A DNA stretch of 64,000 bases from Candidatus Omnitrophota bacterium (GTDB taxonomy: Bacteria > Omnitrophota > Gorgyraeia > Zapsychrales > Zapsychraceae), in assembly GCA_015233115.1 (NCBI GenBank), contig JADFYJ010000006.1, positions 65,801 through 129,800 on the forward strand, given 5' to 3'. How positions within the stretch are numbered: position 1 is the first letter of the stretch; each line of letters starts with the position of its first letter. Below, in pieces: positions 1 to 64,000 of the stretch. The notes under the pieces are model-generated. The model was not told the origin of the DNA and ran no database searches. It saw only the letters and a program-made list of their open reading frames with translations. The translations under genes and the position numbers were made by a program.

Positions 1-1
1 A

Positions 2-169
2 TACGGCATGCACACTATGGATAAAAGTTTGGCGGTTCTTTACGAACGCGGATTGATTACCTATGAGGATGCTTTTGCTCAGGTTAAAGATCTTCAGGAA
101 TTTAAACAATTGCTGCATCAAAATTTGAGTCAGCAAAAAGGGCCAGGTAAGGAAAAAGACGAGAGATGA
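2..169 (+). CDS. 3' fragment (C-terminus) of a PilT/PilU-type twitching-motility ATPase. Partial at the window edge.
   Basis: Frame 2 translates to YGMHTMDKSLAVLYERGLITYEDAFAQVKDLQEF...*, typical of a PilT C-terminus. Stop TGA at 167-169. Confidence 0.45.
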   Translation, partial: YGMHTMDKSLAVLYERGLITYEDAFAQVKDLQEFKQLLHQNLSQQKGPGKEKDER

Positions 170-272
170 GGCTGTCCGTATATCTTCTGTAAAATAATCC
201 GCATAAATTCTTTATACTTTATCTTTTTTAAACTATATTCTATACTTTATATTTAATAGTTTGTAATCTGTT

Positions 273-420
273 GTAGGGGCGATCTCCCGATCGCCCGCAC
301 TATAAAAGATTTATAAATTTAACATTCCAGGGGTTTTTGGTTTAGTTTCATTTAAGTAAAAAAAACGAAAATTTTGTAAGCGGGCGATCGGGAGATCGCC
401 CCTACGACCAAGGACGTAAT
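273..420. repeat. GC-hairpin repeat element. Two perfect inverted copies of GTAGGGGCGATCTCCCGATCGCCCGC (273-300 and 380-406) around an 80-bp AT-rich spacer, then the tail GACCAAGGACGTAAT.
   Basis: Exact reverse complements were read directly. The same unit recurs at 15731-15859 and 48719-48757. Confidence 0.8.
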
Positions 421-497
421 GTCCGCGTAGTACCAGGAGCTCCGCGAGTGGTGCAAAACTTTGTGCTCTCTACTTTTTTATCAAGAAAGGTTTTTTT

Positions 498-1694
498 ATG
501 CATGAATCAATGATTGAAGAAGCAAAACAAAAATTTGGGGCTTTACTTTTGGACCAGTGCAAACGGGTAGAGAAGATGAAGCAGAATGCTGAAAAAGTTG
601 ATTTTTCTAAACTTAAACCTATTGTAATAGGGTCTTGCTGGGGAGATGGCATCGGGGAAGTTATTTCAAAATTAAGCCAGGAAGTTCTGACGTTTGTTTT
701 AAAGGATGATATGAAGGCCGGACGAGTGGTGATCAAGGATATCGCGGGCTTGACCATAGAGAACCGAGTCAAACACATGAAAGCAATTCCCGATGCTGTT
801 TTAGAAGAAATTAAGTCATGTCACGTTATTTTAAAAGGCCCGACGACTACACCGCAGGCCGGAGATCCCTGGCCTAACATCGAAAGCGCGAATGTCGCCA
901 TGCGCCGCGCTTTAGATTTATTTGCGAATGTCCGGCCGGTAAAAATTCCGCAAATGGGAATTGATTGGTGTTTTTTTCGGGAGAATACTGAAGGGGCATA
1001 CGTGCTGGGATCAAAAGGTTTTGATGTCACCGAAGATATCAGTGTCGATTTTACCGTAGCTACGGAGCAAGGTTCAGAACGGATCATTCGGATGGGATTT
1101 GAATACGCGCGGATGAACGGAAAGACGCAAATTACGATTGTGACCAAGTCAAATATAATTAAAACCACTGACGGCCGTTTTTCTAAAGTGGCCAAACGTA
1201 TAGCGCAAGAATATCCCGGAATCAAAATGGAAGAATGGTATGTGGATATTATGTCCGCGAAATTGATTGATCCGGAACGGCAAAAAGATTTCCAAGTGAT
1301 TATTCTGCCGAATTTATACGGCGATATTTTAACGGATGAAGCCGCGCAGATTCAAGGCGGAGTAGGGACAGCGGGAAGCGCCAATATTGGAAATCGGTGG
1401 TCCATGTTTGAAGCCATTCATGGCAGTGCGCCGCGCATGGTTAAAGAAGGCAGAGCCAAGTATGCTGACCCTTGTTCCATGATCCGCGCCAGCGCAATGT
1501 TGTTACGTCATATCGGATATATGGAGCAAGCGGAAAAAATTGAAATGGCTTTGGATGTGTGCGGTCAGTTTGAAAAGAACATGGTCATAACCGGGCGGGA
1601 TACCGGAGTGACGGGTAAAGAATTTACCGAGTATGTGTTGTCATGGATTAATAATCCGAAGTTGAAGCAAGCGTGGATGGATGGAATCGCGTAG
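498..1694 (+). CDS. Isocitrate/isopropylmalate dehydrogenase family protein (NAD(P)-dependent beta-decarboxylating dehydrogenase).
   Basis: GDGIGEV nucleotide-binding motif and NLYGDILTDEAAQIQGGVGTAGSANIG family signature. The N-terminal 30-40 aa may be over-called; an alternative start is M27. Confidence 0.75.
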   Translation: MHESMIEEAKQKFGALLLDQCKRVEKMKQNAEKVDFSKLKPIVIGSCWGDGIGEVISKLSQEVLTFVLKDDMKAGRVVIKDIAGLTIENRVKHMKAIPDAVLEEIKSCHVILKGPTTTPQAGDPWPNIESANVAMRRALDLFANVRPVKIPQMGIDWCFFRENTEGAYVLGSKGFDVTEDISVDFTVATEQGSERIIRMGFEYARMNGKTQITIVTKSNIIKTTDGRFSKVAKRIAQEYPGIKMEEWYVDIMSAKLIDPERQKDFQVIILPNLYGDILTDEAAQIQGGVGTAGSANIGNRWSMFEAIHGSAPRMVKEGRAKYADPCSMIRASAMLLRHIGYMEQAEKIEMALDVCGQFEKNMVITGRDTGVTGKEFTEYVLSWINNPKLKQAWMDGIA

Positions 1695-1972
1695 AGTGAC
1701 AAAGTAACCGAGTAACAGAGTAACAGAGAAAATGCGATTGATGGTAAAGCGATGATGGCACAGCAATAATAAAACTTTGTTATTTGTTTTAAAATTTTTT
1801 GAAAATATATTTTTTAGTTATACTCGTTTTATTAAATTATTTTTTGCAACGCCACGTTTATGCTTTGTTTTATAAATTTAACGTTTTTGTGCTGTCACAA
1901 TATTACGTTGTTGCTTTGTATTTCTGTTACGCTGTTGCTTTGTTACTCTGTTACTCGGTTACTCTGTTACTA
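1694..1972. repeat. Intergenic palindromic element, GTAACNGA arm subfamily. Forward arm 1694-1728, core AAAATGCGATTGATG, reverse arm about 1908-1970.
   Basis: Tandem GTAACCGA/GTAACAGA units and their reverse complement TCTGTTAC/TCGGTTAC. Fills the whole idh-lipB intergenic space. Confidence 0.8.
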
Positions 1973-1978
1973 TAAATT

Positions 1979-2623
1979 ATGACAAATTATTTGTGCCAAT
2001 TCTTGGATTGGGGTTTGATTTCTTACCAGGATGCGTATCAGCGTCAGAAAGAATTGGTTGATAAAGTCAGCAGGAATGATCCGCAGAAATTAATAGTCTG
2101 CGAGCATCCGGCGGTTTTGACGTGCGGCCGGACATCCAAACCCGGCAATCTTCTGGTGAATGAAGAGATCCTTAAATCCCGGGGGATTGAGGTTCTTCGC
2201 GTTGACCGAGGCGGGGATATTACTCTGCACAGTCCGGGGCAAATGGTGATTTACCCGATATTTGATCTTAATTTTTATGGACGGGATCTGCATGTTTTTT
2301 TGAGAAAATTAGAGCAAGTAGTCATTGATTTATTAAGTGATTTTGATATAGTGGCTATAAGAATTCCCGGGAAGACGGGTGTATGGGTCGGCGGGAAAAA
2401 GATCGCGTCAATCGGTATCGGGGTTCGTAAATGGGTTTCTTTTCACGGCGTGGGTCTTAATATTGACACGGAATTATCTTTGTTTTCTGTGATGCGGCCC
2501 TGCGGACTTGATGTGGAAATGACTTCTTTGGCGCGGATTAAGGCAACATCAATTGATAAAATTAAACTTGTATCCCGTTTGAAAGAAAACTTTCGGCGGG
2601 AATTTAATTTAACATTTGGTTGA
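1979..2623 (+). CDS. lipB: Lipoyl(octanoyl) transferase LipB.
   Basis: RGGDITLHSPGQMVIYPI motif (LipB RGGxxTxHGPGQ), catalytic C/K context, about 214 aa. Confidence 0.85.
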   Translation: MTNYLCQFLDWGLISYQDAYQRQKELVDKVSRNDPQKLIVCEHPAVLTCGRTSKPGNLLVNEEILKSRGIEVLRVDRGGDITLHSPGQMVIYPIFDLNFYGRDLHVFLRKLEQVVIDLLSDFDIVAIRIPGKTGVWVGGKKIASIGIGVRKWVSFHGVGLNIDTELSLFSVMRPCGLDVEMTSLARIKATSIDKIKLVSRLKENFRREFNLTFG

Positions 2624-2626
2624 AAC

Positions 2627-2771
2627 GGTAATAGGTGAAAGGTGAGACGTGAAAGGTTAATTGTATTGTTCGCTGGTGCTCCAATGAAAAAACAATTGAT
2701 TTTAAAAAAGAATAATCCAAAATAATCAGCTAAACATTTTTTTACATTTCACTTTTCACATTTCACTTTTT
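2627..2771. repeat. Intergenic palindromic element, GTGAAAG arm subfamily. Forward GGTGAAAGGTGAGACGTGAAAGG, core AAAAAACAATTGATT, reverse CATTTCACTTTTCACATTTCAC.
   Basis: Inverted tandem heptamers flank an AT-rich spacer between lipB and the lipoyl-domain gene. Confidence 0.7.
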
Positions 2772-2788
2772 TCTTTTTAGGATAAGAT

Positions 2789-3040
2789 ATGTCAAAACAT
2801 ACATTATACGAATTAAAATTGCCCTCTTTGGGAGAAGGCATCAAATCGGCCACGGTCGTGGAATGGCTGGTCAAAGAGGGCGACATGGTTCAAGTTGACG
2901 ACGATCTGCTGGAGATTGCCACGGACAAAGCGACGTTCAATGTTCCGTCTGAGCATAAGGGACAATTGAAAAAAATAGCTGTAAAAGCAGGCGAAGACAT
3001 AGTGATCGGCGGGAAATTAGCGATCATTGAGGAGGCATAG
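2789..3040 (+). CDS. Stand-alone lipoyl-attachment domain protein (E2-type lipoyl domain, 83 aa).
   Basis: LPSLGEGI...EIATDKAT: lipoyl-lysine in a TDKA context. Immediately downstream of lipB. Confidence 0.6.
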   Translation: MSKHTLYELKLPSLGEGIKSATVVEWLVKEGDMVQVDDDLLEIATDKATFNVPSEHKGQLKKIAVKAGEDIVIGGKLAIIEEA

Positions 3041-3043
3041 ATC

Positions 3044-4177
3044 ATGACCGCGGTTGAAACAAAACGCAAACGTGTTTTATTAATGTATATCACCAAAGTA
3101 TCCGGCCATAGGCAGGCGACGATTGCGATTCAAAAATCTCTCAAAGCCATTGATCCGACGCTGGAAACGCCGGCGATTAATGGTTTTGGTTATACTTATC
3201 CCATCCTTGAAAAAATGGTCAATCAGGCCTATATGAGCGTGATCAAAACCACGCCTCAATTATGGGATTATTTATACGATAATCCGAAATTTTTTAAACG
3301 GTCGCAGAATATAAAAAAGTTTTTGTTTAAAAGCAGTCATGCCAAACTTGAGCGTTTATTTAAGCGGCATGATCCCAGTGTGGTGGTATGCACCCAAGCT
3401 TTCCCGTGCGGAATGGTCGCGGACTTTAAACGCCAGCACAATTTGGATTTCAAAATTGTCGGGGTATTAACGGATTTCGCGCCGCATTCTTATTGGATTA
3501 ATGACGGGGTGGATTATTATGTGGTGCCGTCTCAAGATTCTAAAGAGCGTTTTATGGCCAAAGGCGTCCCCGCGCCAATGATTAAAGTATACGGGATTCC
3601 GGTTAAGCATAAATTCGCGCAAAAGCATGAACAGCATACGGCGGCTCGCAACCTGGGATTAGATCCGTCCATTCCTTTGATTTTAGTGATGGGCGGAGGA
3701 CAAGGGTTGGGACCGATTAAAAAAATTGTTAAATCTTTGAGCAAAATTAATACAGCGGTTCAGATTGTGGTTTTGGCCGGTAATAACAAAAAGGTTATTG
3801 ATAAATTAAAAAAACTGGTTAAAAAATCTGAAAATAAAATTATGCCGATGGGTTTTTTAAAGAATGTGGATGAGTATATGGACGCGGCCTCAGTCATCAT
3901 CACGAAACCCGGCGGGATCACCACAGCTGAATCGCTGGTTAAGGGTTTGCCTATGGCGATCATTGATCCTTTGCCTGGCCAGGAAATGAGGAATACGGAT
4001 TTTTTAATTAAAAATGGCATCGCGATCCGTGTAGACAGCGCCAGTGATATTGGGGAAGAGATCGAAGTGTTATTGAAGACTCCGTCCCGGCTGGCCGCGA
4101 TGCGTAAAGCCGCGTTGGAATTTTCTTATCCTGATTCCTCCATGGATATCGCGCGTTTGATCATGGAACAACTGTAA
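3044..4177 (+). CDS. MGDG-synthase / MurG-like (GT28) glycosyltransferase, a diacylglycerol glycosyltransferase-like protein.
   Basis: N-terminal MGDG_synth-like region. C-terminal GT-B motif ITKPGGITTAESL...PGQE. Confidence 0.6.
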   Translation: MTAVETKRKRVLLMYITKVSGHRQATIAIQKSLKAIDPTLETPAINGFGYTYPILEKMVNQAYMSVIKTTPQLWDYLYDNPKFFKRSQNIKKFLFKSSHAKLERLFKRHDPSVVVCTQAFPCGMVADFKRQHNLDFKIVGVLTDFAPHSYWINDGVDYYVVPSQDSKERFMAKGVPAPMIKVYGIPVKHKFAQKHEQHTAARNLGLDPSIPLILVMGGGQGLGPIKKIVKSLSKINTAVQIVVLAGNNKKVIDKLKKLVKKSENKIMPMGFLKNVDEYMDAASVIITKPGGITTAESLVKGLPMAIIDPLPGQEMRNTDFLIKNGIAIRVDSASDIGEEIEVLLKTPSRLAAMRKAALEFSYPDSSMDIARLIMEQL

Positions 4178-4183
4178 AAAATC

Positions 4184-4317
4184 GGTTGATGGTTGTTGGT
4201 TTGTGGTTAAAACATTAGTTTTTTTTAAAAGCACAATGTCATTATATTATTGGTTTTTAGTTGTTGGTTAAATTATTCGTTTTGTCCAAAAACCAAAAAC
4301 AATCAACCATCAACCAT
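4184..4317. repeat. Intergenic palindromic element, GGTTGTTGG subfamily. Outer perfect 12-bp IR GGTTGATGGTTG / CAACCATCAACC; inner 68-bp unit 4251-4317.
   Basis: Inner unit GGTTTTTAGTTGTTGGTT...TTGTCCAAAAACCAAAAAC...CATCAACCAT is nearly identical to 6873-6940. Confidence 0.8.
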
Positions 4318-4334
4318 AATAATTTTTTAATACC

Positions 4335-5204
4335 ATGCTCAGATTTATATTTTTTAAATTTTTCAAATTTCTGGTCAATGTTCTTCCGTTAACATGGTCT
4401 TATAAAGCGGCGGAAGGGATAGCCAAAGTTTATTGTTTTTTTAAACGAACCGAGCAAGAGGCTGTTAAACGCAATCTCCTCGCCATTGATCCGGAGATGA
4501 AGAATTTAGACGCGGCATCCCGGGCCGTGTTTCAGAATTTTAGTTGTTATCTGGTCGAATTTTTAATGATGTTCCGGTTGGTTAATGATAAGGATTTGGG
4601 TCAGAGGTTTGAATTCCGGGGTTTTGAGCATATTGAGCAATATGTCAAAACAGGCAAGCCGGCGATTATATTAACGGCGCACATCGGGAATTGGGAATTG
4701 GGCGGCGCTCTGCTGGCTAAAAAAGGGTGCGCGGTTACGGCTGTGGCCTTACAGCACAAAGAATCATTAGTTAATAATTTTTTTGATCAGCAACGCTTGT
4801 TGTGCGGTATCGAAGTGGCGTCAACTGCTTACGCGGTCAAGGAGTGTTTGAAGGCTTTAAAAAACAACCGCATTGTCGCCATTGTCGGCGATAAGGATTT
4901 TACGGGAAGCGGCAGTCCGGCTGATTTGTTCGGGCACAAAATTGTTCTTCCTCGCGGCGCGGCATTGTTCGCCCAGCGTGCCCATGTTCCGGTTATCCCG
5001 ACATTTTTAATTAGGCAGGGGCAAGGGCATTTTGTTTTGCATGTTTATCCGCCGGTCACGCCTGAAGATATTAAACTTGAAAAAAATAAAAAATTCGGGG
5101 TTTATGAAGATTTAATTATCCATCAGTATACCGAGGCATTGGAAGACATTATTAAAAAATATCCATCGCAATGGATTGTTTTTAAGGAGTTTTGGCAATC
5201 ATGA
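4335..5204 (+). CDS. Lipid A biosynthesis lauroyl/myristoyl acyltransferase family protein (LpxL/HtrB-like).
   Basis: HIGNWE acyltransferase motif, family size, overlapping stop/start with the downstream GT2 gene. Confidence 0.7.
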   Translation: MLRFIFFKFFKFLVNVLPLTWSYKAAEGIAKVYCFFKRTEQEAVKRNLLAIDPEMKNLDAASRAVFQNFSCYLVEFLMMFRLVNDKDLGQRFEFRGFEHIEQYVKTGKPAIILTAHIGNWELGGALLAKKGCAVTAVALQHKESLVNNFFDQQRLLCGIEVASTAYAVKECLKALKNNRIVAIVGDKDFTGSGSPADLFGHKIVLPRGAALFAQRAHVPVIPTFLIRQGQGHFVLHVYPPVTPEDIKLEKNKKFGVYEDLIIHQYTEALEDIIKKYPSQWIVFKEFWQS

Positions 5205-5875
5205 GAGTTTGTATTTTGATCCCAGCTCATAATGAGATCAGAGCTATTGGTGTTTTGGTAACAACTTTACGGGCCCAAAATCTGGAAGTGTTGGTGGTTG
5301 ATGACGGGTCAACGGATGGCACATCAGACGCGGCTAAAAATGCCGGTGCAGTTGTGCTTCGCAATGAAGAATGCAAAGGCAAAGGATTTTCGCTCAGACA
5401 AGGATTTAATTGGGTTCTCAATCGTGGTTATCAGGGAGTGGTAACTATGGATGGCGACGGTCAGCATGATCCGGAGGATTTATCTAAATTTTTAGCTAAA
5501 GCTGAATCTAAAGAATGCGGGATTATCAATGGTGACCGCCTCTCGAATGCTAAGGGTATGCCATTACTGCGATATACTGTCAATTGCTTGATGTCATGGA
5601 TAATTTCATTGGTATGTAAACAAAAAATTGCTGATAGTCAATGCGGGTACCGGTATATATGTTGCGATGTCTTGAAATATTTCGAACTCAATACGGACGG
5701 ATTTGAAATTGAATCTGAACTTTTGATCAAGGCCGCCAGGAGGCGGATAAAAATTGACGCGGTCCCGGTCAAGACGATCTACGGCCAGGAACTTAGCAAA
5801 GTCCGTCCCGTCCGTGATACAATAAAATTCATCCAGTTTTTAACAAAACAATTAATAGGAGACAAAAGGCAATAA
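5201..5875 (+). CDS. Family 2 glycosyltransferase (DPM1/bactoprenol-glycosyltransferase-like).
   Basis: ILIPAHNE...VVDDGSTDGT...TMDGDGQHDP motifs. ATG at 5201 preferred over the TTG at 5192. Confidence 0.75.
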   Translation: MRVCILIPAHNEIRAIGVLVTTLRAQNLEVLVVDDGSTDGTSDAAKNAGAVVLRNEECKGKGFSLRQGFNWVLNRGYQGVVTMDGDGQHDPEDLSKFLAKAESKECGIINGDRLSNAKGMPLLRYTVNCLMSWIISLVCKQKIADSQCGYRYICCDVLKYFELNTDGFEIESELLIKAARRRIKIDAVPVKTIYGQELSKVRPVRDTIKFIQFLTKQLIGDKRQ

Positions 5876-5905
5876 GAGGGCATAGCCTATCGCCTGTTTT
5901 ATTAT

Positions 5906-6598
5906 ATGTCCAATCGTATTTTTACATTTTGTTTGATAAGTTCTTTGGTGATCCATATCGTTTTGATACTGGGGTTGAGCTGGCATATCCATTTGCTTTC
6001 TGTTCATCAGAAACAAGCTGTTGAAGTGACTTATAATGTGTCCCGGAATAAATCCAAAGCGATTATTGAAAAACAACTGGAAATGGCGAAAAAAAACTTT
6101 AAACCGGATCCTAAAAAAGATTTGGATATTCTTTCTAAAGATTCTTCCAAATTAGCTTTTGATAAAACTAGTTTTAAAAGTATCGAAAAAACTCCGACAG
6201 ATTTTAAACTGGACCACGATTTTAGTCATGTCACCCGGCACATGACAAAAGAAAAAGTATCCATTCCGCTTTTAGATTCCCAGGAAATTAGTAATCCTAA
6301 ATATCAGAATTATAATCAGGTGATACGCCAACGCATCAAAGAGCATGCATATTATTATGTGGATCATCCGGATTTTCGTTCAGGAGAAGTTTATTTGACT
6401 TTTGTGATTAATGGTCGCGGCGAATTAGCGGCAGTGCGGGTGATTGAATCCCGTACGCGGGCGAATGATTATTTAAAGACTATTGCCATGCAAAGTGTAA
6501 AAGATTCCGCTCCATTTCCGGCGTTCCCAACAGATTTGAAATATCCGGAATTGACGTTTAATGTGGTGATATCATTTGAAGTGGATGGACAGAAATAG
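5906..6598 (+). CDS. TonB-family energy transducer-like protein: N-terminal TM helix and TonB C-terminal domain.
   Basis: Hydrophobic N-terminus, a K/D/P-rich linker, and a C-terminal YYVDHP...GEVYLTFVINGRGEL...FPAFP TonB_C-like segment. Confidence 0.55.
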   Translation: MSNRIFTFCLISSLVIHIVLILGLSWHIHLLSVHQKQAVEVTYNVSRNKSKAIIEKQLEMAKKNFKPDPKKDLDILSKDSSKLAFDKTSFKSIEKTPTDFKLDHDFSHVTRHMTKEKVSIPLLDSQEISNPKYQNYNQVIRQRIKEHAYYYVDHPDFRSGEVYLTFVINGRGELAAVRVIESRTRANDYLKTIAMQSVKDSAPFPAFPTDLKYPELTFNVVISFEVDGQK

Positions 6599-6619
6599 GA
6601 TAATATTGAAAGGAGATAT

Positions 6620-6868
6620 ATGGAAATTGATTTTTTGAATTATGTTTTGAGTTTGGGATATCAAGCTATGGTTTTCTTAGGAGAAATACCTAATCCGTCG
6701 ACCAACAAAGAAGAAAAAAATTTGGATCAGGCGAAATTATTGATTGATACCTTGGTGATGTTGAAAGAAAAAACCCGGGGCAATCTTACTGAAGAAGAAG
6801 CGAATTTGTTAGAAAATTCACTCGCTGAATTGCAAATGAAGTACGTGGAGGCTGGAGCCAAAATATAA
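6620..6868 (+). CDS. DUF1844-family small protein.
   Basis: 82 aa; MEIDFLNYVLSLGYQAMVFLGEIPNP pattern typical of DUF1844. Confidence 0.5.
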   Translation: MEIDFLNYVLSLGYQAMVFLGEIPNPSTNKEEKNLDQAKLLIDTLVMLKEKTRGNLTEEEANLLENSLAELQMKYVEAGAKI

Positions 6869-6872
6869 AAGC

Positions 6873-6940
6873 GGTTTTTAGTTGTTGGTTGTTGAAAGTG
6901 TTTTTGTCCAAAAACCAAAAACTATAATCCATCAACCATG
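6873..6940. repeat. 68-bp GGTTGTTGG-subfamily repeat unit, near-copy of 4251-4317.
   Basis: GGTTTTTAGTTGTTGGTTGTTGAAAGTGTTTTTGTCCAAAAACCAAAAACTATAATCCATCAACCATG compared against 4251-4317. Confidence 0.8.
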
Positions 6941-6954
6941 AAAAGAGACAAGAC

Positions 6955-7392
6955 ATGAAAAGAATTCTTGTAATCAATGGACCGAATTTGAATTTGCTGG
7001 GCGAGCGGGAGACTGGTATTTACGGAAAAGTCTCGCTCGAAGATATTAATAAACTTCTTACTGTCGCAGCCAAAACGCATCAGGTATCTTTGGAGTTTTT
7101 CCAATCTAATCATGAAGGTGAAATTGTAGATAAAATTGGTCAAGTTAAAGCCGAAGGTTTTAGCGGCATCTTGATCAACCCCGCCGCTTACACTCATACC
7201 AGCATCGCGATCCGTGACGCGGTTGCTGCTGTTGTGATTCCTACTGTCGAAGTCCATTTATCCAATATCCATGCCCGGGAAGAATTTCGTCATAAATCGC
7301 TTATTGCACCTGTGGCACAAGGCCAAATCAGCGGTTTTGGCCCCCAAAGTTATGTCTTAGGTCTGCAAGCATTGGCAGGGATAATAAAATAA
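6955..7392 (+). CDS. aroQ: Type II 3-dehydroquinate dehydratase.
   Basis: [16 protein letters not shown]...[14 protein letters not shown] signature motifs; about 145 aa. Confidence 0.92.
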
Positions 7393-7425
7393 ATAGGTCT
7401 GTCCCTAATTATTGGAGCTAAACAT

Positions 7426-7923
7426 ATGAACAAAAAAAATGGCATTGTTTTACTTGGATTGCTCTTATCAGTTTCTTTGGCATGGGCACAAGCACAAAAT
7501 TTAGATTCCGCTGATACAAAAATTATCCTGGAGCGCAGAGGGTGCTTTGGGACTTGCCCTGCTTATAAATTAACCATTTATCCTGACGGGAAAATTAATT
7601 TTTTAGGAAAAGAATATGTGAAGGCCATGGGGCCGCATGTTAAAAGAATATCTTCCGATAAGCTGGCTCTGATATGGCGTGAACTGGAGAATACAAAATT
7701 TTTTGATTTGGATGGCAAATATGATTGTGAAGATGTGACAGATCAGGCGACAACTATAACAACGGTTATAAAAGACGGCAGTATAAAACAAATTGTCCAT
7801 TACCAGGGCTGTATGTCCGCGAATAAAAAAGAACTCTCTGCGTTGACTAAATTGGAAGATAAAATAGATAAGCTGGCAGGGATTGATGATTGGCTTTTAT
7901 ATGAAAAAAGAAAAAAGAAGTGA
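7426..7923 (+). CDS. Secreted or lipoprotein-like hypothetical protein with a C-x-G-x-C motif.
   Basis: Signal peptide MNKKNGIVLLGLLLSVSLAWAQA. No recognisable family. First gene of the putative inserted cassette. Confidence 0.45.
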   Translation: MNKKNGIVLLGLLLSVSLAWAQAQNLDSADTKIILERRGCFGTCPAYKLTIYPDGKINFLGKEYVKAMGPHVKRISSDKLALIWRELENTKFFDLDGKYDCEDVTDQATTITTVIKDGSIKQIVHYQGCMSANKKELSALTKLEDKIDKLAGIDDWLLYEKRKKK

Positions 7924-7940
7924 GAAGTAGATCCTTGATT

Positions 7941-7962
7941 GTGTACGGGATTTGTAGTACAC
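7941..7962. promoter_or_regulatory. Inverted repeat GTGTACgggatttgtaGTACAC upstream of relB, a candidate TA autoregulation operator.
   Basis: Palindrome lies 23 bp upstream of the antitoxin start codon. Confidence 0.4.
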
Positions 7963-7984
7963 TTTATTTGGAAAGGATAAAGAG

Positions 7985-8245
7985 ATGATAAAGCAATCAA
8001 GGGTTGAGGCCAGAGTCGCTTTGAAATTAAAAAATGAAGTCGGATCTGTATTAAAAAGACTGGACATTTCTGAATCGGAAGCGATTCGGATATATTTTAG
8101 GCAAATTGCTCTTACCAAAGGCATTCCTTTTGAAATAAAAATCCCTAATAAAGAAACGATCAGCGCGTTAAATGAAGTAACCACGGCTAAGTTAAGGGAA
8201 TTCAAAAGTTTTGATGAGTATCTTAAAGGTATCGATGCCGAATGA
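7985..8245 (+). CDS. RelB/DinJ-family antitoxin.
   Basis: 86 aa; ribbon-helix-helix-like N-terminus; overlaps the downstream RelE/YafQ toxin gene (ATGA). Confidence 0.65.
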   Translation: MIKQSRVEARVALKLKNEVGSVLKRLDISESEAIRIYFRQIALTKGIPFEIKIPNKETISALNEVTTAKLREFKSFDEYLKGIDAE

Positions 8246-8508
8246 GAATTATTTCTCCTACCAGACAATTTGACCGTGATTTAAAAAAATTATTAAAACG
8301 CAAAAAAGAAATATCAAAATTAAAAGCTGTGGTTGATTTGCTTTCGGGTGAAGGCCGACTGCCTTTAAAATATAAACCGCATGCATTAGTCGGTGATTGG
8401 ATCCCGTGTTGGGATTGTCATATAGAACCAGATTGGCTATTAATTTATCAAGTGACTGAGACTCACGTGTATTTATTCCGAATCGGTAGTCATTCAGATT
8501 TGTTTTAA
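8242..8508 (+). CDS. RelE/YafQ-family type II toxin (mRNA interferase).
   Basis: 88 aa; C-terminal HVYLFRIGSHSDLF resembles YafQ/RelE; 4-bp overlap with the antitoxin. Confidence 0.7.
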   Translation: MRIISPTRQFDRDLKKLLKRKKEISKLKAVVDLLSGEGRLPLKYKPHALVGDWIPCWDCHIEPDWLLIYQVTETHVYLFRIGSHSDLF

Positions 8509-8581
8509 TATATAGGGACAGTCCGTATTTATTCAAAGTTGTGTGTTAAGGCAGGAAGCGTTGGCAGGGATAATAAAATAA

Positions 8582-9595
8582 ATGAAATTAACTAAACGAT
8601 TTGACCATCAATTTTCAGACGTCATTAAGATGATTCACGCGTCTCGGTATAACGCCATCAAAAGCGTTAATGCTGAGCTTGTGAAGCTGTATTGGAGTGT
8701 GGGTGAGTACATCAGCAAGAAACTTGCTTCGGCTGAATGGGGAGATTCTGTTGTTGACAATCTTGCTGATTTTATCCAGGCTCACCACCCTGAATTTAAA
8801 GGTTTTACCCGTCGCGGTCTTTATCGGATGCGGCAGTTTTACGAATCCTATCGGGGTAGTAAATTTGTGTCAACACTGTTGACACAAATAAGCTGGTCCA
8901 GTCACTTGCATATACTTGCCAAAACTAAAACCATTGAAGAAAAAGAATTTTATCTGCGCCTCGCTATTAAAGAGAAATATTCTGTTCGTGAACTGGAGCG
9001 TCAGATTGATAGCGGCTATTTTGAGCGAGTGATGATCTCAAAGAAAAAAGTGTCACCACTGTTGACACAAATTCGTCCGGATGCTGTAGATGTGTTCAAA
9101 GATACCTATATCCTCGATTTTCTCAACCTCCCCGAAGCGCACAGCGAGAGCGATTTAAATCGAAGTATTGTTTCTAACCTTAAAGACTTTATTCTTGAAT
9201 TCGGCAAGGATTTTGCGTTTGTCGGCCAAGAATATCGTTTGCAAATAGGGAAAAGCGATTATTTCATTGATCTGCTATTCTTTCATCGTGGTCTGCGTTG
9301 CCTGGTTTTATTCGAGTTGAAAATAGACGATTTCAAGCCGGGATATATCGGTCAGTTGAATTTTTATCTTGAAGCGCTTGACCGTGATGTCAAAAAGCCG
9401 GATGAAAATCCCAGTGTAGGCATCATTCTGTGTAAGTCGAAAGATGATGAAGTGGTAGAATACGCGCTGAGCCGAAATCTTTCTCCAGCCTTGGTAGCTG
9501 AGTATAAAACAAAGCTTATTCCTAAAAAGATATTGGAAAAGAAATTGCATGAATATTACTTATTGGGCGAGTCTGTGAGAGAGAAGGAAAAATGA
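8582..9595 (+). CDS. YhcG-like PDDEXK nuclease (DUF1016 family).
   Basis: Internal duplicated LLTQI segments and a C-terminal D...EYK PD-(D/E)xK-like core; about 337 aa. Confidence 0.65.
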   Translation: MKLTKRFDHQFSDVIKMIHASRYNAIKSVNAELVKLYWSVGEYISKKLASAEWGDSVVDNLADFIQAHHPEFKGFTRRGLYRMRQFYESYRGSKFVSTLLTQISWSSHLHILAKTKTIEEKEFYLRLAIKEKYSVRELERQIDSGYFERVMISKKKVSPLLTQIRPDAVDVFKDTYILDFLNLPEAHSESDLNRSIVSNLKDFILEFGKDFAFVGQEYRLQIGKSDYFIDLLFFHRGLRCLVLFELKIDDFKPGYIGQLNFYLEALDRDVKKPDENPSVGIILCKSKDDEVVEYALSRNLSPALVAEYKTKLIPKKILEKKLHEYYLLGESVREKEK

Positions 9596-9643
9596 AGAGT
9601 TGGGGGCGAAATACTTACTGCGCGGAATTGCCGAGATAAGTCC

Positions 9644-9967
9644 GTGTCCCCGGAATACCATTCTTTGGAGGAATCAGGAATGCATACAAATGAATACTAT
9701 GCAGCTCTCGAAAAAGAATTGAAGGAAATCTTGCTCGTTGTCGGCGGCTCCTTGCCTGCCGATGATCAAGAAGAAATCACGGGATTTATTGCGCATGGGG
9801 AATATGGTTTGGCTTTTGAAACCTTGTGCCTGAGCTTTAAACTAAAATGCTCCAAAATGCCTTTGGAAGTGCGAGCCTCGGTTGAGCGGCTCGGCCGAAA
9901 GATGAAATTAGAACCTTCGTTGTGGGAAGAAATTATTTCTGAAAACAACTCAGGGACCTGTATTTGA
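9644..9967 (+). CDS. Hypothetical small protein, possibly immunity-protein-like. Local GC is visibly higher than surrounding sequence.
   Basis: 107 aa; no confident family. Last gene before the conserved pepP-efp-accBC block resumes. Confidence 0.35.
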   Translation: MSPEYHSLEESGMHTNEYYAALEKELKEILLVVGGSLPADDQEEITGFIAHGEYGLAFETLCLSFKLKCSKMPLEVRASVERLGRKMKLEPSLWEEIISENNSGTCI

Positions 9968-9998
9968 ATTCAGTTAATTCAGGACACAATACATAATT

Positions 9999-11060
9999 AT
10001 GCCAAAGCATATTTCCACCTTAAAATCTAATTTCCATAAACATCAAATCAACGCCTATCTGATCAACCGTGATGTGAATATCCGGTATCTGACCGGGTTT
10101 CCTGCCAGCGAATCATGGTTTTTGGTTACGAGTAAACAAGATTTTTACATCACCGATGGCCGGTATAAGCTCGAAGCCCAGAAAGGTTTACCTAAGTCTG
10201 TAAAAGTTCAGCTTTTTGAAAATTCTAAGTTTGAAGAAAGCTTAAAACTGGCTCATAGCCAAGGGGTTAAGGTCTTGGGATATGATAGCCGTTATGTGAC
10301 GGTTTTTGAGTTTTCACATTTAGAACGATTTGCTAAAAAGGCGAAAATTAAACTCAAAGCTTGCAATAATTTGGTGGAAGATATGCGGGCGATCAAGACT
10401 CCGGAAGAGGTGGATTATATCCGCCAGGCTTTGCAGATTCACCAAAAGGTATTAAGTATGCTAAAACGCCGGATCAAGCCTGGACTTACGGAAAAAGACA
10501 TACTTATCTATTTGAAGAAGTTTATTGAAACAAATAATACTAATTTTTCTTTTGATTCTATTATTGCTTCGGGGGGCAATTCCTGCTATCCTCATGCCCT
10601 GGTAACTGAGCGGAAAATCCTTGATAATGAAGCAGTTCTGGTGGATATCGGTTTCGAATATAAAGGTTACAAGTCTGACTTGACACGTATGTTTGTTTTG
10701 GGTAGAATAGCCGAACTTCAAAAGGAAGTTATTGAGCATGTTCGTCAGGCTCAAGCGTGTGCGATACGAATTATCCGGGATGGCGTTCCAGTAGCAGAAG
10801 TGGATCGGCAAGCTCGTAATTATCTGGAAAAGAATGGTTTGGCGAAGTATTTTTGTCATTCAACCGGTCATGGTGTGGGGCTGGAGATTCATGAGGCGCC
10901 GGCTTTATCTTCAAAAAGTGACGCGGTCTTAAGAGCGGGTATGGTTGTAACTGTGGAACCGGGGGTGTATATACCGGGAAAATTTGGGGTTAGATTAGAA
11001 GAAATGATTTTAGTCAAAAAGCAGGAAGGAGAATTGTTAAGTGGCAATTTCAATCAATGA
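9999..11060 (+). CDS. pepP: Xaa-Pro aminopeptidase (M24B family).
   Basis: Creatinase/M24 motifs HSTGHGVGLEIHEAP and GMVVTVEPGVY. Confidence 0.8.
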   Translation: MPKHISTLKSNFHKHQINAYLINRDVNIRYLTGFPASESWFLVTSKQDFYITDGRYKLEAQKGLPKSVKVQLFENSKFEESLKLAHSQGVKVLGYDSRYVTVFEFSHLERFAKKAKIKLKACNNLVEDMRAIKTPEEVDYIRQALQIHQKVLSMLKRRIKPGLTEKDILIYLKKFIETNNTNFSFDSIIASGGNSCYPHALVTERKILDNEAVLVDIGFEYKGYKSDLTRMFVLGRIAELQKEVIEHVRQAQACAIRIIRDGVPVAEVDRQARNYLEKNGLAKYFCHSTGHGVGLEIHEAPALSSKSDAVLRAGMVVTVEPGVYIPGKFGVRLEEMILVKKQEGELLSGNFNQ

Positions 11061-11607
11061 GATCAGTAGCGGCATCGGGTTAATGGTAGACGGCAATATT
11101 TTTGTGGTTGAAGATTATAGCCACGTGAAGCCTGGTAAAGGCAGTGCTTTTGTCCGCGTCCGCATGCGTAACATGAAAACCCAGCAGGTTTTGGAAAGAA
11201 CCTTTAAAACTTCGGAAAGATTAGAAGACCTTCCTTTAGAAGAACGCAAACTGCAGAGCCTCTACCGCAGCGGTGATGACTATCATTTTATGGATTTGAC
11301 TTCTTATGAAGAAAAAATTGTTCCAGTTAGTATGATGGGAGATGGGGTTCGTTTTTTACAGGAAAATTTGGAAGTGGTTGGCACAGTTTATAATGAAAAT
11401 ATTTTGAAAGTGCATTTACCGACTTTTATCATCACGGAAATTGTTCAATCAGATCCTGGTCTTAAAGGGGATTCTTCTAAATCAAGCACTAAAGCGGCGA
11501 CGATTGACACGGGCGCGACAGTGCAAGTGCCTTTGTTCATTAATGTGGGGGATAAAATCAAAGTTGATACCCGCAGCGGTACTTATATCGAAAGGGTCAA
11601 GCAATGA
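11041..11607 (+). CDS. efp: Elongation factor P.
   Basis: HVKPGKGSAFVRVRMRN KOW/EF-P N-terminal motif; GTG start overlapping the pepP stop. Confidence 0.85.
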   Translation: MAISINEISSGIGLMVDGNIFVVEDYSHVKPGKGSAFVRVRMRNMKTQQVLERTFKTSERLEDLPLEERKLQSLYRSGDDYHFMDLTSYEEKIVPVSMMGDGVRFLQENLEVVGTVYNENILKVHLPTFIITEIVQSDPGLKGDSSKSSTKAATIDTGATVQVPLFINVGDKIKVDTRSGTYIERVKQ

Positions 11608-12065
11608 ACCTAAAAGAAATTAAAGAACTTATTAAATTGATGAATGAGAATGAGCTTGGAGAAGTGGAAGTTGAACAGGAAGGGTCTAAGCTTAAACTCA
11701 AGAAATTAGCTGCCAGTTTACCTACATCAGTGGCTATGCATCCGTCATATATGGCGGCCCCAGCCCTAGCGGTTAAAGGACCAGCAGAGGCGGAAGTCAA
11801 GCCGGAAGCCGCTTCAAAAGATCATTTAAAAAAGATTATTTCTCCGATGGTGGGAACTTTTTATCGTGCTCCATCACCGGATGCCTCGCCTTACGTGGAA
11901 ATCGGGCAGGTCGTGGAACCCGGACAAGTGGTTTGTATCGTTGAAGCTATGAAGTTGATGAACGAGATCAAATCTGAAGTCCGCGGTAAAGTGGTAGAAA
12001 TTCCGGCGGAAAATGCCCATCCAGTCGAATTTGGCCAAGTATTATTCTATCTCGAACCAGTTTAA
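11604..12065 (+). CDS. accB: Acetyl-CoA carboxylase biotin carboxyl carrier protein.
   Basis: C-terminal biotinyl domain with the EAMKLMNEI (AMKM-type) biotinylation motif. Confidence 0.85.
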   Translation: MNLKEIKELIKLMNENELGEVEVEQEGSKLKLKKLAASLPTSVAMHPSYMAAPALAVKGPAEAEVKPEAASKDHLKKIISPMVGTFYRAPSPDASPYVEIGQVVEPGQVVCIVEAMKLMNEIKSEVRGKVVEIPAENAHPVEFGQVLFYLEPV

Positions 12066-12135
12066 CCTTTGAATTTGCGATAAATTTTGGCAAATGCAAA
12101 ATTCAGGTTTAATCAAAAAGAGAGTTTTATAAAAT

Positions 12136-13488
12136 ATGTTTTCGAAAATTTTAATCGCTAATCGCGGTGAAATTGCTTTACGTATTATCCGTGCTTGCCG
12201 TGAATTAGGAGTCAGGACTGTCGCCGTTTATTCTGAAGCTGACCGGGATTCTTTGCATGTGCGCCTGGCTGATGAAGCCGTCTGTATAGGTCCGGCCAAA
12301 AGTAAAGATAGTTATTTAAATATTCCGGCGATTATTTCTGCCGCTGAAGTGACGGATGTGGAAGCGATTCATCCGGGATACGGATTTTTATCTGAGAACG
12401 CACATTTCGCGGAGATCTGTGAGTCTTGTAAGATTACGTTTATCGGTCCGTCGCCAGAGAGTATCCGGATGATGGGGGATAAAGTGGTAGCTAGAGAGAC
12501 GGTCAGAAAAGCTGGAGTGCCGGTCACGCCGGGCTGTGAAGGTATTATTGAGGATAAAGAACAAGCTTTGGCCATTGCTAAACAAATCAAATATCCAGTT
12601 ATTATCAAAGCTGCCTCAGGCGGCGGTGGTAAAGGGATGAGGGTTTGTCATAATGATGTGAGTTTGGTGAGTTCATTTATCGTCGCGCAGAATGAAGCGG
12701 AAGCGAATTTCGGTAATCCAAATGTTTATATTGAAAAATATATTGAGGATCCCCGTCATATAGAGTTTCAGATCATGGCTGACCAATTCGGAAATACCAT
12801 CCATTTGGGAGAACGTGATTGCAGTATTCAAAGACGGCATCAAAAACTGCTGGAAGAAGCTCCTTCGCCTGCACTCACTCCGGAATTAAGAAAACAAATG
12901 GGAGACGTAGCTGTCAAGGCGGCAAAAGCGGCTCATTATAAAAGCGTAGGAACGATAGAATTTTTACTTGATAAGCACGGTGATTTCTTTTTTATGGAAA
13001 TGAATACCCGGATTCAGGTCGAGCATCCTGTCACAGAAATGGTGACTGGGGTCGATCTGGTCAAGGAACAGATCAAGATTGCGTGCGGAGAAAAATTAGC
13101 GTATACTCAAGAAGATATTGTCATCAGAGGCGCGGCTATTGAATGCCGCATTAACGCTGAAGATCCGGATAAAAATTTTATGCCGTCGCCCGGAACGATC
13201 GAACATCTCAATCTTCCCGGCGGTAATGGTGTGAGAATTGATACGCATATTTATCCGGGATATAAAATTAGTCCTTTTTATGATTCGATGGTCGCGAAAT
13301 TGGTCACTTATGGGCGTAACCGTAATGAGGCCATAGCGATTATGAACCGGGCTTTGCAGGAGTTTTATATCAGCCCGATTAAAACGACGATTCCGTTGCA
13401 GTTAAAGATTATGAACCACCCTTCGTTTATTCAAGGGAAGGTTTCAACTCATTTTCTTGAGAAGTTCATGAAGGACCACGAGGGCTAG
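12136..13488 (+). CDS. accC: Acetyl-CoA carboxylase biotin carboxylase subunit.
   Basis: ATP-grasp biotin carboxylase motifs ([40 protein letters not shown]); 450 aa. Confidence 0.95.
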
Positions 13489-13510
13489 TGCGTCGAAGGA
13501 TTTCTAAAGC

Positions 13511-13864
13511 ATGGAAGACAAGAGTCAAGAAATTGGTGTTGTTCAGGTACACAATGTTGTCTTAGCGCAGATTATCCGAGCTGCGGTGGACAAAGTCGAC
13601 GGAGCACATCTATACCGTTCTGGAAGTTTTTGGTCCAAGATCCTATCTATTTTTGATAAATCTGCAGCTGAGGGTTTATCAATTCGGGTTGATTCCACTA
13701 ATAATTTCACAGTTAAAGTTAATTTGGCTGTTCGTTATGGCTTAAATGTTAATGACACGGCCAAGTTAGTTCAAAATCAAATCAAAGAAGATATTCTTAA
13801 ATCTGTCACCATTAATATCAAAACCATTGATATTCGCGTTTGGAGCATCGAAAGGGGGAAGTGA
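13511..13864 (+). CDS. Asp23/Gls24-family alkaline-shock or envelope-stress protein.
   Basis: 117 aa; VVLAQIIRAAVDKVDG pattern typical of Asp23. Confidence 0.7.
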   Translation: MEDKSQEIGVVQVHNVVLAQIIRAAVDKVDGAHLYRSGSFWSKILSIFDKSAAEGLSIRVDSTNNFTVKVNLAVRYGLNVNDTAKLVQNQIKEDILKSVTINIKTIDIRVWSIERGK

Positions 13865-14478
13865 TGAAATTTTTTATGAGATTGGCGGTTTTGTTTTATG
13901 TAACTTTGGTTTTATTCTTAACAGCCTTTTTATTATTGTTTGTTTTCCGCTGGTTGGATTTTCGCTATTTGGTGAAATTGGCGGCTATGGCGTATACCAT
14001 GGACCAGATCCGTTTAATCATTGCGATCACTGCAGGTGTTATGCTTTTTATTAATTTCTTGTTTTATCGTTTTTGTTCCGTCAATGTCAGACGGGATAAG
14101 ATCATTGCGTTTGACAATCCTTATGGCCGGGTGAGTGTGTCATTAGCCGCGCTGGAAGAATCTGCCCGCCGGGCTGTACTCCGGTTGGATGAGATCAAAG
14201 AAGTGAGAGCCAGTATTGAAGCCTCCCGCGGACATCTGCGTTGCCGTCTTAAAATTAATTTAAATAAAGAAGTTAATATTCCTGAATTAACCTCGCGTGT
14301 TCAAGTGTTAGTGAGGGATAAAATTCAAGACGCGATCGGTTTGGAAGAAAAGATCGATGTCATGGTGTATGTCAGTCGGATTATTCCTTCGTATGTCAGC
14401 CGTACGCCGAATGAAGAAAAGAAAACCGACTCAACAAATGCGGAACCTCATATTCCGTTTAGAGGATACCGAATATAG
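13864..14478 (+). CDS. Membrane protein downstream of Asp23 (AmaP-like anchor protein candidate).
   Basis: Two N-terminal TM helices. Strong SD (AGGGGGA) before the ATG at 13864, so start trimmed from 13840. Confidence 0.45.
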   Translation: MKFFMRLAVLFYVTLVLFLTAFLLLFVFRWLDFRYLVKLAAMAYTMDQIRLIIAITAGVMLFINFLFYRFCSVNVRRDKIIAFDNPYGRVSVSLAALEESARRAVLRLDEIKEVRASIEASRGHLRCRLKINLNKEVNIPELTSRVQVLVRDKIQDAIGLEEKIDVMVYVSRIIPSYVSRTPNEEKKTDSTNAEPHIPFRGYRI

Positions 14479-14486
14479 AAATTTAA

Positions 14487-14663
14487 GTAACAAAGTAACC
14501 GAGTAACAGAGAAAAAACGATTGGTTGAAAAAACATTGGGGTAGAAAACTTATATCCGGGTTTAGTTAATTTTTTTGTTTGGGATTTTTTAATGACTGAG
14601 TTTTTGTTTTTTATGTTTTTTTGTTGCTTTGTTACTCGGTTACTTTGTTACTCGGTTACTTTT
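14487..14663. repeat. Intergenic palindromic element, GTAACNGA subfamily. Forward arm 14487-14511, core AAAAAACGATTGGTTG, reverse arm 14621-14663.
   Basis: Tandem GTAACAAA/GTAACCGA/GTAACAGA units with their inverse at the other end; ends 17 bp before the pfkA ATG. Confidence 0.8.
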
Positions 14664-14679
14664 AAAATGAGGAGAAGTT

Positions 14680-15696
14680 ATGCGAAAGATTGGTATATTG
14701 ACAGGCGGTGCGGATTGTCCCGGACTGAATTCTGTAATCCGGGCGGTGGTGAGAAAAGCTATGCAGGAAGGGTTTGTAGTTACTGGAATTAAAAATGGCT
14801 GGAACGGGTTGATTGACAATGACATGAAGATTTTGGATCTTCGTATGACGTCAGGCATTTTAGACCGTGGTGGTACGATTTTGGGAACCAGCCGTTTAAA
14901 GCCGCCGTTATATCCGGAAAAAGAAGCTAAAGTTGTGGAAAATTTTAGGCGTAGCGGCATCGACGCCATCATAGCTGTGGGCGGCGAAAATACTCTACAG
15001 ATTGGGCTGGATCTTTATAAAAAACACTCTATTCCAGTTGTCGGTGTTCCGAAATCTATTGATAATGCTTTGTGCGGGACTGATTACGCGTTTGGATTTG
15101 ATACAGCTGTCAACGTGGCAACGGAATGCATTGACCGTTTGCATACTACTGCCGAAAGCCATCATCGGATTATTGTCATCGAAGTTATGGGCAGATATAC
15201 AGGGTGGATTGCTCTTGAAGCAGGGATTGCCGGTGGCGCGGATATTATTTTAGTTCCGGAAATTCCGATCGATATCGAAGAAACATGTGCTTTAGTTAAG
15301 GCTCGTCATCGCCGAGGAAAAAATTTCAGCTTGATCGTGGTATCTGAAGGTGCCAAAATTAAAGGAACGGTTGAGCCTGAACGGGGGCAAACGCTCATCC
15401 ATACTCCCCACATTGGCGAGATTATTGGTAAATGCGTTGAAGAAGAAACCGGTTATGAAACCCGGGTCAGTGTTTTAGGACATATTCAACGGGGCGGGAC
15501 GCCAAGCGCGTATGACCGTTTGATTGGGACACAGTTCGGAGTGAAAGCGGTTGATCTGGTTAAAGAAAGCAATTTTGGCCAAATGGTGAGTTTACATGAT
15601 GGTCAAATCTGCTCAGTAAGTATCGCCGAAGCGGTAAGAAAACATAAAGCCATAGATCAGGCTTTGTTTGAAATCGCGAAATTGTTTTCTGATTAA
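14680..15696 (+). CDS. pfkA: 6-phosphofructokinase (ATP- or PPi-dependent PFK-A family).
   Basis: GGADCPGLNSVIR, GGENT and MGRYTGWIA motifs; 338 aa. Confidence 0.85.
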   Translation: MRKIGILTGGADCPGLNSVIRAVVRKAMQEGFVVTGIKNGWNGLIDNDMKILDLRMTSGILDRGGTILGTSRLKPPLYPEKEAKVVENFRRSGIDAIIAVGGENTLQIGLDLYKKHSIPVVGVPKSIDNALCGTDYAFGFDTAVNVATECIDRLHTTAESHHRIIVIEVMGRYTGWIALEAGIAGGADIILVPEIPIDIEETCALVKARHRRGKNFSLIVVSEGAKIKGTVEPERGQTLIHTPHIGEIIGKCVEEETGYETRVSVLGHIQRGGTPSAYDRLIGTQFGVKAVDLVKESNFGQMVSLHDGQICSVSIAEAVRKHKAIDQALFEIAKLFSD

Positions 15697-15697
15697 A

Positions 15698-15912
15698 ATA
15701 GGTAATAGGCAATAGGCTAGAGGTGACGCTGTTGTAGGGGAGATCTCCTGATCTCCCGTTGCAAAATTATCGTTTTTTGGTTTTTATTTAAAAACGATTG
15801 ATGCGGGCGATCAGGAGATCGCCCCTACGAATAATTTTGTATGCGACCAAGGACGTAATTTAAAAAAGTTTTTTATTGGATTTTTTACCTATAGCCTATC
15901 GCCTATGACCTC
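15698..15912. repeat. Composite nested element. Outer ATAGGC-type inverted arms (15698-15724 / 15890-15912) enclose a GC-hairpin pair (15731-15758 / 15804-15829), core AAAAACGATTGATG and tail GCGACCAAGGACGTAAT.
   Basis: Read directly. Unit 1 carries compensatory changes (GGGAGATC...GATCTCCC) relative to the GGGCGATC...GATCGCCC unit. Confidence 0.8.
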
Positions 15913-15925
15913 GTAAGGAATATAT

Positions 15926-16489
15926 ATGTTAAATAAATTAAAAAAAATTTGCGATGAATCCAATGCCGTAAAAACAGCGGCGTTTTCTGAAAATGCCGAT
16001 ACGATTGTGCGGGTGGTCAACGCCATCATAAAGGCTTTAAAAGCGGGTCATAAAGTTTTATTTTTTGGGAATGGTGGGTCAGCTGCGGATTCTCAGCATT
16101 TGGCCGCGGAACTGATCGGCCGTTTTCAGAAAGAACGCGTTGCTTTTCCCTCGATCGCTTTAACGACAGATACTTCGATTATTACTGCTTTAGGGAATGA
16201 TTATGGTTTTGACGTGATTTTTGAACGGCAGATGGAGGCTTTAGGAAATGCCGGAGATGTCGCGGTCGGCTTATCAACGAGCGGGAATTCTGAAAATGTC
16301 ATTCGCGCCATTAAAAAAGCCAAAGCTAAAGGATTGATCACTGTATCCATGACCGGCCGTGACGGCGGTAAATTAAAATCCCTGACGGATATGAGTATTG
16401 TCGTTCGCGATCAAAACACTGCCCGCGTCCAGGAATCACACATCTGCATCGGCCATGCTATATGTGAATTGGTGGAAAGTGGTATTTAA
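15926..16489 (+). CDS. gmhA: Phosphoheptose isomerase (SIS domain).
   Basis: SIS-domain motifs FGNGGSAADSQHLAAEL and GLSTSGNSENV; about 187 aa. Confidence 0.85.
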   Translation: MLNKLKKICDESNAVKTAAFSENADTIVRVVNAIIKALKAGHKVLFFGNGGSAADSQHLAAELIGRFQKERVAFPSIALTTDTSIITALGNDYGFDVIFERQMEALGNAGDVAVGLSTSGNSENVIRAIKKAKAKGLITVSMTGRDGGKLKSLTDMSIVVRDQNTARVQESHICIGHAICELVESGI

Positions 16490-16492
16490 AAT

Positions 16493-16978
16493 ATGGACAG
16501 TTCCAAGAAAATTTTATCTCCGGCAGCGTTGAAGCGTAAATTGAATGCGCTGAAAAAATCCGGCAAGAAAATTGCGTTTACAAACGGTTGTTTTGATATT
16601 TTACATTTCGGGCATGTGACGTATTTGGAGCAAACGAAAAAAAATAACCGGATTTTGGTGATCGGGGTCAATAGTGATAAATCTGTGCGATCTATTAAAG
16701 GAACCAAGCGTCCGATTATCGCAGAAGGCGGACGTTTAAGATTATTGGCTGGTTTAGAGTGTGTGGATTTTGTGACGTTTTTTGACGAAGATACTCCGCA
16801 AAAGTTAATTGAATTTTTAAAGCCGGATATTTTGATTAAAGGAGCGGATTGGAAAGGGAAACCTGTCGCCGGCTCAGACGCGGTCATTGCTAGCGGCGGC
16901 AAAGTTGAATTTGTCGAATATGTGGATGGGTTTTCAACAACGAATATAATAAAAAAGATTTTAGATTGTGAAAGTTAA
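16493..16978 (+). CDS. rfaE: D-glycero-beta-D-manno-heptose 1-phosphate adenylyltransferase (RfaE domain II / HldE C-terminal-type cytidylyltransferase).
   Basis: AFTNGCFDILHFGHVTYL nucleotidyltransferase motif; next to gmhA. Confidence 0.8.
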   Translation: MDSSKKILSPAALKRKLNALKKSGKKIAFTNGCFDILHFGHVTYLEQTKKNNRILVIGVNSDKSVRSIKGTKRPIIAEGGRLRLLAGLECVDFVTFFDEDTPQKLIEFLKPDILIKGADWKGKPVAGSDAVIASGGKVEFVEYVDGFSTTNIIKKILDCES

Positions 16979-17384
16979 AACCGCAGACCCAATTATCCGC
17001 GTCATCGACGCGAATTTAAACCGCGCTAAAGAAGGGTTGCGGGTTTGTGAAGATATTTGCCGGTTTATTTTGGATAGCAAGCCGCTCAGCCGGCAATGCA
17101 AAGATTTACGGCACCAGTTAAATGCGGTGGTTGAAAAATTAGGGCCAGCGGCCCTGGTAAATAGTCGCGATATAGAAAATGATGTGGGCAAACCGTCCAC
17201 AACGACCGAGATGGCGCGCAGTAAAGTGGCGGATATTTTTTATGCCAATTGCCAAAGAGTCAAAGAATCCGTACGGGTGCTGGAAGAATTTTTTAAATTA
17301 GTGGACAAAAAATTGGCGGAAGATTTGAAGAAAATCCGCTATCAGGTCTATGCCGTTGAAAAAAAAGTTGTTGAACGAATCTAA
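16968..17384 (+). CDS. Hypothetical protein translationally coupled to thiE, possibly a ThiE-associated accessory domain.
   Basis: 138 aa; GTG start overlapping the rfaE stop; overlaps the thiE start. No confident family assignment. Confidence 0.35.
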   Translation: MKVKTADPIIRVIDANLNRAKEGLRVCEDICRFILDSKPLSRQCKDLRHQLNAVVEKLGPAALVNSRDIENDVGKPSTTTEMARSKVADIFYANCQRVKESVRVLEEFFKLVDKKLAEDLKKIRYQVYAVEKKVVERI

Positions 17385-17985
17385 TTTATACGTGATCTTG
17401 GATGCTCAAGTTAACACGTATGAAGAATTGTTTGAAATTGTGAAAAAGTCCGTCGGAAGCGGAGTAGATATTCTGCAATTAAGGGATAAGATTTCGTCGG
17501 CGAAAAAGGTGTTGGAATTTTCGCGGAAAATTGTAGAATATATAAATCATAAACTGCTTTTTATCGTAAATGATCGGGTGGATATTGCCTTGTTAAGCGG
17601 GGCTGACGGCGTGCACGTGGGGCAAAACGATATTTCTGCAGGGGATGTGCGGCGATTAACGGGGAAAAATTTTTTGATCGGAACCTCGGCGCAAAGGTTG
17701 GAACATTGCCGGGCGGCTGAAGAGGCAGGAGCGGATTATATTGGATTGGGATCAGTTTATAAAACGAAAACCAAACCTGAACGCTGTCCGATGGATCAAA
17801 CGCTTCTAACTGAGGTAGCACGGTCAATCCAGATACCGGTTTTTGCGATTGGCGGAATTGATCAGACCAATGTCCGGCAAATCGTCGATAAAGGTTTAAA
17901 ACGGGTTGCGGTATGCCGTTCATTATGCTGCTCAGATAATTTTTTGGAAGAAGTAAGTTTATTAAAGAAAATTTTGCGAGGGTAA
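17350..17985 (+). CDS. thiE: Thiamine-phosphate synthase.
   Basis: ILQLRDK, GADGVHVGQND, IGLGSVYKTKTK and IPVFAIGGI motifs. Confidence 0.85.
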   Translation: MPLKKKLLNESNLYVILDAQVNTYEELFEIVKKSVGSGVDILQLRDKISSAKKVLEFSRKIVEYINHKLLFIVNDRVDIALLSGADGVHVGQNDISAGDVRRLTGKNFLIGTSAQRLEHCRAAEEAGADYIGLGSVYKTKTKPERCPMDQTLLTEVARSIQIPVFAIGGIDQTNVRQIVDKGLKRVAVCRSLCCSDNFLEEVSLLKKILRG

Positions 17986-18046
17986 TTCAGTGGCAGAATG
18001 TAAGCTTCCCAAGCTTAATATGCGGGTTCGATTCCCGTCCCTCGCT
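17976..18046 (+). tRNA. tRNA-Gly (anticodon CCC).
   Basis: Manual cloverleaf: acceptor GCGAGGG/CCCTCGC, D arm ATTC-AGTGGCA-GAAT, anticodon stem TAAGC/GCTTA with loop TTCCCAA, T arm GCGGG-TTCGATT-CCCGT; 71 nt, no encoded CCA. The 5' end overlaps the last three codons of thiE. Confidence 0.8.
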
Positions 18047-18056
18047 CTGAAAAAAT

Positions 18057-18228
18057 CGTATGTGGTATGGGGCATGTAGTATGTAGTAAAAAACGATTGT
18101 GTGAAATGAAAAGGATAGAGAATATAATCTAAATACTTAATGTTTTTTGGGGTGATTAATTTTAAATTCTTTATTTTTTTATCAGTTGATTTTACTACAT
18201 ACGACATACTACGTACTACATACTTAGG
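18057..18228. repeat. Intergenic palindromic element, GTATGTRG subfamily. Forward arm 18057-18089, core AAAAAACGATTGTGTGAAATG, reverse arm 18191-18228.
   Basis: GTATGTGG/GTATGTAG tandem units and the inverse CTACATAC units; between tRNA-Gly and the M23 peptidase gene. Confidence 0.8.
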
Positions 18229-18242
18229 ATGCGATAAATTTT

Positions 18243-18929
18243 ATGACTTTTAAAAAACTGACTTTACTGATTTTAGTCGCATCCTTAGGATTGTTGGCCG
18301 GATGCTCTACTGTTACTCCGACGGAAAATGGGGGGATGGCGAATTATCCGGAGCCGGAACGGCGCGGGGTGTATCATAAAATCCGGGGTAATGAAACGCT
18401 TTGGAATATTTCAAAAACTTATGGGGTGGCTTTAGAAGATATTATCCGGGTTAATAATATTCCAGATGTGGCGAAGCTGGAAAAAGATCAGTTGCTTTTT
18501 ATACCAGGTGCAGATACAGTAAAAGAAATTGTTCCTCAAGTATCGTCCAAAGATAAAGAGTCAGGGGATTTTTCCTGGCCGGTTAATGGAAAAGTGACAG
18601 GATATTTTGGGAACCGGCGGCAGTATTTGGCGAACAAAGGGATTGATATTCAAGTTCCCGGAGGCACCAGGGTCAGGGCCGCACGTTCTGGGAAAGTTGT
18701 TTTAGCTGGTTATTTGCCGGGTTATGGTAATTCATTGATTCTTGATCACGGCGACGGATATCGGACAGTTTACGCGAACAATGCGCAGTTGAAAGTCCGG
18801 TTGAATGATCGAGTGGCTAAAGGACAAGAAATAGCGGTGGTAGGGGGGGACAGCGGTAAAGGGTCGTATTTGCATTTTCAGATACGAAAAGGTTCGATTG
18901 AGCATAATCCGTTATTTTATTTGCCATAG
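18243..18929 (+). CDS. LysM-domain M23 family metallopeptidase lipoprotein (NlpD/EnvC-like).
   Basis: Lipobox LLAGCS, LysM (YHKIRGNETLWNISKTYGV), M23 motifs (GIDIQVPGGTRVRAARSGKV, LILDHGDGYRTVYANN). Confidence 0.8.
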   Translation: MTFKKLTLLILVASLGLLAGCSTVTPTENGGMANYPEPERRGVYHKIRGNETLWNISKTYGVALEDIIRVNNIPDVAKLEKDQLLFIPGADTVKEIVPQVSSKDKESGDFSWPVNGKVTGYFGNRRQYLANKGIDIQVPGGTRVRAARSGKVVLAGYLPGYGNSLILDHGDGYRTVYANNAQLKVRLNDRVAKGQEIAVVGGDSGKGSYLHFQIRKGSIEHNPLFYLP

Positions 18930-18952
18930 GGATTGATGCCTGCGTCCCCGAA

Positions 18953-20602
18953 GTGCAATTAGGTTTTTTTATGACTATTGATAATGACCAAAATTTTTTT
19001 GGCCGTCGAGAGGCCATAGATTTATTACGTAAAAGGATTAGCGATTGTAAAGAAGGCTGCCGGCAGAATGTCGCCCTTCTAGGCGCTCCTTTTGTAGGTA
19101 AAAGTTCACTTCTGCAATATTTATACCACAATTCCGACGACACGAGTGTAGTAACCGTCTATTTAGACTTGGAAAATAAAGATTTTTCTTATTTCTGCAT
19201 TAAATTCATCACCTGTCTTCTTTATGATTTTGGCCGGATTAAAAATATCCCTTTGCACGACGATATTTCGCTTTTGATGGAAAGCCTGAAGAAAACGATT
19301 CCGCATTCTATTGAATTGATCCGGGGTATTCAGAAAAATCTTACCGACGGAAAATGGAATGACTGTTATTTGGGTTTATTGATGCTCATTGAGGTGTTCA
19401 CCGCGGAAGCCAATAAATGTTGTGTGCTGATGATCGATGAGTTTCAAGTGATTGATAGTTTTGGTCTGCCCCACGCGTTTCAGGTTTTGGGGAAAAAGAT
19501 TATGACTCAGAAAAAATGTTTGTATATTATCGCGAGCTCTCATCCGACGCAGGCGCGCGAGATCCTGGGTGAAAAACTTTCCTTATTGTTTGGGAGTTTT
19601 GAGGAGGTGGAAATATTTCCATTAGATCCACAAGTGAGTCAGGATTTTATAGGTTTTCATTTAAAAGATTTGCGGATTAGTGAGCTTTTAAAAAGTTTTT
19701 TAGCGGATTTTTGTGGCGGGTATCCATTATATTTAAATCTGATTTGTCAGGAATTGATCAATTTAAGCGCCGTCCTCTCTCAATCTGAAGTGTACTTGCC
19801 GATTTTGACCCAGGCGGTCGAAGATACTATTTTCAACCGTTGGGGGGTCATCAGCCGGCATTTTGAGCTGATAATTAATGAGCTCTGCCATGATAAGCAC
19901 CGTCCAATGATGTCGTCGGTTTTGATGGTAATCGCCAATGGCAAAAGTAAGTTTCAGGATATTGTGGATGAAACCGGGTTTTCAAAATCGCAGGTGAATC
20001 TTAAAATCAACCGGCTTTTAGAACAGGGAGTGGTGCGCAAGAACGGTAATTATTATTATTTTCAGGATAAACTTTTTAAATATTGGGTTAAATATGTGTT
20101 TCAGCGCCGGTTAAAAGATGTGGTGGTTTTTCCTGAGAAACAACGGCTTTCATTTAACGCGGAATTTTACGCCATATTCGATAATTTTAAACTTTGCGCT
20201 CAAAAAACTTTACCGGATCGGATTGTGGATTTGTTGATGTGTTTTGATAATGAATCATTTGATCTGAATGGACGCAAGTATAAATTGCCGGTATTTTCCG
20301 AAGTTGAAATCGTGCAATTAGAGAGCAAAACCGGAGGAGTATTTGACGCGATTATGGCCAAAACTGCGGAACAGAGTTGGTTTATTATCACCAAAAAAGA
20401 ACATCTGGCGGAAAGTGATGTTTCGGAAATCCTTTTAGCTTCTCAAAAGATTCCGCGGCCGGAACGATGCGTTATTATTTCATTGGCGCATATTGAAGAT
20501 AATGTCCGTATCCGCGCCCTGCAAGAACATTTTTGGGTTTGGAATGAATGTGAACTGAATATTTTATTAGCCTTATTTGACAAACCATTGATATCGATAT
20601 GA
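18953..20602 (+). CDS. Archaeal-type ATPase (ATPase_2/Arch_ATPase-like P-loop NTPase) with a DUF234-like C-terminal domain.
   Basis: FFGRREAIDLLRKRI...VALLGAPFVGKSSLLQYL (N-terminal FxxRxxEl + Walker A), DE Walker B (VLMIDEFQ), winged-helix-like middle, DUF234-like tail. Start may be M7 (18971). Confidence 0.6.
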   Translation: MQLGFFMTIDNDQNFFGRREAIDLLRKRISDCKEGCRQNVALLGAPFVGKSSLLQYLYHNSDDTSVVTVYLDLENKDFSYFCIKFITCLLYDFGRIKNIPLHDDISLLMESLKKTIPHSIELIRGIQKNLTDGKWNDCYLGLLMLIEVFTAEANKCCVLMIDEFQVIDSFGLPHAFQVLGKKIMTQKKCLYIIASSHPTQAREILGEKLSLLFGSFEEVEIFPLDPQVSQDFIGFHLKDLRISELLKSFLADFCGGYPLYLNLICQELINLSAVLSQSEVYLPILTQAVEDTIFNRWGVISRHFELIINELCHDKHRPMMSSVLMVIANGKSKFQDIVDETGFSKSQVNLKINRLLEQGVVRKNGNYYYFQDKLFKYWVKYVFQRRLKDVVVFPEKQRLSFNAEFYAIFDNFKLCAQKTLPDRIVDLLMCFDNESFDLNGRKYKLPVFSEVEIVQLESKTGGVFDAIMAKTAEQSWFIITKKEHLAESDVSEILLASQKIPRPERCVIISLAHIEDNVRIRALQEHFWVWNECELNILLALFDKPLISI

Positions 20603-21081
20603 GAATCGGTGTTTTATCGGATACCCATTCAAAAATTTTACCTTCCGTGATGATTGAAGATTTCAAAACAGTTGATCTCATCATCCACGCGGGTGACATC
20701 TGCACTTTAGATGATTTAAAAGTCCTTCAGCCTTTGGCGAAATTAGAAGGAGTTCAGGGCAACATGGATGATGCTGGGGTCAAGAATATGTTCCCCCGGA
20801 AAAAGATATTGCGCTGCGGTAAAAAATTAATTGGCGTGTATCATGGCGAAGGCCCGTCGAAACGTGTTTTGGATTTTGTTAAAAAAGAATTCGCTGATGA
20901 CAAGGTGGATGTGGTGGTGTTTGGCCACTCTCATTGCCCGTGTCAGGAAAAAATTAATGGAGTTTTGTATTTTAACCCGGGCAGTCCGACGGATCAAGTT
21001 TGCGCGCCATATTGTTCATATGGAATATTAGATATTGAAGATGATCAGGTGACAGGGAGGATCATAAAAATTGAAGAGTGA
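20599..21081 (+). CDS. YfcE/MJ0936-family metallophosphoesterase.
   Basis: MRIGVLSDTHS, HAGDI, GNMD and GHSHCP motifs; 4-bp overlap with the ATPase gene. Confidence 0.75.
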   Translation: MRIGVLSDTHSKILPSVMIEDFKTVDLIIHAGDICTLDDLKVLQPLAKLEGVQGNMDDAGVKNMFPRKKILRCGKKLIGVYHGEGPSKRVLDFVKKEFADDKVDVVVFGHSHCPCQEKINGVLYFNPGSPTDQVCAPYCSYGILDIEDDQVTGRIIKIEE

Positions 21082-21580
21082 AAATCAAAGATTATGGGCG
21101 CCTTGGCGGGATAAATATATCACACAGGATATTAAAAATAATAAAGAATGTGTATTCTGCCGGATGCTTAAACAGAAAAAAGATAAACAAAATTTTATTG
21201 TGATGAGAGGCGAGGCATGTTTTGCGGTATTGAATTTATATCCGTATAACAACGGCCATCTTTTGATTATGCCGATCCGTCATGTGAGCGAGCTGGAAAA
21301 AATGACTCCGGCGGAAAAAAAAGAACTTTTTGGTTTAGTAGAGCGGTTTAAATTAATTCTCGATGAGGTTTTAGAGCCGGCAGGTTATAATATCGGGATC
21401 AATTTGGGGCATGTGGCCGGTGCCGGGGTTCCGGGTCATTTGCATGTTCATATTGTTCCGCGCTGGTGCGGCGATGTTAATTTTATGCCGGTGATTACCG
21501 GTACCAAAGTTATATCTCAATCATTAATAACCTTACACAAAATGCTAAGCGATGCGTACCAGAGAAGAAATAGAAAGTAA
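21071..21580 (+). CDS. HIT-superfamily nucleotide hydrolase/transferase (Ap4A phosphorylase / GalT-like branch).
   Basis: CVFC...NLYPYNNGHLLIMPIRH...VPGHLHVHIVPRW histidine-triad-like motifs; TTG start overlapping upstream gene by 11 bp. Confidence 0.6.
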   Translation: MKSENQRLWAPWRDKYITQDIKNNKECVFCRMLKQKKDKQNFIVMRGEACFAVLNLYPYNNGHLLIMPIRHVSELEKMTPAEKKELFGLVERFKLILDEVLEPAGYNIGINLGHVAGAGVPGHLHVHIVPRWCGDVNFMPVITGTKVISQSLITLHKMLSDAYQRRNRK

Positions 21581-22730
21581 TGAAAATAAAGTTTTAGCTC
21601 CTTACGCCATGCATAGCCGGGACTGCGTTGGCCGCGAATTTGCGGAACCGCTTAGCAGCAACCGGACGTGTTATCAGCGTGATCGGGATCGAATTGTGCA
21701 TTCGGAGGCGTTTAGGAAACTCGAATATAAGACGCAGGTTTTTGTTATATTCGAGGGAGATTATTACCGCACCCGTCTGACGCATACGATCGAAGTGGCG
21801 CAGATCGCGCGTACCATTGGGCGTAATCTAGGGCTTAACGAAGATTTAATCGAGGCGATCGCGTTGGCGCATGACTTGGGCCATTCACCATTTGGCCATG
21901 CCGGCGAAACCGCGCTTAACGATATCATGAAAGAAGTGGGCTTAGGCTTTGACCATAATTTCCGTAGTTTTGAAATTGTGACCCGTCTGGAAAAAAGGTA
22001 TCCTCAATTTGACGGACTTAATTTGACGGAAGACGTTCTGGTGGGAATATTGAAGCATGAGACAGATTACGATCACCACGGCCCAACCGGCCGCTTTAAA
22101 GATAAAGGCCCGACTTTGGAAGCTAAGGTCGTGGATATCGCGGATTCTTTAGCGTATTTATCGCATGATATTGACGATGGAATAACGTCAGGATGTATAA
22201 CGCCGGAAGATTTGAAAGAAAGTATTTTGTGGCAGGAGGCTTGCCGCAGTCTGCCAGTGACGGTGGGGCAGGACAATAAAGAAATGTTTAAATATCAAAT
22301 CGTGCGGGCCTTGATTGACCGCCAGGTTAGCGATTTGTTGAACGCGTCAGAAAAAAAACTTATCCAATTAAATTTTCTTTCTTCGCAAGACATAAAAGAC
22401 TATAATTTGAAATATATAGATAATCCGGTGATTAATTTTAGCGACGGGATAAAAACCCAGCGTGATTATTTACAGAAATTAGTTGAGGAAAAATTTTATT
22501 TTCATTATCGTATCTTAGGTATGACAGCGCAGGCCCAGCGGGTTATCCAGACATTGTTTGAAACGTATTTAAATAATCCTAAACAATTGCCGTATAGCAT
22601 TTACCCGCGGGATAAAAAATTCGACAAAAAAGAGAAGCACGAAATCATTTGCAATTATATTGCCTCCATGACGGATAGAATGGCGTTAAATGAGTATAGA
22701 AAAATCTTCGAGCCATATCAAAAGATATAA
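21552..22730 (+). CDS. dGTP triphosphohydrolase-like HD-domain protein.
   Basis: AHDLGHSPFGHAGE HD motif and dGTPase-family architecture; overlaps upstream gene by about 29 bp. Confidence 0.75.
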   Translation: MRTREEIESNENKVLAPYAMHSRDCVGREFAEPLSSNRTCYQRDRDRIVHSEAFRKLEYKTQVFVIFEGDYYRTRLTHTIEVAQIARTIGRNLGLNEDLIEAIALAHDLGHSPFGHAGETALNDIMKEVGLGFDHNFRSFEIVTRLEKRYPQFDGLNLTEDVLVGILKHETDYDHHGPTGRFKDKGPTLEAKVVDIADSLAYLSHDIDDGITSGCITPEDLKESILWQEACRSLPVTVGQDNKEMFKYQIVRALIDRQVSDLLNASEKKLIQLNFLSSQDIKDYNLKYIDNPVINFSDGIKTQRDYLQKLVEEKFYFHYRILGMTAQAQRVIQTLFETYLNNPKQLPYSIYPRDKKFDKKEKHEIICNYIASMTDRMALNEYRKIFEPYQKI

Positions 22731-23760
22731 ACGGTTATTGTCAGCCGTGCATATGGTTTACCGACTGGTCAATTCGACCTACAATTTGCGTGAGCTGACG
22801 CTGCGGCTGACGCGTCTGTTATGCCAATTTATTGATTCTAGCTACGCGTCCGTGCATATCTTAAATCGCGAGAACAATAAAGTTGAGCTGATCGCTGTTT
22901 TTAACAATAAAATTAATATTCTTCTTACCAAGAAAAAAGAACTGCAGCAAATAACCGCTAAAGAAAAAAAGATTTCGAAAGGGTTTGTAGTTTTTGAAGA
23001 ACATTTTATCGGTCTACCTCTGGTTGCCGACGACAATATTGGCGCTATTTTTGTTAAACGGGAAAAAAATAAACCGGCTTTTACCGAAGCGGACTGGGAA
23101 ATGCTGAAGGTCGTGGCGGAGCAATCTGTAACCGCGATCCGTAATATTCAGCTCAGCGAGCAGCAGCAAAAAATTATTTTAAGCAGTGTGAAATTTATTG
23201 GACAGCTTTTGGAGCGGCATGGACATTCCTTTGCCACGCCGCATACCCCGGCGTATTTTAAGATCGTCGAGGCTTTGGCTAAAAAATTAAATGTCGGGCA
23301 GGAAGGGCTGGATGCCTTGTTTTACGCGAGTGTGCTGCGTGACGCGGGGGCGGTGGATGTCCCTTATGAAATTTTATCCAAACGCAGTCAATTGACGCCG
23401 CAGGAATTTAAAGTTATTCAGGAACAGCCAACGAAATGCGCGGAGCTGATTCGGCCCGTCGAATTTTTAAAACCGGTTTTGCCGATTATTCTTTACCGTC
23501 ATGAAAAGTATGATGGTTCAGGTTATCCGTCGGGGTTAAAAAAAGAACAGATCCCGCTCGGAGCCAGTGTCATGGCGGTCGTGGACGCGTTTGAAGCGAT
23601 GACGACGGAACGGCCATATAAAAAGTCTTTGTCCGTCGATTCAGCTATCGCGGAATTGAAAACTCATAGCGGCACGCAATTTAATCCGGATGTGGTCAAC
23701 GCATTCATAGATTTAGCTCAACAAAAAAAAATAAAAAATTACTTGAGTTTTAGAGAGTAA
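22690..23760 (+). CDS. GAF-domain plus HD-GYP-domain protein. The HD dyad reads RD, so it is probably a degenerate c-di-GMP phosphodiesterase.
   Basis: C-terminal YRHEKYDGSGYPSGL...VDAFEAMTTERPYKK (HD-GYP core) but ASVLRDAG where (A)LLHD(I)GK is expected. Start may be 22753. Confidence 0.65.
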   Translation: MSIEKSSSHIKRYKRLLSAVHMVYRLVNSTYNLRELTLRLTRLLCQFIDSSYASVHILNRENNKVELIAVFNNKINILLTKKKELQQITAKEKKISKGFVVFEEHFIGLPLVADDNIGAIFVKREKNKPAFTEADWEMLKVVAEQSVTAIRNIQLSEQQQKIILSSVKFIGQLLERHGHSFATPHTPAYFKIVEALAKKLNVGQEGLDALFYASVLRDAGAVDVPYEILSKRSQLTPQEFKVIQEQPTKCAELIRPVEFLKPVLPIILYRHEKYDGSGYPSGLKKEQIPLGASVMAVVDAFEAMTTERPYKKSLSVDSAIAELKTHSGTQFNPDVVNAFIDLAQQKKIKNYLSFRE

Positions 23761-23790
23761 AACAAATATAATGATCTCTGGGGGGAGAAC

Positions 23791-24387
23791 ATGGGATACG
23801 AATCGCAATTCGAATTGTTTCCAGATTCGGCGAAACAGGCTAGCCAATCTGTCGAAACTCGCTATCAATTAAAAAGCTTGACAGTAACCGCGGAAAACAT
23901 TATTGTCTTATGCATTATTTTCGTGGTTACAGGTGTGATCTGTTTTTCGGTAGGAGTTGAACGCGGAAAGAACGTGGCGGTACAAGATTTTGTTTCCGGG
24001 TCTTCACCTAAGGAAACAGCTTTACCGGTGGTTCCAAAACCGATTTCCGCTAATGCTGAAAATTTAGAGCTTTTGGCTGCCAGTCGCGGCCCGGTTGATT
24101 CATCGCAGTCGAGAGTCAAGACGGATAAGCCGCAAGGGCCTATGCGGCTCGCGGAAGTGAACACGGAAAACGTTTATACGGTTCAGGTTGCTTCGTATCA
24201 ACAGGGAGGAATGGCTCAAAAAGCCGCTTCCAACTTGAAAGGCGCGACCGGCCAAGAAACTTTTGTGATGAACAAGGGTAAGCACGTGATCGTGTGCGTT
24301 GGTAAGTTCGATGGAAAACAGGCGGCTTTGCAGTTTACTTCAAAATTAAAAAAGAAATACAAAGATTGTTTAGTAAGGAGAATTTAG
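23791..24387 (+). CDS. SPOR-domain membrane protein (DedD/FtsN-like).
   Basis: Single TM helix (IIVLCIIFVVTGVICF), C-terminal SPOR-like YTVQVASYQQGGMAQKAASNLK. Confidence 0.55.
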   Translation: MGYESQFELFPDSAKQASQSVETRYQLKSLTVTAENIIVLCIIFVVTGVICFSVGVERGKNVAVQDFVSGSSPKETALPVVPKPISANAENLELLAASRGPVDSSQSRVKTDKPQGPMRLAEVNTENVYTVQVASYQQGGMAQKAASNLKGATGQETFVMNKGKHVIVCVGKFDGKQAALQFTSKLKKKYKDCLVRRI

Positions 24388-24390
24388 AAA

Positions 24391-24624
24391 ATGTCGTTAC
24401 ACCCCTCATTAAGAGTATCATTGGCAGGATCTGAGCAGCGTTCGGTTATGACCCGTATTGAACGCATCAAAGATATGATGAAAAAAGGTTCTTGGGTTGA
24501 AGGTCAGGATGTGACTGCTCTGCCTAAGACAAAAAGTATACGGGTAAAAGCTAGACGTAAAGCGGCTAAAGCTCCGGAAGAAGCAGACAAGAAAGACGAA
24601 AAGAAACCAGCGGCTAAAAAGTAG
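24391..24624 (+). CDS. Small basic hypothetical protein (Lys-rich C-terminus).
   Basis: ORF of 77 aa in an operonic position; no family recognised. Confidence 0.3.
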   Translation: MSLHPSLRVSLAGSEQRSVMTRIERIKDMMKKGSWVEGQDVTALPKTKSIRVKARRKAAKAPEEADKKDEKKPAAKK

Positions 24625-24641
24625 TTTTCTGATTTGTCTTC

Positions 24642-25472
24642 ATGAGTATGTCTTTAAAAAAAATAGTTATATTTTCTTTTTGGTGCGTTTTCGCACTCAC
24701 TTCACTCATGTCAAATGTGGTCTCTGCCGAAGAACAGTTTCCCTTCGTTGCAGAGGCCGTTTCTGACAATACCCATATTCGGGCCGGTCAAAGCTCAGAT
24801 TTCGAATCCCTCTATCAAGCCAATCATAACACTCAGTTTGTCGTGGTCGGAAAATTATACTCTTGGTACAAGGTTGAATTGCCTGCGGATGCGGTTTCAT
24901 TCATTGCGGTGAAGTATGTCCTACCTGGCGCGGATAATAAGGAAGGTCTGGTTCTGGGAGATAAGGTGAATGTCCGTGCCAAAGCGGATATTAATGGAAC
25001 AGCGGTAGGGAAAGTCGTAAAAGGGGACACAATATCTATTATAGAAAAGAAGGATGAATGGTATAAAATTCGTTCGGTTCCTAATAGCTTTGGGTGGGTC
25101 AAAATAGATTCAGTAAAGTTTGTCAACCAGGATGTGGAAAGTTTTAAACAATCCGTACAATTAGCTTTAATAAAACCAACCCAAGAGGTTATCCCTGCGT
25201 TTTGTCCTATTCCTGCTAAATCTAATTCTGCTCCGGAGCAAATTAATAAATTGAGTTTTATAGGTATCCTTGAGCCGGTGAAAGACATATCGCTGGAAAA
25301 TGTTAAATACCAGGTGACAGATAATGGCCAGGTTGCTTGTTATATTTTTGGGTTGAATGAATTACTGCCTAAATTCGCGAATTTTACAGTTAAGGTCGAA
25401 GGGACGGCAATGGAAAAATATACCGCTTCAGCTCCTGTCCTGGAATTAGATACCATCAAATTACAATTGTAA
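24642..25472 (+). CDS. Secreted bacterial SH3-domain protein.
   Basis: Signal peptide; two SH3b-like segments (YSWYKVELP and DEWYKIRSVPNSFGWV). Confidence 0.55.
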   Translation: MSMSLKKIVIFSFWCVFALTSLMSNVVSAEEQFPFVAEAVSDNTHIRAGQSSDFESLYQANHNTQFVVVGKLYSWYKVELPADAVSFIAVKYVLPGADNKEGLVLGDKVNVRAKADINGTAVGKVVKGDTISIIEKKDEWYKIRSVPNSFGWVKIDSVKFVNQDVESFKQSVQLALIKPTQEVIPAFCPIPAKSNSAPEQINKLSFIGILEPVKDISLENVKYQVTDNGQVACYIFGLNELLPKFANFTVKVEGTAMEKYTASAPVLELDTIKLQL

Positions 25473-25479
25473 TAAAAAA

Positions 25480-25695
25480 GTATGTGGTATGTGGTATGTC
25501 GTATGTGGTGAAAAAAGCGATTTGTGAAAAGTATTAATGGTGATTACTAGCAGGAAAAATTTTGGATGTTTATATTAAATAATATATTTTAGTAGATGTT
25601 TATTTTTTAGGTTTTTTTTTAATTTATTTTTTTATTGGTCATTTGCTTATCGGTTTTTGTTTTTGCTACATACGACATACCATATACCACATACG
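25480..25695. repeat. Intergenic palindromic element, GTATGTRG subfamily. Forward arm 25480-25510, core AAAAAAGCGATTTGTGAAAAG, reverse arm 25663-25695.
   Basis: Tandem GTATGTGG units and the inverse CTACATACGACATACCATATACCACATACG. Confidence 0.8.
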
Positions 25696-25710
25696 TTACC
25701 AGGATTACTT

Positions 25711-26334
25711 ATGTTATTAGAACTTTTTTCCGTCATTATTATGTTTTTTTGTTCTATGGTTATTCACGAATATGCCCATGGGTGGGTGGCGTGTCGTTTG
25801 GGTGACCCTACGGCAAAAGAAGCAGGACGGTTGACTTTGAATCCATTGAAACATATTGATCCTCTTGGCACGATTATATTACCGGGAGTGTTAATGCTTT
25901 TAAATTATTTAGGTATGAATCTTTTTGTCTTTGGTTGGGCGAAGCCTGTACCTGTGAACTTTTTTCGCCTGAACAATCCTAGACGGGATATTATTTGGGT
26001 GGGGTTAGCTGGTCCGGTAGCTAATGTCATGTTCGCGGCTGGTTTATTAGCGATACGCAAGTTTTTTCCTATGGGAATGGCGCAGGATGGATTGGGTATT
26101 TTTGTGATTATTAATTTAGGGTTCGCGGCATTTAATATGGTTCCAATTCCACCTTTAGACGGTTCCCGCGTGGTTTTGGGTTTATTGCCTAAAGCCATAG
26201 CGCTTCAGTATGCACGGCTTGAACGTTATGGAATTATTATTATAATTATCTTGTTGTATCTGGGACTCATGAATCGCATTGTGTGGCCGTTTGTCGAATT
26301 ATTAGCTAAAATTCTTAATGTGAATTTAACTTGA
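25711..26334 (+). CDS. Site-2 protease family (peptidase M50) membrane metalloprotease.
   Basis: HEYAHGWVA (HExxH) motif and multiple TM helices. Start moved to the ATG at 25711 because 25657-25710 lies within the repeat arm. Confidence 0.7.
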   Translation: MLLELFSVIIMFFCSMVIHEYAHGWVACRLGDPTAKEAGRLTLNPLKHIDPLGTIILPGVLMLLNYLGMNLFVFGWAKPVPVNFFRLNNPRRDIIWVGLAGPVANVMFAAGLLAIRKFFPMGMAQDGLGIFVIINLGFAAFNMVPIPPLDGSRVVLGLLPKAIALQYARLERYGIIIIIILLYLGLMNRIVWPFVELLAKILNVNLT

Positions 26335-26351
26335 AATTTGTTTTAAATGGA

Positions 26352-26380
26352 TTATAAATTATAATTGAAATTATAATTTA
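26352..26380. promoter_or_regulatory. AT-rich palindrome TAAATTATAATTGAAATTATAATTTA upstream of vapB, a candidate TA operator.
   Basis: Perfect inverted repeat directly upstream of the antitoxin SD (AAGGAGGG). Confidence 0.4.
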
Positions 26381-26384
26381 TACG

Positions 26385-26645
26385 GTGTATACTTTGTTTA
26401 AGGAGGGAATAGTTATGTCGCAAGTGACAATATATTTACAAGATAATTTAATTTCTAAACTGAAAAAAAGAGCTCAACTAAAAAAAGAATCGTTATCAAA
26501 ATATATTACCAGTATTTTAGAAAAAAAAGAAATTGACGAATGGCCGGAAAAATATTTATCTTTATGCGGGAGTATCAAAGAGGATAACTTTGTCCGGGCT
26601 CATCAAGGCTCTTATGAACAGGATGTTACAAGGAAAGAAATGTGA
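26385..26645 (+). CDS. VapB-like antitoxin.
   Basis: 86 aa; stop overlaps the GTG start of the PIN-domain gene (ATGTGA). Confidence 0.55.
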   Translation: MYTLFKEGIVMSQVTIYLQDNLISKLKKRAQLKKESLSKYITSILEKKEIDEWPEKYLSLCGSIKEDNFVRAHQGSYEQDVTRKEM

Positions 26646-27040
26646 TTTTTTTCCTGGATACAAATATTTGTATTGATTTTTTAAAAGGGCATAAAGATGT
26701 TATTGAACATTTAATAAAGTATTATCATCCGAGTCAAATAAAAATATCCACTATTGTCCGCGCGGAATTGATTCATGGAGCATTTAAGAGCCAAAATAGT
26801 CATAAAAATTTAGAAAAGGTTAATTCTTTTTTAGAGCCCTTTGAAGTTGTTTCTTTTGATATAAAAGCATCAAATATTTACGGCCAAATTAGAGCGGAAT
26901 TAGAAAAAAGAGGAGAGATCATTGGGCCTATGGATTTATTAATTGCGGCTACAGTAATTAGCCATGAAGGTGTTTTGATAACTGAAAACAAAAAAGAATT
27001 TTTAAGGATTGAACAGTTAAAAATTTTTACGTCAATTTAG
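26642..27040 (+). CDS. vapC: VapC PIN-domain toxin.
   Basis: FLDTNICIDFL N-terminal PIN motif with conserved acidic residues; 132 aa. Confidence 0.75.
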   Translation: MIFFLDTNICIDFLKGHKDVIEHLIKYYHPSQIKISTIVRAELIHGAFKSQNSHKNLEKVNSFLEPFEVVSFDIKASNIYGQIRAELEKRGEIIGPMDLLIAATVISHEGVLITENKKEFLRIEQLKIFTSI

Positions 27041-27047
27041 GATCATA

Positions 27048-28130
27048 GTGAAAACAATTCAAGTCAAAATAACGTCTAATCCCTACTTTATTATCGTCGG
27101 AAACGGTATATTAAAAGATATTGGCCAGCATATCAAAGCTTTAAAATGCGGTCAGGACGCGGTCATTATCACGAATTCCGCGATTAATAAATTATACGGC
27201 GGAATAGTATCTAAGAGTTTAAAAGCGCAGGGCATATCGTCGCATGTCATTGAAGTGGCGGACGGGGAAAAGAGCAAGCAATTTAAGGTTGCCATTGATG
27301 TCATTCAAAAGATCGCGCAGTTTGATGTGTATAAAAAACCATTTATTATCGCTTTAGGCGGGGGAGTGGTGGGGGATTTGTCCGGTTTTGTCGCGTCGAT
27401 CTATAAGCGCGGCATTCCTTATATTCAAGTGCCAACGACCTTGCTCGCGCAAATTGATTCCGCGATTGGCGGAAAAACGGCGATAGACCTTCCAGTGGGG
27501 AAAAATTTGGTAGGCGCCTTTTATCAGCCGCGGATGGTTTATTCCGATGTGGCCGTTTTAAAATCTTTGGATCAGCGGCAAATTTTAAACGGTTTTAGCG
27601 AAGCTGTAAAATACGGTGTGATTTGTGATGTCAATTTGTTTTCATTTTTGGAAAAGCATTATTCCAAATTGCTTCAAGCTGATCTGAAATTGTTAGAGTT
27701 AGTGGTGGCAGAATGCAGTAAGATCAAAGCCGAGGTTGTTGCTCTAGATGAAAAAGAAACCATAGGCTTACGCACGATTCTTAATTTTGGCCATACAGTG
27801 GGGCATGCGGTCGAGGCCGCCAGTAAGTTTGGCCGTTACCAGCATGGAGAGGCAGTAGCGCTTGGTATGCGCGCGGCAGCCATGATTTCTCTAGAATTAA
27901 AATTAGTTCCTAAAAAAGATGTTGTCCGCTTAAATCAACTCTTAACTGATATGGGCCTTCCGGAAACTATTCAAAATGTCCAATTATCCGATATCATGAG
28001 TCTAATGCGGCGTGATAAAAAATTCATATCCGGCAAGAATCGCCTGGTTCTTATGCGTAAAATTGGTAAAGTAGAAGTGATTGAAGCCATCCCCAGTCAT
28101 ATCATTGAATCCGCTTTGCGACAGATTTAA
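27048..28130 (+). CDS. aroB: 3-dehydroquinate synthase.
   Basis: GGGVVGDLSGFVAS, the LNFGHTVGHAVE metal-binding motif, and QHGEAVALGM. Confidence 0.85.
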   Translation: MKTIQVKITSNPYFIIVGNGILKDIGQHIKALKCGQDAVIITNSAINKLYGGIVSKSLKAQGISSHVIEVADGEKSKQFKVAIDVIQKIAQFDVYKKPFIIALGGGVVGDLSGFVASIYKRGIPYIQVPTTLLAQIDSAIGGKTAIDLPVGKNLVGAFYQPRMVYSDVAVLKSLDQRQILNGFSEAVKYGVICDVNLFSFLEKHYSKLLQADLKLLELVVAECSKIKAEVVALDEKETIGLRTILNFGHTVGHAVEAASKFGRYQHGEAVALGMRAAAMISLELKLVPKKDVVRLNQLLTDMGLPETIQNVQLSDIMSLMRRDKKFISGKNRLVLMRKIGKVEVIEAIPSHIIESALRQI

Positions 28131-28295
28131 TCCTCCTTTTGAGCAGTAAAAATAAATATTTTAAATTTTTTGTGCTCTCATCGTCTAAGAAAACGTTTTC
28201 TTGATATTGGCGTTTAACCATTGTTTGAATGTTTTAATGTGGCTTACTTAGTTCAGGGGTTGAATTTTGGTAGAATGACAACAAGGAGGAATAAA

Positions 28296-28928
28296 ATGAA
28301 GAAGGTATTAAAAATCGTTTTTTTAGTTTTAATTTTGGCAGGAGCGGTGAAATTAGGGTTAGCGGATATGGTGTTTAAATATCAACCGTATGACGCAGTG
28401 ACCAAAGGAGACATTACCACAAATTCAACTTCAATGGCTGGGGAAGTTATCATAACTAATACTTCAGATAAAGATTTTTCCAATAAGATTCATTTATCAA
28501 AATTGGAAATTTATGCTGTAGGGCAAGAAGCTCCTTTGAAGAGTTTTAAAGTGGAAATGTTTCCTCGGGATGATTCGACTTTAACAGATCCCGGCGTTCC
28601 ATCATTTGGATCAAGAGCTTATATTATATATCCTATGTCCATGCGTGTGTTAACAGAAGGAAAGTATTTAGTGCGGTTATATTTTGAGAATTATGATACG
28701 ATCTTAAAGAAGTTTGCAATTGCGCAAATTATGGAAGTTAAGAGCCCGGATACTATTCAAGATGTTGCGAGGGGAATTGTTCAAGTTCAGTCAACAATGA
28801 AGACTGTTAGCACAAAAACAGATATTCAGACAGTTGGTCAGGCTATGGGAAAAGTCAATGACAATGTTAGCCAAATTTTAAGTAAAGTAAATAGTCTCGC
28901 GCCTTCATCGACGCTTGGCGGTAGATAA
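28296..28928 (+). CDS. Secreted or membrane-anchored hypothetical protein.
   Basis: SD AAGGAGG then ATG at 28296 (MKKVLKIVFLVLILAGAV signal/anchor). Start trimmed from 28221. Confidence 0.45.
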   Translation: MKKVLKIVFLVLILAGAVKLGLADMVFKYQPYDAVTKGDITTNSTSMAGEVIITNTSDKDFSNKIHLSKLEIYAVGQEAPLKSFKVEMFPRDDSTLTDPGVPSFGSRAYIIYPMSMRVLTEGKYLVRLYFENYDTILKKFAIAQIMEVKSPDTIQDVARGIVQVQSTMKTVSTKTDIQTVGQAMGKVNDNVSQILSKVNSLAPSSTLGGR

Positions 28929-28946
28929 CCTCAGATTAAAGTATAA

Positions 28947-28980
28947 CAAAAGCGCTGGTCTTAACTGACCAGCGCTTTTT
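28947..28980. terminator. Bidirectional rho-independent terminator AAAAGCGCTGGTC-ttaact-GACCAGCGCTTTTT between convergent genes.
   Basis: Perfect 11-bp stem flanked by an A-run and a T-run. Confidence 0.7.
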
Positions 28981-28988
28981 AAATAGTA

Positions 28989-29240
28989 TTACTCGCCATA
29001 ATGCGTCTTAGCGCGTTCAATGTAAACAATTTTTGCTTTTTCATCTATCGAATAAACCAGACGGTCTTTTATGTTGAGGCGAAATGAATAACTTCCAAAG
29101 AGATCACCGATTAATTTTTTTCCAGAATACGGATCTAGGGCGATCAGATTAATGAGGATTTCTTTGAGTTTTAATTTAAGCTTCGGAGTGAGTTTTTCAA
29201 TGTCTTTTTTTGCTTGGTGAGTGATTTGGATACTGTACAT
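28989..29240 (-). CDS. RelE/ParE-family type II toxin.
   Basis: 83 aa; RelE/ParE-like YSFRLNIKDRLVYSIDEKAKIVYIERAKTH; translationally coupled to the upstream Phd/YefM gene. Confidence 0.7.
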   Translation of the reverse strand: MYSIQITHQAKKDIEKLTPKLKLKLKEILINLIALDPYSGKKLIGDLFGSYSFRLNIKDRLVYSIDEKAKIVYIERAKTHYGE

Positions 29241-29245
29241 GATAG

Positions 29246-29500
29246 CTAGTCTTTAAAAACATCATCCATTGAATAAACTTTGCCTTGTTTGATTTCTTTT
29301 TTCGCTTGCTGGACGCTTTTAAGAAGTCCCGGCTCTGATAACAATTCCAGGGTTTCCATTAAATCTTCATAATCATTTTCTGACAACAAAACCGCATTCC
29401 CGTCTTTAGATGTAATATGCACAGGATTATGCCCGTTTATGGATTTTTTTATCAATTCAAACCAATTATTTCGCGCGTAGGTCGCTGTAATTAAATTCAT
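29246..29500 (-). CDS. Phd/YefM-family antitoxin.
   Basis: 84 aa; N-terminal ITATYARNNWFELIKK...VHIT and C-terminal DYEDLMETLELL Phd/YefM pattern. Confidence 0.7.
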   Translation of the reverse strand: MNLITATYARNNWFELIKKSINGHNPVHITSKDGNAVLLSENDYEDLMETLELLSEPGLLKSVQQAKKEIKQGKVYSMDDVFKD

Positions 29501-29512
29501 AATTATAACCTC

Positions 29513-29538
29513 CTTATGTACATAATATAGTACATAAG
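29513..29538. promoter_or_regulatory. Inverted repeat CTTATGTACATAATATAGTACATAAG immediately upstream of the - strand phd/relE operon, a candidate operator.
   Basis: Near-perfect palindrome adjacent to the antitoxin start. Confidence 0.4.
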
Positions 29539-29608
29539 AGCTTTATTGTCAATGTGGGTCAGTATTTTTTAGTTTTTGGCTATATGCTACATGCCATATG
29601 CTATTTAA

Positions 29609-30145
29609 TTATTTCGCCACTTTTAGCGTAAGCTCCACGCCGTCTTTCACTAATTTTACGGATTGCAGGTCTATGGATTGGATTGTGTAACCATCTATCT
29701 CTGCGCCGGTCTCGTACACTTCACCATTAATGAGCGCGACTTTTTTAGTGCCGGTTGACATGATGCCGCTAATCACAAAAGTCGGCGCTTGTGTCGGCGG
29801 AGCAGTATGCACGATAGGAGGCACCGAAGCTGTGGGTAATGCTGTGATTGCTTGAGTTGACACTTTTGATGCCGTAACCGGTGAAGGCGATTTTTGTGTT
29901 AAATTTTTTGATTTGTGATTGATCGCGACAGTGTTGTAGACCGTGATGCATAAAAGGACAAGACAGACACCCACCAAGATCTTGATCATGATTCCATGAT
30001 TTTCATTGTTGGGCTCTATTGGCAACGGCGAAATAAATGATTGGTCATTTCCAACCGGATTCGGTTGTTCAGTTGGTTGGTTGGTTTGCGTGTTCTTTTG
30101 CATAACATTTTGGGTTTTTTTAAGCGCGTCATTAATGATGCTCAT
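29609..30145 (-). CDS. GspB/ExeB-like general secretion pathway accessory protein.
   Basis: MSIINDALKK N-terminus typical of GspB, one TM helix, and partnered with gspA upstream with 4-bp overlap. Confidence 0.5.
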   Translation of the reverse strand: MSIINDALKKTQNVMQKNTQTNQPTEQPNPVGNDQSFISPLPIEPNNENHGIMIKILVGVCLVLLCITVYNTVAINHKSKNLTQKSPSPVTASKVSTQAITALPTASVPPIVHTAPPTQAPTFVISGIMSTGTKKVALINGEVYETGAEIDGYTIQSIDLQSVKLVKDGVELTLKVAK

Positions 30146-30954
30146 TTGATAAATACCTCCTCGGCACTGTTCTGTACCATATTTTCATCGATGACGGTTG
30201 ATTCCGCGATAAAACCCGCCAATAAAGCCCGGTCGCACAAAATGTTGACCAGCCGTGGTGTGCCGTTGGATAACTGGTAAATTTGTTCAAGCGCTTTAGA
30301 TGAAAAGGTAATTTTACAAGGGAGAGAGTGGGAGGCGATTTTTATGCGGTGATGAATATAGTCCGACATGTCAGCTTTTTCTAAAGGCGCTAAGTGATAC
30401 CGTACAAAAATACGTTGATTGAGTTGGGTCAATTCCGGAAGATTTAGCATGTAATTGAGTTCCGGCTGTCCGACGAGAATTATTTGCAATAATTTTTCTT
30501 TTTCTGTTTCCAGATTGGAAAGCATGCGGATTTGTTCCAGCTGTCGCGGCTTTAAGTTTTGCGCTTCGTCAATGATTAGGACGACATTATGATTTTTATT
30601 CGTCTCTTCAATGAGAAAATCATTTAAGGCGTTCATCAGATCAAATTTATTTTTAAATTTACCGGTAATACCGAGATCTTTGAGGATTAGGTTTAAAAGC
30701 TGAAGGTCTGTGAAGCTGGGATTTAAAATCAGCGCGGTCTTGACGGTTTTATCTAGTTTATTGAGGAGTATCCGGCAAAGCGTAGTTTTTCCGGTTCCAA
30801 TCTCACCAGAAATAACAATAATCCCTTTCCGGTTCATGATCCCGTACTTGAGGTGACTGAACGCTTCCTCATGTTTAGGACTGGAAAAATAAAATCCCGG
30901 ATCAGCTGTGATACTGAAAGGATTTTCCTTAAGATGGTAAAAGGCTTTATACAT
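30142..30954 (-). CDS. gspA: GspA/ExeA-family AAA ATPase.
   Basis: FYHLKENPFSITADP...GIIVISGEIGTGKTTLCR (ExeA N-terminal motif and Walker A), Walker B VVLIIDEAQ. Confidence 0.8.
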   Translation of the reverse strand: MYKAFYHLKENPFSITADPGFYFSSPKHEEAFSHLKYGIMNRKGIIVISGEIGTGKTTLCRILLNKLDKTVKTALILNPSFTDLQLLNLILKDLGITGKFKNKFDLMNALNDFLIEETNKNHNVVLIIDEAQNLKPRQLEQIRMLSNLETEKEKLLQIILVGQPELNYMLNLPELTQLNQRIFVRYHLAPLEKADMSDYIHHRIKIASHSLPCKITFSSKALEQIYQLSNGTPRLVNILCDRALLAGFIAESTVIDENMVQNSAEEVFIK

Positions 30955-31093
30955 TAAGTGAATTATAGCACAGATTAAAAATAAAGATTAAGCAAAAAAA
31001 GCAAAATTTTATTTTTGCTTTTTTCGGTGAATTTTACTAGGCAAAACCCGGGTTTATGTTATAATTCACACGAAAATCGGGAAGAGGTGAAAA

Positions 31094-31414
31094 GTGTTTG
31101 CACAGTATGAGAAACGACAAAGTAACCGTATTCGGTTTCATGAGCCAGTGCAATATCAACTGAAAAAGCCCGGGCATTTTGGCGGGTGTTTATCATGCGA
31201 TTTAAGCGTGGGCGGATTGCAGATCAATTTTTCTCAATTTGTGCCGGTGGGGACTGAAATGTTGCTGACTGTTCCGCTGGGTCGGGAACAGATCGTGGAA
31301 TGTGAAGGAAAAGTGGCGTGGGTGGAACAGCTCGCGGATGACCGTTTTCATGTGGGCGTCAAGTTTGTGCAGGATACATTTTCCTCGAAAGTATTAAAAA
31401 AATTTTTAGAATAA
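31094..31414 (+). CDS. PilZ-domain protein.
   Basis: RQSNRIRF (RxxxR) and DLSVGGLQI (DxSxxG) c-di-GMP-binding motifs. Confidence 0.65.
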   Translation: MFAQYEKRQSNRIRFHEPVQYQLKKPGHFGGCLSCDLSVGGLQINFSQFVPVGTEMLLTVPLGREQIVECEGKVAWVEQLADDRFHVGVKFVQDTFSSKVLKKFLE

Positions 31415-31440
31415 CATAATTAGCAAGGAGTAGAATCAAA

Positions 31441-31593
31441 ATGGCAGATGAAGTTGCAGTCGTTAAAAATTGTGCTGGTTGTAAAAAAATTATGAAAAAG
31501 CAGAAACGTTATTATCGTAACGGCAATTATTATTGCAACAAGAATTGTTTCAATAATAAACAAGCTGAAGAGTCAAAACCCTCAGCCGCGTAA
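31441..31593 (+). CDS. Small C4 zinc-ribbon protein (50 aa).
   Basis: SD AGGAG 9 nt upstream; CxxC-N16-CxxxC. Not in the ORF track because it is under 60 aa. Confidence 0.35.
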   Translation: MADEVAVVKNCAGCKKIMKKQKRYYRNGNYYCNKNCFNNKQAEESKPSAA

Positions 31594-31604
31594 GGAGCAG
31601 TCTT

Positions 31605-31976
31605 GTGAATGTTAATAAACCAAATACAGAACGTCGTCAGCATCAACGGATCAAGAATAATGTTCCTTTAAAGCTTTCGCATGATTTGGGGGATTCAGTC
31701 ACTGAGACTTTCAATTTAAGCCGTTCCGGCGCTTATTGCCAGGTTCAAGGTTATATCGAGCCTATGACTAAGATGAAGATCCAATTATTATTGCCTCTTC
31801 AGAAAAATGGTAAAACCGTGAGTAAAAAAATGATTTGTCAGGGCGTGGTCGTGCGGGTGGAACCGTCAGACAAAAAAGATCATTTTAACGTGGCGGTCTT
31901 TTTTAATGAGATGTCGGATAAAAATTCCGAAGCCTTGGCTGATTATGTTAATCATGTTTTGAAAAAGAATGTCTGA
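31605..31976 (+). CDS. PilZ-domain protein.
   Basis: RRQHQRIKNNV and NLSRSGAYCQV motifs. Confidence 0.6.
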   Translation: MNVNKPNTERRQHQRIKNNVPLKLSHDLGDSVTETFNLSRSGAYCQVQGYIEPMTKMKIQLLLPLQKNGKTVSKKMICQGVVVRVEPSDKKDHFNVAVFFNEMSDKNSEALADYVNHVLKKNV

Positions 31977-31983
31977 TCATTGA

Positions 31984-32679
31984 ATGGCTCAATCTATTAA
32001 ACTCATTCCGGTAGTCTATTCTGATGATGAGCTGATGATTTTTAATAAGCCTGCCCGTCTTTTGGTGATCGCCACTCCCAAGGGGGAAGATCATACTTTA
32101 ACGAATATTGTGAATGAACAGTATTCAAAAGATCAGAGTAAACTGCATCCCTGCCATAGGCTGGACCGGGATACTTCCGGTCTGATTATTTATGCCAAGG
32201 GTAAAAAAAATCAGCAGAAGATGATGGATTTGTTTCATCAGCATAAAGTGAATAAAAAATATCTTGCGTTCGTTCAGGGATTGCTGAAAAATAAAACCGG
32301 GGAATTCAAAAGTAAAGTTGTGAATTTGGAGCAGCAGCATTTTGGTATTAACGACGGAAAAATGGCAGTCACGCAATATCAGGTTATTGCTCAGGAAAAA
32401 ACTTTTGCCATTGTTTTAGTCAATATATTGACTGGACGGACAAATCAGATTAGAATTCATTTTAGCGATAAAGGGTATCCATTGCTTGGAGACCGTAAAT
32501 ATGGACGCGGCCGTGATTTTCAGTTGAGCTTTCGCAGAACCGCGCTGCACGCAATGTTTTTAGATTTCCCGCATCCGGTGACGGGTCAAGTTGTTTCCGT
32601 GAAAGCTGAGCTGCCCGAAGATATGAAAAGTTTCTTGCAAAAGCAGGGTGTGATCTTAGATAATATTTTGTTAAGTTAA
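31984..32679 (+). CDS. RluA-family pseudouridine synthase.
   Basis: HRLDRDTSGLIIYAK catalytic-Asp motif. Confidence 0.8.
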   Translation: MAQSIKLIPVVYSDDELMIFNKPARLLVIATPKGEDHTLTNIVNEQYSKDQSKLHPCHRLDRDTSGLIIYAKGKKNQQKMMDLFHQHKVNKKYLAFVQGLLKNKTGEFKSKVVNLEQQHFGINDGKMAVTQYQVIAQEKTFAIVLVNILTGRTNQIRIHFSDKGYPLLGDRKYGRGRDFQLSFRRTALHAMFLDFPHPVTGQVVSVKAELPEDMKSFLQKQGVILDNILLS

Positions 32680-32710
32680 GTTTTTTGTGACTTTATTGTT
32701 TTTATGCGTT

Positions 32711-32755
32711 TTGACTTTGTTACTCTGTTGCAGGGTTACTTTGTTACTCTGTCAT
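32711..32755. repeat. Solo reverse-type GTAACNGA arm (TTGTTACTCTGTT...GGTTACTTTGTTACTCTGTCA) with no forward partner.
   Basis: Same 8-mer units as the arms at 1936-1970, 14621-14663, 35355-35394 and 43428-43467. Confidence 0.6.
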
Positions 32756-32778
32756 TTTTTAATTCAGGAGGTTTCTGC

Positions 32779-33276
32779 ATGTTGAAGAAGCTTTTAACCA
32801 TAGGATGCGCAATATTATTGACGGGATGTTCAACGGCTTCAGTTCCGAAATATCTTCAGTCTAAAAATCCTTATGTTAAAAGATTCTACGGAAATTATGA
32901 TCAGACTCTCGATGCTGTCCGTTCCGCGATGAAAGAAACTGGCTGGGCCATTGAAAAAGAAGTGCCGCCTACGATTTATGAATATAGTACCTCATCGGAA
33001 TTTGGCGATAAACGTCAGCTTTTGATATTGAGCAATGTGAGAGCGACTCCATATTTTGTCGGCACCCGTTACAGCCGGATCAATGTGTATATCCGCGAAG
33101 GATCGGCTGATCAAACCGAGGTTGAACTGCGTTATCTGAAAGTCAATTCTTTCCCTTTCAAAGGTTTTTATCGCTACGGCCGTAAAGAATTTTCTCAGAC
33201 GTTTTTTGATTCCATCGAGAAAACACTGGCCGGACGAAGGATCAATAACCTAGACATTAATCAAACTCTAAAGTAA
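32779..33276 (+). CDS. Lipoprotein of unknown function.
   Basis: SD AGGAGG then MLKKLLTIGCAILLTGCS lipobox. Start trimmed from 32704. Confidence 0.5.
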   Translation: MLKKLLTIGCAILLTGCSTASVPKYLQSKNPYVKRFYGNYDQTLDAVRSAMKETGWAIEKEVPPTIYEYSTSSEFGDKRQLLILSNVRATPYFVGTRYSRINVYIREGSADQTEVELRYLKVNSFPFKGFYRYGRKEFSQTFFDSIEKTLAGRRINNLDINQTLK

Positions 33277-33278
33277 AA

Positions 33279-35264
33279 TTGAACGCTTTTAAATTAAAAA
33301 GTCCATTTAAACCAGTGACTGAACAATTGGATGCGGTTGAGCGATTGTATCAGGGCATGAAAAATGGTTCCAAAGCGCAAGTGCTTTTAGGTGTCACTGG
33401 TTCCGGGAAAACTTTTACTCTGGCGAATGTCATTGAACGCTTAAACCGTCCGACCTTAGTAATTTCCCACAATAAAACTTTAGCAGCCCAACTGTATTCT
33501 GAGTTTAAAGAATTTTTTCCTGAAAACGCGGTGGAATATTTCGTAAGCTATTACGATTATTATCAGCCTGAAGCGTATGTTCCCCAAACTGATTTGTATA
33601 TTGAAAAAGACGCGGCTATTAATGACCGGCTCGACCGTCTGCGTTTATCATCAACCACCAGTCTCATGACCCGCCGGGATGTGATCGTGGTGGCCAGCGT
33701 TTCATGCATTTATAATTTAGGTTCACCGGAAGATTACACTCAATATCTGCTGCAGATGAAGGTGGGTCAGGAAATTGATCGGGATGAAATGGTTCGTCAA
33801 TTAGTGGATATCCAATATGAACGTAATGACGTGGATTTTAGCCGCGGAAAAATCCGGGTGAGAGGGGACACTGTGGAAGTGTTTCCGGCTTATCGTCAGG
33901 ATGCGTTACGGATCAGGTTTTTCGGCGATGAAATAGAACGGATTAGCCAAATCGACCCTTTAACCGGCGACGAACAAGTCCGCTTAGACCAAGCCGCGGT
34001 TTATCCGGCCAAACATTTTATTATTTCTCATCCCCGTCTGGAAATAGCTTGTCTGCAGATTGAGAATGAAATGAAAGAACAAGTTGCCTTGCTGCAGAAA
34101 GACGGAAAATTGGTGGAAGCTCAGCGATTAGAGTCCCGGACCAGATATGATTTAGAAATGATGAGGAGTATTGGGTATTGTAATGGCATTGAAAATTACT
34201 CACGGGTTTTGTCTGAGCGGCCCCCAGGCAGTCGTCCGTCTTGTTTGATTGATTATTTTCCTAAGGATTTTATTACCTTGATTGATGAATCTCATGTGAC
34301 GGTCCCGCAATTAAATGGAATGTACGCGGGCGACAGGGCAAGGAAAGAAACTCTGGTTAGATACGGCTTTCGTTTACCGTCGTGTTTGGACAACCGGCCG
34401 CTTAAATTTACGGAATTTGAAAAAGTGGTGGATCAACGCATTTATGTGTCTGCCACGCCTAGCCCGTATGAGATTAAAGATGCCCAGGGCCAAGTCGTGG
34501 AACAGATTATCCGTCCGACCGGGATCGTTGACCCCATGATTGAAGTCCGCCCGACCACTGGCCAGATTGAGGATTTGTTAAAAGAAATTAACAGCCGCGC
34601 AGAGCGTAATGAACGCGTTTTAGTGACGACCTTAACCAAACGAATGTCTGAGGACTTAAGTGAATTTTTAGCGGATCGCGGCGTTAAAGTGAAATATCTG
34701 CATTCGGATATTCAAACCATAGACCGGACTAAAATTTTAAAAGATCTACGGTTGAAGAAATACGATTGTCTGGTGGGAGTGAATTTGTTAAGGGAAGGGC
34801 TTGATTTACCTGAGGTGTCTCTCGTCGCGATTTTGGATGCGGATAAGCAAGGTTTTTTACGTTCTGAAACCTCTTTGATTCAGACTTCAGGCCGCGCCGC
34901 GCGTAATGTGAACGGCATTGTCATCATGTACGCGGATACAGTCAGCCAGGCTATGGCCAAGACTATTTTTGAATGCCAGCGTCGAAGAAAAATTCAGCTG
35001 GCGTTTAACATGGAGCATCATATTACACCAACCACCATTATTAGAGCTTTGAGTGAAGGGATTGAAAGTTTGGCCGTTGAAGAGGGTGACGAAGTGCTAC
35101 TTGACGCAGTAGGCCAAAGTGAGGCAGAATATAACCTTAGTTCTTATATCAGTGAACTTGAAGCAGACATGGAACAGGCCGCGCGAAATTTACATTTCGA
35201 AAAAGCCGCGCAAATAAGGGATAAGATTGAAGAAGTAAAAAAAAGTAACCGAGTAACAGAGTAA
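33279..35264 (+). CDS. uvrB: Excinuclease ABC subunit B.
   Basis: GVTGSGKTF Walker A, helicase motifs, beta-hairpin region, C-terminal UVR domain (LHFEKAAQIRDKIEE). The last 6 codons (SNRVTE) lie inside the repeat arm. Confidence 0.95.
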   Translation: MNAFKLKSPFKPVTEQLDAVERLYQGMKNGSKAQVLLGVTGSGKTFTLANVIERLNRPTLVISHNKTLAAQLYSEFKEFFPENAVEYFVSYYDYYQPEAYVPQTDLYIEKDAAINDRLDRLRLSSTTSLMTRRDVIVVASVSCIYNLGSPEDYTQYLLQMKVGQEIDRDEMVRQLVDIQYERNDVDFSRGKIRVRGDTVEVFPAYRQDALRIRFFGDEIERISQIDPLTGDEQVRLDQAAVYPAKHFIISHPRLEIACLQIENEMKEQVALLQKDGKLVEAQRLESRTRYDLEMMRSIGYCNGIENYSRVLSERPPGSRPSCLIDYFPKDFITLIDESHVTVPQLNGMYAGDRARKETLVRYGFRLPSCLDNRPLKFTEFEKVVDQRIYVSATPSPYEIKDAQGQVVEQIIRPTGIVDPMIEVRPTTGQIEDLLKEINSRAERNERVLVTTLTKRMSEDLSEFLADRGVKVKYLHSDIQTIDRTKILKDLRLKKYDCLVGVNLLREGLDLPEVSLVAILDADKQGFLRSETSLIQTSGRAARNVNGIVIMYADTVSQAMAKTIFECQRRRKIQLAFNMEHHITPTTIIRALSEGIESLAVEEGDEVLLDAVGQSEAEYNLSSYISELEADMEQAARNLHFEKAAQIRDKIEEVKKSNRVTE

Positions 35265-35394
35265 CAGAGCAAAAGCGATTGCTGGAAAAAACGATAGGCG
35301 ATATAAAATAATTTTTTTGAGGTTTTGTTTAGAGATTTTATATAATTTTTTTGTTTTTACTTTGTTACTCTGTCACTTGGTTACTTTGTTACTA
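35244..35394. repeat. Intergenic palindromic element, GTAACNGA subfamily. Forward arm 35244-35269 overlaps the uvrB 3' end; core CAAAAGCGATTGCTGG; reverse arm 35355-35394.
   Basis: AGTAACCGAGTAACAGAGTAACAGAG versus AGTAACAAAGTAACCAAGTGACAGAGTAACAAAG (reverse complement). Confidence 0.8.
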
Positions 35395-35426
35395 TTTAAA
35401 CCTTTCAGGCAAGATCGGATAATAAT

Positions 35427-36197
35427 ATGTTACTAGGGATTGATATTGGAAATACCTCGATTTCATTCGGGGTAATGAGAAAAGGAAAGGTGGTTGACAA
35501 TTTCTCCATCCTTTCCAAACAAACCAAAACTGCTTTGGCTTCATCATTGGACAAGGTTTTATCCCGGATCCATAAACAATATCCCTTGATTACCCAATGT
35601 TTGATGTGCAGTGTTGTGCCCAAAATTAATTCCATTGTTATCCGCTATGTTCAAGGAATTGTGGATATTAATGTGGAACGAATTGGGAAAGATATTATCG
35701 TGCCTATTGCCAATCATTATCATGAGCCTTCACAAGTTGGGCAAGACCGTTTGCTGGTAGCTTATGCCGCGAAATGTTTATATGGGACCCCTACTGTGGT
35801 CATTGATTTAGGTACAGCCATAACTTTTGATGTGGTTTCGAAAAAAGGAACTTACGAGGGAGGAATGATTGTGCCCGGTATCCGCTTGTCAGCCGAATCG
35901 CTTTTTAAAGGAACAGCTTTACTTCCGCAATTAAAAGAATTTACCAAGCCTAAACATTTGATTGGCAAAAACACTAAAGACAGTATTTTGAGTGGTTTGT
36001 TCAACGGTTATTCCGCCATGTGCGACGGGTTAATAAAACAATTTCAGGAAATATTGGGACCCAAAACCAAGGTTATCCTTACCGGCGGTTACGCGCCATT
36101 AATCCGCAAAGGTTTGCCTCCGTATTGTGTGTATGATCAGGATTTGGTGTTTAGGGGCATGAGTATGCTAGTCTTCGGTATGAAATGTTTTAGTTGA
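35427..36197 (+). CDS. coaX: Type III pantothenate kinase.
   Basis: MLLGIDIGNTSISFGV N-terminal ASKHA motif; 256 aa. Confidence 0.8.
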   Translation: MLLGIDIGNTSISFGVMRKGKVVDNFSILSKQTKTALASSLDKVLSRIHKQYPLITQCLMCSVVPKINSIVIRYVQGIVDINVERIGKDIIVPIANHYHEPSQVGQDRLLVAYAAKCLYGTPTVVIDLGTAITFDVVSKKGTYEGGMIVPGIRLSAESLFKGTALLPQLKEFTKPKHLIGKNTKDSILSGLFNGYSAMCDGLIKQFQEILGPKTKVILTGGYAPLIRKGLPPYCVYDQDLVFRGMSMLVFGMKCFS

Positions 36198-36246
36198 CAA
36201 ATTCATTTTTTTTGGTAAATTAGCACTCTGGCGAAAGTAGTGCTAA
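36194..36246 (+). promoter_or_regulatory. groESL promoter region with a CIRCE operator TTAGCACTC-N9-TAGTGCTAA (36220-36246) downstream of a TTGACA -35 box (36194-36199).
   Basis: CIRCE consensus TTAGCACTC-N9-GAGTGCTAA matched with one mismatch; 54 bp upstream of groES. Confidence 0.7.
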
Positions 36247-36299
36247 TAACGTATTTTTATACATTTTTCGTTTAATTCCATAAATCAAGGAGGAGGAGC

Positions 36300-36593
36300 A
36301 TGAACATTCAACCATTAGGAGACAGGATCCTGGTCAAAGTACTAGCAGCAATGGAAACGACCAAGGGCGGTATTGTGTTGCCTGACACAGCCAAAGAAAA
36401 ACCACAAGAGGGTGAAATCGTGGCAGTTGGTAAAGGCCGCAAAGATGACAAAGGCAATGTGATCGCGTTGGAAGTCAAAGTGGGCGATAAGGTTTTGTAT
36501 GGCAAATATAGCGGTACTGAACTGACCACCAAAGAAGGCGAAGAATATTTAATTATGCGCGAAGAAGATGTTTTCGCAATAGTCAAAAAATAA
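36300..36593 (+). CDS. groES: Co-chaperonin GroES.
   Basis: [12 protein letters not shown]...GGIVLPD...GEIVAVG pattern. Confidence 0.95.
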
Positions 36594-36617
36594 TAAATAG
36601 GGGAACATGATGTTTTA

Positions 36618-36702
36618 TTGTTGATGGTTGATAGTTTTTGGTTTTTGGAAAAAACGGATGATTTCAACAGCAAAATCAACAACCAACAACCAAAAACCGA
36701 CA
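36618..36702. repeat. Intergenic palindromic element, GGTTGTTGG subfamily. Forward TTGTTGATGGTTGATAGTTTTTGGTTTTTGG, core AAAAAACGGATGATTTC, reverse AACAACCAACAACCAAAAACC.
   Basis: Lies between groES and groEL. Confidence 0.75.
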
Positions 36703-36749
36703 CTTTAAATTTCGTGTCCCCCGACAAATAAAAATACGGAGGATATAAA

Positions 36750-38402
36750 ATGGCTAAACAATTAATTTATGATGATGAAGCAAGACGCGCGATATTGCGC
36801 GGCGTGGAACAATTGGCCCGCGCTGTCAAAGTGACATTAGGACCAAAAGGCCGTAATGTGGCGATTGACAAAAAATTCGGCTCACCGACTGTCACCAAAG
36901 ACGGTGTGACTGTAGCCAAAGAAGTTGAGTTAGATGACCCATTCGAAAATATGGGCGCGCAAATGGTCAAAGAAGTCGCTGAAAAAACTTCTGATATCGC
37001 TGGCGATGGTACTACCACAGCCACCATTTTGGCTGAAGCGATTTATAAGGAAGGTTTGAAAAACGTAACAGCCGGCGCTAATCCAATGGCTTTAAAACGC
37101 GGTATTGATAAAGCCGTGATTAAAGTGATTGAAAAAATTGGTAAATTAGCCAAGAAAATTGATGCCCGCAACACTAAAGAAGTTGAACAAGTGGCATGCA
37201 TCGCGGCTAACGGTGATGCTGAGATCGGTAAAAAAATTGCTGAAGCTTTCGACAAAGTAGGCAAAGATGCTCCAATTACGGTCGAAGAATCTAAAACCAT
37301 CCATACTGAATTAAAAGTGGTTGAAGGGATGCAATTCGATCAAGGATATCTTTCTCCGTATTTTTCAACAGATATGGAAAAGATGACTTGCTCAATGGAA
37401 GATCCTTTCATTTTGATCTACGAAAAAAAGATCTCCAATATTAAAGACATGCTTCCGCTTTTGGAAAAAGTCGCTAAAGCTGGCCGTTCTTTAGTCATTA
37501 TCGCTGAAGATGTGGAAGGTGAAGCATTAGCTACTTTAGTTGTGAACAATATGCGCAAAACCTTATCTTGCGTAGCTGTTAAAGCTCCGGGTTATGGCGA
37601 TCGTCGTAAGGCGATGTTGGAAGATATCGCTGTTTTGACCGGCGGCAAAGCTATTACGGAAGAATTAGGTATCAAGTTAGAAAATGTGAATGAAACTTAT
37701 TTAGGAAGCGCAAAAAAAGTGCAGGTTGATAAAGATAATACCACCATCGTAGAAGGTCACGGCGATCAAACCGCGATCAAAGGCCGTATTAAACAAATCA
37801 CCGCGCAGATTGACGCGACTGATTCTTCTTATGATAAAGAAAAATTAGTAGAGCGCAAAGCTAAATTAGCCGGTGGCGTGGCCATTATCAGTATCGGTGC
37901 TGCGACTGAAACCGAAATGAAAGAAAAGAAAGCCCGCGTAGAAGACGCGTTACATGCAACCCGCGCGGCCTTAGAAGAAGGTATTGTTCCTGGAGGCGGA
38001 GTGGCATTACTGCGCACCTTAGGTGTATTCGATACTTTGAAATTAGATGGCGACGAGAAAACCGGCGCGGAAATTGTTAAACGCGCGATAGAAGAACCGA
38101 TCCGCCAATTAGCCAAGAATGCTGGTGTCGAAGGTTCTGTGATTGTCGACAAATTAAAGAATGAAAAAGATAACATTGGTTATGACATGAACAAAGATGT
38201 TTACGGCGACATGATCGAATCCGGTATTATCGATCCGGCCAAGGTGACCCGTACTGCGTTACAAAACGCCGCATCTATCGCGTCATTATTGTTAACCACT
38301 GAAGCCTTAATTACTGACCTTCCTGAAAAAGATAAGGGCGGAATGCCGGGTGGAATGCCTCCGGGTATGGGCGGCATGGGTGGCATGGGCGGAATGATGT
38401 AA
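36750..38402 (+). CDS. groEL: Chaperonin GroEL.
   Basis: Full-length Cpn60 with a C-terminal GGM repeat tail ([10 protein letters not shown]). Confidence 0.97.
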
Positions 38403-38503
38403 AAAAAATGGTGTCTGCTCTCGACTAAAAAACATAAGACAGCGCTTTGCGCTGTCTTATGTTTTTTAAACAAGTGTTTAAAGTCGAGATCTGACACCAT
38501 TTT
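38403..38503. terminator. Compound terminator. Inner hairpin CATAAGACAGCGC-tttg-GCGCTGTCTTATG (38437-38466) with a T-run, nested inside the outer inverted repeat AAAAATGGTGTCTGCTCTCGAC / GTCGAGATCTGACACCATTTTTTT.
   Basis: Both pairings were read directly. The outer-arm motif GGTGTCTG.TCTCGA recurs at 39901-39926. Confidence 0.65.
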
Positions 38504-38504
38504 T

Positions 38505-39689
38505 TTGGAAGATAGACAAGCAACAAAAAACAAAATAACATCAACAATCGCTTCTAATCTATCTTCTCCCGTCTATTCTCTATCATCTGACAATTTAGCC
38601 ATTCCTCCAGATCTATTAAGCAAGGTCTGGATCGTTCCAGCCCACGCGAAAGTGTATGAAAACGGCTCAACTGCGTATGTGGTAGAGGCTAAATTGAAGG
38701 TCATGCTGGAAGATGAATATTTTAAAGAAAATAGAAAAGAGAAAATAGACGATAGACAAGCCACAAAAAACAAAACAACATCATCAGCCGCTTCTAATCT
38801 ATCTTCTCCCATCTATCGTCTATCATCTTTTACAAAACAAATTATCATTCCTGCCATAGAAAAAGAAGTCAATGAAGGCGCGCATTTTGCCCAGCTTCGG
38901 CAAATTTATAGCGCTATGGTTTTGGCTACCTGGTATAAACAAAGAATGAAAGAGTCTCTGCTCGGCCAAATCTTTGTTAATAAAAATAAAACCAAAGGGT
39001 TTGATACGAGCGACAAACAGATCACCCGAAAAATTTATGACCAGTATTTAGAATCTTTTAAAAAAGGTGTGGCGAATTATATTAAAGAAGAATATGACCC
39101 TCTTAAACAGGAAATGGTCAGCCGCAAATATTTTACCGGTGGAGAGGATTATGCTCAGTTGAATGAGACAACAGCAATTGTTCCTATAAGTCAAATCTCG
39201 GATCAGGATAAAGCGGTTTTAAGTCAAACGAATAACAGTTTGGTCGTAGTTTCTTTGCATGAACTGAATGTTAGTCTGAAAGGGGCGAATCAAGTTGTCA
39301 GAGAACAAGTTATTCATCCGGAAATGGTAGAAGAACTTTGGCGGCGAATTCAAGAAATTGATAGACGCTTATCTATTTCCAGAGCGGCTATGAATGGTGA
39401 AAAAGTAGCAATAACAAATATTTTTGAAGAATTATTGCGTATTATAAATTTTGATAAGAAAAATTTAACTACAGGAAAAGATCAAAAAAATCAATTAACA
39501 TTGCTAAAACGCGCTAAAATTGCGGCATTTTACGTAATTTTGAATGCCGGCTCAGATAAGATTCACCGTGTTGAAATCCGCACATTCATAAAATCCTTGA
39601 CTCTGGACCATCGGTGTTTTAAAGTTTCAAAAGTGTTATACATGGCGTATCCTTTCTGTTCTGGGCTGACATGGGTCAACCCTGGTTGA
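38505..39689 (+). CDS. Hypothetical protein carrying the same unassigned conserved domain as residues about 175-330 of the 2696-aa protein, plus an internal 82-bp in-frame duplication.
   Basis: Both proteins share LSKVWIVP, AKLKV, IPAIEK.VNEG, LRQIY, LATW, DKQ, KIY.QYL and FIKEEYDP...YFTGG. No ATG in frame near the 5' end (TTG at 38505), so the start is uncertain. Confidence 0.5.
   Translation: MEDRQATKNKITSTIASNLSSPVYSLSSDNLAIPPDLLSKVWIVPAHAKVYENGSTAYVVEAKLKVMLEDEYFKENRKEKIDDRQATKNKTTSSAASNLSSPIYRLSSFTKQIIIPAIEKEVNEGAHFAQLRQIYSAMVLATWYKQRMKESLLGQIFVNKNKTKGFDTSDKQITRKIYDQYLESFKKGVANYIKEEYDPLKQEMVSRKYFTGGEDYAQLNETTAIVPISQISDQDKAVLSQTNNSLVVVSLHELNVSLKGANQVVREQVIHPEMVEELWRRIQEIDRRLSISRAAMNGEKVAITNIFEELLRIINFDKKNLTTGKDQKNQLTLLKRAKIAAFYVILNAGSDKIHRVEIRTFIKSLTLDHRCFKVSKVLYMAYPFCSGLTWVNPG
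38507..38829 (+). repeat. Two 82-bp direct repeats (38507-38588 and 38748-38829, about 90% identical) inside the CDS. Each encodes DRQATKNK.TS..ASNLSSP.Y.LSS.
   Basis: GATAGACAAGC.ACAAAAAACAAAA.AACATCA.CA..CGCTTCTAATCTATCTTCTCCC.TCTAT..TCTATCATCT was read in both copies. Confidence 0.8.
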
Positions 39690-39946
39690 TATATCCAAAC
39701 AGAAAGATACGCCTTTTTAAAAATCTTGCAACTGGATCCCCGATTAAAGCGTTCGGGGATGACAAAGATCGAATTTACACACTTTATGGTATATCACCTT
39801 AAAAAATCAAAAGTTGACAATTGAAGGCAAAACTAATATAGTATATCTTTCCAAATAATATATATTTAGCCCTTAAAAGAGATAATAATCGCATAAACAT
39901 GGTGTCTGATCTCGATCTGACACCTTTTTTAAAATGGAGGATTTAC

Positions 39947-41107
39947 ATGGGTGAATGGATCGGGATAGACCGGCGGGCTCGTAGATGTTACGGTTTTGAT
40001 GAAATTTCGCTTGTGCCGGGCATGCAAACTATAAATCCCAATGAAGTGGATGTGACTCTTAAAATTGGTAATATGAAATTTGGCATCCCCATTATGGCTG
40101 CGGCCATGGATGGTGTGGTTGATGTGAACTTTTTGATTGCTATGGGTAAGTTAGGCGGTATTGCGGTGTTGAACTTAGACGGTGTTCAGACCCGCTATGA
40201 AGATCCCAGCCAGATTTTAAATGAAATCGCAGAAGCTTCGACTGAAAAAGCTACGGAACTTCTTCAAAAATTATATCAGCCCGCTATAAAAGAATCTTTG
40301 ATTTCAAAACGGATTGAGCAGATTAAAGCGGCGAATGTACCGGCTTTTATCAGCTGTATTCCTCAGCACGCGGAACGTTTTGGTAAAATATCTCAAGAAG
40401 CCGGGGCAGACTGCTTTGTGGTTCAATCCCAGGTATCTTCAGCCAAACATATTTCCACGGAATATAAAGTGTGTGATTACGGTGAGTTATGTTCGGGATT
40501 AAAAATTCCGGTTATGATTGGTAATGCTGTTACATACAAAATGACGTTATCTCTTTTGGAATTAGGCGCCAGCGGGGTTTTGATTGGTGTTGGTCCTGGA
40601 GCGGCATGTACGACCCGCGGGGTGTTGGGAATTGGTGTACCGCAGATTACAGCTACGATAGACGCGTCAGCAGCCCGCGATCATTATTATAAGAGGACCG
40701 GACGCTATGTTCCGATTATCACAGATGGCGGCATGCGTATAGGAGGAGAAATTTGTAAAGCTTTTGCTTCAGGTGCTGACGGGGTCATGGTCGGGTCGGC
40801 TTTTGCTAAAGCGAAAGAAGCTCCGGGCCATGGTAATCATTGGGGTATGGCTACGTCTCACGCGAATTTACCACGCGGTACACGGGTCAGGGTGGGAACG
40901 ACCGGAACTTTAGAGCAAATTCTTTTGGGACCAGCGAATGTGGATGATGGTTCACAAAATTTGGTCGGTGCTTTAAAAACGTCCATGGGATCTTTGGGTG
41001 CTAAAAATTTGAAAGAAATGCATGATGTGGAGATGATTATTGCTCCATCGATTCAGACCGAAGGAAAAGTGTTTCAGGTAGGCCAGCGGGTGGGGATGGG
41101 GAAATAG
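39947..41107 (+). CDS. IMP dehydrogenase/GMP reductase family protein without a CBS pair (GuaB-like).
   Basis: TIM-barrel IMPDH motifs (GVGPGAACTTRGVLGIGVPQ catalytic Cys loop; ITDGGMRIGGEI). SD GGAGG before the ATG at 39947; 39899-39946 lies in the hairpin repeat. Confidence 0.7.
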   Translation: MGEWIGIDRRARRCYGFDEISLVPGMQTINPNEVDVTLKIGNMKFGIPIMAAAMDGVVDVNFLIAMGKLGGIAVLNLDGVQTRYEDPSQILNEIAEASTEKATELLQKLYQPAIKESLISKRIEQIKAANVPAFISCIPQHAERFGKISQEAGADCFVVQSQVSSAKHISTEYKVCDYGELCSGLKIPVMIGNAVTYKMTLSLLELGASGVLIGVGPGAACTTRGVLGIGVPQITATIDASAARDHYYKRTGRYVPIITDGGMRIGGEICKAFASGADGVMVGSAFAKAKEAPGHGNHWGMATSHANLPRGTRVRVGTTGTLEQILLGPANVDDGSQNLVGALKTSMGSLGAKNLKEMHDVEMIIAPSIQTEGKVFQVGQRVGMGK

Positions 41108-41114
41108 TGAAACA

Positions 41115-41279
41115 GTATGTGGTATGTGGCATGTAGTATGTAGTATGTAGTATGTAGTATGTAGGGAAAAGCGATTGGTGTGAAATGCTATGGAGAACTC
41201 AGCTCTTCCTGTATAAAAATTTTTTTTATATTTTTTAATTTTTTTACTACATACGACATACTACGAACTACATACTATC
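41115..41279. repeat. Intergenic palindromic element, GTATGTRG subfamily. Forward arm 41115-41164 with 6 or more tandem TATGTAG units, core GGAAAAGCGATTGGTGTGAAATG, reverse arm 41240-41279.
   Basis: Read directly. Confidence 0.85.
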
Positions 41280-41305
41280 AAAACTATTAAATGAGGCATG
41301 CATCT

Positions 41306-43036
41306 ATGGTAAAAAAACAAGTGAAAAAAGAACAAAAAAAACAGGCAGTCGCAGCGAAAAAGCAAGTGATGAAACCCGCACAAGTCATGAAACCGGCTAA
41401 ACGTAAAGGCCTTTTTAGATCTGGCCATCATGCTGGACTTGGATCTAAGGTCAAGGTCAAAGGTTTTGGACTTTCTGTCCGGGTTAAAAAACAGAAAAGC
41501 AAAGATCTGATCATTGTGCTTGATTTTGGTTCTCAATATACTCAGCTGATTGCCCGGCGTATCCGCGAAGCTAAAGTATACAGCAAGATTGTTCCTTACA
41601 CTATTACGGTAGATGAAATAAAAGAGATGCAGCCGAAAGGGATTATTTTGTCCGGCGGGCCGATGAGCGTTTATGATCAAGGCGCGCCTATTCCTCAAAA
41701 AGGGTTATTCGAATTAGGCATTCCGGTTTTGGGTATTTGTTACGGGATGCAGGTGATTAGTCATATATTCGGTGGAAAAGTTCAGGGAAGTAAAGAACGC
41801 GAATTTGGACGCGCGGAGTTATTTGTGGATAGTAATTTAGATTTGTTCGCGAATCTACCGACGAACATGACCTGCTGGATGAGTCACAGCGATGAAATCA
41901 AGGTTATGCCAAAAGGTTTCATGAAGATTGCCCATACTCTGAACGCGGAAGTCGCGGCGATTGCTAACCGGAGTAAGAAAATATATGGGGTACAGTTTCA
42001 TCCGGAAGTTATTCACACGCAGCGCGGCGCTCAGATATTGAGCAACTTCGCGAATAGTATTTGTGGATGTTTACCTCGTTGGACCATGGATAAATTTATT
42101 GATAATGCTATCCGTTTGATTAAAGAACAGGTTAAAGATGGCAAAGTGGTGTTGGGTTTAAGCGGCGGAGTTGATTCATCCGTGGCTGCGATTTTACTTC
42201 ATAAAGCCATAGGGAACCGTTTGTATTGCATTTTTGTTGATAACGGTCTTTTGCGTAAAGATGAAGCGTCTAAAGTTCAAAAAACTTTTAAGACTAACTT
42301 TAACATGAACATGAGCACAGTGAACGCTGAAACCAATTTCTTGAAGCGGTTGAAAGGCGTGACTGATCCGGAAGAAAAACGTAAAATTATTGGCGATGAA
42401 TTTATCAATGTGTTCACGGAAAAAGCCAATAAGATTAAGAATGTAAAATTTTTAGCTCAAGGCACATTATATCCTGACGTGATCGAATCCATATCACCCA
42501 AAGGCGGGCCTTCAGCTGTGATCAAGTCGCATCACAATGTGGGCGGGCTTCCTAAGTCTTTGAAAATGGAATTGATTGAGCCTTTTAGAGAATTGTTTAA
42601 AGATGAAGTGCGAATTATCGGCAAACATTTGGCTATGCCGGATACAGTGTTGAACCGTCAGCCATTCCCAGGACCTGGATTAGGAATACGTATTTTGGGC
42701 GAGGTTACGCGCGAACGTTTGGAGATTTTGCGCGAAGCCGATGAACGGGTGGTGGAAGAGATTAAAAAAGCTGGTTTATATAATCAAGTATGGCAGTCAT
42801 TCGCGGTATTGCTTCCGGTCAAGACTGTTGGAGTCATGGGTGACCAGCGTACATATGAAAATGTCATCGCGATCCGCTGCGTGACTAGTATTGACGGCAT
42901 GACAGCTGACTGGGCGCAAATTCCTTATGAAGTGTTAGGAAAAATATCCAATCGCATTATCAATGAAGTCAAAGGCGTGAATCGTGTCGTATATGACATT
43001 AGCTCGAAACCGCCGGCAACGATTGAGTGGGAATAG
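41306..43036 (+). CDS. guaA: GMP synthase (glutamine-hydrolysing) with a Lys-rich N-terminal extension of about 65 aa.
   Basis: GATase (GICYGMQ), ATP-PPase SGGVDSSV, C-terminal dimerisation domain. SD GAGG before the ATG at 41306; the canonical GuaA start ([12 protein letters not shown]) is about 70 aa in. Confidence 0.9.
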
Positions 43037-43042
43037 GAAAAA

Positions 43043-43467
43043 GTAACCGAGTAACCGAGTAACAGAGTGACAAAGAAAAAACGATTAATGCTAAAAACGT
43101 CTATGGGAAAAAGGTTACAAGATATAGGCAAAAAAATATATTTGGATGATAGAAAACAAGCAATAGGAAAAATTGTATTTAATTTGTTAATTTTGTGATT
43201 TTGGTTTAAATTTTATATAAGATTATTAATTATTTATATTATTGTTTTTATCGGTTGTTTTGGGTTTTTATGGTTGCTATAATTTTTAAATTTTATTTTA
43301 GGTTTGTAAGGCTATTTTTTTAATTTTTGGGTTATTGATAACCTTTCACTTTGTTGCTTTTTGAGGGGATTTTTGTAATTTTTTAAAGCTTTATTTTTTT
43401 TTGTTTTTTTAAAGTTTTATTATAAATTTTGCTCTGTTACTCGGTTACTCGGTTACTTTGTTACTCT
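43043..43467. repeat. Intergenic palindromic element, GTAACNGA subfamily, with a long (about 350 bp) AT-rich spacer. Forward arm 43043-43075, core AAAAAACGATTAATGC, reverse arm 43428-43467.
   Basis: GTAACCGAGTAACCGAGTAACAGAGTGACAAAG versus its inverse. Occupies the entire guaA-dnaE intergenic region. Confidence 0.8.
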
Positions 43468-43489
43468 TTTACGAGCTGCCCATTTTAAT

Positions 43490-46400
43490 ATGTCCAATTT
43501 CGTCCATCTTCATGTCCACACCCAATATAGTCTTCTCGACGGTGCTTGTCGGGTAGATGACATTATGCGTAAAGCTGTTGAATATCAGATGCCAGCTGTG
43601 GCCATGACGGATCATGGCAACATGTTCGGCGCTCTGGATTTTTATTTAGCGGCTAAGAAGAAAAATATTAAGCCTATCTTGGGCTGCGAAGGATATGTCG
43701 TAAAAAAAGGCAGCCGGTTTGACCGCTCCAATGAACAACGGGGGAATTTGTCGCATCTCGTCCTGTTCGCCAAAAATAATCAAGGGTATCACAATCTCAT
43801 TAAATTAGTTTCGCATGGTTATCTGGACGGATTTTATTATCATCCGCGCATGGATAAAGAATTGCTGGCTCAGCATTCAGAAGGATTGATCGCCTCATCC
43901 GCGTGTTTAAAAGGGGAAATCGCGCAATGCATCAGAGACGGCAATTTTAATTCCGCGTTAAAAATCGCGGATGAAATGCAATCATTATTCGGACGGGGAA
44001 ATTTTTATCTTGAACTCATGGACCATGGGATTTCCGAACAAATGGTGGTGAACCGGGAAATTTTAAAAATCGCCAAAACTTTGGATATACCGGTGATCGC
44101 GACCAATGATGTGCATTATATTGAGCAGAGTCAATCCCGCGCGCATGACGCGCTGTTATGTATCCAAACGCAAACCACTCTCGATGATCCCAAGCGGATG
44201 CGCATGTCGTCCGACCAGTTTTATTTCAAAAGTCCGGATGAAATGTTTTATCTTTTTAAGGAAGTTCCAGAGGCATTGTCGAATACGTTAAAGATCGCGG
44301 AGCAATGCGCGGTTGATTTTAAATTTGGTGAATATCATCTGCCTGTTTTTACCCCGCCTGAAGGCAAGACTCAATCTCAATATATCCGGGAATTATGTGA
44401 ACAAGGGATGGTTCGCCGTTATCCTAACGCGACACCGGAATTGAAAGAGCGTTTAGATTATGAATTACGGGTTATTGAAAAAATGGGATTCATTCCATAT
44501 TTTTTAATTGTCTGGGATTTTATCGCGTATGCCAAGAGTCAGGGAATTCCGGTTGGTCCAGGCCGCGGTTCTGCCGCCGGAAGTATTATCAGTTATCTGC
44601 TGGGCATTACAGATTTGGATCCGATTAAATACGGTCTTATCTTTGAACGGTTTATGAATCCTGACCGGAAAGGGATGCCGGATATTGATATCGATTTTTG
44701 CTTCGAACGCAGGCAGGAAGTTATTGACTATGTGAACCGCAAGTATGGCAGGGAAAATGTTGCCCAAATTATCACGTTCGGAACTATGAAAGCGAAAGCT
44801 GTGATTCGTGACGTGGGACGGGCTTTTGGCGTCCCTTACTCGGATGTGGACCGGATCGCGAAATTAGTGCCGAACGAATTAGGGATCACGCTTGATCAGG
44901 CTTTGGAAAAAGAACCGAAATTAAAAGAGCTTTGTGAGACGGACCGGGCTGCCGCGGATATTATGGAGATTGCTAAAGTGCTGGAAGGATTGAACCGTCA
45001 CGCCGGAATGCACGCGGCAGGAGTCGTGATCGCGGATAAACCATTGATGGAATATGTGCCGTTGTATAAAACGGCTGATGACCAGATTACGACAGGGTTT
45101 GAAAAAGATTTTGTGGAGAAGATCGGCCTCTTAAAAATGGATTTTCTGGGGCTAAAGACTCTGACGCTTATTCATGACGCTTTGCGGATTATCAAAGAAC
45201 GGAAAAAACTGGATATCAATATTCTTAATATTCCGCTGGATGACAAGAAAACTTTTCAGCTATTGTGTGCGGGAAACGCGTTTGGAGTGTTTCAGTTGGA
45301 AAGCGCGGGTATGCGTGATTTGTTGCGCAAATCTCAACCGGATCAGTTCGAGGATATCATCGCTATTGAAGCGCTTTACCGTCCTGGTCCTATGGGCAGC
45401 GGCATGCTGGATGACTTTGTGAAACGTAAACGCGGGGAAATGTCTTTTCAATATGATCACCCCAAGATGGAGCCGATCCTGAAAGACACTTACGGCATCA
45501 TGGTCTATCAAGAACAGGTTATGAAAATTCCAGTCGCGCTGGCCAATTTTACCATGACTCAGGCAGACCATTTACGCCGGGCTATGAGCAAAAAAGACCA
45601 GGGTGTTATGCAGGACATGCGTAAATCTTTTGTTGAGGGATGCCAGACCCACAGTCAGATTCCGCCGGAAAAAGCGGAACGTTTATTTGATCTGATTGAC
45701 CATTTTTCCGGATATGGTTTTAACCGAAGCCATTCCGCGACTTATGCTTTGATCTCTTATCAGACGGCTTATTTGAAGGCCAATTATCCGGTTGAATTTA
45801 TGTGTGCTTTGCTTAACAGCGAAATTGCGAACACGGATAAAATCGTGGAATACGTCAAAGAAACTGACGCTATGGGAATTGAAGTCCTGCCTCCGGATGT
45901 TAATGAGAGTCAGAAACGGTTTAGTGTGATCAATGAAAAAGCCATCCGTTTTGGATTGTTAGCCATAAAAAATGTCGGAGGGACAGCTATTGACTCTTTG
46001 ATTGAAAACCGGGGCAGCGGGTACAAGACACTTTTTCAATTATGTGAAAAGGCTGATTTGCGTTTAGTCAACAGGAAGGTATTGGAAAGTCTCATTAAAG
46101 CCGGGGCTTTGGATTGTTTAAAAATATTCCGTTCCCAGCTTATGGCTGTGTTGGATCGTCATTTGGAACTGGCGGGAAAGAATCAGAAAGAAAAATCCAG
46201 CGGCCAGGTTTCGTTTTTTGATATTTTGGGAAGTGATAACAGTTTTAATAATGATGTGGGAAAAATTCCTGATATCCGTGAATGGGACAAGAATCAAATG
46301 CTGGCTTTTGAAAAAGAAATTTTGGGCTTTTACGTGAGCGGACATCCTTTGATGCAGTATCAGGTTGAAATACAAGAGTTTACGGGAATGAACACCAAGA

Positions 46401-46918
46401 AATTAAAGGTGGCTTCAGATGGAGAAAATGTCCGGTTGGTCGGCATGATTATAGGTGTTAAATTGACAGTGACGAAACGCACGCAGGAGAGAATGGCGAT
46501 CCTCAAAGTCGAGGATATGGAAGGCGAGACTGAAGTGGTCTTGTTTCCATCAACGTATGAAAAAATCGGCGACCAGATTCTAGACGGAGAAGTGGTTTTT
46601 ATTACCGGAAAGATCAATATCCGCGATGGTTCAGCCAATATTATTGCCGATGACATCAAACATATACATGACATTTATTCGTCGATCAAGGCCATTAATG
46701 TAGATCTGGCTTTTTCCGGAAGGTCCGTATTTGAAAATTTGAAAGACCGTTTGAGCCATTATCCTGGAAGTGTCCCTGTGTATCTTAAAGTAAAAACCAA
46801 AGATAACCGAGCTGTTCAGATTTTAGTAGAAAAAAATCTATACGTTTCCCCGAATGAAAAATTAATGACAGAACTGAAAACGCTGGTAGGCAAAGAGAAT
46901 GTGACCTTGACGTTTTAA
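43490..46918 (+). CDS. dnaE: DNA polymerase III alpha subunit.
   Basis: PHP domain (FVHLHVHTQYSLLDG), polymerase core, OB fold; 1142 aa. Confidence 0.95.
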   Translation: MSNFVHLHVHTQYSLLDGACRVDDIMRKAVEYQMPAVAMTDHGNMFGALDFYLAAKKKNIKPILGCEGYVVKKGSRFDRSNEQRGNLSHLVLFAKNNQGYHNLIKLVSHGYLDGFYYHPRMDKELLAQHSEGLIASSACLKGEIAQCIRDGNFNSALKIADEMQSLFGRGNFYLELMDHGISEQMVVNREILKIAKTLDIPVIATNDVHYIEQSQSRAHDALLCIQTQTTLDDPKRMRMSSDQFYFKSPDEMFYLFKEVPEALSNTLKIAEQCAVDFKFGEYHLPVFTPPEGKTQSQYIRELCEQGMVRRYPNATPELKERLDYELRVIEKMGFIPYFLIVWDFIAYAKSQGIPVGPGRGSAAGSIISYLLGITDLDPIKYGLIFERFMNPDRKGMPDIDIDFCFERRQEVIDYVNRKYGRENVAQIITFGTMKAKAVIRDVGRAFGVPYSDVDRIAKLVPNELGITLDQALEKEPKLKELCETDRAAADIMEIAKVLEGLNRHAGMHAAGVVIADKPLMEYVPLYKTADDQITTGFEKDFVEKIGLLKMDFLGLKTLTLIHDALRIIKERKKLDINILNIPLDDKKTFQLLCAGNAFGVFQLESAGMRDLLRKSQPDQFEDIIAIEALYRPGPMGSGMLDDFVKRKRGEMSFQYDHPKMEPILKDTYGIMVYQEQVMKIPVALANFTMTQADHLRRAMSKKDQGVMQDMRKSFVEGCQTHSQIPPEKAERLFDLIDHFSGYGFNRSHSATYALISYQTAYLKANYPVEFMCALLNSEIANTDKIVEYVKETDAMGIEVLPPDVNESQKRFSVINEKAIRFGLLAIKNVGGTAIDSLIENRGSGYKTLFQLCEKADLRLVNRKVLESLIKAGALDCLKIFRSQLMAVLDRHLELAGKNQKEKSSGQVSFFDILGSDNSFNNDVGKIPDIREWDKNQMLAFEKEILGFYVSGHPLMQYQVEIQEFTGMNTKKLKVASDGENVRLVGMIIGVKLTVTKRTQERMAILKVEDMEGETEVVLFPSTYEKIGDQILDGEVVFITGKINIRDGSANIIADDIKHIHDIYSSIKAINVDLAFSGRSVFENLKDRLSHYPGSVPVYLKVKTKDNRAVQILVEKNLYVSPNEKLMTELKTLVGKENVTLTF

Positions 46919-46924
46919 AATCGC

Positions 46925-46953
46925 TTGACACTATAAGATGTTGTTGCTACTAT
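46925..46953 (+). promoter_or_regulatory. Sigma70-like promoter for the HU gene: -35 TTGACA (46925-46930), 17-bp spacer, -10 TACTAT (46948-46953).
   Basis: Consensus-like hexamers with correct spacing; SD AAGGAG follows. Confidence 0.5.
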
Positions 46954-46981
46954 ACTTACCGCATTGCAAGGAGAAAATAAA

Positions 46982-47254
46982 ATGACGAAAAAAGATATAG
47001 TTTTGAAGATTACCGACATGACTGGCATCAAACAAGTTGATGTTAAAAAAATTGTTCAAAAGACATTTGATGTTATCATTGAGAGTTTAATGCGGAATGA
47101 AAAGGTTGAGTTGCGTAATTTTGGGGTTTTTAAGATCAAAGAACGCCGTGCCCGTTTTGGCCGGAATCCGCGGACAGGGGACAGTGTTCCGGTTCCTCCC
47201 CGTAAAGTAGTAGTTTTTAAGCCCGGCCTTGAAATGAAACAAAAAATAAAATAA
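46982..47254 (+). CDS. HU/IHF-family DNA-binding protein.
   Basis: MTKKDIVLKITD...RNPRTGDSVPVPPRKVVVFKPG, the HU arm motif. ATG at 46982 with SD preferred over the TTG at 46964. Confidence 0.85.
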   Translation: MTKKDIVLKITDMTGIKQVDVKKIVQKTFDVIIESLMRNEKVELRNFGVFKIKERRARFGRNPRTGDSVPVPPRKVVVFKPGLEMKQKIK

Positions 47255-47289
47255 TTAAAAATTTAGTTTTTATTAAAAATAAATTCTAA

Positions 47290-47315
47290 AAAAGCGGAGT
47301 TGATACTCCGCTTTT
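47290..47315 (+). terminator. Rho-independent terminator AAAAGCGGAGT-tgat-ACTCCGCTTTT.
   Basis: Perfect 7-bp GC-rich stem followed by a T-run, 36 bp after the HU stop. Confidence 0.7.
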
Positions 47316-47320
47316 GAATT

Positions 47321-47390
47321 TAAACAACCACAAATTTACAAAATTTCAATCCAAAAACCAACAACCAAAAACCATTAACCAATCAAAATT
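47321..47390. repeat. Solo reverse-type GGTTGTTGG-subfamily arm (CCAAAAACCAACAACCAAAAACC...).
   Basis: Matches the right arms of 4184-4317, 6873-6940 and 36618-36702. Confidence 0.55.
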
Positions 47391-47396
47391 TATCTT

Positions 47397-48707
47397 ATGA
47401 GTGAAATTTTTTCAGTTCCCAGAGGCACCGCCGATATCCTTCCTGCGGAGATTGGTTTGTGGAATAAAGTCAATTGCCAGGCGCGGTCTGTGCTTAACGC
47501 GTATAATTACAAAGAAATCCGTACTCCTATTTTTGAAGAGACCGGCCTTTTTGCCCGTTCTATGGGGCAGACCAGTGATGTGGTGCAGAAACAAATGTTG
47601 AACTTGGCGAGTCAGGCCAAAGATGAACAGGGACAAATTCAATTATCCGGTTTATCATTACGGCCTGAAGGCACGGCTGCAGTCGTACGTTCCTATATCG
47701 AAAACCGTTTGGATAAAAAAGAAAGCTTAACCAAACTTTTTTATGTGGGGCCCATGTTTCGCGGCGAGCGTCCACAAAAAGGGCGTTTGCGTCAATTTCA
47801 TCAAATCGGGGTGGAAGCGATTGGACCTCAATCCGGTTCGCCTTATTTAGACGCTGAAGTCATATCTTTGAGCATCAATATCTTAAAAAGTTTAGGTTTG
47901 TCCCAGCCAAAATTAAAAATCAATACATTAGGTAGCGCGGAAGATAAAGACAATTTCGCGAAAATTTTAAAAGAAAGAATTCAGCCGTCCGTCATAGAAT
48001 TATGCCCGGATTGTCAAAACCGTTTCGAGCGCAATGTGTTCCGCATTTTGGATTGTAAGAATGAAGCCTGTAAAGCCGTGGTGCGTAAAGTTCAGATTGA
48101 CCGATCTTATTTATCTGAAGCGAGTTTGAAATATTACGAGACAGTGAAAAATCTTTTAACGGATTTGGGCGTGGTTTATGAGGAAAGTTTGAATTTGGTG
48201 CGGGGATTAGATTATTATACTCATACGGTTTTTGAGATTTCAGATTCGTCATTAGGCAGTCAGGATGCTTTGGGCGCGGGCGGCCGTTATAATACTTTAG
48301 TCAGTCAGCTGGGCGGGCCTGAAGTGGAAGCTGTGGGTTTTGCTCTGGGTATGGAACGGATTATGCTTGCTTTAGCTCAACTGCCGGGAGTTGCGTTAAT
48401 TGAAGAGGACAGGGTTGATTTTTATTTTGTCGCTTTTGATGAAAAAACCTTTAAAATAGCGTTTGATCTTATGGCTTTAGCCCGCAGTCAGGGATTTGTG
48501 TGCGATATGGATTTTCGTTCAGGTTCCATGAAAGCTCAAATGCGTCAGGCCGATAAAGCCAAAGCGCGCTTTGTCATGATTATCGGCGAGGATGAAGTGA
48601 ACAAGCAAGCTGTATCCGTAAAAAACATGGATGAACATTCGCAATTCGAATTAGCCTTTGAAGCAGTAAAAAATTTAAGAGGAACCGAATTTTTTAGTGG
48701 TAAGTGA
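47397..48707 (+). CDS. hisS: Histidine--tRNA ligase.
   Basis: Class II aaRS motifs (FRGERPQKGRLRQFHQ, GGRYNTLV), C-terminal anticodon-binding domain. Confidence 0.9.
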   Translation: MSEIFSVPRGTADILPAEIGLWNKVNCQARSVLNAYNYKEIRTPIFEETGLFARSMGQTSDVVQKQMLNLASQAKDEQGQIQLSGLSLRPEGTAAVVRSYIENRLDKKESLTKLFYVGPMFRGERPQKGRLRQFHQIGVEAIGPQSGSPYLDAEVISLSINILKSLGLSQPKLKINTLGSAEDKDNFAKILKERIQPSVIELCPDCQNRFERNVFRILDCKNEACKAVVRKVQIDRSYLSEASLKYYETVKNLLTDLGVVYEESLNLVRGLDYYTHTVFEISDSSLGSQDALGAGGRYNTLVSQLGGPEVEAVGFALGMERIMLALAQLPGVALIEEDRVDFYFVAFDEKTFKIAFDLMALARSQGFVCDMDFRSGSMKAQMRQADKAKARFVMIIGEDEVNKQAVSVKNMDEHSQFELAFEAVKNLRGTEFFSGK

Positions 48708-48718
48708 GTGAACGTCGC

Positions 48719-48757
48719 TGTTGTAGGGGCGATCTCCTGATCGCCCGAACCATAAAA
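48719..48757. repeat. Solo GC-hairpin unit GTTGTAGGGGCGATCTCCTGATCGCCCGAACCATAAAAG.
   Basis: About 90% identical to 271-308, including the ATAAAAG tail; begins 12 bp after the hisS stop. Confidence 0.75.
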
Positions 48758-48880
48758 GAATAAATTTTAATACGATAATATTTTTTGATAAAGAAAATAA
48801 AATCTGTATAATATTACCTTAATCTGTTTGTTTTTGTTAAATGCGTGAAGTATAAAATTTTTTGAAAGGATTTTAAATAA

Positions 48881-50281
48881 ATGTTGCGTACACATACTTG
48901 CGGAGAGCTCCGCAAAGAGCAGGCTAATCAGGAAGTGACGTTGTGCGGTTGGGTTGCGGCACGCCGTGATCACGGGAAATTGATTTTTATTGATATCCGC
49001 GACCGTTACGGGATTACTCAGGTGGTGTTTGTGCCGTCGGTCAGTAAAGAGGCGCATGCTACGGCTGAGAAATTGGGGCCGGAATTTGTGGTCAAAATCA
49101 CGGGAAAAGTTTCAGCGCGCCCTGCCAAAATGGTTAACGCGGATGTCCCGACCGGCGAGATTGAACTTTGCGCGGAAAAATTGACAATATTAAATGCCAG
49201 CGAAGTGCCGGTGTTTGAAATAGAAGATGAAGTTAATGTGGCGGAAGAATTGCGGTTAAAATACCGTTATTTAGATCTCCGTCGTAAAAAAGTATTTAAT
49301 GTGCTGCAGGTGCGGCATAAAATGTGTTCCATTATCAGGGAATGTTTAAATAAACAGCAGTTTATTGAAGTGGAAACTCCGGTGTTAACGAAATCTACTC
49401 CTGAAGGCGCGCGCGATTTTCTGGTGCCTTGCCGTTTGAATCCTGGAACATTTTACGCTTTGCCACAATCGCCGCAATTATTCAAACAAATTTTAATGGT
49501 TTCAGGTTTTGACCGTTATTATCAGATTGTTAAATGTTTCCGCGACGAAGATTTACGGGCTGACCGCCAGCCGGAATTCACCCAGCTGGATATGGAAATG
49601 TCTTTTGTCGACGAAGAAGATATATTCGCATTGACGGAAGGGTTATACAAAGAAATATTCAAACAGATCAAGGGTGTTGATCTTCCGACGCCGTTCCCGC
49701 GCATGACTCACCATGAGGCTATGGAAAAATATCAGAGCGATAAACCGGATATCCGCCAGCCGGGGCAGGAATATGCCTTTTTATGGGTTACGGATTTTCC
49801 GATGTTTAAATATAATGCCGAAGAAAAGCGCTGGGAAAGCGAGCATCATCCGTTCACGTCGTGCAATGACGCGGATATGGAATTATTAAACAAGGGCGAA
49901 TATGCCAAGGCTACGTCTAGAGCGTATGATCTGGTGTTAAACGGAATGGAGATCGGCAGCGGTTCGATCCGTATTCATAACCGGGACATGCAGAAGAAAA
50001 TTTTTGAAATTATTGGCATTGACGAGAAACAGGCATTGGATCGTTTTGGTTTCTTGTTAAAAGCTTTCGAATATGGCGCGCCGCCTCACGCGGGTGTGGC
50101 CTATGGTATTGATCGCCTGGTGTCGGTATTGACCGGTTGTGAATCGATCCGGGATACGATCGCGTTCCCGAAAACACAAAAAGGCAGTTGTCCTATTTCT
50201 GATGCTCCTTCGACGGTGGATCAGAAACAGTTACAGGAATTGGGCATAATGACTATTAAAAAAGGAGATAAAAATGCGTAA
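48881..50281 (+). CDS. aspS: Aspartate--tRNA ligase, a short (466 aa) bacterial-type form without the GAD insertion domain.
   Basis: N-terminal OB fold, class II motifs (FRDEDLRADRQPEFTQLD, GSGSIRIH), bacterial-type C-terminus AFPKTQKG. Confidence 0.9.
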   Translation: MLRTHTCGELRKEQANQEVTLCGWVAARRDHGKLIFIDIRDRYGITQVVFVPSVSKEAHATAEKLGPEFVVKITGKVSARPAKMVNADVPTGEIELCAEKLTILNASEVPVFEIEDEVNVAEELRLKYRYLDLRRKKVFNVLQVRHKMCSIIRECLNKQQFIEVETPVLTKSTPEGARDFLVPCRLNPGTFYALPQSPQLFKQILMVSGFDRYYQIVKCFRDEDLRADRQPEFTQLDMEMSFVDEEDIFALTEGLYKEIFKQIKGVDLPTPFPRMTHHEAMEKYQSDKPDIRQPGQEYAFLWVTDFPMFKYNAEEKRWESEHHPFTSCNDADMELLNKGEYAKATSRAYDLVLNGMEIGSGSIRIHNRDMQKKIFEIIGIDEKQALDRFGFLLKAFEYGAPPHAGVAYGIDRLVSVLTGCESIRDTIAFPKTQKGSCPISDAPSTVDQKQLQELGIMTIKKGDKNA

Positions 50282-50903
50282 CTTATTCGTGAAATTTGCA
50301 GGAGTTGCGTTCTGCACATTAATGTTAAGCGCTTGTTCAACAACTAAAGGCGTCGAGGTCAAGGCTTTTATTGATGACCGTCAACGCGTAGACCAGGATT
50401 TGACTCAGGGAAATGCCGGATATATGGCTGGTACTCCGTCTGCTGCGGAATTGAATAAAGATCGTGAGAAAACCCGTAAAGTTTTTGTCATGGAAGTTAC
50501 CAAACCGGCAAAAGGCGTTGACCAGAAATTTTACGAATATAATTATCAAACCGCAAAAGGCCAGGTAGCAAGCGAGTCGCAACCAAGTGAAGCTTCACAG
50601 CCGGTAGTAGAACACAAAACTGCGGTCGAAGAAGAAGCTCCTAAATTAAATATTCCTAATTTTGATGATCAGGCTCCGGCGGTAAAAGCACATAAAACGG
50701 AAACTGAAGCTGTTGCTCAGCCGTCAGGTGATGGGACTTATACGGCATATACCGTTGAAAAAGATGATACCTTGCAGAAGATTGCTGTGAAGTTTTATAA
50801 GTCGAGTAAAAAATGGTACAAGATTTATCAATTCAACAAAGATGTCATTAAAAATCCTGATCATGTCAAAGCGGGTTTAAAAATTAAGATTCCTAACCTG
50901 TAA
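50274..50903 (+). CDS. Lipoprotein with a C-terminal LysM domain.
   Basis: Lipobox LSACST; C-terminal YTVEKDDTLQKIAVKFY...YQFN LysM. Confidence 0.6.
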   Translation: MRNLFVKFAGVAFCTLMLSACSTTKGVEVKAFIDDRQRVDQDLTQGNAGYMAGTPSAAELNKDREKTRKVFVMEVTKPAKGVDQKFYEYNYQTAKGQVASESQPSEASQPVVEHKTAVEEEAPKLNIPNFDDQAPAVKAHKTETEAVAQPSGDGTYTAYTVEKDDTLQKIAVKFYKSSKKWYKIYQFNKDVIKNPDHVKAGLKIKIPNL

Positions 50904-50915
50904 ACTTGGAGGCTC

Positions 50916-51869
50916 ATGGAACGCAATCTCATTTTTGAAAGTAATTATGATCTTCAGGCGATATTTGGAAAATATGATAAGAATTTGATTTTGATTGAAA
51001 AAGAATTAAACGTCAAGATTTCTCGTCAGAATGAGGGTCTTAAGATTATTGGCGATGAGAAACAGGTGGAAAAATCCTGCCAGTTCTTTGAGTATTTATT
51101 CGGCATAGTTAAAAGTGGTGTCAGCATCAAGACTCGCGATATTGCTTATGCTCTCCGCATGGTTAAAGGCGACGGCGCTGTTGATTTTAAAAAATTGGCC
51201 AAAGGACAGATTGATGTTTCGGTTAAGGGACAGTTGGTCATGCCCAAGACCAAAGGTCAGTTTGAATATGTGGAAGCCATTAAGCAAAATGATATTGTGT
51301 TCGGTATTGGACCGGCAGGCACGGGTAAAACCTACTTGGCTATGGCCATGGCTGTTAACGCGTTTAAAAAAGGCTTAGTCCGCCGTATTGTATTGACCCG
51401 CCCGGCTATTGAAGCCGGCGAAAGTTTAGGATTTTTACCCGGCGATATGGTTGAAAAAGTTTCCCCGTATCTGCGTCCGTTATACGACGCGCTGTATGAC
51501 ATGATGGAAGGGGATAAGGTTGAAGAATTGACTGAGCAGGGTATCATTGAAGTCGCGCCTTTGGCTTTTATGCGGGGACGCACCTTGAACGACGCGTTTG
51601 TTATTTTGGACGAGGCTCAGAATACCACTCCTTACCAGATGAAAATGTTTCTGACCCGTCTGGGTTTTGATTCCAAGACCGTTATTACCGGGGATCCGAC
51701 GCAAAGCGATCTTCCTAAAGGAATCCCTAATGGTTTATCAGATGCTCAAAAAGTTTTAAAAAGCATTGAGGGCATTAAATTCGTTCCTTTGACCGCGGAA
51801 GACGTGGTCAGGCATGAATTAGTGCAGAAGATCATTGAGGCATACGAACATGACCATTCCCGAGCATAA
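50916..51869 (+). CDS. phoH: PhoH-family ATPase.
   Basis: GIGPAGTGKTYLAMA Walker A, DEAQN Walker B; 317 aa. Confidence 0.9.
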   Translation: MERNLIFESNYDLQAIFGKYDKNLILIEKELNVKISRQNEGLKIIGDEKQVEKSCQFFEYLFGIVKSGVSIKTRDIAYALRMVKGDGAVDFKKLAKGQIDVSVKGQLVMPKTKGQFEYVEAIKQNDIVFGIGPAGTGKTYLAMAMAVNAFKKGLVRRIVLTRPAIEAGESLGFLPGDMVEKVSPYLRPLYDALYDMMEGDKVEELTEQGIIEVAPLAFMRGRTLNDAFVILDEAQNTTPYQMKMFLTRLGFDSKTVITGDPTQSDLPKGIPNGLSDAQKVLKSIEGIKFVPLTAEDVVRHELVQKIIEAYEHDHSRA

Positions 51870-53211
51870 AAGCGACAAGGAAAATTTTTCCGGGCCTTTG
51901 ACGGGGTTTTCGTTTTTTGTCTTATTTACTTTTTTTTGCTGGAAAATCGGTTTTCCTTTAAGCATCCCGATTTTATATTTCATCGTCGCGATTTATCTTA
52001 ATTACTTCCATAAAGCCACCACGAAATTGTTCCTCAATTTGGGATTGCTCCTGGCATTATTAATGTTTGTCACGGATTTCATCAGCCACTATACCCAGTT
52101 GTCCGGTTATTATGTTCCGGTCGCGGGATTCTCTATGCTGGTGATTTTGCTGTTTAATGACATCCAATTGACTTTTTTGATAACTTTATTGAGCAGTATG
52201 ACCGCCAGCTTGATCATGGGTGGTAATTTTAATATGATGGTGATCTTTTTAGTGAGCGGGCTGACCGCGGCCATGATCGTTAAAGGTGCCCGCACCCGCG
52301 GCCACTTGATTGGCGCCGGAATCATGGTCAGCGCGGCAGGAGCCATGAGTTTGTTTATTACCGGTTGTGGACTGGAACAGTTTATAACGCAGGATTTTCT
52401 TAATAGTAAATTATATCCTCTGGTATGGAATGGTTTGATATCCGCGGCTATGGTAGCGGCCACACTCAAAATTTTTGAGACTATGTTTGGGGTACTGACC
52501 AATTACAGCCTTTTTGAACTGTCCGATTCCAATCAGCCGCTTTTAAAACGTTTAATCATGGAAGCGCCGGGAACCTATCATCATTCGTTGGTCGTCGGTA
52601 ATTTGGCTGAGGCAGCCGCGGATGAAATTGGCGCGAATCCCTTGCTGGCCAGAGTCGGCGCTTATTATCATGATGCCGGCAAAATAATTAAAGCGGATTA
52701 CTTCGCGGAAAATCAGTTTAATACCCCAAGCAATAAACATGATTTTATCGAGCCTACCATGAGCCGTTTGGTGATTTTAAACCACGTCAAAGAAGGCGTT
52801 GAAATAGCTAAAAAATATAAACTGAACCCCCGTCTGGTTGATTTTATCACCGAACATCATGGTACCAGCCTGGTCCATTTTTTTTATCAGCGTGCCCTGG
52901 AATCTGCTGAGGAAGGGGAAGTGGTTAAGGAAGAAGATTACCGTTATCCCGGCCCTAAACCGCAAAGCCCTGAAACCGCGATCTGCATGCTGGCCGATTC
53001 CGTGGAAGGAGCGGTTCGCTCTGTGGATGATCCTAATCCGGCTAGAATTGAAGAAACAGTTAAGAAAGTGGTTAATAATAAATTCATCGACGGACAATTA
53101 GATGAATGCACCTTGACCTTACAGCAAATCGATAAAATTTCCAAGACGTTTACGCGTATTTTATCAGCTATGCACCACGCTCGTGTTAGGTATCCTGATA
53201 AGAAAACGTAA
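51850..53211 (+). CDS. 7TM-receptor with intracellular HD hydrolase (YqfF/PgpH-like).
   Basis: Seven N-terminal TM helices, C-terminal HD domain (HHSLVVGNLAE...YYHDAGK). Start at 51835 or 51850; overlaps the phoH 3' end. Confidence 0.75.
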   Translation: MTIPEHKSDKENFSGPLTGFSFFVLFTFFCWKIGFPLSIPILYFIVAIYLNYFHKATTKLFLNLGLLLALLMFVTDFISHYTQLSGYYVPVAGFSMLVILLFNDIQLTFLITLLSSMTASLIMGGNFNMMVIFLVSGLTAAMIVKGARTRGHLIGAGIMVSAAGAMSLFITGCGLEQFITQDFLNSKLYPLVWNGLISAAMVAATLKIFETMFGVLTNYSLFELSDSNQPLLKRLIMEAPGTYHHSLVVGNLAEAAADEIGANPLLARVGAYYHDAGKIIKADYFAENQFNTPSNKHDFIEPTMSRLVILNHVKEGVEIAKKYKLNPRLVDFITEHHGTSLVHFFYQRALESAEEGEVVKEEDYRYPGPKPQSPETAICMLADSVEGAVRSVDDPNPARIEETVKKVVNNKFIDGQLDECTLTLQQIDKISKTFTRILSAMHHARVRYPDKKT

Positions 53212-53270
53212 CAACGTGCGCCGTTCGCGGGAGCTCACGGCACTACTCGGACATTGCGTCCTCGGTCGCA

Positions 53271-53345
53271 GAGTAACCGAGTAACAGAGTAACAGAGTCT
53301 AATCAAAAAAAAGCAAAACGCGATAAGCAATAAAATAAAAAATTG
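53271..53345. repeat. Forward-type GTAACNGA arm (GAGTAACCGAGTAACAGAGTAACAGAGT) plus an A-rich core, with no reverse partner.
   Basis: Same units as the other GTAACNGA-subfamily forward arms; preceded by a GC-rich stretch containing CGCGGGAGCTC. Confidence 0.6.
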
Positions 53346-53759
53346 GAAATACACGTTACTAATCTTCAGAATAAAATCAAAATCGACTCCAAGCGGGTCA
53401 TCTTGAACGTCCAGAAAATCTTAAACCAGCAAAAAATTGTAAAAGCATCTTTAAATTTTGTTTTTGTGTCCGGACGGAAAATGCGGTTTTTGAACAGCCG
53501 GTACATGAATCATCATGATACGACGGATGTTCTGACCTTTGACTTAAAGGATAAACCGGACGATCAGCGCGTGCGTGGTGAAATATTTATTTCTGCTGAT
53601 GAGGCGGTTAAAAACGCCCGCATTTATAAAACATCTCCAGATCAAGAACTCAAACTTTATATCATTCACGGCATATTGCATTTATTAGGCTATGATGATC
53701 ACCGTCCAAGTGATATTAAAAAAATGAGAGAAAAAGAGCAACAATTGTTGGGTATATGA
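53343..53759 (+). CDS. ybeY: rRNA maturation endoribonuclease YbeY.
   Basis: HGILHLLGYDH metal-binding motif; TTG start. Confidence 0.85.
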   Translation: MEIHVTNLQNKIKIDSKRVILNVQKILNQQKIVKASLNFVFVSGRKMRFLNSRYMNHHDTTDVLTFDLKDKPDDQRVRGEIFISADEAVKNARIYKTSPDQELKLYIIHGILHLLGYDDHRPSDIKKMREKEQQLLGI

Positions 53760-54487
53760 TTATATCTACAGATGCTATAGTTTTACGAACTTTTGATTAC
53801 CGCGAAACCAGCAAGATTGCGACTTTTTTCACCCTTGAAAAAGGCAAAGTTTCCGGCGTTATGAAAGGGATCCGCAAAGATCCCCGCAAATTCGGCAGCA
53901 GCGTGGACCGATTTTCCGTCAACGGAATTGTTTATTACGAATATAGTCACAGCACTCTGCACCTGATCAGCCAATGCGATTTAAAACAATATTTTTTTAA
54001 ATTGCGGGAAGAATATCGGAAAAATGTGGCGGCAAATTATATTTTGGAATTAGTGGACAGCATTATGGCTCCGGAATTGCCGAATCAGCAAATTTATGAA
54101 TTGATGGTGGATTATTTGAACACTTTGGAGGTATCATCTGATATTGACAAATTGGTCCACGCGTTTCAGATTAAGGTGTTATTATATTCAGGTTTCCGCC
54201 CGCATATTGATTCATGCGTCAAATGCGGCAAAAAAATTGACGGCCGGGTGCGTTTCAGCATGCGGCTAGGCGGGTTGGTTTGCCCGACTTGCCCGACCAG
54301 AGAAACATCTTTTGTAGTCGTATCCAAAGGCGCGATCGCCTCTATGCTCTATATCGAATCGCATAAATGGTCAGAATGCATAAAATTGAAATTGCATAAA
54401 GAAATCCAACAGGAATTAAAATTTATCCTCAATAACTTTTTGGTGTATCATCTGGAGAAACGAATTAAGGCGGGGAAATACCTATGA
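53756..54487 (+). CDS. recO: DNA repair protein RecO.
   Basis: N-terminal OB fold (AIVLRTFDYRETSKI), C-terminal zinc motif CxxC...CxxC; ATGA overlap with ybeY. Confidence 0.8.
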   Translation: MIISTDAIVLRTFDYRETSKIATFFTLEKGKVSGVMKGIRKDPRKFGSSVDRFSVNGIVYYEYSHSTLHLISQCDLKQYFFKLREEYRKNVAANYILELVDSIMAPELPNQQIYELMVDYLNTLEVSSDIDKLVHAFQIKVLLYSGFRPHIDSCVKCGKKIDGRVRFSMRLGGLVCPTCPTRETSFVVVSKGAIASMLYIESHKWSECIKLKLHKEIQQELKFILNNFLVYHLEKRIKAGKYL

Positions 54488-54885
54488 AACTTTGGTACCT
54501 CGTCATGCGCGGGATTTTTATTAATGAGCAAAAACAAGTGCTCATGCTGCAGCGTTCTGCTAAAAGCCGTACTTTTCCTTTGCTGTGGGAATTCCCGGGA
54601 GGGAAAGTTGATCCTGAAGAACATTTTATGGATGCTTTAAAACGTGAATTCCGGGAAGAAACCGGAATGGTCGTCGAACCAGAAAAAGTATTAGGTTCTG
54701 CTGAAATGGATTTTAGCGATTATCAGATGGCCTATTTATTTGCCCTTGTTTCAGGTGACTCCCAAGAAGTCAAAATTACTTCTGAACATGAACAATTCCT
54801 CTGGGCGGATCAAAATATTTTAAAAAATTTACAAATATCATCCCCGCATCTCAATATTTTGCCGTTAGTTTTGTCTTTGTTGTAA
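54484..54885 (+). CDS. NUDIX hydrolase.
   Basis: Nudix box GGKVDPEEHFMDALKREFREETG. Confidence 0.7.
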   Translation: MKLWYLVMRGIFINEQKQVLMLQRSAKSRTFPLLWEFPGGKVDPEEHFMDALKREFREETGMVVEPEKVLGSAEMDFSDYQMAYLFALVSGDSQEVKITSEHEQFLWADQNILKNLQISSPHLNILPLVLSLL

Positions 54886-54963
54886 AAATTTTCAGAGCCT
54901 TGCCAAATCAAGATTATATGGCATACTTGACGTAAATTCCCTTATATATATTAGGTATCTTTC

Positions 54964-57900
54964 ATGTTTAAGCGTGTCCTTAGTTTAATTTTAAGTATTA
55001 CTTTTATATTTTCCGCGTTTGCGCCCTATGCCAATGCGGTCGAACCGCTTTTTGCCGCACCCGCGGTCATGCCATTACTTGCACCGGCCAACATAGAAGT
55101 GCCTTTGCTGAAAGGATTGCGGATCGATCCGGCTTCTCCTTTAAAAATAGATTTCATTTTGGAGGCAGGGAAATCTGAACAAAATGCCAATTATTTAAAA
55201 ATTGAATCTAACCGTTTAATTAAATATTTCCTCGCCGGATTAACTGTCCCAGCTAATGAACTTTGGGTCAACTTAAATCCTAAAGAGCCAAACCGCATCA
55301 CGAGTGAAAAATTCGGCCAAACCGAAATGGGCCGCGACCTCTTAGCCCAGGATTACGTCCTCAAACAATTAAGCGCGAGTCTGCTAAACCCGGACAATGA
55401 AACCGGCCGAAAATTCTGGGATGGTGTGTATAAAAATGTTTCCTCTCCCCTCCGGGGAGAGGGCAGGGTGAGGGGTTTAGATATCCCCATTGGAATTTTA
55501 AGCAAAGTCTGGATCGTCCCAGGTGAAGCTGTAGTGGTCGAAAAAGAGAATGCGGCGTATGTCAAAAGCGCAAAATTAAAAGTGTTATTTGAGGGGGCGG
55601 AGAATACTCAATTAATCAAACAGTTAATTCTTCCCGCCATTGAAAAACAAGTCAACGAAGGCTCCGAATTCTCCCTGCTTCGTCAAATATATCATTCTTT
55701 GATTTTGGCAACATGGATGAAACGTAAAATTGGATTATTACAAAAAAATTATATTAACCAAAACAAAATCTCCGGCATCGACGTTGCCGACAAACAAGCC
55801 AAACAAAAAATTTACGCCCAATATCTCAAAGCCTTTACGGATGGCCTGCATAAATTTATTAAAGAAGAATACGACCCCCAAACCCGGCAGATCGTAGCCC
55901 GTCAATATTTCACCGGAGGAGCAGGATTTGAAAATTTAGACTCAGCCATGGTGGTCAACACTATGCAGGGACCTGTGGTTGCTCAATTTGAAAAACCGTA
56001 TGAAGTTGACGTAGATTTGAAACCGCAAAATTCTGTTGCCATTGATCAGGCCGCATTAGCCGGAACTTTAAAAATGGGGAAAGGGATAAAAGGGTTTTTA
56101 GACCGGGTTTTTGTTGCAGAGGAAGATAAGGAAAAAAAAGAGCGGACGCGCGTGTTAATTGAAAGTTTTTTAAACTCCGATTTTGAGCCAGCAGTCAAAA
56201 TGTTTGAAGAAATAAATCAATTAAGCAATGACAAAAAAATTATTTTAGCCCGCCAGTTATTGAAAACCGCGCCTGGCGCGTTAGCAGAAAATTTAACCTT
56301 AGAGCAATTTTTAATGTTAAAACCGAATGATAATAATGCGTCTTTCTTTCATATTTTTGGACGCTTTATTCTGGCCTTTCATTCTGAGTACAAAGCTGAA
56401 TACCTGAAAATGTATCAAGGTAATCCTTTAGTTTTAAATAATGATATCACCCGTTGGAAAACAGTTTACGCGCTTCTTTGGGCGGCGGAAATTTTAGGCT
56501 CAGACCAAGCCCTGCTGGCGCGTCAAAATATGGACGATATATCGCGCGATTTAATCAATAAACATCAAGCCTTAAGTGACGATGAAATAGCAGCTTTTGA
56601 AAAGGAACTGCCGAATTTTAATTGGCGAATGGCAACTGATGTGCCTTGGGAAGAAGTCATCAGGTCGCCTTCACTACAACCATATGGCCCTACGGATGAT
56701 GAACAATCAGTGCGGCGGTGGGGTTCAATTTATAATCAACAAAATTATTGGAATAATAATGTTGTGGTCCGCAGATATTTTTTGTTTTTAGTCAGAGATA
56801 TGATTCTTAATCCGGAATTTTTTACCCATGATTACGTTCAGCGGATATCGCAGATGCATTCGGCCCTGCGAAGAGCACGCGGTCTTTATGCCTCTGATTC
56901 AGGGCATGATGATGGTTTGCAAACAGGAATTTTAAATTCAACGTCAGAACAAAATAAAAAATTATTCTTAAGCTTAAAAGAATTATTGCAAGAACATAAT
57001 GGCGTTAACAAAAATCTATCTAAAGAAATATCTCAAATTGCAGGATATTATTTGGCTCTTTTACAAGGCTATCTATTCGGTCCTGGACGGGGTAACAACT
57101 CGCTTTACATGAATATGGTGAATGCTCTGATACGGCTCAATAGCTTAAATGGGATAAGTCACGAAAACCTTGATATGGTAATTGCCCTTGTGCATAACAA
57201 ACCAGAAAAATTTCTTTATCCGCGTTTCTTGTCCGAGCTTAAAAAAAGAAATCCGGAAAATAAAGCAGCCCAAAATTTATCCATCAAAGATATTCTGCCT
57301 GAATCAGATCAAGCGATGGTGCGGGATTCTAGAGATCAAGAACGCCTGGCAAAAAGAAAAAATTTATTCAGGACTTTTGATCTGGAAGGCATGCCTCCTG
57401 AAGAAATGCCGCCAGAATTGTTTGAAAACATTAAAGAGCCTTTAACCGCCAAGCAAAAAGAAAACTTAAAGAAGCAATTAGCCGATCATTTCATGATTTG
57501 GGGCTTAGAATCATTTCTTACCATGGAACACCAGGATGAAAGAGTCCTGCAATTTGCGCAAAAACAAGGCTTTAAAATAAATAAAGCATTTTTAGAGCAA
57601 GTTATTAGGGAAATGTTCGCTGAAAAAGAAAAATATTTTACGGCCAAAGTGGTAGAGATCGGAACATCCAACGCAATAAATACAGATCGTGCCTCTTTAG
57701 CCACCACAACTTCAAACGATATTAATCAAGACGACTCATGGGCAGAGAGGTTCGCTTCTTATAGGCATAAAAGAATTATTGTAGCTGATGATCACGCGGA
57801 TTTTCGTCAGGATATGCAGGGAATTTTGTCTAGATATTTTAACAAAGTGACTATAGCTTCATCCATCAACGAAGTAATGGAAGAGTACGCGGCGATGAAA

Positions 57901-60900
57901 GCGGATCAGGTGGCTGATGATGATATTTTAATTTTGATAGATTTTCAGTTTGCAGAGGGACACAATGCGTTTGAATTGGTCAATCAACTGCGCGTTGAAC
58001 GGAATTTTACCGGTAAAATCGGCATTGTTTCCGGCAGTATGGTGTCAGAACTTAATATTCCGGGGTACGATCCTGTTCATCAGGATTTGAATAATGAGGT
58101 CAAGATACGTTATGGTTTGGATTATATTCAGAAACAGCCTGCCGGATTTAAAGATAATTTGTTTGGTTTAATGGATAGGCAATTTAAACAAAAGCCTTAC
58201 CAAAAGCCAGAGGGTTTGGAGCCGTTGGTTGTAGACCATGAACTACATGGAGTTCATGGCCGTGAACCCAGCGTGGTTCACGGTTCTAATTTGGGGTATT
58301 TTTTAAGCGGCATCAATGATAGGGAAATGCATATTGGGGAAGAGTTAGAGAAATCTCTTAATGAAGTGTCTTTGGGGCAGTCTTTAAATACTGGCGCAGT
58401 GCAAAGTTTAATTGAAGAAATCAAAACAGGTATTAAATTTTCGAATGTGCGTCAAGGATTTAATGGATCAGTTGATTCCTATGCTTTTCGTCAAAGTCTC
58501 CACGATCATAAAAATAATATCGCAAGGCTAGGCAGTAAAATTGAAGACCTTCAAGGGCAAATAACAGCTGAGTCGAATGCTGCTCTGGATTCAGTATTAT
58601 CCCGTATTCATGATATGGTAAACGTGTATTTTAATTATACGGATTGGGTCTACCGCATGTTGATTTATTGCGGCCGCCTTGAGTATATTGAGATGATGGA
58701 GCCGCTGCTGCAGTCTGCCATTGTGTCTTACCAAAAAGAATTCGAACGTCGTCATTCCAATCAATTCGATCCTGACGAAGGGATTGCTCAGGCTCTTAAT
58801 CATTTGAAAAACACCAGCGCGGAATTCCGTGGTCAGCACATCGAACCTGCCATGAAATCGTGGGGGATATTATTTAAGGAATATCAGGCTGTCGAAGAAG
58901 GCATGAATAAAATTTTGGGCGATAAAATGAGTTCAAACCAAAACGCGTTTTTAAAATCATTTTCTGACAAATTAAATTTATTTTTCGGCCAATATCTCGT
59001 TACATTCGGAGCCAATGATTTGAATGGCGATTTGCCAGGTAAAGCACTAGGCAGGGTCGTGGTTTTAAGCGGCGATTCATGGGAGGCCGAACAATTTTTT
59101 AAAGATAAGGTTCAGGAAAGCGATATTGTGGTTGTTCGTCAGGATTATTCATGGATTACAGCGGCACGCAGTAAAGCCTCTGCCATTATTTTTGCTCAAT
59201 CCGGCGGTCAGCATATTATCACTCAAGCTCGGATATCAGGAATTCCATTGATATTTTTGCCCAACGCGGATGAGTTTTTTGAGGCAGTTAGGAAAGAGTA
59301 CGAAAGACAGGGAAAGAACAAAGATATTTTTGTAAGAGTAGAAGTTGAAGATGGAAAAGGACGGATTATTCCGGTCAATGAAGTAGGAGAAAAAGTAAAC
59401 CCAATTGACTCTTTACAGGAAATTCAAAAAGTAGAGGTTGATAAGGTCGATGGTTACTCTGGCCCGGATATCATCAGTTCAGAGAGTCCTCTTGATGATT
59501 ACGCGGATACCATGGAAGAATTGCGACCCTGGATGGGAACTAAAGCGCTAAATCAATACATCGTAAAAAAAGACAAAATTTCCGACGTACCGCAGTTTTT
59601 GATGCAAACCTTCCGATTAATGGAACGGTGTTTTAAATTTTCCGACAAATATTATGAAATATTAGATAAGATCCGCGGTTTTTCCGACACATCTTCAAGA
59701 CATGAAGTGGAAACAGTTTTAAAGGAAATGCAAGATTATATTTTCTCTCAGTCGCTCAATGAATTGGATGAAATGTTTTATAAGGCCAGAGCCATTGAAT
59801 GGATTTTTGAAAATCCCTTGGCTATTCGTCTGATTACTAATGATCAGGATTTGGAAAAATATCCCGGTGTGGGCGCGGGGACGTATCTATCACTCGAAAA
59901 TATCCGGGTGAAAAATGTGCAAGAATTAAAGCCCTATTTAAAAGAAGTTTACGCGTCTATGTGGAGTTATGAAGCGTATAAACAGCGGCTGGACCGCGGC
60001 ATCCCTCAGGATGCGGTTTACGGCGCGATTGAAATTCAAGAATATAAATCTGACGCGATATATTCTATGCACATTGAGACGCAAGTTGAAGGCAATCCGG
60101 ATATTTTAAAAATTATGTTTATGCCCGGAGCTGCCCGGTCTATTTCTGCCAAAGATCCACAGTATGGTGGAGAACCGTTTATTTTTTATTTTGATAAAAA
60201 AGCGCAAAATGGAAAAGGCGGATTGATTGGCTGGAGCGATCCCCGAACGCAATATCATCCGGTTAAGGCAGAAAAGGCATATTACGCGTCTTTCGAAAAT
60301 AAAGATCCTCAAAGTTTTAATATTAACAATTATCCTGAACTCAGGATCATGTTTAAATCAAAAAATATGAATGTCAGGCCTTTTATCAACCAATTTGAAG
60401 ATGCTGCCCGCAAGGCGATGAAAATGGAAAAACGTTTTCAATCTCCGCGTGAAATAGAGGCTACTTTAGACTTAACTGGATTTTCTGCCCATCAATGCCG
60501 GAGAATGAAAGTCGTGGGGCCTATTGATATTTCAGCTATTCCTGCAAATGCAGAACAAGATGTGGAATTTTTGGAAAGGGTGATTAGCGAATTAAAGCAA
60601 CGCTCTCCGGAAATCGGTGAATTTATTGAAAAACATGGGGTAAAAGAATTTGATCCGCGAATTGTTTCTGGCGAAGAACTGGAAGAGGTATTACAGGGCT
60701 TACGCATTTTAGATCGATCAAATACTTTAAAAACCCCTTGGGTTTTTTCAATGCTTTTAATTACGGCTGCAGGTGGATCGGAAAGAAAGTTTGATCAGGA
60801 TGCGACGAGAATACTTAAGCTTTTACAAAATAAAGAGTTTGATAGTGTGCGTGGCTCGCTAATGTTTTTGATGGCCTATTTTGTTTTTGGCGGGCATGAA

Positions 60901-63054
60901 TTTATTTGGGATTGGTTGGAATATTTGTCAAACAATGAACCTGAATTGTTTAAACATTTAGCTCCCTATTTTATTTTAAGCGACAGAATAATCAATGCTA
61001 GCCATGCTTGCCGGGATTTAATGCTGTTTCGTTTGTTATCTCCTGAATTTTATGACCGAAGAGAAATTCAAAAAAAGCCACTAAGAGAAAAATTTATTCA
61101 GGCTTTGTCCGTAGATGATATCAGCCATCTTTTAAATAATGCTTTGAAATTTCAACAATCTACTGGAAGTGATTTTAAGGATAAGTATCTCCTGGATTTG
61201 CTAAAAACCCATCCTGATTTTACAGCTATTACCCAATTGGAGAATTTTAAGAAATTATATCCAGAGGAATCAACAGTATCTGTTAAAGAACCGTCGTTGC
61301 CCAAAGATGTCGTTCTTCTCAAAAATGTACTTGAAGAAATTAAAGTAAAGTCTCCGGCTATAAAAAATTTTATTGAACGTTATTCTGGACGGAAGTTCAG
61401 CATGGACGACGTATCTTTTCAAGAGATTAAAAAGATTACTGTTGAAGTGTTCGATCTCACCCAAAGCATTGAAGATCCCAAGATGCAAAGTATTGATGGA
61501 ACATTTTTAATATATTTAATTCATAAATTTGGCAGTGAATTAGGAGATTTTGAAAAGACAAGTGAAGATATTTGTATAGCGCTTCAGCACAAAGATTTTG
61601 ATAATGTCCGCGCTCCCGTGTTGTTTTTAATTTCTTTTTTTGGTTTTAATGGACATGCGTATATGTTTCGGTTTTTGGATAGGTTAGTTGACCGGCGGCC
61701 AGAATTATTTAAAGAATTGATTCCATATTTTATCCTCTCAGATAATTTGATCCAGGGAGTTTATAATGCTCACGGCTCTTTTGGGTTGGAAATTGAAAAT
61801 CTTATGTCTGATCGCATGATCAATGATGCTTGGGGGACAAATCAGGGGAAGAACATTCAGCAGACCTTTATAAATGAATTAACTCTAGAACAGATTGAAA
61901 AATTTCTCGGAAACGCTGTTACCATCAGAGAAACGCATACCAACTATGATACCCAGCGTTTGTTGCTATTGCTTCAAAACCGAAATGATTTCAAGCAGAT
62001 TACAGTGTTGAATAATTTTAAACAACTTTACCCGGATTATAAAGAGCCGGGACCAGATGTCATGACGGATCAAAATAATTCTGGTCTCTCGTCTGAAAAA
62101 ATTGCTTGGCTGCATAAATTAATTGATAATATGAAAAACATGGATTCGGACGACTTTTTAAAAGATTTCTTGGAGAGGCACGCGGGTGGTTCTTTTGATT
62201 TAAAAAATATTTCTCCGGACGATTTTGAGTTAATACGTTTTTGGTTTTGGAACGTGCTTAAGAATTTTAAAAATCAACATGTTGAGGTTGACATGCCTAC
62301 CATGTTTTTAGCATTCGCGATTTATATTTCAGGAGAGAGGCTGGATGATTATAAAAAGGTTTGGACGGATATTCTTCAAACATTGCAAAGCCCTGAGTTT
62401 GACGATGTCCGGGGACCGATAATGTTTTTAATGTCATTTTTTGTTGAAGGCGGACACGAATTTATCTTAGAATGGCTGGATGACCTTTCTGTTCAAAATC
62501 CGGATTTGTTTAAAAAAATAGTGCCATATTTTATCGTGCCGAATGAGATTGTTTATCTCATGCAGGAGCAAAGCACTGGATTTTGGAAGCATAAAGATTT
62601 TATACTTTATCGGCTTTTGTTTGAAAAAGACGCGGAAAGAAGATGGGGAAATCTGCAAAAAAGGTTTATCGCGGATTTAAGCGTTGAAGATGTGAGGAAA
62701 TTGATGGACAATGTGGAAGTTTTTGGAAAACTGGATGAAAAAAATTATAAAGTCACTTTGCTTCACCTGATAGAGCCGCACCAGGAATTTTTAACTATAA
62801 AAGGAACAACAGAATTTAAAAAACTCTATCCGTATTCAGATCAAGCGCAGTTGGCCGATGAAAAAAATAAAGGCGGTATTGACTTAAACACCGAAACCAT
62901 GAATGTGAAAGTCGAATCTGATTCCGCAGTAATTGCTGATCAGGGAAAATTCGATCAGGCCCTTTTAGCCTCTATCCAAAGCATGACAGGTTTTGAACCC
63001 GTCATCGTTTCCATCCGGCCATTAACCAACGTTAACGCGTTTTTTGGCATATGA
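54964..63054 (+). CDS. Giant (2696 aa) secreted or anchored multidomain protein. In order: signal peptide, an unassigned domain shared with the 38505 protein, a receiver-like domain, a PEP-utilizer swivel-His-like segment, a degenerate PPDK_N-like ATP-grasp-like segment, and three C-terminal tandem repeats of about 240 aa.
   Basis: Uninterrupted 8091-nt ORF. MFKRVLSLILSITFIFSAFAPYANA signal. REC-like RIIVADDHADFR...ILILIDFQFAEGHNAFELVNQLR...KIGIVSG (about aa 934-1035). SGGQHIITQARISGIPLIF (aa about 1410-1430). KEVYASMWSYEAYKQRLDRGI...AIEIQEY...YSMHIET (aa about 1640-1720). Repeats at about aa 1870-2105, 2112-2360 and 2375-2630. Confidence 0.7.
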   Translation: MFKRVLSLILSITFIFSAFAPYANAVEPLFAAPAVMPLLAPANIEVPLLKGLRIDPASPLKIDFILEAGKSEQNANYLKIESNRLIKYFLAGLTVPANELWVNLNPKEPNRITSEKFGQTEMGRDLLAQDYVLKQLSASLLNPDNETGRKFWDGVYKNVSSPLRGEGRVRGLDIPIGILSKVWIVPGEAVVVEKENAAYVKSAKLKVLFEGAENTQLIKQLILPAIEKQVNEGSEFSLLRQIYHSLILATWMKRKIGLLQKNYINQNKISGIDVADKQAKQKIYAQYLKAFTDGLHKFIKEEYDPQTRQIVARQYFTGGAGFENLDSAMVVNTMQGPVVAQFEKPYEVDVDLKPQNSVAIDQAALAGTLKMGKGIKGFLDRVFVAEEDKEKKERTRVLIESFLNSDFEPAVKMFEEINQLSNDKKIILARQLLKTAPGALAENLTLEQFLMLKPNDNNASFFHIFGRFILAFHSEYKAEYLKMYQGNPLVLNNDITRWKTVYALLWAAEILGSDQALLARQNMDDISRDLINKHQALSDDEIAAFEKELPNFNWRMATDVPWEEVIRSPSLQPYGPTDDEQSVRRWGSIYNQQNYWNNNVVVRRYFLFLVRDMILNPEFFTHDYVQRISQMHSALRRARGLYASDSGHDDGLQTGILNSTSEQNKKLFLSLKELLQEHNGVNKNLSKEISQIAGYYLALLQGYLFGPGRGNNSLYMNMVNALIRLNSLNGISHENLDMVIALVHNKPEKFLYPRFLSELKKRNPENKAAQNLSIKDILPESDQAMVRDSRDQERLAKRKNLFRTFDLEGMPPEEMPPELFENIKEPLTAKQKENLKKQLADHFMIWGLESFLTMEHQDERVLQFAQKQGFKINKAFLEQVIREMFAEKEKYFTAKVVEIGTSNAINTDRASLATTTSNDINQDDSWAERFASYRHKRIIVADDHADFRQDMQGILSRYFNKVTIASSINEVMEEYAAMKADQVADDDILILIDFQFAEGHNAFELVNQLRVERNFTGKIGIVSGSMVSELNIPGYDPVHQDLNNEVKIRYGLDYIQKQPAGFKDNLFGLMDRQFKQKPYQKPEGLEPLVVDHELHGVHGREPSVVHGSNLGYFLSGINDREMHIGEELEKSLNEVSLGQSLNTGAVQSLIEEIKTGIKFSNVRQGFNGSVDSYAFRQSLHDHKNNIARLGSKIEDLQGQITAESNAALDSVLSRIHDMVNVYFNYTDWVYRMLIYCGRLEYIEMMEPLLQSAIVSYQKEFERRHSNQFDPDEGIAQALNHLKNTSAEFRGQHIEPAMKSWGILFKEYQAVEEGMNKILGDKMSSNQNAFLKSFSDKLNLFFGQYLVTFGANDLNGDLPGKALGRVVVLSGDSWEAEQFFKDKVQESDIVVVRQDYSWITAARSKASAIIFAQSGGQHIITQARISGIPLIFLPNADEFFEAVRKEYERQGKNKDIFVRVEVEDGKGRIIPVNEVGEKVNPIDSLQEIQKVEVDKVDGYSGPDIISSESPLDDYADTMEELRPWMGTKALNQYIVKKDKISDVPQFLMQTFRLMERCFKFSDKYYEILDKIRGFSDTSSRHEVETVLKEMQDYIFSQSLNELDEMFYKARAIEWIFENPLAIRLITNDQDLEKYPGVGAGTYLSLENIRVKNVQELKPYLKEVYASMWSYEAYKQRLDRGIPQDAVYGAIEIQEYKSDAIYSMHIETQVEGNPDILKIMFMPGAARSISAKDPQYGGEPFIFYFDKKAQNGKGGLIGWSDPRTQYHPVKAEKAYYASFENKDPQSFNINNYPELRIMFKSKNMNVRPFINQFEDAARKAMKMEKRFQSPREIEATLDLTGFSAHQCRRMKVVGPIDISAIPANAEQDVEFLERVISELKQRSPEIGEFIEKHGVKEFDPRIVSGEELEEVLQGLRILDRSNTLKTPWVFSMLLITAAGGSERKFDQDATRILKLLQNKEFDSVRGSLMFLMAYFVFGGHEFIWDWLEYLSNNEPELFKHLAPYFILSDRIINASHACRDLMLFRLLSPEFYDRREIQKKPLREKFIQALSVDDISHLLNNALKFQQSTGSDFKDKYLLDLLKTHPDFTAITQLENFKKLYPEESTVSVKEPSLPKDVVLLKNVLEEIKVKSPAIKNFIERYSGRKFSMDDVSFQEIKKITVEVFDLTQSIEDPKMQSIDGTFLIYLIHKFGSELGDFEKTSEDICIALQHKDFDNVRAPVLFLISFFGFNGHAYMFRFLDRLVDRRPELFKELIPYFILSDNLIQGVYNAHGSFGLEIENLMSDRMINDAWGTNQGKNIQQTFINELTLEQIEKFLGNAVTIRETHTNYDTQRLLLLLQNRNDFKQITVLNNFKQLYPDYKEPGPDVMTDQNNSGLSSEKIAWLHKLIDNMKNMDSDDFLKDFLERHAGGSFDLKNISPDDFELIRFWFWNVLKNFKNQHVEVDMPTMFLAFAIYISGERLDDYKKVWTDILQTLQSPEFDDVRGPIMFLMSFFVEGGHEFILEWLDDLSVQNPDLFKKIVPYFIVPNEIVYLMQEQSTGFWKHKDFILYRLLFEKDAERRWGNLQKRFIADLSVEDVRKLMDNVEVFGKLDEKNYKVTLLHLIEPHQEFLTIKGTTEFKKLYPYSDQAQLADEKNKGGIDLNTETMNVKVESDSAVIADQGKFDQALLASIQSMTGFEPVIVSIRPLTNVNAFFGI

Positions 63055-63132
63055 TAAAAGCGGCATGGTTGCATGTAGCAAGCGAAAAAGATTTTTTACT
63101 CATTATCGAATGTTTGATATAATGAAATACAA

Positions 63133-63732
63133 TTGAAAGTTAAAGAATTCATGAAAGACAAAAATATTTATATCATCGCGGGACCCAATGGGGCAGGGAA
63201 AACAACTTTCGCGGTAAAGTTTTTGCCTGATTATGTGAAGTGCCCTAATTTTGTAAACGCGGATCTTATCGCGCTGGGATTGGCTCCGTTTTCTCCCAAT
63301 ACGGCGGCTATTAAGGCAGGGAAATTGGTTCTTCAGCAAATTGATAATTTTGCTAATCAGGGAGTCGAATTTGCTTTTGAGACGACGTTGTCCGGTAAAA
63401 CTTATCTGAGATTATTGAAGGAGTTGAAATTAAAAGGATATAAATTACATCTATTTTTTTTGTGGGTTCCGGATAAACGGCTAGCTTTGGCACGAATCAA
63501 AGATCGAGTCGCAGAAGGCGGGCATAATATCCCGGCTAATGACGCGCGCAGAAGATTTGTCCGAAGTATTTATAATTTTTTATCGGTTTATCGACCCATT
63601 TTTGATTCTTGGATGTTGTTTGATAATTCGGGTACTGCTCCCCGATTAATTGCAGAAGAAAAAGACGGTAAACTTTATGTTGCTGACAAAAAAATGTTTG
63701 ATATAATCACTCGTTCGGTGGAGGCAATTTAA
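63133..63732 (+). CDS. Zeta-toxin-family P-loop kinase-like protein (AAA/zeta toxin domain).
   Basis: IYIIAGPNGAGKTTF Walker A, FVNADLIA, FETTLSGK, and LHLFFLWVP...RIKDRVAEGGHNIP, consistent with the zeta toxin / UNAG kinase family. Confidence 0.65.
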   Translation: MKVKEFMKDKNIYIIAGPNGAGKTTFAVKFLPDYVKCPNFVNADLIALGLAPFSPNTAAIKAGKLVLQQIDNFANQGVEFAFETTLSGKTYLRLLKELKLKGYKLHLFFLWVPDKRLALARIKDRVAEGGHNIPANDARRRFVRSIYNFLSVYRPIFDSWMLFDNSGTAPRLIAEEKDGKLYVADKKMFDIITRSVEAI

Positions 63733-63734
63733 TG

Positions 63735-63902
63735 AAAAAAAATATGACTCTTCAAGCCATGGCCATGTGCGCGCTTAGGAAAGCTGTGCGTGGTGTAATA
63801 TTGCAACATCAAAAGACTGGTCGCCCGTTGTCGATTTGGCGTGACGGAAAGGTCGTCCGTGTTTCTGCAGATGATGTTTTGTTAGGTAACAGAAGATAAG
63901 TA
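63735..63902 (+). CDS. Small ORF (55 aa) immediately downstream of the zeta-like gene, a possible cognate partner.
   Basis: ATG 3 bp after the upstream stop; basic protein; below the ORF-track size cutoff. Confidence 0.2.
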
Positions 63903-64000
63903 ACCGCTTTCCCCAACCTCCGGTTTTACCCCCCAAACAGTAATTTTATATTTTATACTTGTCTTGTAGCGAAAAGGGGCAAGTATGAATAGAAAAGTAT

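What the first reader, a model, noticed from the sequence alone, without database searches (positions are those of the whole stretch)
38403..39937. The paralog gene sits between copies of a GGTGTCTG(C/A)TCTCGA inverted-repeat motif, inserted between groEL and guaB-like/guaA
Upstream, the groEL terminator hairpin is nested inside the inverted repeat AAAAATGGTGTCTGCTCTCGAC / GTCGAGATCTGACACCATTTTTTT (38403-38503). Downstream, the same motif forms a back-to-back hairpin GGTGTCTGATCTCGATCTGACACC (39901-39926), right before the IMPDH-family gene. The gene is therefore bounded on both sides by copies of one palindromic motif. groEL followed directly by gua genes would be an unremarkable neighbourhood. 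So the 38505-39689 gene looks like a cassette captured between duplicated hairpins.
Basis: seen in the sequence. Interest (0 to 1): 0.55.

Follow-up and report, generated by a model that had tools for sequence, protein, structure and literature searches.

The report
Duplicated terminator hairpin around gene fragment
Two copies of a small terminator-like hairpin really do lie on either side of a gene inserted between groEL and guaB3 in this Omnitrophota genome, but the gene is a beheaded fragment and the second hairpin sits inside the neighbour's own leader, so this looks like a local rearrangement rather than a mobile hairpin-bounded cassette.

Summary
GGTGTCTGNTCTCGA occurs three times in 64 kb against 0.16 expected, and only at 38410, 38484(-) and 39901. 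The upstream arms enclose a perfect 20-bp groEL terminator. The downstream copy is a 24-nt hairpin plus T6. The two copies are homologous and share the same U·U mismatch.

Synteny in about 30 related Omnitrophota shows that groEL directly followed by guaB3 is the ancestral state, so the 394-codon ORF is an insertion. However:
- The ORF is a 5'-truncated fragment of a large Omnitrophota secreted-protein family. It lacks the signal peptide and about 180 residues, and it has its own terminator.
- The insertion lies between the groEL terminator and the conserved guaB3 promoter. Hairpin copy 2 is inside the native guaB3 5'UTR, not at the insert's edge.
- Relatives with full-length family genes at the same site have no flanking repeats.
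- The motif was found nowhere else: not in the window, 890 kb of other loci, JGI metagenomes or IMG/VR.

Most likely this is a local duplication of a terminator-type palindrome, in a genome unusually rich in inverted repeats that bracket intergenic spacers (12 per 64 kb, about 0 in relatives). Interest is low to moderate.

The parts
36220..36246 (+). CIRCE operator upstream of groES (context: an ordinary HrcA-type groESL operon)
   Evidence: One mismatch to TTAGCACTC-N9-GAGTGCTAA
36750..38402 (+). groEL
   Evidence: Pfam Cpn60_TCP1, E 8.7e-79
38402..38506 (+). H1: compound hairpin. It fills the whole spacer from the groEL stop to the ORF394 start and ends in T7.
   Evidence: -57.5 kcal/mol, z -10.7 (a coarser 8-shuffle control gave -16.7); the widest pair is 38402..38506
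38402..38431 (+). L1 arm of H1 (A-run + TGGTGTCTGCTCTCGAC)
   Evidence: I3
38426..38468 (+). Inner perfect 20-bp hairpin followed by T6. This is the likely native groEL intrinsic terminator.
   Evidence: I10. Relatives have a GC hairpin plus T-run at the same distance after groEL.
38477..38506 (+). R1 arm of H1 (GTCGAGATCTGACACCA + T7)
   Evidence: I3
38505..39689 (+). ORF394 (HQL26_04835, MBF0478787.1). It is a 5'-truncated fragment of an Omnitrophota secreted-protein family, with no signal peptide, no recognisable RBS and a TTG 'start' inside the T-run.
38508..38588 (+). 81-nt direct repeat, copy 1. It starts directly at the end of the H1 T-run, so this is a rearrangement junction.
   Evidence: (D1), 89% identical to copy 2
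38748..38828 (+). 81-nt direct repeat, copy 2. This is the native linker between 'MLEDEY' and 'IIPAIEKEVNEG'.
39644..39718 (+). ORF394's own terminator-like hairpin (a 16-17 bp stem spanning the stop codon) plus T5
   Evidence: -31.1 kcal/mol, z -5.3
39814..39842 (+). Native guaB3 promoter, TTGACA-17-TATAGT
   Evidence: 11/12 match. The -35 and -10 columns are invariant across 13 genomes.
39901..39930 (+). H2: 24-nt hairpin GGTGTCTGATCTCGATCTGACACC plus T6, inside the guaB3 5'UTR
39947..41107 (+). GuaB3-family IMP-dehydrogenase-related gene (RBS GGAGGA at 39936-39941)
   Evidence: TIGR01304, 426 bits against a cutoff of 342; Pfam IMPDH
41291..43036 (+). guaA (GMP synthase)
54964..63054 (+). 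2696-aa full-length family member. It has a signal peptide, the N-domain and the C-terminal GGIDLN...IRPL motif. It is the 'paralog' partner of ORF394.

Best explanation
A roughly 1.3-kb piece of a gene sits between the groEL terminator and the native guaB3 promoter in this lineage only. The piece is the 3' two-thirds of a member of a large Omnitrophota secreted-protein family, together with that gene's own terminator. The repeated 'motif' is two copies of one terminator-type palindromic module (H). H1 wraps the groEL terminator into a nested 105-nt hairpin ending in U7. H2 is a compact 24-nt version plus U6, located inside the guaB3-guaA 5'UTR. The copies most likely arose by local duplication during the same rearrangement, or series of rearrangements, that beheaded the inserted gene and duplicated 81 nt inside it. 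They did not arise by hairpin-mediated capture of a cassette. On RNA, H1 would act as a double intrinsic terminator insulating downstream DNA from the heavily transcribed groESL operon. H2 would act as a further read-through barrier or attenuator in front of guaB3-guaA. Shown: the sequences, the homology of the copies, their folding, the insertion, the truncation and the promoter orthology. Inferred: terminator activity, the timing, and the duplication mechanism.
For: The motif is non-random and confined to this locus. The copies are homologous and share the U.U mismatch. Both are followed by T-runs. Direct groEL-guaB3 adjacency is the widespread state on the GuaB3 tree, including the window's own clade: L002, L006, L007 and L011, plus L001 and L004 with spacers of about 500 nt. 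In relatives the groEL terminator T-run lies 5-15 nt before the TTGACA of the guaB3 promoter. In the window these two landmarks are 1.3 kb apart, and H2 lies beyond the promoter. In 96 of 119 homologs the match to ORF394 starts more than 150 residues into the subject (median 181). No trace of the missing N-terminus is nearby. The first copy of the 81-nt repeat abuts the H1 T-run. The H arms are 94% identical and the 81-nt repeat about 90%, so the two duplications could be of similar age. ORF394 has its own strong terminator hairpin, so H2 is not needed as its terminator. ORF394 has lower GC (0.35-0.39) and a flat GC skew compared with its neighbours.
Against: No mechanism is demonstrated that would copy a 25-45-nt hairpin to a point 1.5 kb away inside a UTR. 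A terminator-like hairpin downstream of a gene's own conserved promoter is an odd place for a neutral duplicate. H2 is only moderately stable (-11.2 kcal/mol), and the UTR as a whole shows no unusual structure (z 0.08). The rest of the source MAG could not be retrieved, so a dispersed repeat family cannot be excluded. ORF394 remains open for 394 codons, which suggests either a recent truncation or some retained function.
Confidence: 0.5

Rival explanations
1. H is a small non-autonomous mobile palindromic element (REP/REPIN-, MITE- or PATE-like) that landed twice near groEL. One copy lies around or next to the groEL terminator and one lies in the guaB3 leader. ORF394 is an unrelated insertion between them.
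For: The genome carries a lineage-specific load of inverted repeats that bracket intergenic spacers. There are 12 in 64 kb, against about 1 in roughly 300 kb of syntenic DNA from 30 relatives, and they fall into recurring arm families. H1 has TIR-like arms of 24-30 nt. H is absent from the orthologous spacers of relatives. A conserved mismatch in the stem is reminiscent of hairpins recognised by Y1 transposases (general knowledge, not tested here).
Against: There are only two loci in 64 kb, and they are 1.5 kb apart. There is no target-site duplication. The likely native groEL terminator sits inside H1, which a single insertion cannot explain unless the element brought the terminator with it. 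No transposase was found among the window ORFs tested. There are no hits in JGI metagenomes or IMG/VR, apart from one chance-like match in a high-GC contig.
Confidence: 0.25
2. One reading: the gene is a cassette captured by recombination at duplicated hairpins (integron-attC-like or IS200/IS605-PATE-like). H1 and H2 are the cassette boundaries.
For: Direct copies of one imperfect hairpin lie on both sides of a gene that is absent from the closest relatives. The same intergenic site holds different large genes in other Omnitrophota lineages.
Against: H2 lies inside the native guaB3 5'UTR, downstream of the orthologous promoter. The cargo is a beheaded fragment. L014, L018, L023 and L012 have inserts at the same site without flanking repeats. 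No integrase or transposase was found nearby. The arms contain no attC core (GTTRRRY), by direct reading of the sequence. The motif is unique to this locus in everything searched.
Confidence: 0.08
3. The copies form a trans-acting regulatory pair. An RNA derived from the groEL 3'UTR (H1) base-pairs with the guaB3 5'UTR (H2) next to its RBS, coupling chaperonin expression to GMP synthesis.
For: By direct reading of the sequence, R1 is complementary to L2 at 17 of 18 positions, and L1 to R2 similarly. H2 ends 10 nt before the Shine-Dalgarno sequence.
Against: Both partners are locked in stable intramolecular hairpins. Nothing comparable exists in about 30 relatives. There is no Rfam match. The idea rests on complementarity that any duplicated palindrome would show.
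Confidence: 0.04
4. The arrangement is an assembly artefact or a chance resemblance. The MAG contig would be chimeric at the hairpin, or the motif copies coincidental.
For: The source is a metagenome-assembled genome. The truncated ORF abuts a hairpin. Family genes often sit at contig ends in other assemblies (many 'partial' entries).
Against: The shared exact stretches are 17 nt or shorter, below the k-mer sizes usually used by metagenome assemblers (general knowledge, not checked for this MAG). Flanking synteny (coaX-groES-groEL ... guaB3-guaA-dnaE) is intact. Chance is excluded by the shuffles.
Confidence: 0.03

Closest known systems
Tandem or nested Rho-independent terminators and 5'UTR attenuator hairpins
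   Same: Each copy is a GC-footed stem followed by a U-run. H1 sits at the 3' end of groEL and adds an outer stem plus U7 around an inner perfect terminator. H2 is a stem plus U6 in a leader.
   Different: H2 has no detectable alternative (antiterminator) fold, leader peptide or riboswitch aptamer. The two hairpins are sequence homologs of each other, which ordinary terminators are not.
REP / REPIN elements (with RAYT transposases)
   Same: They are short imperfect palindromes in extragenic space. A compact single hairpin (H2) coexists with a larger hairpin made of two inverted arms (H1). The genome is rich in other families of intergenic inverted repeats.
   Different: Only two copies were seen. 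No RAYT was identified. The H1 arms are not themselves palindromes.
IS200/IS605-derived PATEs and integron attC cassettes
   Same: Direct copies of an imperfect hairpin with a conserved mismatch lie on either side of a gene.
   Different: There is no Y1 transposase or integrase. There is no attC core. The right-hand hairpin lies inside native UTR beyond a native promoter. The cargo is a gene fragment.
Orphan 5'-truncated modules of polymorphic surface- or toxin-gene families (rhs/cdiA orphans)
   Same: It is a 5'-truncated copy that keeps part of a conserved N-terminal region plus a divergent C-terminus. A full-length family member lies in the same genome region, 15 kb away.
   Different: It is only 37% identical to the resident full-length gene, too diverged for homologous recombination. 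It is not adjacent to that gene. No immunity-like partner is evident.

Membership tests
Intrinsic (Rho-independent) terminator | Stable stem-loop immediately followed by a U/T tract | tested here: met
   H1 inner hairpin: perfect 20 bp plus T6. H1 outer stem plus T7: -57.5 kcal/mol. H2: -11.2 kcal/mol plus T6.
Intrinsic (Rho-independent) terminator | Located at the 3' end of a transcription unit | tested here: inconclusive
   H1 meets this: it lies directly after the groEL stop. H2 does not: it lies about 60 nt downstream of the conserved guaB3 -10 and 10 nt before the RBS. ORF394 has a separate terminator at 39644-39718.
REP/REPIN | Many dispersed extragenic copies in the genome | tested here: not met
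   There are only two loci in 64 kb. The rest of the genome was not retrievable, so this is tested within the window only.
REP/REPIN | Cognate RAYT (Y1 transposase) gene | not testable with these tools
   None was found among 17 window ORFs scanned. The full MAG is unavailable.
MITE | Terminal inverted repeats | tested here: met
   H1 arms are 30 nt and 87% complementary.
MITE | Target-site duplication and empty sites in relatives | tested here: inconclusive
   No clear TSD is visible in the sequence. The motif is absent from relatives, but their spacers cannot be aligned at the nucleotide level.
Integron gene cassette (attC) | attC with R''/R' core sites (RYYYAAC / GTTRRRY) and a nearby IntI integrase | tested here: not met
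   The arms read GGTGTCTGMTCTCGA / TCGAGATCTGACACC, with no core site. The neighbours are uvrB, coaX, groESL, guaB3, guaA and dnaE.
IS200/IS605 / PATE | Subterminal hairpins at both ends, together with a Y1 TnpA somewhere in the genome and multiple copies | tested here: inconclusive
   Direct hairpin copies are present. However, the right-hand one lies inside native UTR. No TnpA was seen in the window, and copy number elsewhere is unknown.
Omnitrophota signal-peptide + N-domain secreted/giant-protein family (unnamed, no Pfam) | N-terminal signal peptide and a complete conserved N-domain of about 400 aa | tested here: not met
   ORF394 matches only the second half of the domain, and homolog matches start at a median subject residue of 181. 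It has no signal peptide and no C-terminal GGIDLN motif. It is a fragment of a family member, not an intact member.
Riboswitch / known cis-regulatory RNA | Match to an Rfam covariance model | tested here: not met
   There is no gathering-score hit. Only sub-threshold miRNA-like hairpin matches were found.

The most novel reading that the evidence does not exclude
H1 and H2 are the low-copy tip of a lineage-specific system of mobile elements that bracket intergenic spacers with inverted repeats. Such structures occur 12 times per 64 kb here and are essentially absent from 30 related genomes. In this reading the elements carry terminators and promoters, and through hairpin-guided (Y1-transposase, REPIN or PATE-like) events they can drag along or truncate neighbouring DNA. 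That would give Omnitrophota a route for shuffling fragments of their giant-protein N-domain genes into housekeeping operons.
Probability: 0.1. Interest if true: 0.6.

Novelty: new member of a known kind. Interest (0 to 1): 0.3.

Why it matters
As it stands, the finding matters little. It documents one lineage-specific insertion of a decayed paralog, plus a duplicated terminator-like palindrome, in an uncultured Omnitrophota genome. Two side results are more useful. First, the groEL|guaB3 spacer is a recurrent landing site for large secreted-protein genes across Omnitrophota, which bears on how their expanded giant-protein families spread. Second, this genome, unlike about 30 relatives, has filled its intergenic spacers with families of inverted repeats. 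That could be a tractable case of recent invasion by a MITE- or REPIN-like element, or of a new insulating RNA architecture.

Tried and rejected
- **Rfam.** A gathering-threshold scan of the whole window and an E<=10 scan of 38300-40050 gave only tRNA-Gly and sub-threshold miRNA-like hairpin matches. A riboswitch or known sRNA is therefore rejected.
- **Source MAG.** I tried to obtain more of it through exact-protein look-ups (guaB3, first and last window genes, P0043 from the same MAG). None is on record, so the genome-wide copy number of H could not be measured.
- **Genome-contig scan.** This returned relatives, the best at 84% amino-acid identity, but not the source genome.
- **Motif scans.** The H2-type pattern gave 0 hits in JGI metagenomes and 0 in IMG/VR. 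The H1-type pattern gave one hit, L084. This is a 1-kb high-GC contig with a 40-nt perfect inverted repeat that happens to share the 15-nt core. I judged it a chance match, because a palindromic pattern effectively specifies only about 13 independent bases.
- **Closest homologs' contexts.** P0004 (L081/L082) looked like one protein in two contexts. It proved to be the same locus at 99.5% identity with a frameshifted gene. P0002 sits on a 4-kb contig and is uninformative.
- **Mobile-element collections.** There are no phage matches. Plasmid matches are limited to distant hits (21-30% identity) on Streptomyces megaplasmids.
- **Similarity between the inner groEL terminator stem and the H arms** (AGACAG/CTGTCT versus AGACAC/GTGTCT). 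An 8/10 match is expected by chance at this number of comparisons, so I dropped it.
- **Apparent similarity of the right flanks** (TGGAAGAT versus TGGAGGAT, the RBS). GAAGATAGACAAGC belongs to the 81-nt internal repeat of ORF394, so the resemblance to the guaB3 RBS region is probably coincidental.
Full report
**Source and layout**

The 394-codon ORF at 38505-39689 is identical to MBF0478787.1 (HQL26_04835). This is a hypothetical protein of a Candidatus Omnitrophica/Omnitrophota MAG, on a 149-kb contig. The window has 40.7% GC.

Around the finding, all on the + strand, lie:
- uvrB and coaX;
- a CIRCE operator at 36220-36246;
- groES;
- groEL at 36750-38402;
- ORF394;
- a GuaB3-family IMPDH-related gene at 39947-41107 (TIGR01304, 426 bits);
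- guaA and dnaE.

**1. The observation**

The motif GGTGTCTGNTCTCGA, allowing up to 2 mismatches, occurs at 38410(+), 38484(-) and 39901(+) and nowhere else in 64 kb. Shuffles give 0.16 matches, and none of 100 shuffles reaches three.

Upstream, a 30-nt inverted repeat at 38402-38431 / 38477-38506 is 87% complementary. It encloses a perfect hairpin with 20-nt arms at 38426-38468. The whole 105-nt groEL-ORF394 spacer folds as one nested hairpin of -57.5 kcal/mol (z -10.7) that ends in U7. It is the most stable spacer per nucleotide in the window.

Downstream, GGTGTCTGATCTCGATCTGACACC at 39901-39924 folds at -11.2 kcal/mol (z -3.5) and is followed by U6.

The two structures, H1 and H2, are homologous rather than merely similar:
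- L1/L2 and R1/R2 are each 16/17 identical.
- Both stems carry a U·U mismatch directly after the same 6-bp GGUGUC/GACACC foot.
- With the H1 loop insert removed, the alignment scores 63, against 25.8±5.1 for shuffles of the uncollapsed comparison.

The only correction is that H2 ends at 39924, not 39926.

**2. What the gene is**

ORF394 has no Pfam, NCBIfam or PHROG match. It belongs to a very large Omnitrophota family: 500 hits were returned, many of them 'partial' genes at contig ends.

Full-length members have a signal peptide, a conserved N-domain of about 400 residues and a variable remainder. The longer ones end in a GGIDLN…ITPI-type motif. The 2696-aa ORF at 54964-63054 in this window is such a member, and ORF394 residues 7-268 are 37% identical to its residues 147-362.

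ORF394 is a fragment of a family gene:
- Its conserved part begins at 'KVWIVP', around residue 33.
- In 96 of 119 homologs the match to ORF394 starts more than 150 residues into the subject, with a median of 181.
- The signal peptide and the first half of the N-domain are missing. They are not found anywhere nearby.
- Its first 27 codons are an 81-nt copy (89% identical) of its own internal linker, 240 nt downstream.
- That copy begins exactly where the H1 T-run ends, which marks a rearrangement junction.
- The 'start' is a TTG inside the T-run, with no recognisable RBS.
- The 3' end looks natural. A 16-17-bp stem spans the stop codon and is followed by U5 (-31.1 kcal/mol, z -5.3).
- GC (0.35-0.39) and GC skew (about 0) differ from the flanking genes.

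**3. Is it an insertion?**

A genome-contig scan with GuaB3 returned about 30 Omnitrophota loci. The best is 84% identical at the protein level, and the source genome itself is not in the collection.

The order coaX-groES-groEL-guaB3-guaA-dnaE is conserved. Twelve loci have groEL followed by guaB3 after only 200-300 nt. On a neighbour-joining tree of GuaB3 this direct adjacency is the widespread state. That includes the deepest Omnitrophota branch and the window's own clade.

In those genomes the groEL terminator T-run lies 5-15 nt before the -35 of a promoter, TTGAC-N17-TATATTA. The -35 and -10 columns of that promoter are invariant in a 13-genome alignment that includes the window. In the window it is TTGACA-17-TATAGT at 39814-39842.

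The insertion therefore lies between 38506 and about 39810.

The site is a hot spot. L014 and L018 carry full-length family genes there (1289 and 1039 aa). L012, L015/16, L020 and L023 carry other large ORFs. These genomes fall in separate clades. ORF394 is closer to an unlinked homolog (P0002, 55%) than to the L014 gene (40%) or the L018 gene (35%). The insertions were therefore independent.

**4. Is it a hairpin-bounded cassette?**

Four results argue against this.
- H2 is not at the insert's edge. It lies about 60 nt downstream of the conserved -10 and 10 nt before the guaB3 RBS, inside the native 5'UTR. That UTR is 105 nt from the -10 to the ATG, much as in relatives. The interval from H1 to H2 therefore includes native regulatory DNA.
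- The cargo is a beheaded gene with its own terminator, so H2 is not its terminator.
- In L012, L014, L018 and L023 the two spacers flanking the inserted genes share no significant direct or inverted repeat.
- The motif is absent elsewhere. It was not found (up to 2 mismatches) in 890 kb of fetched loci, in JGI metagenomes, or in IMG/VR. The one exception is a chance-like hit in a high-GC contig.

No recombinase or transposase lies among the neighbouring ORFs tested. By direct reading of the sequence, the arms carry no attC core.

**5. Genomic context of the hairpins**

A whole-window repeat search shows that this genome habitually brackets intergenic spacers with inverted repeats. A self-BLAST finds 12 such structures, with arms of at least 22 nt lying 20-500 nt apart. 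That is 1.9 per 10 kb. H1 is one of the 12. The same method finds about one in roughly 300 kb of syntenic DNA from 30 relatives. RNA folds place the widest pair across nearly the whole spacer in 11 of 26 spacers.

Several arm families recur, built from octamer GTAACNGA, heptamer GTATGTR, CCAAAAACC/ATCAACC, and a GGGGCGATCTCCCGATCGCCC palindrome. Many of these elements share a core, AAARCGATTNNTG, just after the left arm. It occurs 6 times against 0.26 expected, always on the + strand, and only twice in about 900 kb of other loci. H1 lacks that core, so it is related to these elements only by architecture.

This context makes two origins plausible: local copying of palindromic modules, or activity of small palindromic elements. 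It does not show that H is mobile.

**6. Most likely account (confidence about 0.5)**

A family gene, or a fragment of one, landed between the groEL terminator and the guaB3 promoter. A rearrangement removed or excluded its 5' third, and the break lies at the terminator's T-run. That event, or one close in time, duplicated 81 nt inside the gene and copied the H palindrome. The repeat identities are similar (about 90% for the 81-nt repeat, 94% for the H arms), which is consistent with similar ages.

Functionally, H1 would be a nested double terminator after the heavily transcribed groESL operon. H2 would be an additional read-through barrier or attenuator in front of guaB3-guaA. The terminator activities and the duplication mechanism are inferred, not shown.

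The rival explanations are:
- a REP/REPIN/MITE/PATE-like mobile palindrome that landed twice (0.25);
- a trans-pairing regulatory link between the groEL 3'UTR and the guaB3 5'UTR (0.04);
- an assembly artefact or chance (0.03).

**7. Comparison with known systems, and novelty**

The elements behave like intrinsic terminators (stem plus U-run). They resemble REP/REPIN or PATE hairpins in form, but the defining features of those families could not be met or tested here: copy number, a cognate transposase and target-site duplication. Integron attC membership fails on both sequence and context. ORF394 resembles orphan 5'-truncated modules of polymorphic gene families, but it is too diverged (37%) from the resident full-length gene to recombine with it.

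I rate this a new member of a known kind: a duplicated terminator-type palindrome beside a decayed paralog. Interest is low to moderate (0.3). The genome-wide inverted-repeat phenomenon noticed in passing is more unusual than the finding itself.

**Dead ends**

- More of the source MAG could not be obtained.
- Two Omnitrophota giant-gene papers do not contain the terms 'intergenic', 'hairpin' or 'inverted repeat' at all.

Noticed in passing
window 273-405, 1695-1971, 4184-4315, 8862-9073, 14486-14652, 15734-15828, 18058-18223, 25480-25694, 35242-35387, 38402-38506, 41131-41277, 43038-43469: There are twelve inverted-repeat pairs with arms of at least 22 nt lying 20-500 nt apart. Eleven lie in intergenic spacers and bracket them; the pair at 8862-9073 falls inside the ORF at 8582-9595. 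That is 1.9 per 10 kb, against about one in roughly 300 kb of syntenic DNA from 30 related Omnitrophota. This is a lineage-specific feature. The guaA|dnaE spacer is 220-390 nt longer here than in relatives, which would fit insertions.
   Followed up: partly
window 1692-1736/1930-1974, 14479-14517/14616-14663, 35239-35277/35346-35393, 43038-43083/43427-43469, 32696-32750, 53269-53316 (family A); 18052-18093/18164-18224, 25474-25515/25635-25695, 41109-41171/41216-41277 (family B): The arms are tandem short repeats: octamer AGTAACMG in family A and heptamer GTATGTR in family B. The purine-rich or GT-rich arm is always the one after the upstream stop codon, and its complement lies just before the next RBS. 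Family A left arms, and one family B arm, put stop codons in all three frames. The uvrB stop codon (35262-35264) lies inside such an arm.
   Followed up: partly
window 15791, 25514, 35272, 41168, 43078 (and variants at 1729, 14512, 18092): A conserved core, AAARCGATTNNTG, lies directly after the left arm of family A and B elements (before the right arm at 15791). It occurs 6 times against 0.26 expected, always on the + strand. It occurs only twice, inside genes, in about 900 kb of other loci. Its function is unknown, and it has no Rfam match.
   Followed up: partly
window 268-309/380-407, 15729-15770/15803-15830, 48718-48759: A REP-like palindrome, GTAGGGGCGATCTCC(C/T)GATCGCCCGC, occurs as inverted doublets and once as a singlet. 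At 15697-15912 it is nested inside a second inverted repeat made of AATAGGC-type repeats.
   Followed up: no
L012, L014, L015/L016, L018, L020, L023 (between groEL and guaB3): The groEL|guaB3 spacer is a recurrent landing site for large ORFs (591-1289 aa) in separate Omnitrophota clades. L014 and L018 carry full-length members of the ORF394 family there.
   Followed up: yes
[not shown]
   Followed up: partly
window 39056-39070 vs 39920-39934: A 15-nt exact inverted match links ORF394's conserved 'FKKGV' codons (TTTTAAAAAAGGTGT) with the 3' half of H2 plus its T-run. It is probably a low-complexity coincidence.
   Followed up: no
L084 1-125 (JGI contig Ga0136612_10192069): An unrelated high-GC contig carries a perfect 40-nt inverted repeat whose inner 17 nt (TGGTGTCGGATCTCGAC) nearly equals the H1 arm. 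I judged it a chance match.
   Followed up: partly
L081 1767-3721 / L082 2861-4823: The closest homolog, P0004, is a frameshift-split family gene in two independent ENA assemblies of the same locus, which are 99.5% identical. Family genes appear prone to disruption, or to assembly error.
   Followed up: partly
window 36220-36246: A CIRCE element with one mismatch lies between a sigma-70-like promoter (36194-36221) and groES. This is ordinary HrcA regulation.
   Followed up: yes

What the first reader, a model, noticed from the sequence alone, without database searches (positions are those of the whole stretch)
38505..39689. Stand-alone paralog of the giant protein's N-terminal domain, itself carrying an 82-bp in-frame internal duplication
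The 394-aa protein shares a conserved domain of about 160 aa with residues about 175-330 of the 2696-aa protein. Shared motifs are LSKVWIVP, AKLKV, IPAIEK.VNEG, LRQIY, LATW, DKQ..KIY.QYL and FIKEEYDP...YFTGG. The relationship is unmistakable by eye, yet I cannot assign the domain to a known family. Inside the paralog's copy of the domain, about 33 aa are inserted between AKLKV and IPAIEK. Their DNA (38748-38829) is a roughly 90% identical duplicate of the ORF's own 5' end (38507-38588), in frame. This is a recent segmental duplication inside a coding sequence. The ORF has no in-frame ATG near its 5' end.
Basis: seen in the sequence. Interest (0 to 1): 0.75.

Follow-up and report, generated by a model that had tools for sequence, protein, structure and literature searches.

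The report
Truncated gene relic with hairpin repeat
This ORF is most likely a beheaded, probably dead copy of a very large, unnamed family of secreted Omnitrophota proteins, and its 81-bp repeat is a second, partial copy of the gene's own hairpin-forming linker sitting at the break point.

Summary
The observations hold. ORF 38505-39689 is homologous to the N-terminus of the 2696-aa protein (BLASTP E=1e-45). It carries an in-frame 81-nt direct repeat (38508-38588 and 38748-38828, 89% identical). Its first in-frame ATG is codon 67.

The interpretation needs correcting:
- Both proteins belong to a huge Omnitrophota family (8404 clusters at 50% identity). The roughly 330-aa domain always follows a signal peptide at the extreme N-terminus. 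It has no Pfam, NCBIfam or PDB match.
- The ORF keeps only the second half of that domain. It lacks the signal peptide, the first half and the family's C-terminal GGIDLN module. It abuts the groEL terminator.
- The "33-aa insertion" is the family's normal variable linker (median 47, ORF 52). The giant protein has an unusually short one (19). So the 5' copy is the secondary copy.
- That linker is a hairpin-forming element. Its arms are 79-96% identical in DNA to two distant relatives, against about 60% for the flanking domain.
- The closest relatives have no gene between groEL and guaB3. Two others have full-length family members there.

Best reading: a truncated relic, probably non-functional (0.55). 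A working stand-alone half-domain protein is not excluded.

The parts
36750..38402 (+). groEL. It lies directly upstream, and its stop codon TAA 38400-38402 is in the same frame as the ORF.
   Evidence: Pfam Cpn60_TCP1, E=8.7e-79. Sequence read.
38402..38506 (.). Compound palindrome that fills the whole groEL-ORF spacer. The outer stem is AAAAAAATGGTGTC...GACACCATTTTTTT. It encloses the groEL intrinsic terminator hairpin at 38426-38468 (20-bp perfect arms, A-run and T-run). It ends on the ORF's TTG.
   Evidence: the repeat finder I1 and I2. RNA fold -57.5 kcal/mol, z=-12. Rfam gives only spurious miRNA-hairpin hits.
38505..39689 (+). The 394-aa ORF: a truncated member of the Omnitrophota N-domain family.
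38508..38588 (+). Repeat copy 1 (A1). This is the secondary, partial copy of the linker element. It sits at the truncation junction, in the position of the loop between the two halves of the domain. It has no homology to the family at this position.
   Evidence: (tblastn homology starts only at 38601). Coding score about 0 bits per codon.
38589..39143 (+). Second half of the family N-domain: IP..LSKVWIVP beta-hairpin, LKVMLE, linker, IPAIEKEVNEG...LRQIY...LATWYK...KIYDQYL...YIKEEYDP...YFTGG.
   Evidence: hmmsearch with the family profile, positions 179-478, E=2e-90. It keeps 58 of 71 columns that are at least 80% conserved. AF2 pLDDT 85-96 over most of residues 41-211. Codon score 0.39-0.46, typical of genes.
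38724..38831 (+). Hairpin-forming linker element. The purine-rich 5' arm is GAAAATAGAAAAGAGAAAATAGACGATAGAC. The pyrimidine-rich 3' arm is GTCTATCGTCTATCATCTTTT. It is translated as the variable linker.
   Evidence: the repeat finder I3. Fold -18.6 kcal/mol, z=-7. The arms are 79-96% nt-identical to the linkers of P0027 and P0075, while the flanking domain DNA is 57-64% identical. Linker z-scores are -4 to -9 in this sub-clade only.
38748..38828 (+). Repeat copy 2 (A2): the native copy, inside the family's normal variable linker.
39144..39686 (+). Orphan C-terminal region. It has no homolog and lacks the family's C-terminal GGIDLN module. The last 60 codons have sub-genic coding potential.
   Evidence: Codon score 0.086 for the last 60 codons, against a minimum of 0.137 in known genes. 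pLDDT below 50 for residues 242-270 and 367-394.
39644..39718 (+). Terminator-like hairpin plus U-run. It overlaps the last 15 codons and the stop codon of the ORF.
   Evidence: Fold -31.1 kcal/mol, z=-5.4.
39814..39842 (+). Promoter-like site of guaB3 (TTGACA-17-TATAGT). A similar site is visible in several relatives' groEL-guaB3 spacers.
   Evidence: Spacer sequences of L004, L009, L010, L013 and L016.
39894..39930 (.). Second copy of the GGTGTCWGATC...GACACC palindrome plus a T-run, in the guaB3 leader. The true guaB3 start is probably ATG 39947.
54964..63054 (+). Full-length family member, the 'giant' protein. It has a signal peptide, the N-domain (54964-55920, with an unusually short linker), about 2300 aa of cargo, and the C-terminal GGIDLN module (62872-63051).

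Best explanation
ORF 38505-39689 is a truncated relic of a member of a very large Omnitrophota-specific family of secreted or surface proteins.

A full-length member has four parts: a signal peptide, a two-part N-domain of about 330 aa, a hypervariable cargo, and a C-terminal module of about 60 aa (GGIDLN...PVIINITP).

This copy has lost the signal peptide and the first half of the N-domain. It has also lost, or never had, the C-terminal module. It begins on the T-run of the groEL terminator palindrome. I could find no convincing promoter, Shine-Dalgarno site or ATG. So it most likely makes no functional secreted product. This last step is inferred, not shown.

The 81-bp repeat is not an insertion into the domain. 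Copy 2 is the gene's native linker. That linker is a hairpin-forming inverted-repeat element whose DNA is conserved in a small sub-clade of the family. Copy 1 is a second copy that lacks most of the 5' arm. It lies where the first half of the domain was cut away.

Two histories fit, and I cannot separate them:
- The element was first duplicated or inserted in frame into the permissive loop between the two halves. A later deletion then removed everything upstream, ending inside that copy.
- Copy 1 was copied in during the rearrangement itself, by template switching at the hairpin.

Shown: the architecture, the truncation, the polarity of the repeat, the hairpin and its DNA-level conservation. 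Inferred: non-functionality and the order of events.
For: - The family is defined by 500+ hits, almost all from Omnitrophota, and by 8404 representatives in a profile search, with the domain always at residues 1 to about 400.
- The ORF matches only profile positions 179-478. No first-half fragment exists anywhere else in the window.
- Linker lengths: median 47, ORF 52, giant 19.
- P0027 and P0075 share the linker at protein and DNA level.
- The C-terminal module is present in the giant protein and in 79 of 256 fetched members, but not in the ORF.
- The ORF abuts a -57.5 kcal/mol palindrome-terminator. It has no Shine-Dalgarno site and a TTG start. No promoter-like site lies upstream. Both ends have sub-genic codon scores.
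- Eight of the closest relatives I examined (GuaB3 78-84% identical) have only a 137-455-nt spacer between groEL and guaB3. L021 and L037 have full-length family members in that slot.
- Other family members are visibly disrupted at the same inter-half loop: an IS110 insertion in L003 and frameshifts in L001, L002 and L087.
- The protein has been seen in only one contig in public data.
Against: - The ORF is open for 394 codons.
- Its core has normal codon usage.
- It keeps 82% of the highly conserved residues, and the replacements are mostly conservative. That is more than the intact giant protein keeps (75%).
- If the repeat copies diverged in situ under neutrality, the chance of no stop codon arising is about 0.03, or 0.19 at the low end of the confidence interval. 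This argument lapses if the two copies are separate insertions of an already diverged element.
- A terminator-like hairpin follows the ORF.
- About half of the bona fide genes in the window also lack a Shine-Dalgarno site.
- The ORF is only 35-38% identical to the L021 and L037 proteins. So an ancestral full-length gene in this slot is not demonstrated.
Confidence: 0.55

Rival explanations
1. The ORF is a functional, cytoplasmic, stand-alone half-domain protein. It would be translated from TTG 38505 or from an internal start such as ATG 38703. It might act as a partner, regulator or chaperone of the full-length family members.
For: - The reading frame is intact.
- The core has gene-like codon usage.
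- Conserved residues are retained.
- P(no stop | neutral) is about 0.03.
- AF2 folds the second half confidently on its own: beta-hairpin, helices, beta-hairpin.
- The ORF has its own terminator-like hairpin.
Against: - In all 150 best profile hits the domain starts at the protein's N-terminus.
- The other members I examined that begin inside the domain all turned out to be broken genes.
- I found no promoter, Shine-Dalgarno site or ATG.
- The start codon is buried in a terminator palindrome.
- The C-terminal 170 aa is an orphan.
- The protein is seen only once in 5.8 billion clusters.
Confidence: 0.25
2. The A1-B-A2 arrangement, or the groEL-to-A1 junction, is an assembly artefact: a chimeric or mis-joined contig of a metagenome-assembled genome.
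For: - The genome is a MAG, and the protein is seen on one contig only.
- The junction lies at a long palindrome.
- No independent assembly was found.
Against: - The two copies differ at 9 positions. By inspection of the two printed copies, their longest shared exact run is 22 nt, too short to mislead assemblers at their final k. An assembler cannot invent a diverged copy.
- The synteny groES-groEL...guaB3-guaA across the junction is the conserved Omnitrophota order.
- The guaB3 promoter-like site is in its usual place.
Confidence: 0.05
3. The 81-bp unit belongs to a small mobile palindromic element, like a MITE, a REP or a Rickettsia palindromic element. On this view it inserts in frame into permissive loops of these genes. 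Copy 1 and copy 2 would then be two independent insertions, and the truncation an unrelated later deletion.
For: - The element has inverted-repeat ends and a stable hairpin.
- Its arms are 79-96% nt-identical in genes of three different organisms whose flanking domain DNA is only about 60% identical.
- In core sequence the ORF is closer to P0004 and P0020 (65-68% aa), which lack the element, than to P0075 and P0027 (55-58%), which carry it.
- The giant protein and P0043 carry other palindromic inserts, translated in frame, in the same inter-half loop where copy 1 lies.
Against: - There are only two copies in 64 kb, both in this ORF.
- There are no copies outside family linkers in 87 fetched loci.
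- The shared 22-mer has no match in JGI metagenome contigs.
- No target-site duplication is visible.
- The evidence rests on only three or four genes.
Confidence: 0.3

Closest known systems
Truncated or pseudogenised paralogs of large, fast-evolving families of secreted or surface proteins in bacteria (general knowledge, not tested against a named family)
   Same: The copy is 5'-truncated and has no recognisable promoter. It lacks the export signal. It sits in a variable slot between conserved housekeeping genes. Other members of the same family are visibly broken by IS elements and frameshifts.
   Different: There is no stop or frameshift in 394 codons, and the conserved residues are well kept. 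Decay, if any, is young, or the fragment is still used.
Polymorphic effector or toxin architectures with a conserved N-terminal trafficking domain and variable C-terminal cargo, such as LXG, Rhs, CdiA and MafB (own knowledge; an analogy for the family, not for this ORF)
   Same: The conserved module is always at the extreme N-terminus. The cargo is hypervariable, from about 100 to over 5000 aa, and includes kinase, receiver, ankyrin and methyltransferase-like parts. There are many paralogs per genome.
   Different: There is no sequence or fold similarity to any of these. The family also has a conserved C-terminal module. No immunity gene or secretion-system linkage was examined.
Rickettsia palindromic elements (RPEs) and other REP- or MITE-like repeats inserted in frame into protein-coding genes
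   Same: A short hairpin-forming DNA element is translated in frame within a surface loop or linker of a protein. Its nucleotide sequence is better conserved than the host gene's.
   Different: Dispersed multi-copy distribution was not shown. There are only two copies in the window, and three or four host genes are known, all at the same linker site.
N-terminal regions of Omnitrophota giant proteins ('Archaeovorins'), West-Roberts et al., bioRxiv 10.1101/2023.11.21.568195
   Same: Same phylum, with long proteins carrying a signal peptide. The paper states that the N-terminal regions 'generally lack identifiable domains'.
   Different: The family here spans 420 to over 5000 aa, and most members are far from giant. 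I did not test whether Archaeovorins carry this N-domain.

Membership tests
Omnitrophota N-domain family (unnamed; defined here from alignments A1-A3 and the profile search) | N-terminal signal peptide or hydrophobic helix | tested here: not met
   It is present in the giant protein (MFKRVLSLILSITFIFSAFAPYANA) and in the complete members among the 15 aligned sequences. The ORF begins LEDRQATKNK, with no hydrophobic segment.
Omnitrophota N-domain family (unnamed; defined here from alignments A1-A3 and the profile search) | First half of the domain (NPLxFDF...KLIKYFLAxLTVPE...WVNLSPYEKDRII...TEMGRDLLAQDY.LKQLTASLMYPE...FW..VY) | tested here: not met
   The ORF aligns only from profile position 179. 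tblastn homology starts at 38601. There is no first-half fragment elsewhere in the window.
Omnitrophota N-domain family (unnamed; defined here from alignments A1-A3 and the profile search) | Second half of the domain (KVWIVP...LKVMLE, linker, PEIEKEVNEG..LRQIY..ATWYK...KIY.QYL...YFSGG) | tested here: met
   hmmsearch E=2e-90. All 14 invariant columns and 58 of 71 columns that are at least 80% conserved are kept.
Omnitrophota N-domain family (unnamed; defined here from alignments A1-A3 and the profile search) | C-terminal module GGIDLN...G(F)xPVIINITPVxNLPLLLG | tested here: not met
   Found in the giant protein (62872-63051), in the L021 and L037 proteins, and in 79 of 256 fetched members, many of which are cut by contig ends. 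It is absent from the ORF in all frames.
Pseudogene or gene remnant | Truncated relative to intact homologs | tested here: met
   About 180 N-terminal residues and the C-terminal module are missing.
Pseudogene or gene remnant | Loss of expression signals (promoter, RBS, start codon) | tested here: inconclusive
   The ORF has a TTG start only, no Shine-Dalgarno site, no promoter-like site upstream, and a start codon inside a terminator palindrome. But about half of the real genes here also lack a Shine-Dalgarno site, and the scans are consensus matches only.
Pseudogene or gene remnant | Internal stops, frameshifts or relaxed constraint | tested here: not met
   There is no stop in 394 codons. 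The core codon score is normal. Conserved residues are 82% kept. dN/dS could not be computed because no close ortholog exists.
Diversity-generating retroelement (template repeat and variable repeat pair) | Mismatches confined to adenines of one copy | tested here: not met
   The 9 differences are A>C, A>C, T>C, A>T, A>G, T>C, G>A, T>C and C>G, read from copy 1 to copy 2. Only 4 of 9 fall on A in copy 1, and only 1 of 9 on A in copy 2.
Diversity-generating retroelement (template repeat and variable repeat pair) | Reverse transcriptase gene nearby | not tested
   Only 16 neighbouring ORFs were scanned with Pfam, and all the hits are housekeeping domains. The whole window was not scanned.
MITE, REP or RPE-like palindromic mobile element | Terminal inverted repeats or a stable hairpin | tested here: met
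   20-nt arms, 85% complementary. Fold z=-7. Sub-clade linkers have z of -4 to -9, against about 0 in other members.
MITE, REP or RPE-like palindromic mobile element | Many dispersed copies in the genome | tested here: not met
   There are two copies in 64 kb, both in this ORF. There are none outside family linkers in the fetched loci. The rest of the genome could not be searched.
Silent cassette for gene conversion (pilS, vls or msp2 type) | Near-identical conserved flanks shared with an expressed full-length locus | tested here: not met
   The only other family member in the window is 37% identical in protein. No protein above 55% identity exists in public data, including the same MAG.

The most novel reading that the evidence does not exclude
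The hairpin-forming linker element is a functional nucleic-acid site inside the coding sequence, not just a tolerated peptide spacer. It could be a recombination or break-and-join site, or a mobile in-frame palindromic element, that drives modular rearrangement, truncation and shuffling of this large Omnitrophota family. On this reading the ORF's A1-B-A2 structure is a caught-in-the-act product of that process. The support is as follows. The arms are conserved at 79-96% nt identity across organisms whose flanking domain DNA is about 60% identical. Base pairing is kept through changes on both sides at 5 of 12 pairs in the four-sequence consensus structure. The same inter-half loop and linker are the sites of palindromic inserts, IS insertion and frameshifts in other members.
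Probability: 0.12. Interest if true: 0.6.

Novelty: new member of a known kind. Interest (0 to 1): 0.33.

Why it matters
The ORF itself is an ordinary object: a truncated copy of a multigene family. Its annotation as an intact 'hypothetical protein' is probably misleading.

Checking it brought up two things of wider use:
- **An unannotated family.** The N-terminal domain shared with the 2696-aa protein defines a very large, Omnitrophota-restricted family. It has at least 8404 clusters at 50% identity. It has no Pfam or NCBIfam model and no detectable solved fold. The module is always N-terminal, it is paired with a conserved C-terminal module, and the cargo between them is hypervariable. A Pfam-style model of both modules would annotate thousands of proteins in a phylum thought to live as predators or parasites.
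- **Translated hairpin DNA.** The loops of this domain carry hairpin-forming DNA that is translated in frame. One such element is conserved in DNA well beyond the host gene. This resembles the palindromic elements of Rickettsia and may explain why members break at these points.

Tried and rejected
- **DGR template/variable repeat pair:** rejected, because the mismatches are not adenine-specific.
- **Known RNA family in the spacer or repeat:** Rfam gives only sub-threshold miRNA-hairpin matches to the terminator palindrome.
- **Known protein family or fold:**
  - Pfam and NCBIfam give nothing.
  - A PDB profile search gives only Huntingtin at E=0.022.
  - The afdb50 library was unavailable.
- **The two halves of the N-domain as an ancient internal duplication:** hhalign probability 0.9%.
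- **Homologs of the ORF's C-terminal 169 aa:**
  - None in the large database. That search did not even return the ORF's own entry, so it is a weak negative.
  - None among 256 family members, and none in any frame.
- **An independent assembly of the repeat:** the 22-mer shared by both copies has no match in JGI metagenome contigs.
- **Silent-cassette (gene conversion donor) idea:** no sufficiently similar expression locus exists.
- **GroEL stop-codon readthrough fusion:** the ORF is in frame with groEL, but a strong terminator lies between them, and an in-frame arrangement has a 1-in-3 chance anyway.
- **Exact look-up of the window's GroEL in the contig index:** not on record.
Full report
**1. 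Observation**

The window comes from a Candidatus Omnitrophica MAG. The 394-aa ORF is identical to NCBI entry HQL26_04835, which has been seen on a single contig.

The ORF runs from 38505 to 39689 on the + strand and starts with TTG. BLASTP against the 2696-aa protein (54964-63054) gives E=1e-45 at 37% identity. ORF residues 7-268 align with giant residues 147-362.

The repeat finder reports an 81-nt direct repeat, 38508-38588 against 38748-38828. It is 89% identical with a spacing of 240 nt, so it is in frame. blastn gives E=1e-21, and there are no further copies in the 64 kb. The first in-frame ATG is codon 67.

**2. What the domain is**

Neither protein has a Pfam or NCBIfam match in this region. 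The ORF finds more than 500 homologs, and nearly all of the named ones are from Omnitrophota.

A profile of 105 members was run against 1.84 billion cluster representatives. It finds 8404 proteins at E of 0.001 or better, and 6832 at 1e-30 or better. In all 150 listed hits the domain starts at the protein's N-terminus, in proteins of 420 to 5312 aa.

The alignments show this architecture:
- a signal peptide;
- a first half: NPLxFDF, KLIKYFLAxLTVPE, WVNLSPYEKDRII, TEMGRDLLAQDY.LKQLTASLMYPE, FW..VY;
- a loop;
- a second half: IP.NTFNKVWIVP ... LKVMLEEDY, then a variable linker, then REIxIPEIEKEVNEG..LRQIY..ILATWYK ... KIY.QYLEAFKKGVYNYIKEDYDP...RKYFSGG;
- variable cargo;
- in many members, a C-terminal module: GGIDLNP..LDLQIKRDGNGVPLP...IEGFxPVIINITPVTNLPLLLG.

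The C-terminal module is found in 79 of 256 fetched proteins and in the giant protein at 62872-63051.

**3. What the ORF is**

- *Only the second half is present.* The family profile matches the ORF from position 179 onward. tblastn with full-length members starts at 38601. No first-half fragment exists anywhere else in the window.
- *It lacks the signal peptide and the C-terminal module.* Its last 169 residues have no homolog among 256 family members or in any reading frame. The large-database search for them was negative too, but it failed to return even the ORF's own entry.
- *The 5' end abuts a terminator.* The reading frame is open back to the groEL stop codon (from the sequence). The 105 nt between them form a compound palindrome (-57.5 kcal/mol, z=-12). 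Its inner hairpin is the groEL terminator, and its outer T-run contains the TTG.
- *No expression signals were found.* There is no Shine-Dalgarno site and no promoter-like site upstream. About half of the real genes here also lack a Shine-Dalgarno site, so this is weak evidence.
- *Codon usage.* It is gene-like in the core (0.39-0.46 bits per codon, against a mean of 0.38 for known genes). It falls to or below the minimum of known genes in the first and last 60 codons. The last 15 codons lie inside a terminator-like hairpin.
- *Signs of preservation.* There is no stop in 394 codons. 58 of 71 highly conserved positions are kept, more than in the intact giant protein.

**4. Polarity of the repeat**

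I measured the distance from LKVMLE to PEIEKEVN in 66 family members. The median is 47 and the range is 19-88. The ORF has 52. The giant protein has 19, the shortest of all. So the '33-aa insertion' is the normal linker, and it is the giant protein that is short.

Relatives P0027, P0075, P0102 and P0052 have recognisably similar linkers, of the form E[ND]RKEKIE...SSP.[YH].[PL]SS. Copy 2 is therefore native.

Copy 1 replaces the family sequence that normally precedes IP..KVWIVP, and it has no homology to it.

The 9 differences between the copies fall in 7 codons, and 6 of those codons change the amino acid. They are not adenine-specific, so this is not a DGR.

**5. The linker is a hairpin element**

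The copy-2 region folds into a long-range hairpin (z=-7). The linkers of P0075, P0027 and P0102 do the same (z of -4.6 to -9.3). The linkers of seven other family genes do not (z of about 0 to -2).

The two arms are 24/25 and 29/33 identical to P0075, and 33/37 and 26/33 identical to P0027. The flanking conserved-domain DNA is only 57-64% identical.

In a four-sequence consensus fold, 5 of 12 pairs keep pairing through changes on both sides. With only four sequences this is weak evidence.

In its core, the ORF is closer to P0004 and P0020, which lack the element, than to the members that carry it.

Copy 1 contains the loop, the 3' arm and only the last 13 nt or so of the 5' arm. So the truncation breakpoint lies inside, or at the edge of, a copy of this element.

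The loop where copy 1 sits is the same loop in which the giant protein carries an in-frame palindrome (55441-55476, SSPLRGEGRVRG) and P0043 carries SLDPRFRGNDK. The disruptions in other members lie close to it: an IS110 insertion at profile position about 141-144 in L003, and frameshifts at about 141-146 in L001/L002 and about 164-172 in L087.

**6. Synteny**

Using GuaB3 as a probe, I fetched 80 Omnitrophota loci. The order groES-groEL-guaB3-guaA is widely conserved.
- Eight of the closest relatives that I examined (GuaB3 78-84% identical) have only 137-455 nt between groEL and guaB3. That spacer holds a terminator, and several of them show a TTGACA...TATATT promoter-like site. A similar promoter-like site is present in the window at 39814-39842.
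- L021 and L037 have full-length family members in the same slot, of 1286 and 1025 aa, each with a signal peptide, the N-domain and the GGIDLN module.
- Other loci have family members just upstream of groES or just downstream of guaA.

This neighbourhood repeatedly hosts family members. However, the ORF is only 35-38% identical to the L021 and L037 proteins, so orthology is not shown.

A palindrome, GAGATCWGACACCAT, flanks the ORF segment on both sides, at 38403-38505 and 39894-39930. It occurs nowhere else in the window, and it is not seen in the eight close relatives' spacers I examined. I cannot explain this.

**7. Verdict**

The most likely reading is a truncated relic of a full-length family gene (confidence 0.55). 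Its repeat marks a second, partial copy of the gene's own hairpin linker element at the break.

A functional stand-alone half-domain protein remains possible (0.25). The main argument for it is the intact frame. If the copies diverged in situ under neutrality, the probability of no stop codon arising is about 0.03. That argument fails if the two copies came from already diverged element copies.

An assembly artefact is unlikely (0.05). The copies differ at 9 sites, and their longest shared exact run, read from the two copies, is 22 nt. Only read mapping can settle it.

The rival about the origin of the repeat (a mobile in-frame palindromic element, 0.3) is compatible with either view of function.

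The finding itself is ordinary. The unannotated family and the translated hairpin elements are the more interesting by-products.

Noticed in passing
window 55441-55476 (giant protein residues 160-171): An in-frame palindromic insert, TCCTCTCCCCTCCGGGGAGAGGGCAGGGTGAGGGG, is translated as SSPLRGEGRVRG. It lies in the loop between the two halves of the N-domain. Paralog P0043 of the same MAG has SLDPRFRGNDK at the same loop. There is a single copy in the window.
   Followed up: partly
window 62872-63051; also L021, L037 and 79 of 256 fetched family proteins: A conserved C-terminal module of about 60-100 aa, GGIDLNPxxLDLQIKRDGNGVPLP...IEGFxPVIINITPVTNLPLLLG, pairs with the N-terminal domain in full-length members. 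It has no Pfam or NCBIfam match.
   Followed up: partly
window 38403-38505 and 39894-39930: Copies of the palindrome GAGATCWGACACCAT(T-run) bracket the ORF-containing segment. The left copy is split around the groEL terminator. The right copy lies in the guaB3 leader. It is absent from the rest of the 64 kb and from the eight close relatives' spacers examined. Its origin and role are unexplained.
   Followed up: partly
window 39899-39949: The mechanical guaB3 ORF start (ATG 39899) is probably wrong. Relatives align from residue 16 or 17 onward, and ATG 39947 has a GGAGG Shine-Dalgarno site 8 nt upstream. The first 16 codons are the palindrome plus T-run of the leader.
   Followed up: partly
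L003 1120-2637; L001 1704-3718; L002 2481-4503; L087 1540-3904: Other family members are disrupted near the same inter-half loop (profile positions about 141-172). L003 has an IS110-family transposase inserted. L001 and L002 (two independent samples) and L087 have frameshifts. This suggests either frequent pseudogenisation or a fragile site.
   Followed up: partly
window 54964-63054: The 2696-aa protein has no significant Pfam domain at all. It contains three internal repeats of about 250 aa, near residues 1959, 2212 and 2479 (FDxVRGxxMFLMxFF..GGHEF...PELFK..PYFI). It also has a weak receiver-like match at residues 917-1019.
   Followed up: no
window 63133-63732: An ORF with a zeta-toxin-like kinase domain (Pfam PF06414, E=3e-10) lies directly downstream of the giant gene.
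   Followed up: no
L084 (P0075), L085 (P0027), L086 (P0102): linker DNA: The linkers of this sub-clade are encoded by strong inverted repeats. In P0102 the stem is about 20 bp and the fold is -58 kcal/mol (z=-9.3). The peptide is then purine-codon-rich (E/D/R/K/G) on one side and S/P/L-rich on the other.
   Followed up: partly
(tool behaviour): The word-indexed homolog search with the ORF's C-terminal 169 aa did not return the ORF's own database entry, P0001. Negative results from that tool for short or atypical queries are therefore not reliable.
   Followed up: yes

What the first reader, a model, noticed from the sequence alone, without database searches (positions are those of the whole stretch)
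54964..63054. 2696-aa secreted giant protein combining receiver-like, swivel-His and degenerate ATP-grasp-like (PEP-utilizer-like) modules with three C-terminal tandem repeats
This single uninterrupted ORF encodes a signal peptide followed by several modules. A REC-like segment lies near aa 934-1035 (nt about 57763-58068), with a candidate phosphoacceptor Asp at nt 57940-57942. A PEP-utilizing-enzyme mobile (swivel) domain-like segment is SGGQHIITQARISGIPLIF, with a candidate His at nt 59212-59214. A PPDK_N-like region follows (nt about 59500-60300), whose usual SFAGQ and GLGE motifs are replaced (GVGAG and PGAA). Three repeats of about 240 aa lie at nt about 60571-61290, 61297-62040 and 62086-62851. 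A receiver fused to a phosphohistidine swivel and an ATP-grasp-like module, in a protein with an export signal, is not an architecture I can assign to any characterised family. The order swivel-then-ATP-grasp is inverted relative to PEP synthase and rifampin phosphotransferase.
Basis: partly seen in the sequence, partly recalled or inferred. Interest (0 to 1): 0.8.

Follow-up and report, generated by a model that had tools for sequence, protein, structure and literature searches.

The report
Omnitrophota capped secreted dikinase polyprotein
This 2696-residue gene is real and encodes a receiver-controlled, starch-kinase-like phosphotransfer enzyme, but what matters most is that it belongs to a huge, uncatalogued Omnitrophota protein family that carries normally cytoplasmic enzymes behind an export signal, between a fixed head and a fixed tail.

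Summary

The interpretation needs three corrections.
- The order His-then-ATP-grasp is that of alpha-glucan, water dikinases, so it is not unprecedented.
- The ATP-grasp is divergent but not degenerate. The counterparts of the experimentally probed ATP/Mg residues of rifampin phosphotransferase are all retained.
- The repeats are generic HEAT/ARM-like alpha-solenoids.

The larger result is the family. The first ~325 aa (signal peptide plus "N-cap") and the last ~60 aa ("C-cap", GGIDL...PVIINIQP...FLGL) are shared by more than 8000 protein clusters. All 79 fetched loci lie in Omnitrophota-type MAGs, with several copies per genome. The variable middles carry well over 100 different Pfam families.

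A D-x-A-M motif marks module boundaries (511 observed against 33 expected). Cysteine is removed except where it is catalytic.

Neither cap matches Pfam, NCBIfam or PDB, and I found no description in the literature I could search. The export route, the site of action, the phosphate acceptor and the role of D-x-A-M remain inferred.

The parts
54964..63054 (+). Whole ORF, 2696 aa plus stop codon
   Evidence: identical protein P0001
54964..55038 (+). Sec-type signal peptide (aa 1-25): MFKR, hydrophobic core, PYANA|VEP
   Evidence: Of 227 family proteins, 210 have such a hydrophobic region, and 206 have K/R before it and a small-x-small site after it.
55039..55938 (+). N-cap (aa 26-325), the family-defining head domain. 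It has a mixed alpha/beta fold with no recognised relative.
55442..55462 (.). GC-rich perfect hairpin (9-bp stem, 3-nt loop), in frame within a variable N-cap loop, encoding SSPLRGEGRVRGL
   Evidence: Related in-frame inserts occur in P0002, P0014, P0028 and P0033.
55939..55950 (+). D-S-A-M punctuation motif (aa 326-329) at the junction of N-cap and cargo
56521..57306 (+). M2 module (aa ~520-781), a mobile cargo module of unknown function with the motif F..GNNSxxMNxxNxxLRLxxxNGIxH
   Evidence: Shared with 12 family proteins at different positions. No Pfam or PDB hit. The Fic idea was not supported.
57307..57318 (+). D-Q-A-M punctuation motif (aa 782-785) after M2
57751..58143 (+). Divergent receiver (REC) domain, aa 930-1060. 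Signature residues: D942, D943, D993 (nt 57940-57942), S1023, K1057.
58243..58965 (+). Helical region (aa 1094-1334) that always accompanies the dikinase core; candidate acceptor-binding part
   Evidence: Conserved with P0002, P0003 and P0008. In P0008 the unit starts here, directly after a DRAM motif.
58966..59403 (+). Phosphohistidine swivel domain (aa 1335-1480); His1417 at nt 59212-59214
   Evidence: domain E 5.5e-5 against the PEP synthase swivel. BLAST to P0032, which carries GWD1_pHisD.
59461..60513 (+). PPDK_N-type ATP-grasp nucleotide-binding domain (aa 1500-1850). Key residues: K1527, R1622, S1643, E1832, Q1844.
60556..61296 (+). Repeat 1 (aa 1865-2111), alpha-solenoid
61303..62052 (+). 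Repeat 2 (aa 2114-2363)
62089..62832 (+). Repeat 3 (aa 2376-2623)
62839..62850 (+). Degenerate punctuation motif D-Q-A-Q (aa 2626-2629), immediately before the C-cap
62872..63051 (+). C-cap (aa 2637-2696): GGIDLN...GFEPVIVSIRPLTNVNAFFGI, the family-defining tail
   Evidence: Found in 204 of 243 family proteins, in 171 of them within 25 aa of the C-terminus. Consensus. No PDB or NCBIfam match.

Best explanation
The gene encodes one member of a very large Omnitrophota protein family with a fixed layout: Sec signal peptide, ~300-aa N-cap, variable cargo modules separated by D-x-A-M linkers, and a ~60-aa C-cap.

**Layout of this member**
- N-cap.
- A module of unknown function (M2).
- One ~1700-aa cargo unit, made of a divergent receiver domain, a helical region, a dikinase of the alpha-glucan, water dikinase (GWD) type, and three HEAT/ARM-like repeats.
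- C-cap.

**Proposed mechanism**
1. The ATP-grasp domain binds Mg-ATP through K1527, R1622, S1643 and E1832.
2. His1417 on the swivel domain attacks the beta-phosphate, as in PEP synthase, PPDK, rifampin phosphotransferase and GWD.
3. The swivel domain carries the phosphate to an acceptor held by another part of the unit, either the conserved helical region upstream or the solenoid repeats downstream.
4. Phosphorylation of Asp993 in the receiver switches this activity.
5. The signal peptide sends the whole polypeptide across the cytoplasmic membrane. The caps then serve sorting, anchoring or assembly, and the D-x-A-M linkers are peptide-level signals, most plausibly processing sites.

**Shown here**
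- Domain identities and conserved catalytic residues.
- The family architecture.
- The enrichment and placement of D-x-A-M.
- Cysteine depletion.

**Inferred**
- That the protein is exported, and where it acts.
- Dikinase activity and the acceptor. An alpha-glucan is one candidate.
- The roles of the caps and of D-x-A-M.
For: **Domain identities**
- The dikinase profile A1 matches the PEP synthase/rifampin phosphotransferase ATP-grasp at E 7e-40 and the swivel domain at E 5.5e-5.
- A profile of the divergent subfamily alone matches at E 1e-6.
- Orthologues pass the Pfam PPDK_N cutoff.
- H1417, K1527, R1622, E1832 and Q1844 are invariant across 10 sequences and map to residues that were functionally probed (PMC4844700).
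- The receiver gives hhalign E 1.9e-5, and all five signature residues are conserved.
- The GWD order appears in the sibling P0013. The C-terminal PPDK-type nucleotide-binding domain of GWD is described in PMC5575247.
- P0002 lies 2-7 kb downstream of a glycogen synthase, a GH57 branching enzyme, a histidine kinase and a stand-alone receiver.

**Family**
- The N-cap occurs in 8298 clusters and always at the N-terminus among the 150 hits listed.
- The C-cap occurs in 204 of 243 family proteins.
- At least 590 loci are found in a one-genome-per-species collection, with 3-4 per MAG among the best 80 alone.

**Export**
- Signal-peptide features are present in about 90% of members, and 211 of 227 have no further TM-like segment.
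- Cysteine is 0.19% in this protein and 0.12-0.16% in the family, against 1.32% in the other ORFs of the window and 0.90% in neighbouring ORFs of 84 loci.
- In P0044 both GAPDH catalytic cysteines are kept.
- Cysteine exclusion from exported proteins has a precedent (PMC2823432).

**D-x-A-M**
- 511 observed against 33.4 expected in cargo regions, z = 83, the top pattern by far.
- It sits in the linkers between GAPDH, PGK, enolase and aldolase in P0044, and between UDPGP, PFK and PGI in P0067.
- There is no synonymous-site conservation, so the signal is at the peptide level.
Against: - No experiment or proteomic data bear on export, cleavage or activity.
- ATP-dependent enzymes, a receiver domain and, in paralogues, sigma-factor, HTH and SNF2 modules are hard to reconcile with a periplasmic or extracellular site.
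- The canonical GLGE glutamate and the RSS serines are replaced (PGAAR, RLI), so the chemistry may differ.
- No carbohydrate-binding module or PEP/pyruvate TIM barrel was detected, so the acceptor is unknown.
- This protein has only two strict D-x-A-M sites and two degenerate ones.
- Gene neighbourhoods of the orthologues are not conserved.
- The N-cap model is of moderate confidence only (pLDDT 69).
- I could not run SignalP or DeepTMHMM.
Confidence: 0.6

Rival explanations
1. The protein stays inside the cell. The N-terminal hydrophobic segment is an uncleaved membrane tether, or is not used, and the receiver-dikinase acts in the bacterium's own cytoplasm as the output of a two-component pathway, for example regulating glucan metabolism.
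For: - The cargo needs ATP, and the receiver needs a histidine kinase.
- The orthologue P0002 sits next to a REC-HisKA-HATPase kinase, a stand-alone receiver and glycogen genes.
- Paralogues carry sigma-factor, HTH and helicase domains.
- Nielsen & Lui favour a cytoplasmic face for the TM-only class, nearly half of the >=10-kaa giants.
Against: - Basic residues precede the hydrophobic core, and a small-x-small site follows it, in 206 of 210 members. This predicts an N-in topology and cleavage, which puts the rest of the protein outside.
- There are no further TM segments.
- A 6- to 11-fold cysteine depletion specific to the family is unexplained by a cytoplasmic life.
Confidence: 0.2
2. The family members are effectors delivered into prey or host cells. 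After Sec export, the caps are recognised by a second-step secretion or injection system, and the enzymes work in the victim's cytoplasm, using its ATP.
For: - Omnitrophota are reported as epibiotic predators or parasites, with T2SS/T4P-like loci next to giant secreted proteins.
- Cytoplasm-type cargo combined with an export signal and cysteine depletion fits translocated effectors.
- A conserved C-terminal ~60-aa tail resembles a secretion tag in logic.
Against: - No secretion genes flank this gene or its orthologues. P0003 does lie beside conjugation-type T4SS genes, which is probably a mobile-element context.
- Whole glycolytic blocks are odd as effectors.
- There is no experimental support.
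Confidence: 0.2
3. The dikinase module is an inactive pseudoenzyme, and the protein is mainly a scaffold or adhesin.
For: - Pfam hits on this protein are sub-threshold (PPDK_N E 0.04).
- GLGE is replaced by PGAAR, and RSS by RLI.
- One third of the protein is alpha-solenoid.
Against: - The counterparts of Lys22, Arg117, Thr136, Glu297 and the catalytic His are all retained.
- The substituted motifs are themselves conserved down to 25% identity (A8), which indicates selection on a working site.
Confidence: 0.12
4. The long ORF is an assembly or annotation artefact, a chimera of several genes.
For: Only one assembly carries the identical sequence.
Against: - The same head, receiver, dikinase, three repeats and tail occur in the same order in P0002 and P0003 from unrelated assemblies. 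P0003 is on three independent contigs.
- Both caps are present at the two ends of this ORF.
Confidence: 0.02

Closest known systems
Alpha-glucan, water dikinase / phosphoglucan, water dikinase (GWD1, PWD; EC 2.7.9.4/5)
   Same: - The phosphohistidine domain comes immediately before a C-terminal PPDK-type nucleotide-binding domain.
- There is no PEP/pyruvate TIM barrel.
- Family siblings hit Pfam GWD1_pHisD.
- The orthologue P0002 is near glycogen synthase and branching-enzyme genes.
   Different: - No CBM45 or CBM20 was detected.
- It is bacterial and carries a signal peptide.
- It is fused to a receiver and to solenoid repeats.
- The motifs in the ATP-grasp are altered.
- Glucan phosphorylation is untested.
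PEP synthase, pyruvate phosphate dikinase and rifampin phosphotransferase
   Same: Homologous ATP-grasp and swivel-His domains, with conserved ATP/Mg and His residues. The same swivelling phosphotransfer logic is expected.
   Different: - The domain order is reversed.
- The third, substrate-binding domain (TIM barrel or rifampin-binding domain) is absent.
Giant multi-enzyme proteins of Omnitrophota ('Archaeovorins' and related; West-Roberts et al. 2023 bioRxiv; Nielsen & Lui 2026 bioRxiv)
   Same: - Same phylum.
- Signal peptides on polypeptides that carry cytoplasm-type enzyme domains, including PPDK_N, receiver, HEAT, methyltransferase and sugar-metabolism domains.
- The same open question of whether they are cleaved.
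   Different: - These proteins are 0.6-4.4 kaa, not >=10 kaa.
- They mostly lack TM helices.
- They are defined by the N-cap, the C-cap and D-x-A-M punctuation, none of which I found described in those papers.
Type IX secretion cargo (signal peptide plus conserved C-terminal domain), and polyproteins cut at short linker motifs
   Same: A shared grammar: a Sec signal, diverse cargo, a conserved C-terminal tag of about 60-80 aa, and short repeated motifs in the linkers.
   Different: There is no sequence or fold similarity to any known sorting domain. The additional 300-aa N-cap has no counterpart. This is an analogy only.
Response regulators with enzymatic output domains
   Same: A receiver with DD, D, S/T and K signature residues placed N-terminal to an enzyme.
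   Different: - The receiver is below the Pfam threshold.
- It is embedded 930 aa into an exported polyprotein.
- The dikinase output is not a described response-regulator output, to my knowledge.

Membership tests
PEP-utilising / dikinase superfamily (PPDK_N ATP-grasp plus swivel His) | PPDK_N-type ATP-grasp nucleotide-binding domain | tested here: met
   - This protein hits Pfam at E 0.04, below the cutoff.
- Orthologues score 28.0 and 34.8 bits against a cutoff of 27.
- A subfamily-only profile matches PDB 5hv6 at E 1e-6.
- The wider profile matches at E 7e-40.
PEP-utilising / dikinase superfamily (PPDK_N ATP-grasp plus swivel His) | Mobile domain carrying the catalytic histidine | tested here: met
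   - H1417 is invariant in A1 and aligns with the His of LLSHPAIRAR in siblings that hit PF00391 and PF22973.
- The swivel match to PEP synthase is at E 5.5e-5.
PEP-utilising / dikinase superfamily (PPDK_N ATP-grasp plus swivel His) | ATP- and Mg-binding residues (Lys22, Arg117, Thr136, Glu297 of rifampin phosphotransferase) | tested here: met
   - K1527, R1622, S1643 and E1832 are retained.
- The GLGE glutamate and the RSS serines are replaced.
PEP synthase / PPDK proper | C-terminal PEP/pyruvate-binding TIM-barrel domain, with the order ATP-grasp then His | tested here: not met
   - No PEP-utilizers_C hit appears at E<=1.
- The order here is His then ATP-grasp.
Alpha-glucan, water dikinase | Phosphohistidine domain directly N-terminal to the nucleotide-binding domain | tested here: met
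   - The order is shown.
- The nucleotide-binding domain of GWD is C-terminal (PMC5575247).
Alpha-glucan, water dikinase | Starch/glucan-binding modules (CBM45 or CBM20) | tested here: not met
   No CBM family appears in the Pfam scan of the whole protein.
Alpha-glucan, water dikinase | Transfers the beta-phosphate of ATP to glucan hydroxyls | not testable with these tools
   This needs an enzyme assay. The only hint is the glycogen-gene neighbourhood of P0002.
Response regulator receiver (REC, PF00072) | Acidic pair, phospho-acceptor Asp, Ser/Thr and Lys signature residues in register | tested here: met
   - D942, D943, D993, S1023 and K1057 are invariant in Q, P0002 and P0003.
- The hhalign alignment, which ends at S1023, pairs D942/D943, D993 and S1023 with their counterparts in canonical family receivers.
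- K1057 is placed from the orthologue alignment only.
Response regulator receiver (REC, PF00072) | Significant profile match | tested here: inconclusive
   - Pfam gives 12.3 bits against a cutoff of 30.2.
- NCBIfam gives E 0.001.
- PDB receiver hits lie at E 0.017-0.9.
- hhalign gives 78% probability, E 1.9e-5.
Omnitrophota N-cap/C-cap family (defined here) | Signal peptide followed by the ~300-aa N-cap | tested here: met
Omnitrophota N-cap/C-cap family (defined here) | C-terminal GGIDL...PVIxxIxP...F(L/F)G(L/I) cap | tested here: met
   The jackhmmer hit covers aa 2616-2696 at E 9.8e-28.
Omnitrophota N-cap/C-cap family (defined here) | D-x-A-M linkers and cysteine depletion | tested here: met
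   - DSAM at aa 326 and DQAM at aa 782, plus two degenerate sites.
- 5 Cys in 2696 aa.
HEAT/ARM-type alpha-solenoid | Stacked helical hairpins | tested here: inconclusive
   - The AF2 model is all-alpha with pLDDT 85.
Fic/Doc (Fido) domain, considered for the M2 module | HxFx(D/E)GN(G/K)R core and profile similarity | tested here: not met
   - The catalytic His is absent.
- There is no Pfam or PDB hit.
- hhalign against E. coli Fic gives 0.1% probability.

The most novel reading that the evidence does not exclude
The N-cap, the C-cap and the D-x-A-M linkers define a previously undescribed, phylum-wide system. In it, Omnitrophota export polyproteins of normally cytoplasmic enzymes, including glycolysis, kinases, methyltransferases, signalling modules and this receiver-dikinase. 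The polyproteins are sorted by their two caps and cut or docked at D-x-A-M, which would build an extracytoplasmic or prey-directed metabolic and signalling toolkit. The same punctuation may mark the unknown cleavage points of the >10-kaa giant proteins.
Probability: 0.35. Interest if true: 0.85.

Novelty: new variant of a known kind. Interest (0 to 1): 0.66.

Why it matters
Omnitrophota are widespread, uncultured, ultra-small bacteria thought to live on other cells. Their large secreted multi-enzyme proteins are a recognised puzzle. Published work states that it is unknown whether, and where, those proteins are cleaved.

This window leads to a concrete and testable grammar for a family of more than 8000 clusters:
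- an export signal;
- a fixed head and a fixed tail;
- a four-residue linker motif lying in the linkers between the enzyme domains in the two members mapped against Pfam domains;
- near-total removal of non-catalytic cysteine.

If the motif is a processing site, it gives proteomics a direct handle and gives structure prediction natural cut points.

For enzymology, a receiver-gated, GWD-type dikinase with an unknown acceptor is a new combination. The family also raises the question of how ATP- and NAD-dependent enzymes can work outside the cytoplasm.

Tried and rejected
**Searches that found nothing**
- Pfam and NCBIfam on the whole protein, and Pfam on further family members (P0002, P0003, P0008, P0011, P0013, P0020, P0021, P0031, P0038, P0043, P0044, P0067): no family covers the N-cap or M2.
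- NCBIfam on the C-cap sequences alone: only scattered single-member matches, none recurring across members.
- PDB sequence-profile searches for the N-cap, repeats, M2 and C-cap: nothing significant.

**Ideas tested and dropped**
- Fic/Doc identity for M2, suggested by an F..GNxS...N...LR..G resemblance: not supported.
- A DNA-level meaning for D-x-A-M, such as a recombination site or an internal start with a ribosome-binding site: rejected, because the synonymous positions and upstream bases are unconserved in 40 loci.
- Conserved gene neighbourhood: not found. This window has housekeeping genes, P0002 has glycogen and two-component genes, P0003 has conjugation genes, and P0121 is a truncated fragment.
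- Promoter and terminator scan: at chance level.

**Tool failures or limits**
- Two of the three large homology searches returned almost nothing.
- The afdb50 fold library was unavailable.
- The contig of P0001 could not be looked up.
- Kizina et al. 2022 is not held.
Full report
**1. Observation**

The window is a stretch of an Omnitrophota chromosome with about 40% GC. All ORFs of at least 150 aa but three lie on the + strand (one of these, 24833-25288, lies inside a + strand ORF), and GC skew is positive throughout. The neighbours are housekeeping genes: dnaE, hisS, a class II aaRS, phoH, ybeY, recO and a NUDIX gene upstream, and a zeta-toxin-like ORF downstream.

ORF 54964..63054 (+) is uninterrupted and encodes 2696 aa. 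The identical protein is deposited at NCBI, named 'response regulator' (P0001).

- Asp993 and His1417 are at the stated codons.
- The SGGQHIITQARISGIPLIF segment is there.
- The variant motifs PGVGAG and PGAAR are there.
- The three repeats (aa 1865-2111, 2114-2363, 2376-2623) are 29-33% identical, with E-values of 2e-32 to 2e-38.

**2.

*ATP-grasp.* On this protein alone, Pfam gives only sub-threshold hits: PPDK_N at E 0.04 and Response_reg at E 0.19. The orthologues P0002 and P0003 pass the PPDK_N gathering score. A profile built only from the divergent subfamily (this protein plus P0002, P0121, P0003 and P0008) hits the ATP-grasp domain of rifampin phosphotransferase at E 1e-6. Adding canonical Omnitrophota relatives raises this to E 7e-40 and also recovers the swivel domain at E 5.5e-5.

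*Catalytic residues.* In the 10-sequence alignment, H1417, K1527, R1622, E1832 and Q1844 are invariant, and S1643 is nearly so. Through the printed alignment to PDB 5hv2, they correspond as follows:

| This protein | Rifampin phosphotransferase |
|---|---|
| H1417 | His825 |
| K1527 | Lys22 |
| R1622 | Arg117 |
| S1643 | Thr136 |
| E1832 | Glu297 |

Mutagenesis and structure show that these residues position the ATP polyphosphate, bind Mg2+ and carry the phosphate (PMC4844700). The ATP-grasp is therefore divergent, with RSS replaced by RLI and GLGE by PGAAR. It is not degenerate. The substituted motifs are themselves conserved down to 25% identity.

*Domain order.* His-then-ATP-grasp is not unprecedented. 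The sibling P0013 hits Pfam GWD1_pHisD and PEP-utilizers at aa 1132-1236, directly before PPDK_N at aa 1271-1593. Glucan, water dikinases carry the PPDK-type nucleotide-binding domain at their C-terminus (PMC5575247). No carbohydrate-binding module and no PEP/pyruvate TIM barrel was found.

*Receiver.* It is weak by every single-sequence measure. However, DD942/943, D993, S1023 and K1057 are invariant among the orthologues. A profile-profile comparison with canonical receivers from the same family gives 78% probability, E 1.9e-5. It pairs the acidic pocket, the acceptor Asp and the Ser/Thr.

**3. What the protein belongs to**

At least 1128 large proteins (the 120 listed are 1484-4373 aa; all the listed hits that carry a source name but one (P0118, Desulfobulbaceae) are labelled Omnitrophica/Omnitrophota or Candidatus Zapsychrus) share only aa 1 to ~330 of the query at 40-49% identity. 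Many also share the last ~65 aa.

- **N-cap.** An HMM of this head domain finds 8298 clusters at 50% identity among 1.84 billion representatives, 6776 of them at E<=1e-30. Among the 150 hits listed, the match always starts within the first ~80 residues.
- **C-cap.** The consensus is GGIDLnp..mnLqtq...ikF.lDPAmLqqLQNapGFtPVIInIqPmTnLp.FLGL. It is present in 204 of 243 family proteins, and in 171 of them within 25 aa of the end. Most of those without it look like fragments cut at contig ends.
- **Size.** Complete members range from 627 aa to more than 4000 aa, with a median of 1686 aa.
- **Distribution.** A scan of one genome per species found at least 590 loci. All 79 distinct loci kept are in MAGs labelled Omnitrophota/Omnitrophica, Candidatus Zapsychrus or Candidatus Elulimicrobium, or given the automatic name 'uncultured Planctomycetales'. 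There are 3-4 loci per MAG among these best hits alone.
- **Cargo.** The middles carry well over 100 different Pfam families. Examples include a GAPDH-PGK-enolase-aldolase string (P0044) and UDPGP-PFK-PGI (P0067). Others are methyltransferases, kinases, HATPase_c, receivers, a sigma-factor domain, and HTH and SNF2 domains.
- **Module shuffling.** Modules move between members. The 260-aa M2 module of this protein (aa 520-781) occurs at positions 396 to 2697 in twelve others.

**4. Three further family signatures**

*Signal peptides.* Of 227 members, 210 have a hydrophobic N-terminal core. Of these, 206 have K/R before it and a small-x-small site after it. In 211 of 227 there is no other TM-like segment.

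*A linker motif.* D-x-A-M is by far the most over-represented gapped tri-residue pattern in cargo regions: 511 observed against 33.4 expected, z = 83, where the next real pattern has z of about 10.
- It falls just after the N-cap (about 218 cases), just before the C-cap (about 70 cases), and between Pfam domains.
- In P0044 the order is 388 | GAPDH | 1186 | PGK | 1638 | enolase | 2094, 2197 | aldolase | 2897 | C-cap.
- Flanking residues, synonymous codon positions and upstream bases are unconserved, so the signal acts at the peptide level.
- In this protein the strict sites are DSAM at aa 326 and DQAM at aa 782. Degenerate sites are DRAS at aa 908 and DQAQ at aa 2626.
- In P0003 the receiver-dikinase-repeat block is bracketed by D-x-A-M at aa 361 and 2071. 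In P0008 the dikinase core begins right after DRAM at aa 1598 and lacks a receiver.
- The receiver, helical region, His domain, ATP-grasp and three solenoids therefore behave as one cargo unit.

*Cysteine removal.*

| Protein set | Cysteine | D-x-A-M per kaa |
|---|---|---|
| This protein | 0.19% | – |
| Family (243 proteins) | 0.12% | – |
| Other 46 ORFs of the window | 1.32% | – |
| N-cap ORFs in 84 loci | 0.16% | 1.15 |
| Neighbouring ORFs in the same loci | 0.90% | 0.21 |

The difference between this protein and the other window ORFs has a binomial p of 3e-10. In P0044 the only cysteines are one in the signal peptide, the two GAPDH catalytic cysteines (SNASCTTNA) and one in the aldolase. 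This argues that the cargo enzymes are kept active while non-essential thiols are selected against. Cysteine exclusion is described for exported proteins (PMC2823432).

**5. Mechanism**

My best-supported reading is that this is an exported, capped, modular polyprotein. Its main cargo is a receiver-gated dikinase of the GWD type. ATP binds in the ATP-grasp, His1417 takes the beta-phosphate, and the swivel domain hands it to an acceptor bound by the conserved helical region or by the solenoids.

An alpha-glucan is one candidate acceptor. The evidence is the GWD-like order and the glycogen synthase and GH57 branching-enzyme genes upstream of P0002, together with a histidine kinase and a stand-alone receiver. 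That neighbourhood is not conserved in this window or at P0003.

Several points are inferred and not shown:
- where the protein acts (periplasm, surface coat, or prey cytoplasm);
- what the caps bind;
- whether D-x-A-M is cut.

The main difficulty is that ATP-dependent and DNA-related cargo sits behind an export signal.

**6. Relation to the literature**

Giant (>=10-20 kaa) Omnitrophota proteins with signal peptides, TM helices and cytoplasm-type enzyme domains are published. One preprint states that cleavage points are unknown.

I found no description of the 0.6-4.4 kaa N-cap/C-cap family, of the D-x-A-M motif or of the cysteine depletion. I searched 7.7 million PMC papers and bioRxiv by keyword only, so a description elsewhere cannot be excluded.

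**7. Verdict**

The protein is a new variant of known kinds, namely a dikinase and an Omnitrophota secreted multi-enzyme protein. The family grammar it reveals is the part worth following up.

Noticed in passing
window 55442-55462 (inside the ORF, aa 160-172): A GC-rich perfect hairpin (CCTCTCCCC-TCC-GGGGAGAGG, followed by GCAGGGTGAGGGG) sits in frame in a variable, low-confidence loop of the N-cap and encodes SSPLRGEGRVRGL. Related in-frame inserts (PLSSLWGEGQGEG, GVGKGRVGG) occur in N-cap loops of P0002, P0014, P0028 and P0033, and in L064. They look like small palindromic elements inserted into coding sequence.
   Followed up: partly
L083 1-7870 (upstream of orthologue P0002): Glycogen/starch synthase, DUF4912, a GH57 branching enzyme, HIT, a REC-HisKA-HATPase kinase, a stand-alone receiver and a SET-domain gene directly precede the orthologous receiver-dikinase gene. 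This hints at a link to glucan metabolism and to a cognate kinase, but the arrangement is not conserved in this window.
   Followed up: partly
L080 1-1700 (upstream of orthologue P0003): Conjugation-type T4SS genes (CagX-like, TrbI, TraV) lie a few kb upstream of P0003, which suggests that this copy sits in or near a mobile element.
   Followed up: no
P0044 (2991 aa) and P0067 (2027 aa), family members: Single signal-peptide-bearing polypeptides carry whole stretches of glycolysis: two GAPDH modules, PGK, enolase and class II aldolase in one, and UDPGP, PFK and PGI in the other. The modules are separated by DQAM linkers, and the catalytic cysteines are retained.
   Followed up: partly
window 29609-30954 (- strand): Two of the only three minus-strand ORFs of at least 150 aa in the window lie here (the third, 24833-25288, lies inside a + strand ORF). 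They encode an AAA_22 ATPase (ExeA/GspA-like) and a small protein with a weak CdsD_C match. Gaps without long ORFs flank them.
   Followed up: no
window 63133-63732 (+): A zeta-toxin-family (PF06414) ORF lies immediately downstream of the giant gene. No antitoxin partner was looked for.
   Followed up: no
window 1-64000: GC skew is positive in every 2-kb window (0.03-0.23), and nearly all genes are co-oriented. This is consistent with a long leading-strand segment. The skew drops to about 0.03 at 52-56 kb, just before and at the start of the giant gene.
   Followed up: no
window 56521-57306 (M2 module, aa 520-781): A 260-aa module with invariant GNNS..M...N and NGI.H motifs occurs at varied positions in 12 other family proteins, sometimes directly before a receiver (P0021). 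It has no detectable relative in Pfam or PDB.
   Followed up: partly
C-cap of the family (window 62872-63051): The cap starts with an invariant Gly-Gly (GGIDL), usually 5-10 residues after a D-x-A-M. C39 double-glycine peptidase domains are reported in Omnitrophota giant proteins, so this Gly-Gly could be a processing site. That is pure speculation and was not tested.
   Followed up: no
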